Assembly (NCBI GenBank): GCA_964016885.1
Contig: OZ024742.1
Span: forward strand, 108,190,001 to 108,254,000
Direction of reading: 5' to 3'
DNA: 64,000 nt
Source of the DNA: Eledone cirrhosa
Lineage: Eukaryota
Made by a program: the position numbers and the translations under genes. The notes under the pieces are model-generated. The model worked only from the letters and a program-made list of their open reading frames with translations. It had not been told where the DNA came from and did not search any database. Shown in pieces: positions 1-64,000 of the stretch (position 1 is the first letter of the stretch; each line of letters starts with the position of its first letter).

Positions 1-445
1 AAATGTTGAAGGTGCCAGCTATCGCAGCCATTTGTAGACTATGAATTAGGGAGCTGCGCTCTTTGTCCGCAAATCCGAGTTCAGTTATACAATGGTTCAA
101 GCGGGTTGGTATATAACCCGTAGCTCCAATAATGATGGGTATGAAGCTAAAGGTGTATCTTGGATACTGGATTTGTAAACTCCTCATCAATGGTCCGTAG
201 ATGTCCTCTTTCTCCTGTATTTTTCTGACAACGTTTACATCAAATGGGCAGCTGATCTCCACAACAGAACACGTTTTCAATGTGTGGTCCCAAACAACAA
301 TATCAGGCCGGTTGTGCTTTAATTTGGTGGCAGTTTTTATTTTCAGGTTCCACCAGTATTCTTTAGTGAAATCTGTCTCAATATATTCTTCCTCGTTTGT
401 TTTTAATTTTGTATGTATGTTCTTCTGGTTTTATAATTTCACAAA
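1..445 (-). mobile_element. 3' fragment of an R4/Dong-like non-LTR retrotransposon (restriction-like endonuclease domain), running off the window edge
   Basis: Manual minus-strand translation gives EYWWNLKIKTATKLKHNRPDIVVWDHTLKTCSVVEISCPFDVNV...KEDIYGPL...FIPIIIGATG. This is the RPD..E..K RLE motif, paralogous to the ORF at 648-1181. Confidence 0.8.
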
Positions 446-647
446 GTTTTACCAATAAAGAGAGTCGGTTTCTAACATAGACACAAGACTCTCTCATTGG
501 AATTTACACATCAACTAGGTAGATATGTATGTATGCATGCATGTGTAGATATGGATGTTATTGTATGTGTGTATGTGTATGTTTTGAGTTGCATGTGTGC
601 ATGTGTATATGCACATGTGTGCATCTGTACATGTGTATATGCAGTTA

Positions 648-2348
648 TTAGATGCAACATTTTTGGAATGTTTTACATAATTTTACTGTTCCATTAATGG
701 ATTGTACTTGTAATTTCCTAACTAGTTGTGTTCTTTCTGTTCTTGTGAAGCCTAGCTTCTCAAGATTTGTATTGAGGCAGTTACTAACATATCCCAGTGC
801 CCCAATAATCACAGGCATAAATCTGAAGGTGTAATCAGGGTGGAGTATCTGCAGATTTCTCATCAGTTCTGCATAAATATTCTCCTTTTCACTAATCTTT
901 GATATTATATTGGCATCTGCTGGGCAGTTAATTTCCACTACTGTGCATGCTTTCTTCTCCCTGTCGCATATCATAATATCTGGTCTGTTATGCCTGCATT
1001 TTATTGGGATTTTTACTGGAACATTCCACCAGTACTCTTTCATATTATGTACATGGATCTCTTCCACATTGCTGTAGCTTTTAATGTGTTTATTATCGGG
1101 GCTATCTTTTTTACGAACTGCATTGTACAGTGTTTTGGCCACTACATCATGCCTCATAGGTAGATAGTACCGCGATGGCATCTTTGGACAGCTGCTGATG
1201 ACATGGGTGATATCCTCGATGTTAGTTCTGCAGAGTCTGCATTTGTTATCACATCTAGGTGTTTTACCTGCACCCTATCTCTTTTGTGAATCAGGTATTT
1301 CATGTTAATCTCCTGTTCCTGGATTGCAAAAGCGTATACTTCAAAGTGGGAGCCAATATAGCGGCTGTTGGTCCAAGATAGACTACTTTCCTTATCTATA
1401 CTACTCTCCCCCTGGAGCTTCCTGGCAACATATCCATGCATGATTTTTTGCTGATAAGCATGCAGTTTTTCATCCATGGATTCACAGCGATACTGTTGAG
1501 CGACATCCGTGGGTGTGAGTTTTTGATTATCACACAGGGAATATCTCTCGAGGAGTTCCTTCCCAACTCTCATGATCTTATCTGTTTCATGCAGATAGAC
1601 TTGCTCGAGAAACGGGCTCCTACGCTTCGAGGTTCATAGATGTTGTAGGAGAGATATGATGCGACATTCAAATGTTGTCTGGACTGATGTTAGGCCTCTG
1701 CCTCCCTGCTTACGTTTCAAGTAAAGGCACTCTATGTCACTGTTGATGTGGAAGTTTCCGGTGTTGTTCAGTATTTTTCGAGTTCCAACATCAACTGCTT
1801 GGATTTCGTCTATCGTCCAATTGAGTATTCCAAACGTTGGTGTTAGGACAGGCACAGCAAACACATTGTGAGCCACTGTTTTGTTTTGCGCAGAGAGTTC
1901 CGATGACCAGATCTTTCTTAATTGGGTGTAGTATTCCTGGTTACGTGTTCTTTATTACAGATACCATTATAGGATATGTTCTCATCTATCCCCAGGTATC
2001 TGTAGCAGTCTTCATCAGATATCGGTGAAACAGTTAGACCATTGATGACAATGTTGCTAGATTGGGTTGTTGTTTTCCCCCGCTTTACAGTCATGTATGA
2101 GCATTTATCTTGGCCAAACTCCACTCCTATATCCTTTGAGAACGTTGTAACCAGGTCAAGATTTTTCTTCATCCCATCCATGTTCTTGGCATAGAGTTTC
2201 AGATCGTCCACAATGAAATTATGGGTTATGTTCGTATTTCTGTCTTCCTGTGAGCCAATGATTTATCCCTCACATTTCTTGAGCAGAAAGGACAAGGGGT
2301 TTAATGACAAGATGAATAGTATCACAGAGAGACTGTCCCCCTGAAATA
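648..2348 (-). mobile_element. 5'-truncated, frameshifted R4/Dong-like (RLE clade) LINE: RT C-terminal half, zinc knuckle and RLE endonuclease
   Basis: Collinear minus ORFs: 1918-2211 (xDDLKLYAK, YRYLG), 1634-1876 (LYLKRKQGGRGL), 1154-1573 (MHG, AIQEQ) and 648-1181 (RHD, HNRPDIMICD..VEINCP..KENIY, PVIIGALG). The stop abuts a simple-repeat tail. Confidence 0.9.
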
Positions 2349-2380
2349 TATGTCTGCAATATTTTATTTTATCAGTGAAA

Positions 2381-2381
<1 letters not shown>

Positions 2382-2411
<30 letters not shown>

Positions 2412-2435
2412 TGTATGTATGTATGTATGTATGTA

Positions 2436-2492
<57 letters not shown>
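2382..2492. repeat. (TATG)n-(TG)n compound microsatellite
   Basis: Seen directly. Confidence 0.95.
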
Positions 2493-2493
<1 letters not shown>

Positions 2494-3174
2494 AGATGGG
2501 GTGTGTTCAGGTTTGTGATTGTGTTTATGTCCCGTAACTTAGCAGTTTCACAAAAATGAGATCGGTAAAATATGTATCACACCTGAAATAAATAAGTACT
2601 CGGCTCGATGTAATCAGCTAAAATCATGTTACTCTCTTTGGAAGACAACAGGTCGCAGACAGAATTAGAAATAGATCGACAAAAATTCTGGATAACGACA
2701 GATATAAATTTAGCCCCGCATTCTATGTTTTTAATGATCAGCCTTCACAGTATTATTCTTTTATATTTTTGCTTGTTTCGTGTATATAGGTGAAAAAATT
2801 TATCGGGTATATAGGTGGACAAATTTGTCGGGTATAGAGGTGAAAGAGCGCTTTGGCGGCATTAACATCTGCTAACAGAAATCAATTAAATCAATTATTA
2901 TTCCAAAGGCGGATTCGCTTTAATTGGTGTCTACACATCACACGTTACATTAGTCGACGAAGCAGGAAGGAATGAGTTTTATTTCAAAAGACCAACGGTG
3001 GCGGTAGAGAAACCAACACCAAATTTCTTTTTTAAATCCCGGATGATTATTTTATTTGTGTGTGCGTGTGTATATATATTATATATAGGTAAGTTATTCC
3101 GGGTTGAGTCGGAGGTAACCACAGTAAGTAAGGTACTCCATACATAGCAGAGTATAAAAGTTTTAATATAGATG

Positions 3175-3225
3175 AGATTCTACAGGACTAGAATTGTTTC
3201 ATTCTTTAGAAATCATCAGGAATCT
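3175..3225 (-). ncRNA. Type I hammerhead ribozyme, canonical core
   Basis: Minus strand reads agattc CTGATGA tttctaaagaat GAAA caattctagtcctg TA gaatct. Stem I agattc/gaatct, stem II ttct/agaa, short stem III, GUA cleavage triplet. Confidence 0.8.
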
Positions 3226-3471
3226 GGCTTTCCAAAATAAATGTTGTGATATTTATGTCTTTTCAGGTGGTAGGAGAGGGCGGGGAGTGGGATGGGTGGA
3301 GGTCATTGGTTGAAAGAAAAGAAAATTCATTAAAAGCTAATTCTTTAAGGCTATAATTTATATTTAGAGTGACAAAGGCAGAAAGAATTCTATAAACAAG
3401 TACAGAATGGGGTGCCTATCATATCATTATTAATATGATAGTTTAAGCTAAATTCCAGGTGTCAACAGACT

Positions 3472-3473
<2 letters not shown>

Positions 3474-3527
<54 letters not shown>

Positions 3528-3580
3528 CATGCATATATATATATATATATAAATATATATATATAAACATATATAGACAC

Positions 3581-3622
<42 letters not shown>

Positions 3623-3678
3623 ATATATAGACACATATACATATATATATATATATATATATAAACATATATAGACAC

Positions 3679-3766
<88 letters not shown>
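3474..3766. repeat. (CA)n-(TA)n-(GA)n compound microsatellite with a 3x internal higher-order unit (taaacatatatagacacatatac)
   Basis: Seen directly. Confidence 0.95.
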
Positions 3767-3770
<4 letters not shown>

Positions 3771-3801
3771 CACAAGTATCAAAGTTATGTTTAAAACATT
3801 T

Positions 3802-3853
3802 AATCGCTGACAATTGTTTCTTCCAAACTTAGGCTTGGGGTCCTCGGAGCATT
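3802..3853 (-). ncRNA. Hammerhead ribozyme motif, CCGAGGA core variant
   Basis: aatgct CCGAGGA ccccaagc-ctaa-gtttggaa GAAA caattg TC agcgatt. Palindromic stem III and GUC triplet. Confidence 0.65.
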
Positions 3854-5360
3854 ATCAATGTTTGTACATATAATTAACCTCCTATTCTACTGAAGAATCA
3901 TACAGATACAGATATATTGATGTTGTTGACAACAGTTTCATGTTTACAGTGTGGAATGGATGCGACATATATTATATTATACGAGAATTGTACAATAATT
4001 AAAATTAAAATTAAAATTAAAATTAAAATTAAAATTAAAAGCATAGGGTGGAATACATGCGTCAGATAATACAGATAATACAAGAGAATAGTCTAATAAT
4101 TAAATTAGAGAGATAGTACATGCGTTAGTCATATATAAAGGAATGGAACAAGCAAAAGTATCATGCATATATGAGTACTGTATGGCAGGGTATTACATAA
4201 AATACAAGCACTTTAAGCGAATATGTTAGTGTATTATGGTGGATGCAATGCGAGGATATTTTCTGTATAGTTCAAATTTGTATGTGTGTAGAATATGAAA
4301 GTTACAGATTTCACATCCATTACATAAGTTAAGATATATTTGTATTGAATGTTTGTTATAGTAATGGATTGTGACTTAGTGTTATTTAATCCATATTTAT
4401 GGATTAGAGTTATTTAACTGCGAGAATTTTCAACGGTTTAATATCCAGAAGTGGATATGGAATTAAGGGGAGCTAATGCATAAGGGGAGGTAACTAGCTC
4501 ATTATAATAATTAAATTCCTTCCTTTAATAGACATTATATAGTGCCTCAATTGAATCCCTTATATAAAAAGTTATATATTTATCTTTAATTTTAAATACA
4601 GTCTACTCTCTTATAATATATTAAATGTTTCATTAGATTGTTGTCTACCCAATATTTGGTAAGATATGGAATAACGTATAGCTGTTTGCATAATAAATTA
4701 GATACATCTCTTGAGTAAATAAATTAATCCTTTATATACAATGTTATTAATTTATACATCTAATTATATATGCATATATAATTCATTGTTCCATATTACA
4801 TTTAAATTAGATAAATCCCTTATGTTAATAAATTAATCCTTTATATACAATGTTATTAATTTATACATTTAATTATAAATGTATATATAATTCATTGTTA
4901 CATTTAAAGTTTATATATATTATATTTCAATCATTATATAATTATAAGTAATCTAAAGTACTTATATTAGAAGGTGTGACTATAAGAATATTTCTAGAGT
5001 ATAAAGTTATAGATAAAAATGATTTTTGTAGAGGAAAGGGTGGATCAAAGAGTGTGATGCAGCGGTGGAAGGTAAGTCTTAGAGGTGAAGTGCTAATGGT
5101 GGTGATGAGTTCAAATCTGACATTGTTATATACTATGTTTAAAGCTTTGGAATGAGTGTCGGAAGCGGTGCTGGCACGATGCAACCACTTCCGATTTTTT
5201 ATTTAGGAGGTTAAGATTCGAAAAGATTATAGTATAGGTCTCTAGGAGACAGAGGTTACAAAATTTATTAGGTGGTTTATACGATGCAGCCCTACCTACT
5301 ACTTCCTGTTGAAGTGTATATGGTCTATTCCTAGTTTTCAGATAGTGTACAAACATTGAT

Positions 5361-5412
5361 AATGCTCCGAGGACTACAAGCCTAAGTTTGGAAGAAACAA
5401 TTGTCAGCGATT
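5361..5412 (+). ncRNA. Hammerhead ribozyme motif, CCGAGGA core variant (inverted partner of 3802-3853)
   Basis: aatgct CCGAGGA ctacaagc-ctaa-gtttggaa GAAA caattg TC agcgatt. Confidence 0.65.
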
Positions 5413-5679
5413 AAATGTTTTAAACATAACTTTGATACTTGTGTATTCTATATTACTGCTCTGTAAAACAACTGATGTTCTTACATTGAGCTTTTTCTCT
5501 TACCGGTAATAAGGTAGTAATAAATTACTGACCTTCCCTGTTTATAATAGTTTATAGTATATTATATACATACATAACTATAAATAGTATCTTTAATATT
5601 ATATATATGCTTAAGTAAAACCATTTCGAAGACCTTATGCTATTGTTTTAGAGTAGTGACAGACTCACTTACTTTAATT

Positions 5680-5768
5680 TTTAGCAAACAGGGGAGATAA
5701 AGCTTACAAGGCCTTGTTTCGCATTTATTGATGCTTATCAAAGCCAACTACTCCTCCTGTTTGCTGAA
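5680..5768 (-). ncRNA. Hammerhead ribozyme with U3-A8 core and extended stem I
   Basis: Minus strand reads agcaaacagg..ggct TTGATAA gcat-caataa-atgc GAAA caaggccttg TA agct..cctgtttgct. Confidence 0.7.
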
Positions 5769-5969
5769 ATCATGGATGTTTGGTTCTTATAGAATTCTAG
5801 TAAATAATCAGGAACTGATTATACAGAGCGGTTGCCGGTCAAGCAGAAATTGAAAATTAGAATTGGTGCTCTGAAATAGCTATATATATATGAATGTATA
5901 TATAGTGTATTTTGCAATACACTGTATGATTAATTAAAAGTATTACAGAGCTGTTGCCGGTCAAGCAGA

Positions 5970-6076
5970 AATATATATATACATATATATATACATATAC
6001 ATATACATATACATATATATATATATATATACATATACACACGCATACACATACATATATATATACATATATACAT

Positions 6077-6153
<77 letters not shown>

Positions 6154-6158
6154 TACAT

Positions 6159-6189
<31 letters not shown>

Positions 6190-6349
6190 GGAACGAGTAG
6201 GACTAAAATTTTAGTCCAGAATTAGCCGTCGAAACGGCTTGAGCTCAGCCGTTGGGGTCCTACTCGTTCCTATTACCCACTCTACTACCCTAAGTATTGA
6301 GTACTTTGGTGCGTTATGGTCCATCTGGTTCCTTACCACATTTCCTTCG

Positions 6350-6392
<43 letters not shown>

Positions 6393-6790
6393 ATATACAT
6401 ACACATACATACACATATGCATACATATATACATATATACATATACATATATACATATATATATATACATATATATATATATACATATACATACATACAC
6501 ATACACACATATACATATGTACACATACACACACACACACACATATATATATATACACACACATACACACATATATATATATATACATATATATACATAT
6601 GTATATATACATATATACATATACGTATATATATACATATATATATATATATACACACAAACATACACAAACATGGCCATATGCAGGTACATATGAACGG
6701 ACGTACACACAACGATATGTATACAAACGAACGGCCACTCATACAAATACATACAAACATGTATTCCTAAATATACGCATATACACAGGC
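5970..6790. repeat. Degenerate (TA)/(CA) microsatellite field interrupted by a short insertion at 6188-6352
   Basis: Seen directly. It accounts for the YI/HT/CV-repeat ORFs. Confidence 0.9.
6188..6352 (+). mobile_element. Short fold-back insertion in (TA)n carrying the 3' half of an HHR; same family as 55410-55605
   Basis: GAAA cggct-tgagctc-agccg TT ggggtcctactcgttcctat. The first 17 nt (ataggaacgagtaggac) are an inverted copy of gtcctactcgttcctat. The body aligns to the reverse complement of 55410-55540. Confidence 0.65.
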
Positions 6791-7191
6791 ACATAAACAC
6801 AGCTCTACAGGCAGAAAATACAGATAGGTAAGAGGTACTTACATAACCATAGTGCCGTGTTTCACGTTGAGGAGGGGTAGGGGTGGGTTGGGAAAGAGGT
6901 AGAGGGGCTATTTTGTCGGCTGGCGTTTAAAAAAAAAGGGGGGGGGGAGTCGTTTTTAGCCATCGGGCATTAACACTGGCTTAAGGTATTTGAAAGTTGC
7001 AAAGTTTTTGTGCATATATATATATATTTTCTTCTTCTTTGATAAAGCGCTTTGACAATATATAAACAACCATCCGGTTATCGAACCAACCAACCAACCA
7101 CCAATCAGCCGGAAATTTATAATAAGTTGAAGTGAAAACCCACAGGTGCGTGTGTTTTTATTGGTAGCATGACCCTCTCAAAGTATAACAA

Positions 7192-7326
<135 letters not shown>

Positions 7327-7454
7327 TATAAATTATGTCCTTAGAATCATATATATATATATATATATTTGTATATATATTTAGGTTTGTTGGTTCACTC
7401 TGTCTCTGATTTTTCGGACCCATGGCTTTTTACATATTCCTTTGTTATATTCCA

Positions 7455-7512
7455 ATACTTGATGATATCACCGGATTCATATGGAACCCGGTCATTGAAA
7501 TGATCATAGTAT
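7455..7512 (+). ncRNA. Hammerhead ribozyme motif (C3U decayed) in a short (TA)n-flanked insertion at 7380-7560; same family as 52630-53298
   Basis: atac TTGATGA tatcaccgg...ccggtcatt GAAA tgatca TA gtat, followed by aataaa. Confidence 0.65.
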
Positions 7513-7567
7513 AATAAACCTTTCAAGGATTTACACCAGTCCAGCCTCCTGTTATTTCATTTATATT

Positions 7568-7626
<59 letters not shown>

Positions 7627-8179
7627 CTTATAAATAACACATATAAAATGCCATAATTCTTTAATACTTGGTGGTTGTTTCTAATTAAACTGTGGTATTT
7701 CCTCATGGTCACCCTGTATTAATTATAAATAAGTTTGGGTTCTTTCATTAGACGTTTTGCGAATACTATGTATCCGTGAATTTAGGTAAAGGAGAAAATG
7801 TATGATACGTGTAGCCTTTAAAACATCTGTCAAAAAAAACAAAACAATTATTATTTCTACGGTGAATCCACTTTAGTTGGTTATACGGACTCCTCTTTAA
7901 AAAGTGAAACGTTGTACTGAATAGTACAATATATGCGTGCTATTTAACCGAATGCAGGAGATGTGTGGTTTAGTGTTTAAGGTGCTGAATCGTGAGATCA
8001 AATCGCGAACTTTTCTTGAACAAAAGACTTCCCGTCGCTCTCTCTACTAGATAATATCAGTAATTGGAACATTTTTTTCCTTAGATTGACTTTATAATAA
8101 CGTTAATAGACTTGGCATGGTAAATTAGCCTCAGTAATATTACATTGTTTATTTCTGTTTCATGTATCTTCATATTAAA

Positions 8180-8392
8180 TAATTGTTTCTATTTTAGGCA
8201 CAAGGCCAGCAATTTGATGGGGAGGGGAAAATCGATTTGATCGATCCCAGTGCTTGATTTATTTTATCGACTCCGTAAGGATGAAAGGCAAAGCTAACCT
8301 CGGCGTGATTTGAACACAGAACGTAAAGGGCCATAACTCTATGATGCAAAGCATGGTGTCTGACACTACTGATAGTGCCAATCCACCGCCCT
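8180..8392 (-). mobile_element. tRNA-derived octopus-type SINE (family A)
   Basis: Shared body ggcacaaggccagcaatt...ttttatcgac(c/t)ccgtaaggatgaaaggcaaag..aacctcggcg.gatttgaac recurs at 21005, 34098, 37970 and 50090. B-box-like GTTCAAATC on the minus strand. Confidence 0.75.
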
Positions 8393-9192
8393 CTTCATAT
8401 TAGATATTAAAAGACAAATTGGCTCATTTAACTTTCCCGTCTCATTATTTGTTTTCTTCCATGTTTTTGTTTTTTTTGTGTGTAATTGATTTTACTAAAA
8501 CCTATTGACAATCAACTACTAATTTTAAAGATTAATTAATTATTCTCATCAAGATTTTGTAACTAATTATTTTAATCACGCACATTGAAACACATCTGTT
8601 AATGAGATGGTATCACATAGAATTACACAGATCTACACATCAAACATTTGCCAAGTAAACTACGGAATCTTTCTTTATGTCATTTCCCTTTGAATCTTTT
8701 TGATAACAAACTGCTCTTAGTACAATACAAAGCTGTTTATCTAAAACCTTCCATTATAACTTATATAAGAAACACCAGCTTAATAATGAGAAAATAAGCT
8801 CTTGATTAGAAATATAACACTTAAATGGTTAATAGGAACTAAAATTTCGAATTAGTGAGTTTTAACTAGATTTCGAAGTAATTAGAATTGTTTACCTTGT
8901 CTATATACATAGTAAATATGAAGTCAACTTTGCTTTTCATTCGTTCGAGATTCCTCTGATAGAAGCCATTTAGTGTGTGCGTGTGTGTGTGTGTGTGCGT
9001 GTGCGTGTGTGTGTGTGATATAACCAACATCCTCATATAATGTGATTGTAGTCACTGCAGATAATTATAGTTACTAGCAGAAAAACCGCCCCACGCACAG
9101 TTTTCTGCTGGCATATGTAGTGTGTATATTGGTATTATACGCAAATATATATGCATATAGATGTATGTAAATTGAAAAGTAAATTGACAATA

Positions 9193-9835
9193 TCTTCTTC
9201 TTCGCCCACTTATTTCTTAGAGGGTCGTGGGGGCAGAGTCCTTCTCAAACACTCCTTCTAGCGAGTCTGTCAGAAGCAAATATCTCTAACTGATTCAGCT
9301 GGATCCCAAAGCTCATGGATGTTATCCAACTATCTTGCTCAGGGTCTACCTCTGGGTCTCTTGACGGTTGGTTTTGCCTGTAAAATCTGTCCAGCGATTC
9401 TTTACTGAGACATTCTAACCACATGCCCATAGTTTCGGAGTTGTGATCTCTCAATTTGGAGAAATAGCGGCTCTACCAGTTGTGACTCTCTGGTCTTTGA
9501 GCTATGCACTTTATCGAGTAACGTTACTCCAAAGACCCTTCGGAGGAATCCCATTTCTGCTGCTTTTATTTGCAATTGTATTCTTTTGGTCATTACTCAA
9601 GATTCATGATCCTCGGTAAGAGTTGGCAGGAATACCAGAGAGACATCGAGTTTGGCTTTTACACCTACCCCCTTCTTCAGATTGCTGAATGCTGAGGCTG
9701 GCGCATTACTGCATCAGCTTTTGCAATTCTTGCACTTAATTCAGCCTCCTGCATTCCATGACTCATGAACATGGCCCCGAGATACTTCAACTTCTCTACC
9801 TGCTTCAGTAGAACTCCATTCACATGTATATAAAT
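9193..9835 (-). mobile_element. RTE-like LINE 3' fragment with (GAA)n tail
   Basis: ORFs with LKQVEKLKYLG, AAEMGFLRRVFGVTLLD and QLRNYGHVVRM. Homologous to 62860-63370. Ends in a tcttcttcttc tail. Confidence 0.8.
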
Positions 9836-10039
9836 TTGAGGTACTTCTGTCCATCCACCCATCATACAATGTGTATGTGTGTTTGTATGAATGTATGTGT
9901 GTGTAAAAGGAAGGAAAGGGATACACACATATATGTCTATAACTTAAAAACAGTGACACACGCACACACATGCATACATCTCTAATTTAAGATCGCCTAT
10001 AAACTCAAGCGCGCACATACACACACTATTCTATTACCA

Positions 10040-10480
10040 CTTAAGAGCTTTGGCCCGGGCAAACATCCCCTCAATTTTGCAACCGTCTGGGTTGTCCAGA
10101 ATTGATGGGAAGAGACTTGACGGTCTTACTCTGTGCTCCTGGTCAAGAGGCAGGTGCCTTATCTGGGACGTCACAGTTAGTGACTCTTTTGCTTCTTCTC
10201 ACATCCTGGATGCAGCGGTAAGTGCGAGAGCTACAGCATCCGCAGCTGAACGGAACAAAATCCTAAAATACCGTGTTCTGTCAGCTAATTACATTATCTA
10301 GCCTGCGAGGTTCGAGACGTTTGGGGGAGTCAGGCTACTGACAGCGAGGTTCTTATCTTCATTGGCGGCTCGCAAAACAGGTAACTAGTGATGCTATTGA
10401 AGGCATTTGGTTGTTCCAGCACTTCAGCCTCGCCATCACCCCAGGTAACGCTGCGAACGTGCTGGCTTGCCTCAAAAATT
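10040..10480 (+). mobile_element. CRE-like (RLE) non-LTR retrotransposon 3' fragment
   Basis: PSGLSRIDGKRLDGLTLCSWSRGRCLIWDVT...AE..K..KY, FETFG, LFQHFSLAI..GNAANV. Confidence 0.75.
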
Positions 10481-11061
10481 ATTTAGAGAGGTTTCCCAGT
10501 GCTCCTCGCTATATTGTTATCTTTTGCTCTGGTAGCGGTTCGTTTCTCCACCCCTTTCGCCTGCATGTTGTTCTATGTGGTCTTAGATGTGTGCATTACG
10601 TGCTTGTGTGTTTTTTCTATTTCTTTTTTTTCCTTACCCTTTCCTTTGTATATATTATATTTGTTTGTGTTTTCGTTCTGTAACCATTATATTAAATTTT
10701 TATACAAATGAGTTTAAAAAAGAAAGAGTTAAACTGTGTTGTAGATATATAAATAAAAAGTTGTACTTCATTTTACTCTCGAACGCTGCTATCATGACTG
10801 CATGACTCTATGTGTGTGTTTGTGTAAGTGTATATGTGTGAATGTGTGTTTGTGTAAATGTATATCTGTGAATGTATGTGTTTGTGTGAAAGTATGTGTA
10901 TTTGTGTGAATGTATGTCCGTGAGCATGTATTCTTGTAAGCTTGTCTGTTTGCGCGATTATAGTTATATACTCATACATATGGATGTATGTATATGCACA
11001 TACACACACGCTCACACATACACATACGCGTCAATGTGTTGAAAAAAATCTTAATCTCTGC

Positions 11062-11109
<48 letters not shown>

Positions 11110-11123
11110 GCCCCCCCCCCCCT

Positions 11124-11184
<61 letters not shown>

Positions 11185-11899
11185 TTATCTGTCACATAAT
11201 CACTCTATCTATCTGTCTCTCTGTTATCACACAATCTCTCTTTCTCGCTCTGTCTATATATAAGGTAGTTGAAGTGGCGGCAATATACCGGAAGTGTAGA
11301 AAATCCAACTTATTTTACTAATTGGATTAAAAGATATAAATGGACGCTGTCCTGCATTCTTCCCTTTATTATAGAATAGACTAGAAGAATGGACCGGCAT
11401 TGCTCGGGATTCTAAACATAGATTGGCATGTTTATCCCTCCTTTCTGAAACACTACAGAGAAGTATGGAATACCTCGGCCTTGCGACCGTCGAATAGCAG
11501 ATTCCACTGACGATTCATTCGCCCGCCTTGTTCTTTTTCTTGCCGCTTTCGCAGTGTTTCGGCCAATGGAGTATCTCTTCCTTCGAGACATGAGCTAAAA
11601 GCAGGACGAGTACACTAAGACTAACTGGTAGAGTAAGGAGTAAACTCGCCAGTGATGCATGTGATTTACGAACCGATGACTATGTAATTACTAAGCCATG
11701 AGTGCCGTCTTAACCGGTGCGCGACGTTATAGCTATGTATCTTTCTGCATTACGACATTATGAAAACATTGACTTCGCTATCTGTGTGTCTGTGTATATA
11801 TATGTATATATAGTGTGTGTGTGTATGTATATATATAGTGTGCATATATTATATATATATATATAATAAAATGTGGAGAGGAAGCACACGAGTAACGAT

Positions 11900-13830
11900 A
11901 TATATATGAAAACAGGGAGAAAGAGACAATTATTAGGAAGAAAAATATATTTTTTTCCCTTTTTATTTATTTCTCTCTTTTTTTTCTGGGTTAGAAAATG
12001 ATTAAAACGAAATATTTTAGCCAACCTTGTCATGGGATATTTGGAAACCACTCTCCACCGCAAAGTTCTAGACAAATACGGCAACCACGTCTACCAACAC
12101 ATAGAAAAGAACTGGAAGAGATATCTGGACGACTGCTGCTTCATCCTCTGGCATGAAAATATAGATAGACTGTTTGAGTTTAAAACCCTTCTGAATGGAC
12201 TCAGCACAAACTTACAATTCACAATGGATTACAGCCATGAACAACTCCCTTTCCTCGACATCCTAATCAAGAAAACAAACAACACAATAGAAACAGACAT
12301 ATACTACAAACCCACAGACTCCAAACAATACCTCCTATTCAACTCGTGCCACCCTAGACACACCAAAATGGCAATTCCTTATAACCTAACCAGAAGGATC
12401 TGCACAATAGTTTCAGATAAATACACATGCTACACACGACTAGAAGAATTAAAAAACACACTTATCAGCAGAAACTACCCACCATCCCTAATCAACAATG
12501 GATTCCAACGTGCCCTAAAACTCAACATCCAGGAACTCAGACACCCCAAACCCAGGAATGAACCGCAACAGAAAACTCTACCATAATCTCCACACACAAC
12601 CCCCTCAACAACGAGGCATTCGACACCACCATCCTCCAGAATATTCCTTTACTAAAAAGAGACCCAAGAATGAACAAAATCCTCCAAACACACATCATAA
12701 AGAGCAACAGACAACCGAAATCCATAAAAAACATCCTCACACAAGCCAAAATCCAACAAACCCTCACAATGAACCCTACAGTAACAAAATGCGGAAGGCC
12801 CAACTGTGGCATATGCATAAATTTAATAGAAGGTTCAACATTCCATTTTAAACAAGGACAACATTTCACAGTTAACCACAACTTTACATGTGCATCTGAA
12901 AACCTAATCTATGTTTTGACCTGTTCAGGTTGTCAAGAGCACTACACAGGACAGACAAAAAAATAGCCTCCGACAACGTATGACCGTCCATAAATCACAA
13001 ATCAACAAACAGGAATACAGAAAGATTGCATTTAGTGAACATATCCCCAATTGTGCACCCAACCACCATCCAAACTTTAAAATTTTCCCCATTTACAAAT
13101 TCATAGACAACGCTACTTTCATCAATCGTACCAATAAGGAAACATATTTCATTAACAAATTCCAACCTCTACTTAATGCACTAAACTTCGGACAAAACTA
13201 AAACTGGAACAAACAATCAAACATTTACAAGATTTACCTCCCTCACAACCTACCTAATCCTTTTTCTTAAATAAATTAAATATCATCCAGCATGAATTGC
13301 CTCCCCCTGCATATTAACTCTCTAAAAAGGGAAATCATATCAAACCCCAGTCCACCATTTGCCTCCATCATGGATCAACTAAGCACCCTTGCTATATTAA
13401 CACATTTTGATCTGCTTATCTTCAAGATCTATGCCTGTAAATAACATTATTTTTCTTTCACATTGACTTATTATGCTCCACATTACTCTCCTTTTTCTTT
13501 TCCCTTCATAAACCTTGTTTGTAAATAACATTATTCCTTCTGTACCATTACGTTAACATGTGCAACACCACCATTCTACACCAATACATATCACTATCAT
13601 TTGCTAATGCATAAAAATTCTGAAATTGGTAATAGACAATTATTAAATATATAAATAGATAAATAAATGCCATTGTTAATTAATAAATAAATCAACTAAT
13701 ACCTTAACACTTCACACAAAATAAAATATTTCGTTTGAATCATTTTCTAACCCAGAAAAAAAAGAGAGAAATAAATAAAAAGGAAAAAAAAAAATGTTTT
13801 TCTTCCTAATAATCGTCTCTTTCTCCCTGT

Positions 13831-13837
<7 letters not shown>
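11900..13837 (+). mobile_element. 5'-truncated Penelope-like element (RT, Cys-rich linker, GIY-YIG) with an inverted 3'-end copy at its 5' side
   Basis: ORFs 12032-12586 (MGYLE..WKRYLDD, LPFLDI, YYKPT..YL..SCHP), 12670-12966 (CGRPNCGIC, NLIYVLTC..C..YTGQT) and 12980-13201 (E..FI..F..LN). 11900-12020 is the reverse complement of 13722-13837. (TA)n on both flanks. Confidence 0.9.
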
Positions 13838-13901
<64 letters not shown>

Positions 13902-14041
13902 TAACAGATTAAAGTTTAAGCAAAGAATCGCTGCTTTCACCCTTAACGTGATCTTCTGAAACTAAAAATATCAATCTGTGAACGCAGAAGTAAATATTTC
14001 GAAAAACGTTACACACTATATATACATATATATACACACAG

Positions 14042-14143
<102 letters not shown>

Positions 14144-14239
14144 GCGTCATAATGTCGTAATGCAGACATCCAGACATACAGACATATATTATAAAGGCGC
14201 AACGTTATATCTATGTATCTACCTAAAAAGAAAGACTAA

Positions 14240-14437
14240 GAATTATAGAGAGAGATTGCTAAATCCCCTAGGTCCCTGGGGCATTGAAAATTTGACATAT
14301 TTTTTGCTCAAAACAACACTCATAGGACCATAAGTATTACATGTGTAAAGTTTGAAAAAGGTTGGTTGGGTGATTCTCGAGTGTTAGGGAGTCAGACAGA
14401 CAGACACACATTCTCTGTTTTAGATACATATATTAGA
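14240..14437 (-). mobile_element. Probable non-autonomous Helitron 5'-end fragment
   Basis: Minus strand begins TCTAATATATGTATCTAAAA...gaatgtgtgtctgtctgtctg...ttcaaactttacacatg. This resembles animal Helitron 5' termini and the end at 24905. Confidence 0.45.
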
Positions 14438-14645
14438 CAGAAACTACGTAATATGCCAGCTGTAGCTTGATAATATCTATATTCCCCATTTGGTAGCTGG
14501 TGCGTTCCATGGGAATGTAGGTCGGGGATTGTTTTAGAGGGAGTTATGAGTGTAGCTCAGTGTTTAGTCTACGATGTTTTCTCAGTGTTTTGTTTACTGG
14601 TTAAGGCAATCAACTGTCTTATTTACGCACGCACACACACATACG

Positions 14646-14698
<53 letters not shown>

Positions 14699-15371
14699 CC
14701 ATACACACACACTCTTATCTTAAATCCCACAATGTCCGAGATTACAAGGTCACCATTTATCAGTCAGTGCAGATACATTAAAATAATACGAACTAATAAT
14801 ATCAATGACTTCCAAAGTTTCAATCGATCAAACAAGAATTAGTCTTATGCCAAAACCAAAAGAAACAGCAACATATAAAAACATTTATTTCTATATTATA
14901 TTTGAAATATTTAATATGAAGCCAATATAACACAACTACAGAGAAAAATCAGAAGAGAGGGGGAAAGAAAAACCGATTCATCAAAGTGACTTATATGAAA
15001 AGTGGCTCTCATTTAGCAGTTCCACACCATTGCGCTTACAGTTTATTGCCGTAATACGTTTTAATATATGAACAGATTTATGCTTCAGTGTGTGGGTATA
15101 TCTGCGGGTTTGTGTATACTTATGCATCTATGCCTGTGCCTGTGATTTTGTGTATATTTATGTTTTGTATGCGTACCGTTGTAAATTTTATAATATAATA
15201 TCTTATATAGATTATATATATTATACATATATTATGTGTATGTGTATTGGTGTGTGTGTGTATACGAGTATATGTGCGTATTTGTGTACATTTATGTGTG
15301 TAAGTGTGTGTTTGGCTATATTTATGTTTGCATGTCCGAGTGTACATTTATATGTGTGTATGTTTGTGTGA

Positions 15372-15506
<135 letters not shown>

Positions 15507-15729
15507 TGTGTGTGTGTGTGTGTGTGTGTATGCGTTGGGAAGTGTTTGTTTGAATCAGTATATTTTGTTACCTTTCATGTGATATTAAACCATAACTGAC
15601 ATAAGCATTTCAAACAAAACTTCTCTCTTCAAATAGCGAATAAACGAATCGGTGCAAACAGCTTAAACAACTAGATATACATACCTCATATTAATTATAG
15701 GAGTAGTTAATAAACCGTAACAATCATGA

Positions 15730-15781
<52 letters not shown>

Positions 15782-16011
15782 ATATGTACATTTTACCGTC
15801 ATATCAATTGATTGGTAAGACCCTGAATTGTATCGCTTTTCGTTGTGTTTCGTATTCGTTGCAATTCTATCCCCAATACGACTGGGGAGAGTGGTACTGT
15901 CATAGTACTTGGAAGAACAACGACAGCCAATTGACAGCTGACGAGTGGGAAATCACTGTTTCTTCATCGGCTCTGAGACTTAATGTTCTTCGTTTGCTCA
16001 ATGTGATACAA

Positions 16012-16045
<34 letters not shown>

Positions 16046-16058
16046 ATTGTATATGTAT

Positions 16059-16097
<39 letters not shown>

Positions 16098-16157
16098 CTG
16101 TCTATGTGAGTGTGTGTTTATGATTGTATGTATGTATGTATGTGTGTGTGTGTGTGT

Positions 16158-16244
<87 letters not shown>

Positions 16245-17159
16245 GCATATTGGAAAATTCCTCAATATATAGTATGCTCTTTACATACGCCAGAATGTTT
16301 GGAGCAAGAGAACAATCGCCCATACAAACTCCAGTACGTGGTTGCTACTTTATTTTATCAATAACTGAAGGATTAAAGGCAAAGACAAACTCAGAACGGC
16401 ATATATATATATACTAGCTGAGCTACCCGGTGATACCCGGGTATTTTATGAAAGTTACAATATATTTGGCACACATTACAAAATATTTGACCATTCAAGG
16501 GCATGACAAAAAACATACATTTAGATTTTTTTATTTATCCTTTTCTTTGCTCAATCTGAACCTCTGAAATTCATACAACATGTAAAGAATATTTTAAAAA
16601 CCATAAATAAAATAATAAAATAAATCTAGCATTGGTTTATGATTAAATGAAGCATTTACCTACTCATTTCTGTAATTAGGGGAAAGTGCATTTAAATTTG
16701 TACACTGTAGCTTTCACCAATCTTTGCCTTTATGGCAGTAGGATCTTGTTTGAGGGAGATTTGTTTTCTATTTCTATTAGCTATACCAACAGTTATAGTG
16801 GCTCACATGACATAGATAGATACATACGCACACATGTATGTGTGTAAGACAGTTGTTTGTGATTTGAAATGGATTTTGCTAATATTTCTAGTAGATCGAG
16901 TTATCACATAGAACCATTCCTTTTTGCTTCATACATATATACATACCTGAGAAAGTAAGGTGGAATTTGAAGGTAATTTGGCTGTTATTTCTACCCAACA
17001 AAGTCCTCTCTTATACTACTTTATATAGAGAGGTACCCGAGAATGCTTGCATATTCTTCCAAAGTAACAGCATGCAGGAAATTTGCGGCTTCAGAATTCC
17101 TTGCAAACTACATGACTAAGGAATTAGGATCTGTGTGTATTGTCATTGAATGAGGAATT

Positions 17160-20100
17160 ACGACATTGCTCATTCCAAAGCCTCTGGATAAACAAATTCT
17201 TGGTTTTGCCTTGTGGTGCCACAATGAAGTGACAATCAGGGTTCCCAACCCTTGTTGTGCCAACATAGAGTTGACCATGCGAAAAGACAAGATCTGCCAG
17301 ATTCAACCCAACGACTTTCAATGATTGCCCTTGAGATTTATTAATGGTCATGGCAAAACTGAGCCTGATCGGAAATTGAAGTCTTTGAAATTCAAATGGC
17401 AAATCAGTTGGCTTCAGAGGTATTCTGGGAATGAAACAATTGTCACCAGCACATTTTCCTGACATGATTGCAACTTCTAGAACATTGGACATCATATTTT
17501 TGATGATAGGTCTTGTGCCATTACAAAGTTTTGGAGGATCCAGATTGCGAAGTAGAATAACCGATGCTCCAAGCTTCAGTATCAGGTTGTATGGAGGAAT
17601 TCGCGCTTGTTCAAGACTGTTCAAAAATTCAGTTGGTTAGTTTACAATCTGGTCTTGAGAAGTGATTATGTCAACTGATTTGTAGCATATTTTCTCTCCC
17701 GGTAACATCTCCAGCAGCATTCTGTTGATTTCTTTCACAGCAACATTTTTAGGTGTTAAGATTGCTCATTCGCAGAGCCATTTCGGATCACATTGCCTGG
17801 TCTGAATGTTTGGAAATACTCTGGCAATCAGTTCTTGTTCTGTGTCAAGGATATGGCCAAATGACAACCCAATATGGTCATTGGAGTCCTTTTCAAGAAG
17901 TCCATTTCCCAATTTAAGTAGTTGGATGGCAAACTCACTGACACCTTCGTCACCAGTTAAGTGCACTCGCATGTTGGTTGTAAGGCTCAGCAGCTGAAAG
18001 TGGGGCCAGAGATAGGATGTTTTCAGACAGGCATTGACCTGATCAGCTCGAGTCTCTCGAAGAATTACAGGCAGAGTTTGTCTGAAATCACCAGCAAGAA
18101 CCATTGTCACTCCTCCCATTATGCAACTATTTTCTCTCAGATCTCTTATCGTCCGGTCCAAAGCTTCAATTGCTCCTTTATGGCTCATAGTAACTTCATC
18201 CCGAATTATCATTTTGCATGTTTGCAGAAGCTTGCCCTTGGGTGAGTTCTTCTTGATGTTGCAAAAAGATTGTTTATGCCGTGAGATCTATGGGCAGCTT
18301 AAACATGGAGTGTGCAGTTCTTCCTCCATCCCGAAGTGTTGCTGCAAGGGCAATATGTTGCTTTTGGCGAACTTTTGCAAGCAGAAGGTTTATGAGGAAT
18401 GTCTTGCCTGTGCCAGCAGGAGCATCGATGAAGAAAAGTCCTCCCTTGTCATTTTGAACGTTTTCGATAATGTTGTGGTAGGCGTATTTCTGGTCATCCA
18501 TCAATAGAGGTTCATCTTCATCCACAAACTTACGCAATGCTTGAATGTCGAACTTTGTCTCCTGAAAAATGTCTTGTGCTACCTCCATTTCTTCATCTGG
18601 CTCTGGCATCCCGCAGTTAACTAATGTGCTATTCATTGCCTGAACTCGATGGGACAGGTCACAGAGAGCTTGATTGTAAATTCTGGGGGTATATTCCATA
18701 TACATATTGCCATGATGTCTTCGGGCTAGGTGTAGATAATCGTCCGACATATTGTTTTTGTACTGCTGCTAGAGTAGATGAGCTTCATCAATTCCACATG
18801 CTGTGAGCATAATAGCAAATAATTGTCTTATTTGACTGGCTACTTGAGTGATTGCTGCTTCTTCTAAGCACTTCTTCCAGTGTCCATTGTCATGCAGGAG
18901 TCTATGCTGTTTACATGCTTCTTGGTATGTTGCGCACTCCCTTCCTCTGAAGCGTCTAAGATCCTCAAATGACGTTGGTCCTCGAACAATATGCAGAAGT
19001 AGCCGTAAATAAAAACATTCTCTGTTGTTGGGATGGACATTGTAAACACGCCTAATAGCATCACTTGACTTGACTTCATGACCTTCCACTAAATGACCCT
19101 GCTTTCTTCGATTCCAGGTCTTGCAATTGGTCCAGGTGTAGTATGTTGGGACTTCAGCATATAGGAAGGATCGAGCAAATTCATCATTCTGGCAGAGTTT
19201 AAAGAAAGCAGTTAGTGTGGTGTCATGTGATGCTTGTGCCAACTGATGAGCAGTGATCTCAGCGAAGTACACTCTCTGTCCATTTTCAAGATGGACTGCG
19301 AGGTTTACCACTGTTGGGTGGCGTTGGTGGATATCGAACCCAAAGATTCACCAGATAGCTTCATTGCTGGAGATGTATTGACCTGTTTGTTACCGTTTGA
19401 CCTCATCCAGCTCACCATCATTGAGTTCTTTGTCAGTAATAAAGGTAGCCATGTCACTGCCCTTGTTGATATATTTTGTGACATATAGGATTGGCTTCAC
19501 GGAGCTGCAATACTCAACATTGATATGAGCTTTTAAAAGTTTACACAACAATTTGTTGTGTGGGACGACCCACTGATTGTTTATGGTCAGCTCCTCTCCT
19601 CGAACTGTTAGGCTTGCACTATTGCCTCCATGTTCTGGTCTACGCCTACGATAAATGGGGTATCCATTATTGTCAGTCCGAGTTTCCCGAATAAAAGCTC
19701 TAGGATAATGTTGGCTGCATTTTTTATCTTTCATGCAGGGAGAGGCTGGATTGATGACTCCACATGGACCATGAATGAGTTTGGACTTGATGATTTCAAA
19801 GAGCTTTGGATCACCACCTTTATCAGGCAACTCTGCTGAAATGATCTTATCAACATCATCTGGTCTTATATTCTCCTTGCACCAGATTAGTGTGTGAGAG
19901 TGAGGAAGACCTCTCTTCTGTTGGTGAAGAATTTCTTGTAAATTTATGACTATGTAGAACTGCAATCCACCATGGACATTGGTACATCTTTGTTGTGCCT
20001 GTGTTTCATTTCCACCATGAAGTAAACCTGCACAAATTTGTGAGGTTCCTGTGAAAGTGGCAGAAGGCCACCCATTAAGTGGTAACACTGTCCCTGAATT

Positions 20101-20710
20101 TTATAAGTTGTACAGAATTTAAAATCAGTGACATTCCTGTCAGCCCCAAAAGATGTCATTTGAAAGGCAGAATTATATTTTATGATGTATTTAATGAAGT
20201 GTCGTGCTTCTGGTGTATCCTGAAGGAGCAGATTCTTCAGAAATTCAGGAGGTTCTTGTATTGTTTTAAGGCTCACTTTGCCTTTTGAGCAGTGTAGACT
20301 TGGTGTTTCTGCTGCCCACTTCTTGGCACCACAATACTGGCAGCATTTGTTCATTTTCCCAATGTTGATTTGTGGATTACTGCTGTAGTCCTTTTGAGGG
20401 TCATAAGAAAAAGAACCCATCAGCCAGTTCATTTTCCTTGTGGCTTGTTCTCCTGCTGGGGCAGTAGAACGATGTGCTTGATTATCATTTCGTCTGATTT
20501 GCTGCTGTTCCTTAATTTGTTGTTCTCGTGTAGCAGCAGTCCTTTGTTCCCTTTCATCCAAACGGTGTGCTCGTGCTAAAGCTGTTTGGGCTCTGTTAGC
20601 AGCTAGACGGGCATGCCGAACTTCTTCACTTTCTTCAGATCGCTGTGTTTTCTTTCTCTTAGCCTCTGAAGATGACCTTCCATATAATGATCTGGAACGT
20701 TTTCTAGGCA
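17160..20710 (-). pseudogene. Helitron RepHel (HUH Rep plus PIF1-family SF1 helicase), multiple stops/frameshifts and an internal deletion
   Basis: C..CGA.KW..E, YNSAFQMTSFG, QKRGLPHSH (HUH motif), YVTKYINKG, DAPAGTGKT (Walker A), DEVTM, GDFRQTLPV, NMRV, FAMTINKSQGQSL, FSHGQLYV. Confidence 0.95.
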
Positions 20711-21004
20711 TTTGAAGTGATATTATTACACACCACACGATAAAATAAAGTACCAGTAATGCATTGGAATAATTGCTGGCCTTATGCCAAAAGTAGAAAC
20801 AATTATTACACACCACACTCTTTTCGAAATAGAAACAACTCAGTAAAGTTGTTTTAAATGATCTCTTTATACACTAGGTGTAATTTATTTTAGACATATG
20901 TAGAAAATATTGGGATTTCAGATTGTATTAAAAAAAACGACAAACACTACAAAATAAAATATTTTCTGTTAATTCAAATAAAAATGGAAAATAATATATT
21001 CAAA

Positions 21005-21195
21005 TAATTGTTTCTACTTTTGGCACAAGGACAGCAATTATCCAGTACATTACTGGTACTTTATTTTATCGACCCCGTAAGGATGAAAGGCAAAGTTAAC
21101 CTCGGCGGGATTTGAACTCAGACCGTAAAGGGGCGTAACTATGCTGGAAAGCATGGTGTCCTACTCTCTACCAATACTGCCAATCCACCGCCCTA
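21005..21195 (-). mobile_element. tRNA-derived SINE (family A) inserted in the Helitron
   Basis: Near-complete copy matching 8180-8392 and 50090-50266. Confidence 0.75.
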
Positions 21196-22059
21196 TAATT
21201 TATTCAAATAATATCTTTTAAAAATACCGTTTTTTTTCCGTCTGTTAAATACATACATATATACTTCTATAATTCTATAAAAGCACCTGATTTCTTTAGA
21301 CATACGTAGAAAATAAGCTTTGATGGTAACATAAATCGTCTGCTAAAGAACGCCCCCCCCCCCCCCATAACACACATGTGTGTGTAAATATATATATAAA
21401 CGCGGACACACGTTAGTTAAATAATCCCTCCAATCACCTTCCCTCTCTCCTGCTTCTTTACTTTTTTTTCTCTCCCATCTTTTCTCTTTTCTTATTGTCT
21501 TTCTGTCCCCATCCGCCTCACTCCCTTTCTCTTTCTCATCTCCTCTCTTTCTTTCTCTCTCTCATACTATACACTAAATGTTCTCAACGGGGGGCATATG
21601 CACCCCCGGGGGGGAGTTTCGGAACTCCAGCGGCGTTTGGGAGCAACGGGGGGTGGGGTGTGGGGGGTCGGAAATGGGGGAGGGGGCTGGAAGGCTCTTT
21701 ACTTTGGTAAGTTTTATAAGCCATATTTGTATGTCTTTGAGACAGCCAGTGTGAATGCATTTGAATGAGCATGCAGACAGCATAACTATGGTCTGACCGC
21801 AGCTGTGAGCAGGTGTGCAGGCGTGTCTAGACATTAACCAGCAATTGAGATCCTAAAAATGGAAAAACCCACAGTCAACTGGGTCAAGGACACTTTGAGC
21901 GCTGCCAGTTAGAATCTTGTCTTTCCTTCACCGATAACAATGTATTTCATGTCTGAAATTATTGACTCAACCGTAACGAGTGTAGATCTATTTTATTCCC
22001 TATTGTATAAATAATATTACAAATAAAAAAGAAAAGAAAAAACACAGAAGCGGATAGCA

Positions 22060-22390
22060 CACACATCTAGGACCACAAGTAACACATAACACATAATCAG
22101 TAACACATAATCAGATAATACACACATCTAGGACCACATACAGCACATAAGCAGGTAATATACACATCTAGGACCACATACAACACACAGGCAGGTAATA
22201 CATACATCTAGGACTACATACAACACATAATCAGGTAATACATACATCTAGGATCACATACGACACACAAACAGGTAATACATAAAGCTGGGACCACGTG
22301 CAATACATAAGAAGGTAATACATACATCTAGGACTATATACAACACACAGGCAGGTAATACATACATCTAGGACCACATACAACACACAT
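22060..22390. repeat. ~39-40 bp minisatellite (acacatctaggaccacatacaacacataagcaggtaat), about 8 units, inside the hAT
   Basis: Seen directly. Confidence 0.9.
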
Positions 22391-23421
22391 TGTATCATGT
22401 GCTACGGACGACGCAAGAGCAATGGTCGGCCAACATAGCGGTTTCGTCACTCTTCTGAAGAGAGAAAATCTATCTGTATTTGCTGTTCATTGTGTCATTC
22501 ATTGACAACACTTGGCTGCGAAGAAACTCAGCGAGCCGCTGAGCAAGTCCTTGCAGGTGGTCATTGATGTCATCAATTTTATTAAACGGCATTCCCTCAA
22601 TGAAGGAATTTTCCGGCAACTGTGCCAAGATAATGACGAAGAATTCGTCAAGTTGCTCCTTCATACTGAAGTGAGGTGGCTTTCAAAGGGCAAGTGCCTT
22701 ACTCACTTCTCTGAACTCTTCGACTCTATCACTGAGTTTCTGCGAGTACGCAACACAGAACTGTACAAGAAAGCCCTACCTCACCGACATCTTCGACAAA
22801 TGCAATAGCGTCATTTTGGATTTGCAGGGGAAGAAGATCACCTTGCTTAAAGCAAGGAATTCTGTGAAAACATTCCTGGCCAAATTGAATGTCATAGAAA
22901 AGAATCTTTGTTGACGGGAATTCTATAATTTTCCTAGTGTTGCCAATGTTCAAAACATTGTAAGCGATGACCAACTCCAAATTTATACCACTCACCTCCG
23001 TGCGCTACAAGACAACATGAGAGAACGGTTTGTCGACCTTTTGCCGATGGACATCCCAATGTGGATAGCAGATCCCTTCATAGCTACCGTCGATGATTTG
23101 GACGTTAAATTTCAGGAAGAATTCATTGAACTTCAAACAGATGATATGATCAAAATTAGATTTTCCAAAATCCATTTTTGGAGGCAAGAGGAAATTCAGC
23201 GTCGATTTCCACATCTACATGCAGAGGCTAAGAGATTTGCTCTGCCTTTTCCAAGCTCATACTTAGTCAAGAGGAGGTTTGATGCTGTTTCCAGACTGCA
23301 CAGTAAGGCTCACAACCGCTACAATGTAATTAAACGTGGAGATCTCCGGCTACATCTTACGAAAATCCAGCCTGGCGTCAAAGAGTTAGCTAGACTCCAT
23401 GAAGCTCAAGGATCCCATTGA
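22390..23421 (+). pseudogene. Buster-family hAT transposase, C-terminal two thirds, disrupted
   Basis: SCATDDARAMVG, HCVIH, LLLHTEVRWLSKG, PFPSSYLV..F, RGDLRL, QGSH-stop. Confidence 0.9.
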
Positions 23422-24469
23422 AATAAGGTCAAAGTTAAAGTAAGTTGATTTATCCGAAAACTTGGATATACTATTGTTACAAAGCAAACTAACATTTTTT
23501 TATTTGTACTTGCAGTCTGACTGCACTGGAAACCATCTACTACAATTCACTTACTCATTTGTTGTATATATTTTACCATTTACTAATAAATATACCCTCT
23601 TACGTACGTGATCATAAAAACCCTCGTCCGTGGTTTCTAAGTTCACAAAGCGGAGGGGAACATCAAGTTAGATATCAACATTTATTCTGTTCGTTTCATC
23701 AAAGGGAACATTGGAAAGCTTTGAAATGATATAATTGCCACTTTCTTCCAGATAAGAGCACTCTTGGGATAGACAGAGTTGCTCTTGTATAAATGTTCAA
23801 AATAGCTGGTAATGCCTGGTAGGAATATAACAAATTCAACTGGACCTTATTCATAAAAAAGAACATTTATGTTCCTTTTTTTGAAATTTATATATTTCCT
23901 TTCAAGGAATGTATTTATACTATCAGCTGCCTGCAATGGTATCTTTGGAATATTGTTAATCAATTTTTTAGTAATCTACTGATATCAAAATAAGTAGTAT
24001 ATTGAAAAATGGAAAAATAGGGTAGGGGGGTGTTTCGTGATTTCAAGGGACAAAAGGGGTTTGGCCTAAATGGGTCGAGAACCTGTGCTCTACACAATAA
24101 CTAACAAAAAAATAAATAAAAGATAAATAACATTGCGAGAGTTAAGAAATGTGTAAAAATAATAAATAAATAAAAGTTAATGAACGCTTTCTAATTTCAC
24201 TCTCTCTCCCATCCCATTACTCTCTCTCCTTTTCTCCCCCACTCCCCTCTCTCTCTACAGAATAGAGAACAAAAAATAAAGAAAAGATAAATAACGTTAA
24301 GGAAGCGGGAGAGTTAAAAAGTGTATAAAAATAATAAATAAATAAAAGTTAAGAACGCTGATTACTTTGCCTCTCACTCTTTCATCGTCTTTCTCTCTCA
24401 TCCCCTTACTCTCTTTCTTTCTCTCTCACATCTTCTTACTCTCTCTCTCTCTCTCTCTCTCGCCCATGT

Positions 24470-24507
<38 letters not shown>

Positions 24508-25264
24508 TCTTACTCTCTTTCTTTCACTCTCACATCCCCTTACTCTCTCTCTCCCATCCACTCACTCTCTCTGTCTCTCTCATCCCCTTACTCTCTCTCC
24601 CATCTGCCACTCTCTCTCTTTCTCTCTCATCCCTTACTCTCTCTCTTCCCATCCCTCACTCTCTTATCTACAGACTGGAGAACATAAAAAAACAAAATGG
24701 AGGATCTCTTTTGATATTCATTATAAAATAAGATAAATTGAATTTAAATGAATTCCTTGCTTTGCAAAGTAAAACTTTTTCGACCGTTACCTGTCCGAGT
24801 GTATAGTGAATATGTACATGTAATTTTGAGGAGTTTGGTCCGGTAGTTTGCTAGTTTTAGGCGGACACACAGAATCGTAAACTTACATTTTTATATATAT
24901 ATAGATATGTAGTTTAGAATAAAACGTTTTCGAATAAGAAAACAAATAAGGGTAGGTGAAGAAGTTATTACAGCTCCAAATATTAGATTTATTACAATAA
25001 ACTACTCAGAAGGCTACATATGATTCTATTTGTATGAAATATAAACATTTACCGTTGGTGTAAGGTTTCATACAAAATGATTGGAAGCGGTAAAATGTTT
25101 CTTGCATTTTTATTAATTCGTATGAATCCAACCATTTGTTCATATAGTTGATTAACTAATAATTAATTATATGTTTTATGATGTGGGAGAAACGTGCGTT
25201 AATTAAAATATAATATAACTAACAATCTCTGGTCTTCTTTTCACACACACACAATATTTATTTA

Positions 25265-25310
25265 TTTCATTTACCCGTTTCACAGTTCTTATGCTTTTCA
25301 AAAGTAAAAT
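25265..25310 (-). ncRNA. Decayed minimal hammerhead motif with U3-A8 core; same family as 45302-45344
   Basis: tt TTGAAAA gcat-aagaa-ctgt GAAA cggg TA aatg. The flanking gagatggaggg...gtggttt is shared with the 45.3-kb copy. Confidence 0.5.
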
Positions 25311-25470
25311 TGAGATGGAGGGCTTGTGGTTTGTCTCGCATTGAGACCATTATATATAATGATTTCGATCCCATAATTTACAATTTGCTCAACAAATTCA
25401 TTTGGAGCACACTGATAGCATCAATTGTAAAGTAACATCCACAGCCTAGCATTAAATTGTGAGTGGAATT

Positions 25471-28075
25471 AATGTTACAACCGCTCAACACATGTTACAA
25501 CCACACAACACATGTTACAACCGCTCAACACATGTTACAACCACACAACACATGTTACAACCGCTCAACACATGTTACAATCGCACAACACAAGTTACAA
25601 CCACACAACACATGTTACAACCGCTCAACACATGTTACAACCACACAACACATGTTACAACCACACAACACATGTTACAACCGCTCAACACATGTTACAA
25701 CCACACAACACATGTTACAACCACACAACACATGTTACAACCGCTCAACACATGTTACAACCGCTCAACACATGTTACAACCGCTCAACATATGTTACAA
25801 CCACACAACACATGTTACAACCACTCAACACATGTTACAACCACACAACACATGTTACAACCGCTCAACACATGTTACAACCACACAACACATGTTACAA
25901 CCGCTCAACACATGTTACAACCACACAACACATGTTACAAGCGCTCAACACATGTTACAACCGCTCAACACATGTTACAACCGCGCAACACATGTTACAA
26001 CCACACAACACATGTTACAACCGCTCAACACATGTTACAACCACACAACACATGTTACAACCGCTCAACACATGTTACAACCGCTCAACACATGTTACAA
26101 CCGCTCAACACATGTTACAACCGCTCAACACATGTTACAACCACACAACACATGTTACAACCGCTCAACACATGTTACAACCACACAACACATGTTACAA
26201 CCGCTCAACACATGTTACAACCACACAACACATGTTACAACCGCTCAACACATGTTACAACCGCTCAACACATGTTACAACCGCGCAACACATGTTACAA
26301 CCACACAACACATGTTACAACCACACAACACATGTTACAACCACACAACACATGTTACAACCGCTCAACACATGTTACAACCACACAACACATGTTACAA
26401 CCGCTCAACACATGTTACAACCACACAACACATGTTACAACCGCTCAACACATGTTACAACCGCACAACACATGTTACAACCGCTCAACACATGTTACAA
26501 CCGCTCAACACATGTTACAACCGCTCAACACATGTTACAACCACACAACACATGTTACAACCGCTCAACAGATGGTACAACCACACAACACATGTTACAA
26601 CCGCTCAACACATGTTACAACCACACAACACATGTTACAACCGCTCAACACATGTTACAACCGCTGAACACATGTTACAACCACACAACACATGTTACAA
26701 CCGCACAACACATGTTACAACCGCTCAACACATGTTACAACCGCGCAACACATGTTACAACCACACAACCAACACATGTTACAACCACACAACACATGTT
26801 ACAACCACACAACACATGTTACAACCGCTCAACACATGTTACAACCGCTCAACACATGTTACAACCGCTCAACACATGTTACAACCACACAACACATGTT
26901 ACAACCGCTCAACACATGTTACAACCACACAACACATGTTACAACAGCTCAACACATGTTACAACCACACAACACATGTTACCACCGCTCAACACATGTT
27001 ACAACCGCTCAACACATGTTACAACCACACAACACATGTTACAACCGCTCAACACATGTTACAACCACACAACACATGTTACAACCGCTCAACACATGTT
27101 ACAACCGCACAACACATGTTACAACCGCTCAACACATGTTACAACCGCTCAACACATGTTACAACCGCTCAACACATGTTACAACCACACAACACATGTT
27201 ACAACCGCTTAACACATGTTACAACCGCTCAACACATGTTACAACCGCTCAACACATGTTACAACCACAAAACACATGTTATAACCGCTCAACACATGTT
27301 ACAACCACACAACACATGTTACAACCGCTCAACACATGTTACAACCACACAACACATGTTACAACCGCTCAACACATGTTACAACCGCTCAACACATGTT
27401 ACAACCGCTCAACACATGTTACAACCACACAACACATGTTACAACAACACAACACATGTTACAACCGCTCAACACATGTTACAACCGCTCAACACATGTT
27501 ACAACCGCTCAACACATGTTACAACCGCTCAACACATGTTACAACCACACAACACATGTTACAACCACACAACACATGTTACAACCACACAACACATGTT
27601 ACAACCGCTCAACACATGTTACAACCACACAACACATGTTACAACCGCTCAACACATGTTACAACCGCTCAACACATGTTACAACCACACAACACATGTT
27701 ACAACCGCTCAACACATGTTACAACCGCTCAACACATGTTACAACCGCTCAACACATGTTACAACCGCTCAACACATGTTACAACCACACAACACATGTT
27801 ACAACCACACAACACATGTTACAACCACACAACACATGTTACAACCGCTCAACACATGTTACAACCACACAACACATGTTACAACCACACAACACATGTT
27901 ACAACCACACAACACATGTTACAACCACACAACACATGTTACAACCACACAACACATGTTACAACCGCTCAACACATGTTACAACCGCTCAACACATGTT
28001 ACAACCACACAACACATGTTACAACCGCTCAACACATGTTACAACCGCTCAACACATGTTACAACCGCGCAACAC
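25471..28075. repeat. 20-bp minisatellite, about 130 units, two interspersed variants AACACATGTTACAACC-GCT-C and -ACA-C
   Basis: Seen directly. One 4-bp phase shift near 26767. Confidence 0.98.
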
Positions 28076-28458
28076 GTTAAAGTACTTACAATTTCATAAT
28101 TTAAAAGTATCTTCCTTGTTTAGCACATAAAGCTGCCGGGATACAAAAGGAAAATCCACATATTCGCCTGTACGGTCACCAATTCGGATCAGGAAAGTTG
28201 ATCTGCAAGTCATTGATCAATAACAAACCAATAAAACATCCTAGAAGGCAGGCTAGTCCAATAGGAGGCTTCCAAATATCGACATTACTACTAAATTTTC
28301 GTGTCGATACTGGTATCCCGCTTGTGACATTAACTTCTAACCGGTCAACACATGATAGCAGTAGTGGCAGGCTGGGTGGGGTTGGCGGCCATGTTAAATA
28401 TAGCAGCATAACTTCGCCAGTGTGACTGCACTACCAAAATTAAATAAATTTAATAAAA

Positions 28459-28541
<83 letters not shown>

Positions 28542-29112
28542 ATTCTCTGATTATTTTAACTGGTATAAGTTATTGGAATTGTTGAATTGAACCAAACAAA
28601 GGTACCACCTTCATAGTCAATATCGATATATCGACCTAGTAGCAATCTTCTTAAGATATTTAACTGCAGTACAATAAATGAAAAGTTACTCCTGTGATAA
28701 CTGAGGAATTGAGACGATATCAAACGTTTAGCTAATAAATTATCAGCCTTATTGATGAATTCGACACTTGCATTATTACAATACGGTGTAGAGTAGTATG
28801 TTGTTCGTAGGCTACGCAATGCAAAATAGACAGATTTTGGAATAAATTGAAGGCAACGAAGTGTTTGTGTCACCGGTCTATTACATTTGATGTCACTCTA
28901 CTCATCAAAAAAAAAAACAAAAAAACCTGGGTGTAAATTCATTTTCTTGTTTTGATTTATGTCAAAAGAATTCACTTTATGAAATGAATATATAGCATAG
29001 TAGACCAAGATTTTCTTCCAAACAACATTTTCCCAGAATTAAATGACATTCCTCGGCTCAGGAGGCAATGCCCATACTGTAATAAGAATTCGCAGTGTTA
29101 TGCTTCATTATA

Positions 29113-29260
29113 AAGGTGGTTATCTTGCAGAGTCATTAGAACGTCAGATAGAATGCTTTGCAATATTTTTTCCGAGTCTCTTTGCTCTGAGTTCAAATCT
29201 CCTCGAAGTCACCTTTGCTTTTCCTCCATTTGAGGTCGATAACAAAATTACGAGTTCCAT
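29113..29260 (+). mobile_element. Old diverged SINE (family A-related)
   Basis: ggtggttatcttgcagagtcattagaacg...gagttcaaatc...acctttgcttttcctccatttgaggtcgataa. Confidence 0.55.
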
Positions 29261-30119
29261 GCTGGTGTAGATTCTTCTGCTATGTATATCTCACTCACTA
29301 ACTCATTCATCCCACCCCCTCTCACTCACTCTCTTTCTCTCTCTCACTCTCTCTCTTTCTCTCTCTCACTTTCTGGAAGTAACCGCTGTGTTCAGACCTG
29401 GAAAAGAATGGGCTCCACCAGATTTATATGCCCAAGACACAGCGTATAGCTTTAGGGTACTCATACGTTTCCATCAGTAGTTAAGTGCCCATGGCATTGA
29501 TGGTTGTGGTCCAAGTTGTCGACCTCTACATGATGGGTCCTGGAAACTGATCACTGGTCTTTGATCTCGATCAGGTGAACGACAACAACCCAAGACAGGA
29601 ACAGTCCCATACGCAAGAAGAAGAAGAAGAAGAAGAAGAAGAAGAAGAAAATAGATGGTTGATTGATGAGCACAAAAGTATTTTGAGTATAAATGATGGA
29701 GGATATATGTGCTTGCAAATTCCTATTCATGATTACTCCAGCCTTTTAGGAGAGATCTAGGACAAATTTACTTTATCCTCAAGACAAATTGAAGATGATG
29801 TAAATGCTATTTTTAACAGGTCTGACGACCCTGTAAAGACTCCTTCGATTTCTCGGAGTACTAAAAGCATATTTCATAGGTATACAACATTTTAATGTAT
29901 GGTACATCGACTTTAATACTTGTGCAACAAGTAACGATGAAGCAAAATTACATTAGTCATAATGTTAATTAAATAAAACAGGAACGGTAGATTATTTCCA
30001 CCATTCTCAGCTTTGTTTTTAGTGTAAACTAAGGAGTTTCCAGTACAAAGACATCGTCGCTAAAGTATGCACTGATGAGTTAATATCTGTATACAACACG
30101 TGTATGCATCGGTACGCGA

Positions 30120-30597
30120 TGGGGCCCACTCACAGCCCCGGCGGACAGAATGGAGAAGGCGTTTTCTCGGAGGACGGCAAGGGAGACGCGCTGGAAAAGA
30201 CACTCCAACTCGAGGGGCTCACACCTGCCTCCTGTCCTCCTCCACTGGCACGCAGCTAGAAAACCATAGCCTGCGCATCGGCGTTTCCATAAGGCTCGGC
30301 CTCCGGATCTGCCAGCCACACCAATGTCGCTGCGGTTCCACCGTGGACTCTTTCGGCTTCCACCCGCTTTCCTGTCGCCACAGTTCCGGCCACATTCCAC
30401 GCCATGCTGCCCTCAACGAGGTCATTAAGCATGGCTTGGACGCTGCATGCTTCCCTTCCCAGCTCGAGCCGGTGGGGCTGGATCGAGGGGACGGCAAAAA
30501 TCCATATGGCATGACCATCTTCCCGTTCCGCGGTGGCAAACCTCTCGTCTGGGATGCCACTTGCACCGACACTTTCTGCAGCCGCAACCTGGTGTAA
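30120..30597. mobile_element. CRE-like LINE fragment with an inverted 5' part
   Basis: Plus 30220-30597: RLGL...CRCG..D..G.H.LSC...RH..LN...EPVGLDRGDGKNPYG.T..P...G..LVWDATC. Minus 30120-30220: ECLFQRVSLAVLRENAFSIL, the family C-terminus. Confidence 0.8.
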
Positions 30598-31084
30598 ACT
30601 TAATGTAGACAGAGTTTGAATAGAGAACTCTCGGTGGTTTGAAAGTTTCGCAGAGCGGGAGAGACTGAGGCGATGACAGTGGAAGTATGGTTCTTTTGTG
30701 TCCGGACCTGGTGTATATGTATATGTTTCACAGACACACTCTTTTGTTGGTATATACAGTATGTGTGTACGAATGAAGCTTAACCCCATAAATCTACCTC
30801 ATATGATCTGGAAGATTGGCTATTAGGAAAGTAATTGAGCAGATAATCTGATCGGACCAAGGAAACAATGTTTCCATTGGTTTTTCCATTGCTGACACTA
30901 CCTGCCAGTCACAGTTCCAGTCAATAGTAATGTCGTAACAATGAAGCAATGTTTCCATAGGTCATTCCATTTCTGATACTATCTGCCTATTGCTACTCTT
31001 AACAGAAAAAAGGAGCTCATCATCAGATTGAACCAAGGAAAGAATATTCCCATTGGTCTTTCCATTCCTGATTCTCTCTTCGCA

Positions 31085-31205
31085 GCAGGAGCAAAGTGAA
31101 ATGAAGTATTTGGCTCAAGACTCCAACTCATTTCCCGTTCTAGGAGTTGAGCCCACGACCTTGTGATCGAGCGGTCAAGAGCCTAAATACCAGTCCACGT
31201 GCGTT
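31085..31205 (-). mobile_element. tRNA-derived SINE head (family B-like)
   Basis: Minus strand gcacgtggactggtatttagg...caaggtcgtgggctcaactcc...gtcttgagc.aa.actt.atttcactttgctcc, with A/B-box-like motifs. Confidence 0.55.
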
Positions 31206-31431
31206 CACGTGCTATTAACGCAACATAATTTGGGCAGCATATTTAAAACCACGTGCGTGTTCACGTACAAAATTTATTCTCCAGGTGCATCATTATTTAT
31301 CACAGTTTCTATGATCATAGCCAAAAGATATCCTTAAAATGTAATTACTCACTACCACGCGAAATAATAATTAGACACAATAATTAGACAACATAACTTT
31401 TCTATATTATTTCGCGTGGTTTTTATATTAT

Positions 31432-31680
31432 AGGTGCGTGGTTTAGTGGTAGGGGTATTCAGCTCACGAGTTCATCAACGTGCTGTGTCCTTGAACACGA
31501 CACTATATTTTACGTTGATATATTTCACTCAGCTGGCAAAAATTAGTTATTATTCAAAGGGAAGCATTGTCATGCGCTGTTTCACGCTGAATCTCCCTGA
31601 AAATTACGCCAATAGTACAGGCTGTTCCGTTGACCAAATCAACTGGAACACTCATTGTTGGAACTGAAGTTGGTCCAACA
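31432..31680 (+). mobile_element. tRNA-derived SINE (family B)
   Basis: Head ggtgcgtggtttagtggt matches 61851. Tail ctgaatctccctga..attacg...ggtccaaca matches 63400-63495. Confidence 0.65.
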
Positions 31681-32226
31681 CTCACATACACACATACCCT
31701 CCCCCACACACGCGCACAATACTATTTCAACTGTTCATTGCATGGGAGTTATTGAAATTTAAGTGTCTCTACCAATCAGTTTTTAAATCAGCAAGCCATC
31801 AAGCCAGTTCTTGCAACAACGTAATTCAGAACAATACCATTTTATTGATCTCGTATTGTATAATATATAATTCAATTTATAGGCTCTCCTCTTATTTCCT
31901 GAAAGATACTGATTACCTCTGGACTATCACCAAACTACCAATAGTAGATTATTAACTCATGCTATACGTTTTCAGGTTATTTAAAGAAAATTTCTGTCCG
32001 TAATGGAATTCATTCGTGCTACACTCTATCTAACTAAATAACTAAAGTTTCCTGAACATAATTGGAATTTGCTGATCTCTCCAAATGCATATTCACTTTG
32101 AAGTATTTGCCCTCTCTGTCAATTGAATTCCTAAGTAGATACTTTTATATTAGAATATCGTTTCTTTCAATATATCGATTCAATCTCAGACATCTATCGG
32201 CTAGAAGACACCGACGGTATTCCAGC

Positions 32227-32260
<34 letters not shown>

Positions 32261-32454
32261 CGGATACAATGGTGGATGATCAAGCTTAAACCCTTTCAAT
32301 ATGAAAATAGGATTTGCTCTATATTTGAATGCAGACCACTATTTTTTTCTTGTTGGCCATTACGCCACACCACACTACACATCATTACACACACACAATC
32401 AGACACCACACACAGACACACACACACACACACACACACTCACACACACACACT

Positions 32455-32495
<41 letters not shown>

Positions 32496-33474
32496 TTATT
32501 CATGTGTATGTGTGTGTATGTGAGTGTGTGTGTATGCATGTGGTTGTGTGTGTTTTAACGCAATGGATTTTCTTTTCCTCCAGTTGGATTAAAGCCAAAC
32601 TAATTAAATAAAGAGAAAACTGCGGAACAAGACTGGGCATGGCAAATGTTACGGCCTGTATAATTAGCTTTTATGTTGAAGAATTAGTAACAAAATACAT
32701 TCAATAGTTTCCCAATCGCCTCTATAATGAAAGGAAATTATGGCTGCATTCATATTCATATCTAAAGGAATTAATACAAATTATATTTAATACTGTTATC
32801 TATTGAAACATTTGTTTCAGATCGGAACTGGTCGGAAATTATTGGAACTGGTCGGGAAAATATTGGACAGCATTCATACCAAATGGAACGTTACTCACAG
32901 CAGAGTTTTCTATTTAATGGTCTTGAAGTAAGCATTGTGAATGCAGTTCAGTAATATTGATATAATTTGAGGAATTATATCAATATAATTCAAAATAAAA
33001 CAAAAAATAATTTATAGAATTGATTTGATTATATTATTTAAGATTAGAGTTACCATTGCATTTGTGAAAATTAGGCTTCGTATGGGTTCGAATCTGACAG
33101 TATCAGATCAAACATTTTGTTTTATATGTTAATTTAGATTGCAGTGAGTAGATAACACGTATATGGCCTTGTGTTTCTATAAAGCTTCTTTAGAAAAAGC
33201 TAAATATGTCATTCATTATCGAGTATGACGTCGTATCATGTTTTTGTGCATGTGTGTCTGCGTGCGTGTATGTCTGTGTGTTTGTTTGTGATCTGTATAT
33301 GTGTGTGTTCGTGTTTCATTATAACGAAATTCACGGGGTATTTAAAAAAAATTCGTTGTAACGAAAAATTCTTTATAACGAGATTGACCGAAACAAATCA
33401 AACGTTTGTTGTTATTATCTCGGGATTGAAAAAAAAATCTGTTATACTGAAAAATTTGTTATAACGGAATTTTA

Positions 33475-33534
<60 letters not shown>

Positions 33535-33538
33535 TATA

Positions 33539-33585
<47 letters not shown>

Positions 33586-33916
33586 GTATTGAAGTTTGCT
33601 TGAAGCATTGTGGAATAATAAGGTAAAATTTCTTTAAGTCGTTTGGAAGCCTCGACAATGCAGATGGGTATATCTCCGGGTAACAAGATCCGGTGGTGGA
33701 GAGAGAGATGTAAGTGGGTGTACGTTGAGATGCGTGGCGTGTATAAGACGTGTAGAGGAATAAGGAAAGAGCATAAAGGATAAAAATAAAAATAACAACA
33801 CGAGAGAGAGTTACCTTGGGAGAGATTTAATTGTCCCTATATATTTCGGATTCACATCCTTCAACCGAGGGTTCTTTCCGGGGTGGGGGGAAGGTTGTCT
33901 GTCGGAAAGGTGCGAA

Positions 33917-33993
<77 letters not shown>

Positions 33994-34097
33994 GAGAGAG
34001 AGGTAAATCAACATCTGCACCGTAGACGTAGAGAGTCTGTTGACAAATCTCCAAGTAGGAAAAACAATAGTCATCAAGCAAGATCCTAATATAATAA

Positions 34098-34190
34098 TTA
34101 TTTCTACTTTTGGCACAAGGCCAGCAATTATACCAGTACATTACTGGTACTTTATTTTATCGACCCCGTAAGGATGAAAGGCAAAGTTAA
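34098..34190 (-). mobile_element. SINE family A 3' fragment
   Basis: tttctacttttggcacaaggccagcaatta...cgaccccgtaaggatgaaaggcaaagttaa. Confidence 0.7.
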
Positions 34191-34943
34191 ATGGCTGAAT
34201 ATTTTATCGATGTTAGATGTGAAATTAAATCATCTCTAGCGAAAATCGTTTCTCAGAGCAACAAGTAATATGATGAATATGTATGAAGATATAAATTATT
34301 GTTTGCAGATCGTTTATTTCGACGAGATGAGCGGCACCGTGCCATCAATAACGTCGGTAATAGCGTCGAACTCATTTTGGAGTTGAACAAATTTTGGAGT
34401 AAAGATTATGATACCATATATACCAGGATTACCGGATATATAAACAATCACACCAACTGAAAAATGTGCGTTTTCATAAATTAATAGTGTACATAACAGA
34501 ACTACTATAGTTTATGTTGATTACTGACACATGGAAATATGTAAAGATAAACATATTTTAGTAATTCATTTCTAGGAGATAATTACATATATGATCAGTA
34601 TATATGTACAAATGACATGCACGATTAAATGTATGAGTAACATTGGAAAAATAAGTATTTATATGAACAAATGTAGGGATAGAACCCAGAAACTTGTGAT
34701 AGGAGAGCGAACAGGATTGATAGAAAAGATTTATATAAAATTTAAAGAATTACAGACACACACAGACACAGACGCAGACAGACAGACAAACAGACAGACC
34801 GACATAGACACACAGACACACACGCACACACATATATATATATGTACGCCAGTTTGCCATGTGTTTTATACAATATAGTATATTTACCTCTATAATTACA
34901 TATTGAGGGCGTTCTCTTCAATAATTACAACTATACGTTCAGG

Positions 34944-35009
<66 letters not shown>

Positions 35010-36053
35010 ACACATACATATATATATACACACATACACACACACATACATACACACATACATACACACACACATATATATATATACACACACACACATA
35101 CATACACACATATATATATATATGTAAATATATATATATATATACATACATAACATACACACACACACACTCACACACACATATATATATATATATAGTA
35201 TAAAGAAAACGAAAAATCAGTGATGCATCTGGACTTAATTTATTGCGTGTTACAATTGTTTCGCCGGCAGGTAGCTCGAGACATGGTCCTTGTATGGATC
35301 TGGCTGATTCTACTTCTGCGGGTGTTTCGTCTTGAACAAATTTTATCACTGGGTGTTATCATAACAAAACACCCTAAAAAAAACTACTTCCACTCTTGTC
35401 ATGCCATTGGCTGTTTTTATTCCACGTTATCGCAAGTTCTGGTCAGTATCTGCTGCCACACGGTTAATCAGCCATTTTCCGTCCGACACATTTCTATGGA
35501 GTCATGCTGGGTTCAGTATTTCACACGTCTGTTCACACTTCAGAGTAAGCACCCACACATACTAATATGCACACATAAACACACACACATGCAGACACAT
35601 ACATATGCATGCACACACGTACGCCTACATGCGCAGACACACATACATACATAATAGTATATATACACACACACTGTCCCTCACTTCCACGGACCCAGTC
35701 ACACCCACTTGTAGATAAATATCGCCACCAGCCTTATGACGGCTGCTTACTTCGCGCCCTGTATCAGGTGGGATAAGCATGGCCTACTCAATCATACACA
35801 TACATACATATGCGCGCACACACCCAACTTTATATACATTTGTATATATATATATATACACACACTCATACACACACATATATACATACACACATACATA
35901 CACATACATACATATACACACACATGTGCATACACATATATTTACACATATATACATACATACACATATATATATACATATATATATACATATATATACT
36001 CACACATGCCTACACACACATACAAATACACATACGTACACAAACAATACATA

Positions 36054-36187
<134 letters not shown>

Positions 36188-36499
36188 AAAAACGACAACT
36201 TAACATGCATACGCACATCCACATATATACATACATATACCTACGCATATGTCGATATACATACACCTACAGATGCATACGCACACGTGTTGCCACATGC
36301 ATACACCTGCACATATGCATATCTGCCTACACACACATGTGCTTCCACATATATAAACAAAACCGTAAATTATTAGTTAAAAATTCATTATGCATTAAAA
36401 AAAAAATATACCATAAAATAAGGGTAAATTACCGTAACATAAAAAATATACAATATAATATAATATACAATATGATATATATATATACTCTCTCTCTCC

Positions 36500-36542
<43 letters not shown>

Positions 36543-36784
36543 CATGTACACAGATTCATACATGCATATACGGATATATACGGATATATATAAAGGATAT
36601 GTGATAAAGTAATACAACAAGAATAATAGTAATAATATAAAGCATATATATTCCATGTATAATCATTCGCACACATTCCTATGAGATGCACATAAACACA
36701 TACATGTATGCACAAATACTCATACACCCATATAGAGGCCCATATATGCATGCACCCGCACCCACACATATATCTATATATCTA

Positions 36785-36897
<113 letters not shown>

Positions 36898-36999
36898 GTA
36901 TATATATATATATGCATACACACATATATATACACTCACTTACCCACCCACACACACTTACTCATACGTGGCAATACGCACATACGCACACATACATAG

Positions 37000-37097
<98 letters not shown>

Positions 37098-37969
37098 GGT
37101 GTCTGCCAACTCGTTTTCGAGTACGGCGACTACTTTATATCCATGTAGGAGAAGCCCTACCGATGCGCTGAACGAGTGTGACTTTTTAGTCCAGCTAGCG
37201 GCTTGAAAACTCTGGTACAAACACTACACATGTGACAATTATTGACACATAGTGCTGGGCCAATGGTACCATGTGACGACAAGTGCAGAGAGATCTGCAG
37301 ATATAAAGCAATGCCTGTGCCGTGAAGCTTTTATAGTGACCAAAGGCACTGCACAAAGCCAGTCCCACTCTCTTAACCAAGATGATATTTACCAAAAAGA
37401 AGAACAAGTCAACATCATTGGATACCATCAGGGTTGATATATATATATATATATATTCATATATACACACATATATACATATACACACGTACACCCACAT
37501 TCCGCCACATATGTATATACATGCACATGTCTGCACATACACGCGCGTATAAGCTCATGCACACACGCACCCATGCCCATACACACACCCCACCACCCAC
37601 CCACATATATATGTATATACATACACATCTACACACACACACGTACATATACCCACGCACAGGTCCACACATAAAAACACGCGAATATAAACACAATATG
37701 ATAATAAGATAAAATAAATAAATAAATTTACAATATTTTAGGGTACATTAAAATCTGTATGTAACTGCATAAATAGGTACAAGAAAAAAAGGGGTAAATA
37801 AAAAACAAAAAACAAAAAAAAACGGTTAAAATAAAAAACGTGGGGAGGGGGGGTCGAGGGTACAGGAGAAGGTGCTTGTGTCCATGTGATATACGACACA
37901 CAGGTATTATGAGATGCAAACTTGTGTCCGTGTATAGAACAGGTAACAGTACAGCACAATAATAGAACA

Positions 37970-38150
37970 ATAATTGTTTCTACTTTAGGCACAAGGCCAG
38001 CAATTACCCAGTGCATTACTGGTACTTTATTTTATCTACCCCGTAAGGATGAAAGGCAAAGTCAACCTCGGCGGGATTTGAACTCAGATCGTAAAGGGAC
38101 GTAACTATGCTGGAAAGCATGGCGTCCGGCCCTCTACCGATACTGCTAAT
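37970..38150 (-). mobile_element. SINE family A inserted only in the left arm of the PLE inverted repeat
   Basis: The right arm has the empty site gtgattattactatcattattgtgctg at 41830-41856. Confidence 0.8.
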
Positions 38151-38516
38151 GATAGTAATAATCACTGTTCCAAAGTGGACCAGGTGGCACCGTTTTTGGG
38201 GTGTGCTGTTCTATATGTTTAGGGCAAGGGCCGGGCGGCACTGGGCCCCGTGTCATCCGGTCCCGGCCATGCGGTGTATCTTCCAATGTTGTGTGCCCGG
38301 TTAAGTGCGAACTTGGTTTACATATGTTTGCCTCACACGTTGGACACCGTCATCATGGCATGGTGTCAAGTCCCCTAATCCCGTTGGGCCAATCGGGTCT
38401 GTGCGTATTCGTTCCCATTACCCCTGCCTGCGTCACCCGGCGGATTCCATGCTGCAAATGTGCATCTTCTCTGGTGTCTGCATGTCATGATAATTTCAGA
38501 CTTCCGGTTGACGGCG

Positions 38517-38882
38517 TCATCCTTCAGTTTGACTATCCTCATGGCCCTCGTGTAGGCACAATCGGCACTTTCTACTTCCGGCCAAATATGCCCTCGCGTG
38601 GCGAACGATACTCCATTCCCGGGCGTATAGAGTGCCGTGGTCTTTCAGGTCCCACACCAGGTCCGCTAACCTAGTGGAGTGCCTTTTGCTACGGTCCCTG
38701 AAGGAATTCGAGTAATTATACATCCGCGATTTAAAGGTCGTGGATGTTGTGCCGATGTAGGTTCGATGCGGGTTTTGGGTTGTAACCACACACTTGTATA
38801 TTAAGTCTTTAATCAAGCATTTTCCCTGTAGGGGGCACCGGGTGCCCGCTCTACAGTTGCAAGTGCCCGCTCTACAATGCAT
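38517..38882 (-). pseudogene. Inverted duplicate of the PLE GIY-YIG endonuclease domain
   Basis: CNCRAGTRCPLQGKCL..LIYKC..YIGTT...FKSR..CRLCLHE, near-identical to ORF 40841-41548. Confidence 0.9.
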
Positions 38883-38884
38883 AA

Positions 38885-41548
38885 CTGGAGGAATTTGAAA
38901 ACTGTATAGTCAACATAGTTCGTAACATCAAGTTCCATAGGAATAGTGCACGACGGACAAAATATCTCAAAAGACTCGGATCCACCATCAAAAGCATGGA
39001 AAAATACCAGGATTTACTCGTGCCCTCGGACAAAACTGGTAACGTATACATGCTTGACCGTTTTACATATAATGACTGACTCGGGAAAGAGATTAGGAAA
39101 AACTATAAGACCACAGGAGAGACAAATTTAGATTATATTAACGCCACGACAAAAAGTATACTGACGGGGACCAGGACTAGAGGATAGGACCGAGGTATAT
39201 GTACCTACAAAACAACGGATATCCATTAAGGACCATAAATTAGACTTTAAAACTAAACTACCGGTTAGGTTAATAGCACCCTCCAAATCCGACCTAGGAA
39301 GGACCAGTAAGAATATTATAGATAGGATAATACCGGTACTTAGAAACAAAACTAAGCTTAACCTATGGACCTCCACTAAAGAGGTAATTGACTGGTTCTC
39401 GATAATAGTTGACAAACACCAAGTAAATTTTATTCAGTTAGAGATAGATAGCTACTACGCGTCAGTATCTCCGATACTAGTCAATAAGGCCTTCATAAGC
39501 GCCATGGCCAGATCTAGCCTCACCAGGGACGAGACCAACCTCATAGTAGCAGCGCCAGAAAGACGCTAATTAGTTTCGAAGACAAGTTATGGGAGAGGAG
39601 GGACAGACCCGACAGTTTCGATATCACCATGGGGTCAAGTGACTCGGCATAGGTGACCGACTTTGTGGGGATATATCTCATCCATAGGTTGACGGAGGAG
39701 ATCCCGGGGATCGGAGGTGGAATATACGGAGACGACGCACTTTTCACCTTCCGTTCCCTTAACCCCAGTCACATGGAGCGCATATCGCATTTTTTTAAAC
39801 AACACGGCTTATCCGTGACAATAGATACTAGCACTAATACGATCAATTTCCTGGACGTTACCTTGGAAATGAATACGGCGTCCACAGACCGTACCATAAG
39901 CCCAACGAAAACCTGCAATATGTGAACAGGCAATCGAATCACCCTAAGTCAGTCATAGAAGCCATAGTTAAAGGGGTATCCAAACGTGTATCGTCGAACG
40001 CAGAAGTGTTTAAACAGCACGCCAAATATTATAATGAGGCACTGCGCAGGGCCGGTTACAAAGACACCATAATATATACCCCGGATAGAGTAGAGCCTAA
40101 TGATAAGGCGTGCAGAAATGCCTATAGCGAGGGCGCCTCCTTAGGTAGAAGAATTGACCCGGTAGCAGTATCCAGGAACACAAATAACAACACAACTAGC
40201 ATTAATGACACAGGACCGACCCGAGGTAGGACTAAGGCACCGATAGGAGCCAGACCACCCAGTACGCGGAGGCATGGGACTGGCATGCACACTGCATACT
40301 CCGCGGCAACTGGGACCTTCGACAGGACTTCGACAAATAGGAACGGGGTACACGCCACGGAGCACGACCAGCCTGGTTCTAGTGCTACAGCACCGACAAC
40401 AGCATCACATAGACGTAAGGGGAATAGACGTATAGATGACCACATAGAACGACGTAACTTTATAACTGTAGAGCATAACCACGACGAACGTAGCGGGCAA
40501 ATAGACAGGGACAACACACGAGACGAAATTGTGGTTGGGCCGAGCACTGGACGGACATCGAGCCCTGGACACACCAACAAGAATCCACGCACACAAAGGA
40601 ACAGATCTAAGACCGTTACCTTGTTCAATGCGCCTTACTCCAAATATGTACGCACCAACGTGCCAGGACTTTTCTTCCCAGCGCTGGATGAGTGCTTTCC
40701 GCCGACAAACAAGTACCACAAAATCTTCAACCGCCATACGGTGAAATTTTCCTTCTCCACGGCGCCGAATATGGCCGACTACATGGCTAAAACTAACACG
40801 GTGAAGATGGCGCACACTGGCAGTCAACCGCATCGACAGAGTGACCGTATTTCGGAGCCCGGAGAACCACCTAGGGACCTGCCCTAAACCCGGCCCCGAG
40901 GCGACCAGAGCGCCCGCGGAGGGCGATATGGTCCAACATCGAGAGGGAAATAGTGGCATGGGGGAACAAACGGTGTTGGCAGTACAACACCCTGAGAACC
41001 TTGAGAGGGTCATAACAGATCGGTACCCGGACATCGGACGCACGAGAACTGACAACAGAACTTGCAACTGTAGAACGGGCACCCGGTTCCCCCTACAGGG
41101 AAAATGCTTGATGAAAGACTTAATATACAAGTGTGTGGTTACAACCCAAAATGTGCATCGAACCTTCATCGGCGCAACATCCACGCCCTTTAAATCGCGG
41201 ATGTATAATCACACGAATTCCTTCAGGGACCGTAACAAGAGCCACTCCACTAGGTTAACGGACCTGGTCTGGGACCTGAAAGACCACGGCACTCCGTACG
41301 CCCTGGAATGGAGTATCGTTCGCCACGCGAGGGCATATTCGGCCGGAAGTAGAAAGTGCCGATTGTGCCTACACGAGGCCATGGAGATAGTCAGACTAAA
41401 GGATGACGCCGTCAACCTGAAGTCTGAAATTATCTTGACATGCAGACATCAGAGAAGATGCACATTTGCAGCAAGGAATCCGCCGGGTGACGCAGGCAGG
41501 GGGAATGGGAACGAGTACGCACAGACCCGATTGGCCCAACGCGATTAG
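38885..41548 (+). pseudogene. Penelope-like pol (RT plus C-terminal GIY-YIG), disrupted
   Basis: DKTGN, KDHK..F...RLI.PSKSDLG, ITMGS.DSA..D.VGIY, GIYGDDAL, INFLDVTL, SNHP, FN.PYS, IFNRHTVK.S.S..PN, CNC..PL.G.C, LIY..FIG.T..FK.R, CRLCL.E, C.H. Confidence 0.92.
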
Positions 41549-42330
41549 GGGACTTGACACCATGCCATGATGACGATGTCCGACCCGTGAGGCAAACATA
41601 TGTAAATCAGGTTCGCTCTTGACCGGGCACACAGCATTGGAAGATACACTGCATGGGCCGGGACCGACTGACACGGGGCCCAGAGCCGCCCGATCCTGTG
41701 CCCTAAACATATAGAACAGCACACCCCAACGACGGTGCGATGCCCCATGGCGACCGGGACGGGTGTCACATTGAATGTGTACCCCGTCAGTCGTGACTAT
41801 ATACTCTCCACCTGGTCCACTTTGGAACAGTGATTATTACTATCATTATTGTGCTGTTACTGTTACCTGTTCTATACACGGACACAAGTTTGCATCTCAT
41901 AATACCTGTGTGTCGTATATCACATGGACACAGGCACCTTCTCCTGTACCCCCCCCCCGTTTTTGTATTTTACCCGTTTTATTTTTTTTATTTTACCCCT
42001 TTTTCTCTTGTACCTATTTATGCAGTTACATACAGATTTTAATGTACCCTAAAATATTGTAAATTTATTTATTTATTTTATTTTATTATCATATTGTGTT
42101 TATATTCGCGGGTTTTTGTGTGTGGACCTGTGCGTGGGTATATGTACGTGTGTGTGTGTTGATGTGTATGTATATACATATATACGTGGGTGGGTGCTGG
42201 GGTGTGTGTATGGGCATGGGTGCGTGTGTGCATGAGCTTATACGCGCGTGCATGTGCAGACATTTGCATGTATGTACATATGTGGCGGAATGTGGGTGTA
42301 TGTGTTTATATGTATATATGTGTGTATATA

Positions 42331-42391
<61 letters not shown>

Positions 42392-42447
42392 GACGTAAAA
42401 TAAGAAAATTTTAAAAATTTAAAATTAACTTACTTACTAAAATTTTC

Positions 42448-42529
42448 ACTCCAACTAATTAGTTTCTGTAATGGGATAAAGATAGTTACGCAATGTAACC
42501 ATCGAGAATTAATTACGTCATCAGGGAGT
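42448..42529 (-). ncRNA. Type I hammerhead ribozyme, intact core (unit A)
   Basis: actcc CTGATGA cgtaat..[gatggttac-attgc-gtaactatc]..attaca GAAA ctaattag TT ggagt. Confidence 0.85.
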
Positions 42530-42985
42530 CTATTCTCAGCTAAGTCTCCAGGCAATGCGCGGACACTAGGGACTCATATAAAAATAATAATTCGGTGGAT
42601 GGAACAGCTAGCGGGGAATGAATTCCATAACACTGAAAAAGTTCACTGTCTCTGGTCAAGTGGCAGATTCTAAAGAATCAATCACGTGACACTGAGGCTA
42701 GTCAGAAGGAGTGGGATGGTATTATGACGAGAGCCTACTACTACTACAATGAATTAGTAGTGGATTTGGCAAGTTTGCTCAACAAATAAATAATTTGGAG
42801 ATAAATATAGAGAATTAGTATATTTACCAACATATGCGTACAGATGTACACTAATGCTAGCAAATACATAAGTTATGTCATAGTACCTAGGTGGTTCAAT
42901 GCAGGGGGATGCAGAACAATTATATGAAAGACGTAAAATAAGAAAATTTTAAAAATTAAAAATTAACTTACTTACTAAAATTTTC

Positions 42986-43067
42986 ACTCCAACTAATTAG
43001 TTTCTGTAATGGGATAAAGATAGTTACGCAATGTAACCATCGAGAATTTATTACGTCATCAGGGAGT
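42986..43067 (-). ncRNA. Type I hammerhead ribozyme, intact core (unit B)
   Basis: Same motif as unit A, 538 bp away. Confidence 0.85.
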
Positions 43068-43641
43068 CTATTCTCAGCTACGTCTCCAGGCAATGCGCGG
43101 ACACTAGGGACTCATATAAAAATAATAATTCGGTGGATGGAACAGCTAGCGGGGACTAAATTCCATAGCACTGAAAAGGTTCACTGTCTCTGGTCACGTG
43201 GCAGATTCTAAAGAATCAATCACGTGACACTGAGGCTAGTCAGAAAAAGTGGGATGGTATTATGACAAGAGCCAACTACTACTATTATGAATTAGTAGTG
43301 GATTTGGCAAGTTTGCTCAACAAATAAATAATTTGGAGATAAATATAGAGAATTAGTATATTTACCAACATATACGTAGAGATGTACACTAATGCTACTT
43401 GCCAAATCCACTACTAATTCATGGTAGTAGTAGTAGGCTCTTGTAATAATACCATCCCACTCCTTCTGACTAGCCTCAGTGTCACGTGATTGATTCTTTA
43501 GAATCTGCCACTTGACCAGAGACAGTGAACCTTTTCAGTGCTATGGAATTCATTCCCCGCTAGCTGTTCCATCCACCGAATTATTATTTTTATATGAGTC
43601 CCTAGTGTCCGCGCATTGCCTGGAGACTTAGCTGAGAATAG

Positions 43642-43723
43642 ACTCCCTGATGACGTAATGAATTCTCGATGGTTACATTGCGTAACTATCTTTATCCCAT
43701 TACATAAACTAATTAGTTGGAGT
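43642..43723 (+). ncRNA. Hammerhead copy with GAAA>TAAA (unit C, predicted inactive)
   Basis: actcc CTGATGA...attaca TAAA ctaattag TT ggagt. Confidence 0.75.
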
Positions 43724-44179
43724 GAAAATTTTAGTAAGTAAGTTAATTTTTAATTTTTAAAATTTTCTTATTTTACGTCTTTCATATAATTGCTCTGCAT
43801 CCCCCTGCATTGAACCACCTAGGTACTATAACATAACTTATGTATTTGCTAGCATTAGTGTACATCTGTACGCATATGTTGGTAAATATACTAATTCTCT
43901 ATATTTATCTCCAAATTATTTATTTGTTGAGCAAACTTGCCAAATCCACTACTAATTCATTGTAGTAGTAGTAGGCTCTTGTCATAATACCATCCCACTC
44001 CTTTTGACTAGCCTCAGTGTCACGTGATTGATTCTTTAGAATCTGCCACTTGACCAGAGACAGTGAACTTTTTCAGTGCTATGGAATTCATTCCCCGCTA
44101 GCTGTTCCATCCACCGAATTATTATTTTTATATGAGTCCCTAGTATCCGCGCATTGCCTGGAGACTTAGCTGAGAATAG

Positions 44180-44261
44180 ACTCCCTGGTGACGTAATGAA
44201 TTCTCGATGGTTAGATTGCGTAACTATCTTTATCCCATTACATAAACTAATTAGTTGGAGT
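44180..44261 (+). ncRNA. Hammerhead copy with CTGGTGA and TAAA (unit D, predicted inactive)
   Basis: actcc CTGGTGA...attaca TAAA ctaattag TT ggagt. Confidence 0.7.
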
Positions 44262-44429
44262 GAAAATTTTAGTAAGTAAGTTAATTTTTAATTTTTAAAA
44301 TTTTCTTATTTTACGTCTTTCATATAATTGTTCTGCATCCCCTGCATTGAACCACCTAGGTACTATGACATAACTTATGTATTTGCTAGCATTAGTGTAC
44401 ATCTGTACGCATATGTTGGTAAATATACT

Positions 44430-44463
<34 letters not shown>

Positions 44464-44743
44464 ATATATATATATATATATATATATATCACTTATATTG
44501 CTCACTATAAAAGCTTTACGGCACAGGCATTGCTTTATATCTGGAGATCTCTCTGCACTTGTCATCACATGGTACCATTGGCCCAGCAGTATGTGTCAAT
44601 AATTGTCACAAGTGTAGTGTTTGTACCAGAGTTTTCAAGTCGTTGGCTGGACTAAAAAGTCTCACTCGTTCAGCGCATCGGTAGGGGTTCTCCTACAGCG
44701 ATGTAAAGTAGTGGCCGTACTCGAAAACGAGTTGGCAACCACC

Positions 44744-44777
<34 letters not shown>

Positions 44778-45110
44778 CTATGTATGTGTGCGTATGTGCG
44801 TGTAGCCACATATGAGTAGGTGTGTGTTTGTGGGTGGGTAAGTGTGTGTATATATATAGATATATGTGTGGGTGGGGGTGCGGGTGCATGCATATGTGGG
44901 CCTCTATATGTGTGTACGTGTATTTGTGCATACATGTATATGTTTATGTGCATCTCATAGGAATGTGTGCGGATTATTATATATGGAATATATATGCTTT
45001 TTATTATTACTATTATTCTTTTTGTATTACTTTATCACAAATCCTTTATATATATCCGTATATGTACGTATGAATCTGTGTATATGTGTGTGTGTGTATG
45101 TGTATGTGTG

Positions 45111-45556
<446 letters not shown>

Positions 45557-45866
45557 ATATGGGGATATATATATAACACATTGTATATTATATTACATTG
45601 TATATGTTTTATGTTACGGTAATTTACCGTTATTTTATGGTATATTGTTTTTTTATTCCATAGTGTATTTTTAATTTTTAATTTACGGTTTTGTTTATAT
45701 ATGTATATGTGGAAGCACATGTGTGTGTAGGCATATATGCATATGGTCAGGTGTATGCATATGGCAACACGTGTGCGTATGCATGTGTAGATGTATGTTT
45801 ATGCGTAGTTATATGTATGTATATATGTGGATGTGCCTATGCATATTAAGTTGTCGGTTTTTATTG

Positions 45867-45985
<119 letters not shown>

Positions 45986-46182
45986 CTATGTACGTGTGTA
46001 TGTATCGTTTGTGTACGTATGTGTTTTTGTATGTATGTGTATTTGTATGTATGTGTGGGCATGTGTGAGTATATATATGTATATATATATGTGTATGTAT
46101 ATATGTGTAAATATATGTGTATGCACATGTGTGTGTATATGTATGTGTATGTATGTGTGTATGTATATATGTGTGTGTATGA

Positions 46183-46238
<56 letters not shown>

Positions 46239-46783
46239 GTATATAAGGTTGGGCGTATGTATGTGTGCGCGCGTATGTATGTATATATGTGTATGTTTGA
46301 GTAGGCCATGCTTATCCCACCTGATACAAGGCGCGAAGTAAGCAGCCGTGATAAGGCTTGTGGCGATATGTATCTACAAGTGGGTGTGACCGGGTCCGTG
46401 GAAGTGAGGGAGAGACTGTGTGTGTATGTTTACTTTTATGTATGTATGTGGGGGGTGTGTGTCTGTGCATGTAGGCGTACGTGTGTGTATGCATAAATAT
46501 GTATCTGTCTGCATGTGCGTGTGTTTATGTGTGTATATTATTATGTGTGGGTGCTTACTCAGAAGTGTGAACAGACGTGTGAAATACTGAACCCAGCATG
46601 ACTCCATAGAAATGTGTCGGACGGAAAATGGCTGATTAACCGTGTGGCAGCAGATACTGACCAGAACTTGTGATGATGTGGAGTTAAAACAGCCAATGGC
46701 ATGACAAGAGTGGAACTAGGCTTTTTTTAGGGTGTTTTTTTATGATAACACCCAGTGATAAAATTTGCTCCAGACGAAACACC

Positions 46784-46874
46784 CGTGTCTGAAAGAACCA
46801 GCAGAAGTAGAATCAGCCAGATCCATACAAGGACCATGTCTCGAGCTACCTGCCGGCGAAACAGTTGTAACACG
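46784..46874 (+). ncRNA. Hammerhead motif with long stem II at the 3' end of the large PLE
   Basis: cgtgt CTGAAAGA accagcag...ctgccggc GAAA cagttg TA acacg, followed by aataaa. The core has one extra A. The left-arm copy (~35245-35320) has lost the CTGA core by deletion. Confidence 0.65.
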
Positions 46875-47003
46875 CAATAAATTAAGTCCAGATGCATCAC
46901 TGATTTTTCGTTTTCTTTATACTATCTACACTCTACTCTGCCGAATATCGAGTGCTAATTTTGACATACCGCCTATGAAAGCACCATAGCTACCATAATA
47001 CAC

Positions 47004-47710
<707 letters not shown>

Positions 47711-47754
47711 AGTGACGAAACATAAGTCAATTACATGAACTCATAATCCTTTAT

Positions 47755-47813
47755 TTACTGCTATATATATTTCGATGATAGCCATTGAATGGCTATGACC
47801 TCATCAGGCAGTT
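47755..47813 (-). ncRNA. Type I hammerhead ribozyme, canonical core
   Basis: actgc CTGATGA ggtc-atagcca-ttcaa-tggctat-catc GAAA tatata TA gcagt, followed by aaataaa. Confidence 0.85.
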
Positions 47814-47894
47814 AATCAGTTCTTAGATATGCCAGCTCTGTGTTTATAGTGTTGATGGTATCAGAGCCTTGGGACATATATACATACATACATA

Positions 47895-47940
<46 letters not shown>

Positions 47941-48305
47941 TCATATGGCGTACCATTATAGTTGATTATATTTCGAAGAATGTGTAAAGAAAAGAAATGA
48001 CGTACATTTTCCTGTAAAGACTACCGCAAGGAAAATTTTTGAAACAAAAGTTCTCGTTGTATAATTATTTAGTAAGCTATAATCAAAATTCTCTAATACA
48101 TGTGTCGAATTCTAAAAATAGATTGAAAATCACTGATGTAGAGAATGAAGATATTATGTTGGAAATAAATTTTGATGAAATTTATTATATGCTGTGGAAA
48201 TAATATTTCATCTTTATGTGAAAAAGAAAACATAAATAACTGAAGCCTGTGGTTGCAACTTTTTAAACGTCTAGGTAGTTATTAACTTAATGTCTCAAAT
48301 TTCAA

Positions 48306-48352
<47 letters not shown>

Positions 48353-48445
48353 CACATAGACACACGCACAGACACATACACACACACGCATACATGCATA
48401 CACATACATACATAAATACATACATAAATACATACATACACACAT

Positions 48446-48564
<119 letters not shown>

Positions 48565-48628
48565 AGTCCTGAGTTCAATCAATACATTAGTTAAGTACAT
48601 ACAACACATTTAATATAAAAATGGCTTT

Positions 48629-48692
48629 TACAGGACTCGAACTGTTTCATTCGGAGCCAGCTCCTTCGAATGAAACAGTTCTTAGTCCTGTA
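48629..48692. repeat. Inverted pair of HHR 3' halves (family of 3175-3225)
   Basis: tacaggactcgaactgtttcattcg / cgaatgaaacagttcttagtcctgta. Confidence 0.7.
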
Positions 48693-48696
48693 GAAG

Positions 48697-48727
<31 letters not shown>

Positions 48728-49237
48728 AAAGAAAGAATGCTGAGAGTCTAAATTAAAATAGATTCTATAATATTTACGAAAACAAAATAACAGTCTTGCC
48801 TTTCCTGTGTATGAATCTGTGGTGCCTTCCTGAATGATGTGGATTCAAAATGGGAGAGGATGTTACGTCTTCTCATTGAAAACTACTGCCATTTCACAAT
48901 AACGATTTTTAGATGATTCATAAGATTTAAATGCATACTAGCATAAGGTCTTTGTCTCAGTGTTTGGCATTTTAAACCTGGCAGAGTCCAATTGGAACGC
49001 AGCCGGTATTCTCCTGGAGACGAGAGAGGATGTGATCTCAAAAAACGGATGAAGAATCGATTACAGTCCTGGTATAGTTCTTTATTTATTGACCTCAAAA
49101 TGATTAATGGGAAAGATGATTTCTTTGAGTTGAATCCGGTGACCCAGAACACATACCGACAACCCAACGATTCCGCGAAATCGACACTTTATGTAGAAAT
49201 ACACACACACTCACACACACACACTCACACACACACT

Positions 49238-49284
<47 letters not shown>

Positions 49285-50089
49285 GCGTATGTGTGTGTGT
49301 ATGTGTGCGCGTGTGTGTATATGTGTGAGTGTATATATATATATGTGTGTGTGTATGTGTGAGTGTGTGTGTATTTCTACATAAAATGTTCATTTGACTC
49401 AAACTTGTAGTTAGTTGCTTCCTTTCTTTCATCCATAAATGTTTGCATTCAGAATTCTTGACAGAAAATTGCAAATTTGTTCAAATTTAATGTAATTGCA
49501 AAAATTTACTACAATTTTCATAACACATAATATTAGTTAAAAGAAAGTTGAGTTACTTCTTACAATTGAATTTACATTTTTTTTATTTTATATTGAAAAG
49601 CAAAAGAGGAATCCAACTATTAACAAATTTGAAATTTATCGTTTGCTATCTAATCCAACTGATATTTCAATTAATTTTCGTATTTGTATCCCTCTATCTT
49701 TCACATCAGTTTTCCATTGGCAATTTATAAGAAAATATGTGGAAATTGTTTAAATTTTGGATATTTCAATTCAAGAACTTTCATTCAATTAAAATTTCAA
49801 ATTCTTAGCATGATTTTTCAGTTTGTTCATAGAATGTTTATATCTGTCAATATTAATTTGAACTGTTTAATTTGCGCTTCCTGTGAATCCCAAACAAAAA
49901 CATTACAGAGAAGAGATGATATGTTATTTATATATTAACGTAACACTTGATTTGTATTATTCAGAGTATTTTTTTAAAAAAATGATTCCTTGACAGAATT
50001 ATCTTTGCTACGCCCATGCTGTGCAACTCGCACTGATGCTATGCTTTAGTGCAGGGATATTCATAAACAAACAAACATTTTAAAATACT

Positions 50090-50266
50090 AACACTGCAGA
50101 GGGTCGGACGCCATGCTTTGCAGCAAAGAGTTACGGCCCTTTACGGTCTGAGTTCCAATCCCGCCGAGGTTAACTTTGCCTTTCATCCTTACGGGGTCGA
50201 TAAAATAAAGTACCAGTAATACACTTGGATAATTGCTGGCCTTGTGCCAAAAGTAGAAACAATTAT
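50090..50266 (+). mobile_element. SINE family A
   Basis: Reverse complement of the 21005-21195 family. Confidence 0.75.
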
Positions 50267-51184
50267 TTCTCTGTTTTTAATTTTCTTTCAACTAAAAACC
50301 TTTAGACATTTTATTATTCAACTGTACACAGCAACGGAAAAATAAAATAAAGGAACACCCGTACACCTTTCTCCTTCAGAAGAACATATCCTAGATACCC
50401 TCCGCAAATAAGATGGCAGATATATTACCCCATGGAACAGCCGCTGATATCCACTGCATTAGCAATTTCCCCTCCTATTTGCCAGAAGCGAGCGGCAGTC
50501 CGAGGAATGTGGACTGAGTACAAAGGATGCTTCCCCAGAACCCGATGCAAAATATGGATCAAAGAAAAGCTGTCGATAGTATTTTCAATTTTATTTAATA
50601 TTTATAATTTTTTAATAGAGTTGACAATTATTTTCGGAGGAGCTAATTTGACATACTTAACATAGTCTCAATTGGTAAACTAGATTCTATAGTATGGTGA
50701 TGATTCGTTAGTCAATTCCATTAACTAATTCGTTAGTCAATTCCATTAACCAATTTGTTACCACATTTCCACGTAATGAAATACACTACCTATTATTTAC
50801 ACAAAAGTTCCAAAATAAAAATTTAGAGTGGCTTAATAACAGGACTAAGCTTTCCCATTGTTTGTCTAATATTTTTATATGAAATTAGGATGGAAGATTT
50901 TAAATAAATATGAATATTTTAAAACAAACAGTAGCTTCACTATGGCAAACAAATACTCGAGAAGTATAGACCAACGGCAATACTTTCTAAAAGTTGATAA
51001 TTCAGGTCAGGTATAAATGCAAAATTTTCATTAATGTGTTTTTTTTTAGATATGAAGCAAACCTTATTTCTAGCATTAGAATAGCTAGAGGCCTACATAC
51101 GTCAATAATTATATCATAAAATCTATTGTATTGTTTAAATAATATATATATCCATATCTATTTCTCTCTCTCTCTCTCTCTCTC

Positions 51185-51233
<49 letters not shown>

Positions 51234-51363
51234 TATATATATATATATATGATTCCAGTTCCTCAGTGAAATAATAACCCAACCAGGAACTGGGCATATC
51301 AGAGTATTGACAAAATTATACACCTCAACAACATATGTACTTGTCTATACCACACTAATTCGG

Positions 51364-51418
51364 ACTGCCTGAACAGGTCACAGCCAAAGATGGCTGTCAC
51401 TGAAATATATATAGCAGT
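51364..51418 (+). ncRNA. Decayed hammerhead (CTGAACA core), family of 47755-47813
   Basis: actgc CTGAACA ggtc-acagcca-aaga-tggctgt-cact GAAA tatata TA gcagt. Stem II covaries with the 47.8-kb copy (atagcca/tggctat vs acagcca/tggctgt). Confidence 0.7.
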
Positions 51419-51561
51419 AATAAACGAAGCTAAATTTTAAACATTTGACTTATTTATTTTACTTTATTTTACATTACTCTGGAGTAACCAAACCAACCTG
51501 CGCACTTCGTCGAGTGCTCCAGCCTGCATACTGAGGTGTTGGTATACAACCAACATATACT

Positions 51562-51631
<70 letters not shown>

Positions 51632-51674
51632 ATATATATGTGTGTGTGTGAGCGTGTTTGTATATATGTGTGCG

Positions 51675-51740
<66 letters not shown>

Positions 51741-51744
<4 letters not shown>

Positions 51745-52620
51745 GTGTGTCAGAAACGAAACCAGACAGGTTGCAAAGAAAATATTTCAAATCCAAACTA
51801 CAAGTTACAAATTTTCCCCTTCGAAATAATCCCCCTCGAGTATAACGCATTTCCCATACTTCTCTGTCACGCCTCCATGCACACCTGGAAAGATTCTCCC
51901 GGGATTTTCCGTAGCTCTGTCTTTACGGCCCTCTTGATGGCTTCGACGTCCGGAAAACGGGTTGTACTTGAAGATCCATGATCATCACCGGTGATGACTC
52001 TCCCCAGCAATCTGGTTTTGTTTCAAGACACACGAGGATGTCCTGACACACCTACATGTGTCACTTCTTCACGTCATCGTTCAGCAACTTCGGTATCATC
52101 TTCGCACACATCTGCATGCCCAAATCGTCGGTGATAATATTCCAAACGTTGTCACGGTTGATGTCCAACTTACTTGTGATCAGTCAATCAGGCAGCCGAG
52201 GATCACCACGCACCACCTGACTCACACTCAATGTTGGCCAGAGTCCTGTTCGTTGAAGGCCTTCCACTCCTGGGGTCGTTTTTCACATTTTATGCCACTC
52301 GAAAACCCGTGAGCGTGACATTGTCTCATCTCCGTACACTTGATGCAGTATTCCAAGTGCTTCTAACGGAGTTTTCTCCTGCCAGACCGGAAACCCCAGG
52401 TTGATTCGTTGCTCTGTGCTCATCGCGTGACGGCCCAAGATTGAGGAGCTGTTAAGGAAAGCACGAGAAAAAAACATACGATGGCTGCAGAGACCTGAGA
52501 TCGAAGTTTTATACTCCCTTGCTATTACGTCACACAGTGAGTTAACCCGCTAATCCTTATCTTACCTCACTCATAGCCCACATAGCACACTAAGTCCTGT
52601 TACTTTTCTGACACACCTCG
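51741..52620 (-). mobile_element. Internally deleted mariner (Tc1/mariner) transposon in (TA)n
   Basis: TIRs (t/c)gaggtgtgtcagaaa / tttctgacacacctcg flanked by TA. Remnants EQRIN..VYGDETMSRSRVFEWHK, VITGD and C-terminal EGDYFEG. Confidence 0.9.
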
Positions 52621-52629
52621 TATATATAT

Positions 52630-53067
52630 ATAATTATAAAATAACAGGAGACTGGACTGGTGTAATTTCTTAAAGGTTTATTATACTATGAACATTTCAA
52701 TGACCGGGTTCAGTATGAAACCGGTGACATCATCAGGCATTCGAAATTTAGCAGCCTTCTCGTCTCTCTGCTTTTTCAGCCCCATGGATTGTGTCTATTA
52801 TATTCCTTTGTTAAATTTCGAATACCTGATGTTGTCACCGGATTCATACTGAACCCGGTCATTGAAATGTTCATAGTATAATAAACCTTTAAAAAATTAC
52901 ACCAGTCCAGTCTCCTGTTATTTTATAATAATTAACTCCGTACTAGCACCACCAACACAAACGAAGACGAGTGAGTTGCATTACGTCGAGTGCTCTCTCT
53001 AGTATTACATCAAGGTTGACTATACGGAGTGACCAGTTCTATCCAGTGGTGAACCAACAAACCTAAA

Positions 53068-53137
<70 letters not shown>

Positions 53138-53298
53138 TTTAGGTTTGTTGGATAGAACTGGTCATTCCGTATATACAACCTTGATGTAATATTAGGGAGA
53201 GCACTCGACGTAATGCAACTCATCCGTCTTCGTTTGGGTTGTTGGTGGTGCGAGTACGGAGTTAATTATTATAAAATAACAGGAGGCTGGACTGGTGT
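52630..53298. mobile_element. Double fold-back of an HHR-bearing element: HHRs at 52683-52740 (minus, intact CTGATGA) and 52822-52879 (plus, CTGATGT)
   Basis: 52632-52749 is inverted at 52813-52928, and 52898-53070 is inverted at 53133-53298 around (TA)n. Same family as 7380-7560. Confidence 0.8.
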
Positions 53299-55409
53299 AT
53301 ATCTATATCTATATCTATATCTATATCTATATATCTCTCTCTATATATATATGTATGTATATGTGTATTTATGTATGTATGTGTGGATAGCTGGATGGAT
53401 GGATGCTTTTAACCTATCGGTTTACCTATTATTGAGTATATTTTACTGCTAAATCTAGTTGAATATGATATAGGCTTTCTGAGACGTATTATACGACATA
53501 ATATTTCATCCCAATAACCTTGTCTCTTCATCTTGATGTGTTGGGCGTAGATACAAACACTTAAAGCAGCTATTTAAAATATGTCGCACAAATATCAAAG
53601 TAGGTTAATTACCTATCAATTAGAAACTATCTTTGTAAATGTTTGGACGTTATAGGTCATGAGATTGTCGATATATGGCATCAACTTCAAATTATTTTCT
53701 CCATAATACGATAGAGACTTCACACTTTATCCAATGCGCGTTTGTCATAAACATCATGATTTATTCTAGTCATAATGATATGTCGATTTGGGTGGGTAAC
53801 TTCTCGTGAAATAGTGTAAATATACTCTTTTTACTCGATTGTTCTTTTAATGTTTTTACCGTTAGACTGTAGTCATGCTAGAGGTCTGCCATAAAGAGGA
53901 TTTAGACGATCATATTGACCAGTACTTATTTCTCAAGCATTGCTCTTATTTTATCGATCTGTACAAGCCGGATCTACATTGGTGTTATGTAAAAGAGAAG
54001 GAACTTGAAGATGGAAGGATTCCAGTACCAGGGATAGAAGCTGGACACAGTTTATTTAATTAGCAAAAATAATGGTTGAAGTTTGATATTAGGGAGCAGT
54101 TGAAATATCTCTTCGATAATATAGTCTTGTATATCTAACACAGTCCCATGTATTCTTTAATATTTCTAGTCTATTTGGTCGTCGAGCCTCCGAAGATTTG
54201 CTTAATCTAACTGTGACGACTATTTAACAAGAAGAAAAGAAAAATGTTAGTTCGAACGACTGTCATTCACCGTCCAATGCCAGGAACAGAAGGTTTAACA
54301 GAATGCATAACGATACTGGTAGCAGATTTACAGTAGTTTGTTTCACAATGTATTAATTTATCCTTCATTTACTCCTTCAAGAGAAATATCAAATCTAACA
54401 AATCATTTACTGTAACGCATTAATTCCTACGGTTATAATTAATTGGTGTTACACAAGATTGATGATCTGGCTTTATATCTCTCAAGCTATTAATTAGAGT
54501 TGCATGAGGTTAATCGTAGAAGAACACATACTTCCACACTATCATACATATTGTTGTAATTCGGTAATCAATAAAGTCCTCTGGGAACTAGCAAAGTCGT
54601 TAGAACGTCAGTTAGAATATCTCGCGGTATTCCTCTCTGCTCTCTGATTTCAAATTCAGCCAGTATTAACTTTGCCTTTCATCTTTCCGAGGTTGATAAA
54701 TAACTACAAGTCCATTACTAGGATCGCCTTTTCCTTTATATCCCTTTTTCGTTTCCGAACCCTCCCTCTCTCTCACTCTCTCTCTCCCACTCTCTCTCTT
54801 TCTCTGTATCTCCTTATCTGGAAAATATGGGCTCCATCAAGTTTAAAATTTCCAAGACACGGGGTGCGCCTGCTTTCAGTTCAAATCCCACCGAGGTCAA
54901 ATTTGCATTTCATCTTCCGAGGTCCAGTTCTGGGTCGATTCTTCTTCATTAACACTTCCTAACCCTCTTTCTCTCGCACTTTGTAAGACATCGGCTGTGT
55001 CCAAACGCAGAGATGGATGGATTCCGGCAGCTTTTAAAATACCCCAAACATGCCATATATGGCTCTGGTGTCTCTACGATCCCATCAGCAGTTTACGGTC
55101 CGTGGCATCGCACTCTATATCGTCTCTGATAATCTTCGATGAGATAACAGCAAGCTTCGGCCAAATTGAACCTGAAGCAATATAATTTCTAATATGAAGT
55201 TAATCAAAATTGGAAATCAATGAACATCGCAACACAGATTAGCTGGGAGAGTTCTGATTATGGAAGGAAAACCATTGATTTGTTATTGACTGTTTTATTT
55301 CGTTAACGATATTCAGTGTGTTTAAACAAGTACAAAATTGTATACACCAGACTCAAGAGAAATAGAATGCTTCATCGTACGTCCGTCCTGAAAATGGTAG
55401 AGGCATATA

Positions 55410-55600
55410 TATAACAAAGTAGGTGTGGTAAGATACCAGGTGGACCATAATGCACCAGAGCACTCGATACTAGGGTAGTAGAGTGGGTAATAGGAAAAGA
55501 GTCAGGACCCCGACGGGTGAGCTCCGGCCGTTTCGACAGCTAGATTCGGATCTAGCTGTTGAAACGGCCGGAGATCAGCCGTCGGGGTCCTGACTCTTTT

Positions 55601-55605
<5 letters not shown>
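55410..55605 (-). mobile_element. HHR-family 3' fragment ending in a near-perfect 116-bp hairpin (55490-55605)
   Basis: taggaaaagagtcaggaccccgacgg...ctagat-tcgg-atctag...ccgtcggggtcctgactcttttccta. Each arm has GAAA-cggc...ccg-TC. Confidence 0.75.
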
Positions 55606-55698
<93 letters not shown>

Positions 55699-55785
55699 TA
55701 TTAAAATTGATTGAAAAAAACTCTAATTATGGGAGTACAAACAAAATCAACAAAAGAAGTATTCTATGAAACCTCGCTTATATAT

Positions 55786-55868
55786 AGCTCTCCCTACCAT
55801 GGTTTCGTATGGGGAAGAATTCTTAACCACCAATAATTGAAGAATCCGCCACACTTTTCAGTGGAGCT
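55786..55868 (-). ncRNA. Decayed hammerhead motif with extended stem II
   Basis: agctcca CTGAAAA gtgtgg...ccatac GAAA ccatgg TA gggagagct. Palindromic stem III. Confidence 0.6.
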
Positions 55869-56514
55869 TAATTATTCAAGAGCTCAGAGAAATTGAACAA
55901 GATATAATACAAACTATTTCCTTTTTGAGGCAGCATGGTGGAATAAGAACGCACGTAATATTTCATTATTAAAATCTCCTAGGATATTAGGACTACTTGA
56001 CAGGCTTATAATGTCGCTAGAAATAGCAGCCGAGCTGTACCGGACGGTGTTTGTTATAATTTTAGATGCGTATAAATGATAATAAATAGATATACGCATA
56101 TATATGAATACTCGTTTGCCGTTAATCTTTCACATTGACTTAAATGAATTGCTTAAACCATTAATGTTGCCTGTACAAATGCTTCAGTACTCAGTTCTCT
56201 TGTCTTCAGGGACGCGTTTTTTGTGGTTTTATTTATTCTTTCTTGTATTTATTGTAGCCGCAAATGTTCACTGTATTTGGTCAATGCTTATTAGTAGGTT
56301 GCCAAGCAATAGCAACCGACGACTAAATACGCTGTTATTCTTTGCTCCGGGGAGACATCAGGCTAACTTCTCCATTGATCCTTTTAGATGCGTATAAGTG
56401 ATAATAAAGAGATGAATGAAAGAACTAAGCATCTCGCAAAACTTAGAACAAAAAATAACAATAAATTTGATATTTCGAGAAACACGAATATTTGATAAAT
56501 AAACGGCTGCTAGG

Positions 56515-56720
56515 TTTGTGGTTGAGCCTGTAGCAGTGGAGACCTTCCGGCGTTCTTGGCCCCCGAACCACATCACTGCTCAATGCTATCAGATCAGAGT
56601 TGACTTCTCCCAGATGTAACCTCCGCGAGGTGGAGTGGCTGTTCCAGCGCGTCTCGTTTCACTCGCCGTCCTCCTGAACAATGTCTTCTCCATCCTGTTG
56701 GCCGGGACCACCAGGCGGAT
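56515..56720 (+). mobile_element. CRE-like LINE extreme 3' fragment
   Basis: EPVAVET.GVLGP...REVEWLFQRVS..LAVL..NVFSILLAG (with frameshifts), homologous to 30120-30220 and 10300-10470. Confidence 0.7.
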
Positions 56721-56781
56721 GACATTTTAGTGTAGGAGTACGGTGGTAGTCTTCTGACTAAAAGGTTAATAATGCTGACAC

Positions 56782-56901
<120 letters not shown>

Positions 56902-57645
56902 ATTGCCTATCCTCTCAGCCAATAAAGCTTATAATAAAACAATAAACTTGAATTTGGATCGTTAATGCCTAAAGAAACATTTCGAAAATGGAAACACAAA
57001 TATTAGCTAAAATAAACATCAGAGGATCCATAATCTATTGTTTATGTCACAACTCATGAGATATTTGTGAGCTTTATTCGTGCTGGTGATCACAGAATTT
57101 AATGCGATATCACGTAGAGAAATGTAGAACGGAAGAAAATGAAAAGAAACATCATATCTTACTATCTCTATTTTACTTGTATCTTACTATTTGATGTAAT
57201 CGAACCCCTTAGACCCTACCCACATATCTGTATAGAAGATTATAGAAAATAAACATTATCAAAATATAACTACATTTTATACAATGCAAATATGTTTTTA
57301 TGAATTTGCGAAAACTATTATTTATTTAATAAATCTTACTACTCGTAAAATTGAAGCAAGCCAATCATTGCTAAACCTCCGATGAATGTTGCTTCCTGCT
57401 GCTAACAAATAGAATTGCAAAGCGTTACCTCAGAAGATGGAAAGGGAGATAAGCAGAAAGAACCAGCCAATATGCAAATATAAATACTTGATATATTTGT
57501 TTAAATATTTCTTAAGGCGTATAAGGTTTCCAAGAGCAATAACCCCCTCTTGAGCAAGGAATCTAATAAAAAAAAAATAACATTTGGCTTTCAGTCGAAA
57601 ACAGTGGCAACATGGCAGTATTCTTAAATGATGGGCAATGTTCTG

Positions 57646-57731
<86 letters not shown>

Positions 57732-58635
57732 TCCAGGTTATCAATAATGTAGTGATAATATATCGTCACGTTAGAGATGAACAGCGTACGTGTAGGTTTG
57801 CTCAACGAGTATAAATTATATTCCGGAGAAAATGTAGAAAAGATGAATATAAAATGAAAGTGCTTTTTTTTAAAAAGGAATTTATTAGGTATTGACATAT
57901 GTTTCTGTAACAGACGGAATACCTATGTATCGCTGCTTGCGTAATCATATAATGTTAGCAAGTATTCGATAGCAAATGTATAATCAGTTGTCACTCCTTC
58001 AGAGATATTGGATAAATTGGAAAAAGTCAGAAAAATTGAAGTATTTATATTAGTTGTAATAAAGGAAGAAGAGAGGGGATAGTATATAACAGATGGCAAT
58101 TCAATTTACTGGTAAACAAGTATATAAAGGGTTTCTAATGAGAATACAATGATTATATGGTTTATTTTATCTAAATAAGAATTTTTGGGAGTGCCTATTT
58201 TAATCTATACTTGACCAATTGAACAATGGACAGGGCTGGTCGTTTGGTGTAGTAGTATTAATTATAAAGTGTCAATTAAGGAAGAGGGAGATTTTTCACT
58301 GCTACTGAATAACAACAATGCTGGTAGCCTGCTGGTATATGCATTAGGGAATTAAATTAAGAAATCTCATTTTATCTATAGCAGTTTATATTAAATGGTA
58401 AAGAATAGAAGAGTTGATAGAATTAAGACTAATAGAGAATGTTAATATGTATTTTGACAATCAAACGGAGATGGAGACAGGCGTTCAATCCTGGTAGTGT
58501 TTGTAATATGAAAATGTTTTTACAGTATAAGGATCGCTCTATTCTGGTCCTTCAGGTTGAAGGATGGTGTAGCTGGTGTTAAGGGTTGCGTTCTATCGTC
58601 AATACAAAGTTTTATTGTTCTATCGTCAATACAAA

Positions 58636-60615
58636 GAATTATTGTTAGAGCAGACAAAACATCAAACGTATATACCATGGATGTGGACACTTACAATAAC
58701 TTCATCCGTAAGGAATTGCATAAAAAATACAAGAAAACTAATGAAGCTACACTAAAAAATATCAACAACTCGGCATGTGAAATTGTTAAAAAACTTTGTA
58801 TTGACGATAGAACGCAACCCTTAACACCAGCTACACCATCCTTCAACCTGAAGGACCACAAGGTAAACTTCGATACTGACCCTAAAATTAGACTTATATG
58901 CCGCTCTAAATCTGATATAGGCAAAATTAGCAGATATATACTAGACAGAATTATCCCCCAAGTTAAGGCTAAAGTAGATATTAAACTATGGGGTAACACC
59001 CATGAGGCTATAAGATGGTTTAATAGCATTACTGATAAGAAAAAAAATCAAAATTTATTCAGTTCGATATTGATGAATATTATTCCTCAATTTCACCTGA
59101 TACTCTACATGAAGCTCTTTCGTTCGCTAAGGCTAATTCCGACCTTACGGATGCTGAAATTAATATTATTATGGAAGCGAGGAAAACTATTGTTAAATTT
59201 GATGATAGCTACTGGGTTCGCAAAGATAGACCTTCTAATTTTTATATTACTATGGGTTCCAATGATTCGGCGGAAGTAACTGATCTTGTGGGAATTTATA
59301 TCACCCACAGACTACAAGGACAATTCAAGGATCTCCACGGTGGAATCTACCGTGACGATGCGCTCCTATTAGTTAAGCATATGAATAACCAGAATTTAGA
59401 AAGGATGCGTAAAAATATCAGAAAGCTTTTTAAGGAACTAGGATTAAATATTACATTTGAATATAACCTCAAAGAGGTTAATTTCCTTGATGTTACTTTG
59501 AATCTCAATACAGAAACGATTAAACCGTTCCATAAACTAAATGAGAACCTTAAATATGTAAATACGAGTTCTACCCACCCACCCTCTATTATTAAATCCA
59601 TCCCTAGAAATATTTCCCTTAGAATCTCCCGCCTGTCGTTCAACCAGCAAACCTTCAAAGAACATGCCGAATATTATGATGATGCACTTAGGAAGGCTGG
59701 ACACCTAGATAATATAGAGTATATAGTCGACGATCACCAGAACACCCAACATAAATCTCATAGAGGTAGAAATAGCATAGAATCACCACCATACATACAC
59801 TACCGCAATAGACACACTAATAGACGCACGCCACCAAACAGAAGGCGATGTAAAGAGTATATATGGTACAACCCGGTCTATAACAACTCTATTAAAACCA
59901 ATCTACCCTCACAAATCTTTCGATTAGTTAAAAAACACTTTCCAACATCACATAAATATAATAAAATCTTAAACCCTAACACTATTCGACTTTCATATTC
60001 AACCGCCCCTAATATTGAACAACATATAAAAAAGCTTAACGCAAAACGGTTGTATAAACGCCTTCCAACACATAACAATACACGTAAAACATCAGCTATA
60101 ACATCACAAAACAACAAAAAACATCCCGTCCTGCCTAAGCAACCTCATCAACCCATCCATGCCAATACAACAACGCAAAATTATAACTGTAACTGTGTCC
60201 AACCAGGAATGTGTCCGTTGAACAATCAGTGTCTTGAACGCAACATCATATACAAATGTACTATCGAATCGGATATCCAGAAGTGGTACTATGTGGGGTC
60301 TACAGCCACCTCCTTCAAATCTCGCCTTTATAGACATCGTTACTCGATAAAACATGAAAACCAGCGTTATGTAACAACACTCGTAGACAAGGCTTGGCAG
60401 CTGCGCGAAAATAACCAACAATTTAACCTAAAATGGGATATAATAGCACTACCCCTCCATATACCCACGGACAAGAATTTTGTAAATTGTGTAATATAGA
60501 ATTATTTTGTATTATGAAATCCAATAATATTTTATTAAATAACAGAATAGAGCGATCCTTATACTGTAACCATCGCTTAAAAACATTTTCATATTACAAA
60601 CACTACCAGGATTGA
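58636..60615 (+). pseudogene. Penelope-like pol (RT plus GIY-YIG), 5'-truncated, two frameshifts
   Basis: IIVRADKTSN, LKDHKVNF..P.IRLI...KSDIGKIS, ITMGSNDSAEVTDLVG, GIYRDDAL, VNFLDVTL, WYNPVY, CNC..CPL...C, IIY..YYVGST..FK.R, CKLC..E, CNHR. Frameshifts near the A-run at ~59040 and near 60445. Confidence 0.93.
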
Positions 60616-61091
60616 ACGCCTGTCTCCATCTCCGTTTGATTGTCAAAATACATATTAACATTCTCTATTAGTCTTAATTCTATCAACTCTTCTATTCTTT
60701 ACCATTTAATATAAACTGCTATAGATAAAATGAGATTTCTTAATTTAATTCCCTAATGCATATACCAGCAGGCTACCAGCATTGTTGTTATTCAGTAGCA
60801 GTGAAAATCTCCCTCTTCCTTAATTGACACTTTATAATTAATACTACTACACCAAACGACCAGCCCTGTCCATTGTTCAATTGGTCAAGTATAGATTAAA
60901 ATAGGCACTCCCAAAAATTCTTATTTAGATAAAATAAACCATATAATCATTGTATTCTCATTAGAAACCCTTTATATACTTGTTTACCAGTAAATTGAAT
61001 TGCCATCTGTTATATACTATCCCCTCTCTTCTTCCTTTATTACAACTAATATAAATACTTCAATTTTTCTGACTTTTTCCAATTTATCCAA

Positions 61092-61210
61092 TATCTCTGA
61101 AGGAGTGACAACTGATTATACATTTGCTATCGAATATTGCTAACATTATATGATTACGCAAGCAGCGATACATAGGTATTCCGTCTGTTACAGAAACATA
61201 TGTCAATACC
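61092..61210 (+). ncRNA. Atypical hammerhead-like motif in the PLE pseudo-LTR (inverted copy ~57888-58007)
   Basis: CTGAAGG a gtgaca...(~75 nt)...tgttac a GAAA catatg TC aatacc taataaa. Stem I is weak. Confidence 0.45.
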
Positions 61211-61253
61211 TAATAAATTCCTTTTAAAAAAAAAGCACTTTCATTTTATATTC

Positions 61254-61290
<37 letters not shown>

Positions 61291-61439
61291 AAGGCGGGTA
61301 AAATTCCCGAGATCCATGGACGAGTTCTCTCCAGCGGTCTCTGTCCCTCATTATCGCTGCCATATCCTGCATCTCCAACAGACCAGTGTCTGTCCTTAGG
61401 GCATCAACATGGACACACTAGAAGAGGAAGACCAAGGTT

Positions 61440-61532
<93 letters not shown>

Positions 61533-61677
61533 CGGGTAAAATTCCCGAGATCCATGGACGAGTTCTCTCCAGCGGTCTCTGTCCCTCATTATCGCTGCCA
61601 TATCCTGCATCTCCAACAGACCAGTGTCTGTCCTTAGGGCATCAACATGGACACACTAGAAGAGGAAGACCAAGGTT

Positions 61678-61683
<6 letters not shown>
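61291..61683 (-). mobile_element. Two identical ~153-bp RTE-like LINE 3' ends, each with a small 5' inversion, separated by (TA)n
   Basis: Minus strand VDALRTDTGLLEMQDMAAIMRDRDRWRELV; plus strand HGHTRRGRPRLTY. Units at 61291-61443 and 61529-61683. Confidence 0.75.
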
Positions 61684-61718
<35 letters not shown>

Positions 61719-61850
61719 CATTTTGTTTTGTTGAAAATCGGGCTAAGATCTGATATAATGAATCTCTAGACTTGGGATAGAATTTTACTTTTAATTTAAA
61801 ACTTATTTACAGATTTTTTTCTTAGGATATGTAATAGTCAGCATTATAGA

Positions 61851-63500
61851 GGTGCGTGGTTTAGTGGTTAAGGAGTTCGGCTCATTAATCAAAAGGATAT
61901 AAGTTCGATTCCCTCAAGCGCATTTTGCTCTTGAGGAAGATATTATATTTCATGTTCAACCACTCTATTACTCCGGCAGCACCTTCCACAACAGGTCTCG
62001 ATGAACGCAGTCATATACCTTTTCGAGAACTACAAAACAAATATATGCCTCCTGGCAATATTCCCACGATTTCTCGAAGGCCTGCCGCAGTGTTAATATT
62101 TGGTCGGCTGTGCTGCGTCCGGAGCGAAAACCGCACTGTTGATCAACTAGCTTGAGCTCGAAAATCTCCCTACATTTCTTTGCCAGACATTTAGCATAGA
62201 TTTTACCGGGGAGTCTTAACAAGGAGATCCTTCTGTATCTGGAACAATCTCTCTTGTGTCCCTTTTTAAAAATTTGGATTATCATTCCCGACTGCCATTG
62301 CTTAGGTTCCTTTTGAGAGATCTAGGCCACTTGGCACACACGAGTCAGCCAGAGAATATGTTCTCTATTTGAGGGTTTTAACATCTCGGACCGGATTTTT
62401 ATCTTCCCCCAAAGTCTTGCTCAATTTTGGATATACTCTTGTCTCGAAAAGGGATATGAACTCGTTGCTTGGGCCCTGCTGTGGGATGTTCTGCAGGAGT
62501 ATGGGATCGATAGTCAGCTTCTAGTTGCTCCGATATCTCTATACGAATGCCCGAGTATTTGTCTGGATAAATGGTGTTATATCGAAACCATTCAGTATGG
62601 GATTGGGACTCCGCCAAGGGTGAGTACTCTCATCTCTCTTGTTCATTATTTTCATGATCAGGACTGACATGCAAAGCCGGGTTGGATGTGGTGTCACGAC
62701 TGGTGGGTGTAGAATCGGCCGACTGGAATTTGCAGACATGGTGCATTTGCACTTGAGAGGTCTGATGCCGAATGCTGCATCGCTGGAACAAAAATCAGTA
62801 CTGCGGAAACTGAGACACACGTCTTCTCAAGTAAACTTGCGCAGTGCACTCTACAAGTGAATGAAGTTCCACTGAAGCATGTGGAGATGTTCAAGTATCT
62901 CAGGGCCGTGTTAAATAGTGGTGAAATTAAGTGCATAAATTGCAGGAGCTGATGCAGTGATGCGACAGCTTTAGCATTCCATAATCAGAAGAAGGGAGGT
63001 AGATGTAACAGCTAAACTCACTATCTTCAATTCGGTATTCGTGCCAACCCTTACCTTTGGTCATGAATCTTGGGTAATGACCGAAAGAATACGATCTCGA
63101 ATACAAGCAGCCAAAAAGAGGTTCTTCCGAGTTACTCAAGGTAGAGCCGCTACTTCTCTGAATTGAGAGATCACAGCTCCGATACTATGGGCTTGTGGTT
63201 AGAATGTCTTATGAAAGAATCACTCGACAGATTTTACGGGCAAAACCAACCGGCAGGAAATCTAGAGCAAGATGGTTGGATAACATCTACGAATTTGGCT
63301 GGTCACGCTTGGGGATCGAACCGGGTCAGTTGGAGACGGTTGTTTCTGGCAAGACCCGAAGGAAGGCGATTCAAACAAGCATCTTTGGCACATACTACGC
63401 CATACTGAATCTCCCTGAGAATTACGTATGAGGTACACATGTCTATGATTTACTTCTCAATCAAGACGTTAACGTAACCGTCGTGGGTCCAACAACAACA
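61851..63500 (+). mobile_element. SINE family B split by an RTE-like LINE insertion
   Basis: Head 61851-61965 and tail ~63385-63500 both align to the uninterrupted copy at 31432-31680. Confidence 0.6.
61968..63375. mobile_element. RTE-like LINE with inverted 5' part (61968-62400 minus; 62440-63375 plus)
   Basis: Minus: IFKKG..DC..YR.ISLL..PGKIYA...QCGFR.GRST.DQI. Plus: LEKGY...GLRQG..LS.LLF, FAD, FKYL, QLRYYG.VVRM, RWLDNI. Confidence 0.85.
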
Positions 63501-64000
63501 CAAGGTGAATAAGCCTCTATAGGAAACTGGAATCTGACGACCAGTCCACGATGTTACAAAAGTTTAATTTGACATTGTACTCAAATCCCACAGGTTATCT
63601 AATTAAAGATGATATCGATAACATCTACGATTGATGTCAAAAATAGAATATCTTAGATATAAATGTCTAATTGATACGTCTTAAAAATACAAAAAGAAGC
63701 AAATAAACGTAAAAGTAAAGAAACAAAATACTAAATTATTCTTAGTTCCATCATTAATGAAATATCTGAATTAAAGAAACCATTTTAGAAACACTGCATT
63801 GAATTGCATACAAGAAACAAAACATTTTGTTTTTAGTTGTATTTTGTTCAATTATCTGGTATATTTATAACTGACATTCTTTGGTAAATGAATTACTGTT
63901 GTCAATCTCTCACCATGATGGACTCTAGTTTAATATTTCTACAGACAGTTCTATGGCGTCTCCGTTTGCTAAAAACTTCTAACATTTCAAAAACTCTCTT

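Follow-up and report, generated by a model that had tools for sequence, protein, structure and literature searches.

Organization of the locus

The window, that is the whole 64-kb stretch of DNA analyzed here, carries at 42383-44437 an inverted arm pair joined at 43397, in which 42383-43312 and 43397-44326 are 98% complementary. The period is exactly 538 bp in both arms, and the locus is made up of two complete units, two incomplete ones and two terminal pieces. The original prediction had described four tandem copies of a 538-bp unit; the unit is real and its period exact, and the copies are arranged as two head-to-head arms of about 1.9 units each. The junctions of the insert lie within (TA)n, so that no target-site duplication is readable; in non-LTR retrozymes such duplications, when present, exceed 4 bp. 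The insert itself lies in an old Hydra-type PLE. The features are the following, with monomer positions numbered from the predicted cut:

39165-47007, plus strand: old host Hydra-type PLE containing the retrozyme, with a broken ORF (39165-41548) encoding CxCX5C, a long 3' region, and ends near 46928 and 47007
42307-42387, no strand: left (TA)n target tract
42383-43397, minus strand: arm 1, made of a 5'-truncated unit (132-538), a full unit (1-538) and a terminal piece (1-70) reaching the first fixed end at +70, its boundary being blurred by TA
42448-42529, minus strand: hammerhead A, every core base present, predicted cut 42453/42452
42453-42990, minus strand: monomer bounded by two predicted cleavage sites, 538 nt, GC 35.5%, no ORF
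42986-43067, minus strand: hammerhead B, every core base present, predicted cut 42991/42990
43397-44437, plus strand: arm 2, head-to-head to arm 1, made of a truncated unit (217-538), a full unit (1-538) and a terminal piece (1 to about 182) reaching the second fixed end at about +182 to +184
43642-43723, plus strand: hammerhead C, GAAA changed to TAAA, G12 position changed
44180-44261, plus strand: hammerhead D, TAAA and CTGGTGA, predicted inactive
44433-44489, no strand: right tract, (TC)n then (TA)n

The host PLE has its own HHR-like motif at 46784-46874. In 12 of its 19 relatives, the sequence up to about 42330-42390 joins directly to that from 44743-44849 on, which confirms the earlier proposal that the element landed in the 3' region of a PLE. 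The segment 44490-44743 is a separate insert, present too in the inverted arm of the host, in which it extends about 94 bp further on the retrozyme-facing side. The host PLE forms a large head-to-head structure (35000-47152) with arms 82-93% identical and a 3' region of more than 5 kb.

Each unit contains a type I hammerhead

A motif scan found four type I hammerhead (HHR) motifs in the locus, at 42529-42448(-), 43067-42986(-), 43642-43723(+) and 44180-44261(+), in agreement with the predicted one motif per unit. Each of them shows stem I ACTCC/GGAGT, CTGATGA (CTGGTGA in D), a branched stem II, GAAA (TAAA in C and D), CTAATTAG and a GUU site. As announced, A and B keep all core bases and their predicted cuts bound exactly the interval 42453-42990; C and D are mutated, the TAAA change affecting G12, in hammerhead numbering a residue with a catalytic role. 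The TAAA variant of a family 25-mer has two matches genome-wide, C and D only.

Every HHR of the locus contains two extra bases: one follows A9, before G10.1, and the other is an A inserted between C11.1 and G12, found in 24/24 aligned family members. A base at the first of these positions characterizes PLE hammerheads according to the cited passages of PMC4209133. The Infernal check that had been advised gave a negative result, as the Rfam models returned no hammerhead match in 42300-44500 even at E<=10; in the whole window nothing reached the gathering score, and below the cut-off hairpin and miRNA models only were seen. This is probably due to the 50-nt branched stem II and to the two extra core-adjacent bases. 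In 24 members hand-picked for diversity, 94.7% of the cells of the HHR structure are paired, with 45 compensatory cells in 5 pairs, against 35-48% for slid controls. The covariation exceeds that of 500/500 shuffles, a control that ignores relatedness, which inflates the result. The HHR core is near-invariant, and stem II covaries across subfamilies that are 76-90% identical.

A 12-nt palindrome spans stem III and its flanks; its self-duplex is predicted at -10.8 kcal/mol, and the hammerhead folded as a monomer is predicted to lie 2.5 kcal/mol above the local MFE. Thus, it is plausible from these models that the HHR cleaves as a dimer via its palindromic stem III. The monomer RNA as a whole is predicted to be strongly self-paired (fold z -6.4; 59% paired as a circle).

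A dispersed, high-copy and non-coding family

The family comprises about 11,000-12,000 HHR copies in the genome. An exact 19-mer gave 12,089 matches (control 0), a full-core pattern 10,941 (control 29), with 99/100 of the listed matches resembling the retrozyme family, and a young exact 25-mer 969 genome-wide (control 0). The monomer search returned at least 171 matches on many contigs, with arrays of up to 6.4 units, from 40 scored of 2843 candidates. The element is therefore not confined to a single locus but forms, as predicted, dispersed tandem arrays with permuted ends. Two or more consecutive complete HHRs are expected of such elements; A and B provide such a pair in the window, and one array at C1:199.06 Mb contains six HHRs.

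Natural monomers measure 507-571 bp (n=110), and 12 representative ones are 76-90% identical to the window unit. The window monomer had been considered unusually long for its class; this does not hold, since consensus lengths of 51-972 bp, with a mean of 650 bp in ray-finned fishes, are given in the cited part of 10.64898/2026.07.22.740005. The claim of an ORF-less unit stands, the longest ATG frame on the circularized 538-bp monomer being 41 aa; lack of coding capacity and a GC content below 50% (here 35.5%) are both features by which non-LTR retrozymes are defined.

Same-strand HHR spacings fall at 460-579 bp in 111/116 cases and none is near 3 kb, in a table where some loci are counted twice and most loci are just 3-7 kb long. 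PLE frames of several families flank retrozyme insertions; in the 112 insertions and 77 additional loci inspected, none of them extends a unit on the same strand. The absence of an ORF, the HHR spacings and the lack of a same-strand PLE frame in the approximately 190 insertions sampled indicate that the unit is a stand-alone non-coding element and not the end of a coding one. The possibility raised beforehand, that the unit would be the pLTR of a coding PLE, found no such copy in this sample, and the proposed class of a non-autonomous HHR retrozyme moved by a PLE agrees with the dispersal, the lack of ORF and the PLE-type insertion ends described below. The element is likely an animal non-LTR retrozyme, a known class of which this family would be a further member. 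A plant LTR retrozyme, with type III HHRs in its LTRs, does not agree with the type I topology and the tandem units. Among the titles and abstract openings searched, which covered few subscription papers, none concerned cephalopod retrozymes, a retrozyme-Hydra pair or truncation at an HHR cut; supplements may list such families.

Insertions end at two fixed positions, one per arm

In 112 insertions (104 non-redundant loci), 166/185 arms end either at +64-76 or at +178-209 after the cut, and 157 of these 166 fixed ends run into (TA)4. Head-to-head arms are found in 69/112 insertions: 50 combine the two kinds of end, in 19 one end is damaged or unusual, and 0 have two ends alike (3/112, clusters of other geometry, were excluded from this count). 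Neither kind of end is favored in the longer arm (25 vs 25). The pattern was replicated in 77 further loci, mostly from other subfamilies, after four low-identity clusters and two complex geometries had been dropped: 33/45 are mixed, 11 have an unusual end and one is alike, namely L220, whose ends at 61 and 80 were scored alike through a wide bin.

These insertions show features of PLE mobilization, namely 5' truncation, an inverted head-to-head copy, a one-sided tail and an AT-rich target. An inverted 5'-truncated copy with a one-sided tail is the pattern of EN+ PLEs in the passages cited (PMC3846280; PMC8557442), and two internal RT start sites were reported to bound the 'tail' of a lizard PLE in vitro (PMC11167929, in part). 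The second fixed end is often extended by (TC)n grown from the terminal TCTCT of the element (window 44433-44460 and many loci), an extension not seen at the first fixed end of the retrozyme.

5' truncations accumulate just after the predicted cut

Among the pattern-sampled arms, 18/106 have their 5' end at +1..+15 (16/106 without two overlap artefacts, for 3 expected, P 4.5e-8), and the hazard there is 0.134 for a mean of 0.029. The replication set, which was not hand-curated, gave a weaker signal, with 10/121 arms beginning at +1..+15 (P 0.002). The pooled count of 33/178 combines 15/72 top-hit and 18/106 pattern-sampled arms, and was split because score-selected loci favor near-full units; three arms (L047, L076+ and L089+) were dropped by eye as overlap artefacts. 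In the pooled sample, 9/178 5' ends lie at +1..+3, and the six positions preceding the cut have none, the nearest upstream end being at 531. Most 5' stops fall at +5..+14, inside an AT palindrome that could favor inversion joints, and a second hot bin at 391-405 reaches a hazard of 0.096. By comparison, hazards are 0.01-0.02 both at the more AT-rich +16..+60 and at the 3' edge of the strongest hairpin (151-180).

That many cDNAs stop at the cut is expected if the templates have a 5' end there. The truncations thus suggest, from DNA, that templates were cleaved in vivo; a transcription start site would give a similar 5'-end pattern. A twin-priming model, in which two cDNAs begun on a single circle would each stop where the other had started, was rejected as no 5'-end excess is found at 61-80 or 181-200. 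In published systems, the lizard PLE did not need its HHR in vitro, and RNA-seq reads ending at the cut were absent (PMC11167929, in the passages cited), and of nine predicted Xenopus retrozyme dimers 8/9 showed no cleavage in vitro and 1/9 was cleaved (10.64898/2026.07.22.740005, in part). The 5' junctions of four loci (L012, L020, L023 and L070) contain short repeats of the first ~20 nt after the cut, resembling stuttering template jumps at an RNA 5' end.

Whole units would require copying across the junction

The two start sites are located immediately 3' of the cut, so that the inheritance of whole units requires copying across a junction. Unit divergence amounts to 2.8% inside an arm, 3.6% from one arm to the other and 8.4% from one insertion to another, and the low divergence within insertions holds even for those 10-18% from the family majority, so both arms were copied from the same or closely related templates. 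Three insertions (L010, L061 and L063) are homogeneous with array-wide variants, which fits one unit copied repeatedly, as in the rolling copying of a monomer circle proposed at the outset. That proposal does not account for the rest: the window's four units are mosaic at other sites, and 105/484 non-CpG differences inside insertions are alleles common elsewhere, 12.6% being expected under uniform mutation. The five-unit ABAB array at L062:3414-6098, where units 2 and 4 have 7 common variants, points to a dimer-period template or to a later dimer duplication. Shared alleles, the L062 alternation and mosaic units rather call for multimers, dimer circles, template switches or later gene conversion. 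The TAAA common to C and D was not retained as proof of rolling copying, since the four units are mosaic elsewhere. Circular RNA is documented for the retrozyme class (PMC7229834, in part); for this family, our analysis leaves a re-ligated circle as template at even odds.

A young Hydra-type PLE shares a motif with the retrozyme ends

The window contains a copy of a young Hydra-type PLE family that we labeled PLE-Y, and the retrozyme monomer contains, just after its two ends, a motif also found in PLE-Y:

42773-42801, minus strand: internal copy (monomer 190-218) of the motif TCTCC..GTTGAGC, located about 6 nt 3' from the second fixed end
42894-42915, minus strand: internal copy (monomer 76-97) of the motif TCTGC..ATTGAAC, located about 6 nt 3' from the first fixed end
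57733-61260, plus strand: PLE-Y copy, with an inverted arm (57733-58546) ending at +166 and a main arm ending at +62

PLE-Y is young: its 88 scored matches have 91-100% protein identity, and several of them retain open frames of 741-783 aa. An intact tandem monomer (L156:3268-6382) measures 3115 bp and encodes a 765-aa ORF with RWK and CxCX5C, DKT being present in the window copy; the best database relatives of this protein are <=43% identical. Judged by RWK, DKT, CxCX5C and its (TA)n target, PLE-Y would belong to the Hydra clade, an assignment based on motifs and not on a tree. A Pfam scan of seven PLE frames returned nothing at the cut-off. The PLE-Y monomer ends at +62 and +168 after the GUC of a hammerhead-like motif, which has the extra bases of the retrozyme, including the extra A, and a poorly paired stem I. 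Its two-ended copies are mixed in 13/15 cases and alike in 0 (38 loci). Directly after the PLE-Y end of the window lie two near-identical 238-bp units (61260-61716), each a short sequence flanked by (TA)n.

TCT[CG]C begins about 6 nt after all four ends, two per element, and RTTGARC follows 5-20 nt further. The PLE-Y monomer has two occurrences of this motif, at 64 and 172, and no others; in retrozyme monomers, it is confined to the two end positions in 104/110 and is never antisense. It was defined after inspecting the four sites, so its shuffle rate of 0.008 per PLE monomer overstates the significance. At the second end the longest word common to both elements is 9 nt, reached by 44/1000 shuffles, and the whole-end alignments are weak, 7/500 and 20/300 shuffles being equally good. 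Tail lengths differ (about 106 nt in PLE-Y vs 114 nt in the retrozyme), and there is no extended DNA homology, the best blastn match having E ~1e-4 over 46-59 nt. Provided that a PLE mobilizes the retrozyme, we lean towards PLE-Y as its partner, with a confidence limited by the post-hoc motif and by the weak overall DNA similarity; three of the PLE families of the genome were compared for the motif.

The host PLE was rejected as partner: its closest relatives show about 76-85% protein identity and are mostly broken, its HHR is different, and the motif is absent from the part examined, which extends little beyond the second end. Given its age and the absence of the motif where examined, the landing in this host looks like (TA)n targeting and not like a partnership. 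In a single case, L082:2931-5752, a Hydra-type PLE from a different family, itself 5'-truncated, meets a retrozyme arm head-to-head with no TA in between; the joint holds a 14-nt inverted piece of this PLE, a possible chimeric co-insertion. The latter family was also rejected as partner, as it gave 1 stray motif match in 23 loci and such a direct joint occurs in 1/40 single-arm insertions.

Proposed mechanism and alternatives

Taken together, we consider it probable that this high-copy non-coding HHR family is a non-LTR retrozyme likely copied into (TA)n by the RT-endonuclease of a Hydra-type PLE, most likely of the PLE-Y family. The array would be transcribed, and the HHR, probably dimeric via the 12-nt palindromic stem III, would cut part of the RNA. 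The PLE protein would nick both strands of a TA tract, and reverse transcription would start at two internal RNA sites, +70 and about +184, one per target strand, each start site being marked by TCT[CG]C..RTTGARC just downstream. The two cDNAs would then be joined head-to-head at their 5' ends. A cut linear monomer would transmit just 70 or 184 nt, and whole units would pass by crossing the junction, through a re-ligated circle, an uncut multimer or a template jump.

One alternative concerns the role of the ribozyme. The family could be a non-autonomous PLE derivative made from uncut read-through or internally promoted transcripts, with an HHR that is weak or a passive relic, no circle, and a 5' pile-up due to a transcription start or to the AT palindrome. 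The HHR that a PLE can do without in vitro (PMC11167929, as far as cited), the atypical HHR core, the 5' stops mostly at +5..+14, the mosaic arrays and the tandem monomers formed by PLE-Y despite its poorly paired stem I all fit this reading, which we nevertheless find unlikely: the core is near-invariant, stem II covaries across subfamilies 76-90% identical, and the 5'-end excess is sharply edged at the cut while hazards stay at 0.01-0.02 over +16..+60 and the hairpin at 151-180. A second alternative concerns the identity of the partner. The class could be right and the enzyme come from another PLE family, the shared motif resulting from common ancestry of the ends or from chance. The genome has several Hydra-type families, PLE-Y and the retrozyme have no extended DNA homology, and the L082 arm is joined to a different family; against this, the motif stands at equal offset after both ends in both elements and is absent from the host and L082 families where examined, and PLE-Y is young with open frames of 741-783 aa. 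We therefore hold another partner to be rather doubtful, if a little less so than a relic HHR.

The remaining explanation, in which pLTR ends of a coding PLE, truncated at 5', were amplified locally as satellite DNA to give the units, draws on the PLE-like architecture of the ends and on local pLTR amplification proposed in the literature. It is largely refuted and very improbable, since 111/116 HHR spacings are of unit size with none near 3 kb, the sequence beyond +190 runs into the non-coding monomer, no same-strand PLE frame continues the unit (112 insertions and 77 loci), and multi-unit arrays bear fresh PLE-type ends.

Within the favored retrozyme-PLE reading, a more specific version can be put forward tentatively, as a possibility short of even odds: a matched retrozyme-helper pair may be readable from DNA, in which a ribozyme-cut, re-ligated circle (a monomer, sometimes a dimer) would mimic the two RT-start signals of one Hydra PLE and be primed one per strand of a TA break, the truncations being a fossil of in vivo cleavage. 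If true, the pair would connect animal retrozymes directly to a specific PLE, a link so far missing, and would provide a sequence code for internal initiation by PLEs. The mobilization of retrozymes and the cellular role of PLE hammerheads are described as open in the cited parts of PMC7229834, PMC8557442, PMC11167929 and 10.64898/2026.07.22.740005. The family offers a candidate enzyme that is intact, together with a short template, a mutable motif, and predictions for two start sites and a 5' end, all accessible to an assay published for a PLE. The rule of one start site per arm, found in both the retrozyme and PLE-Y, constrains models of PLE integration.

Relation to known systems

Like the animal non-LTR retrozymes of Cervera & de la Pena 2020 (PMC7229834) and of Li, Clavereau & Pollet 2026 (10.64898/2026.07.22.740005), in the passages cited, the family consists of dispersed low-GC non-coding tandems with one type I HHR per unit, thousands of copies, a length within 51-972 bp and a proposed PLE dependence. 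It differs from them in that 538 bp exceeds the 170-400 nt of the RNAs shown experimentally there, and in its PLE-type HHR, whose branched stem II is long and in which an additional A precedes GAAA. The passages of these two sources make no mention of (TA)n targeting, inverted arms, a pair of fixed ends, a shared start motif or truncation at the cut; the second ties retrozymes to PLE pLTRs by co-occurrence and homology.

With EN+ PLE insertions (PMC3846280; PMC8557442; PMC11167929, each in part), the family shares head-to-head arms, 5' truncation, two 3' ends downstream of the HHR and an AT-rich target; unlike these PLEs, it has no ORF and its tail measures about 114 nt vs 30-40. Its one end per arm (50/69 mixed, 0 alike) contrasts with the lizard enzyme, for which the passages of PMC11167929 give no strand difference in start site in vitro. 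PLE-Y resembles the Hydra clade PLEs as outlined by Craig et al. 2021 (PMC8557442) in its RWK, DKT, CxCX5C, single ORF, (TA)n targets and HHR-like motif; the retrozyme has target and geometry in common with this clade but is non-coding.

The A9/G10.1 extra base, the G10.1-C11.1 pair, the 5-bp stem I and the small palindromic stem III suited to dimers are those of the PLE hammerhead variants of Cervera & de la Pena 2014 (PMC4209133), while the further extra A between C11.1 and G12 is absent from the passages of that paper and the 50-nt branched stem II also sets this HHR apart. Finally, Chlamys non-autonomous PLEs such as MRC1 (PMC8557442, in part) are likewise non-coding elements mobilized by a PLE, which bear pLTRs and form multicopy insertions in head-to-tail order; these have the 3'-end sequence of their partner, whereas the retrozyme has just a short motif in common with PLE-Y.

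Other features of the window

A second, short hammerhead family with stem I ACTGC/GCAGT and stem III TATATA is found at 47812-47757(-) and 51364-51418(+), with partial inverted pieces at 47267-47376. The copy at 47812 ends about 55 nt after the cut in (TA)n, and the family is also present in L009 and L230. A third type I hammerhead, with stem I AGATTC/GAATCT, lies at 3225-3175(-), and a similar one flanks L047. Broken frames at 17124-20873(-) putatively resemble a Helitron Rep/helicase, and 25472-28075 is a 20-bp minisatellite of 130 copies with 92% matches.
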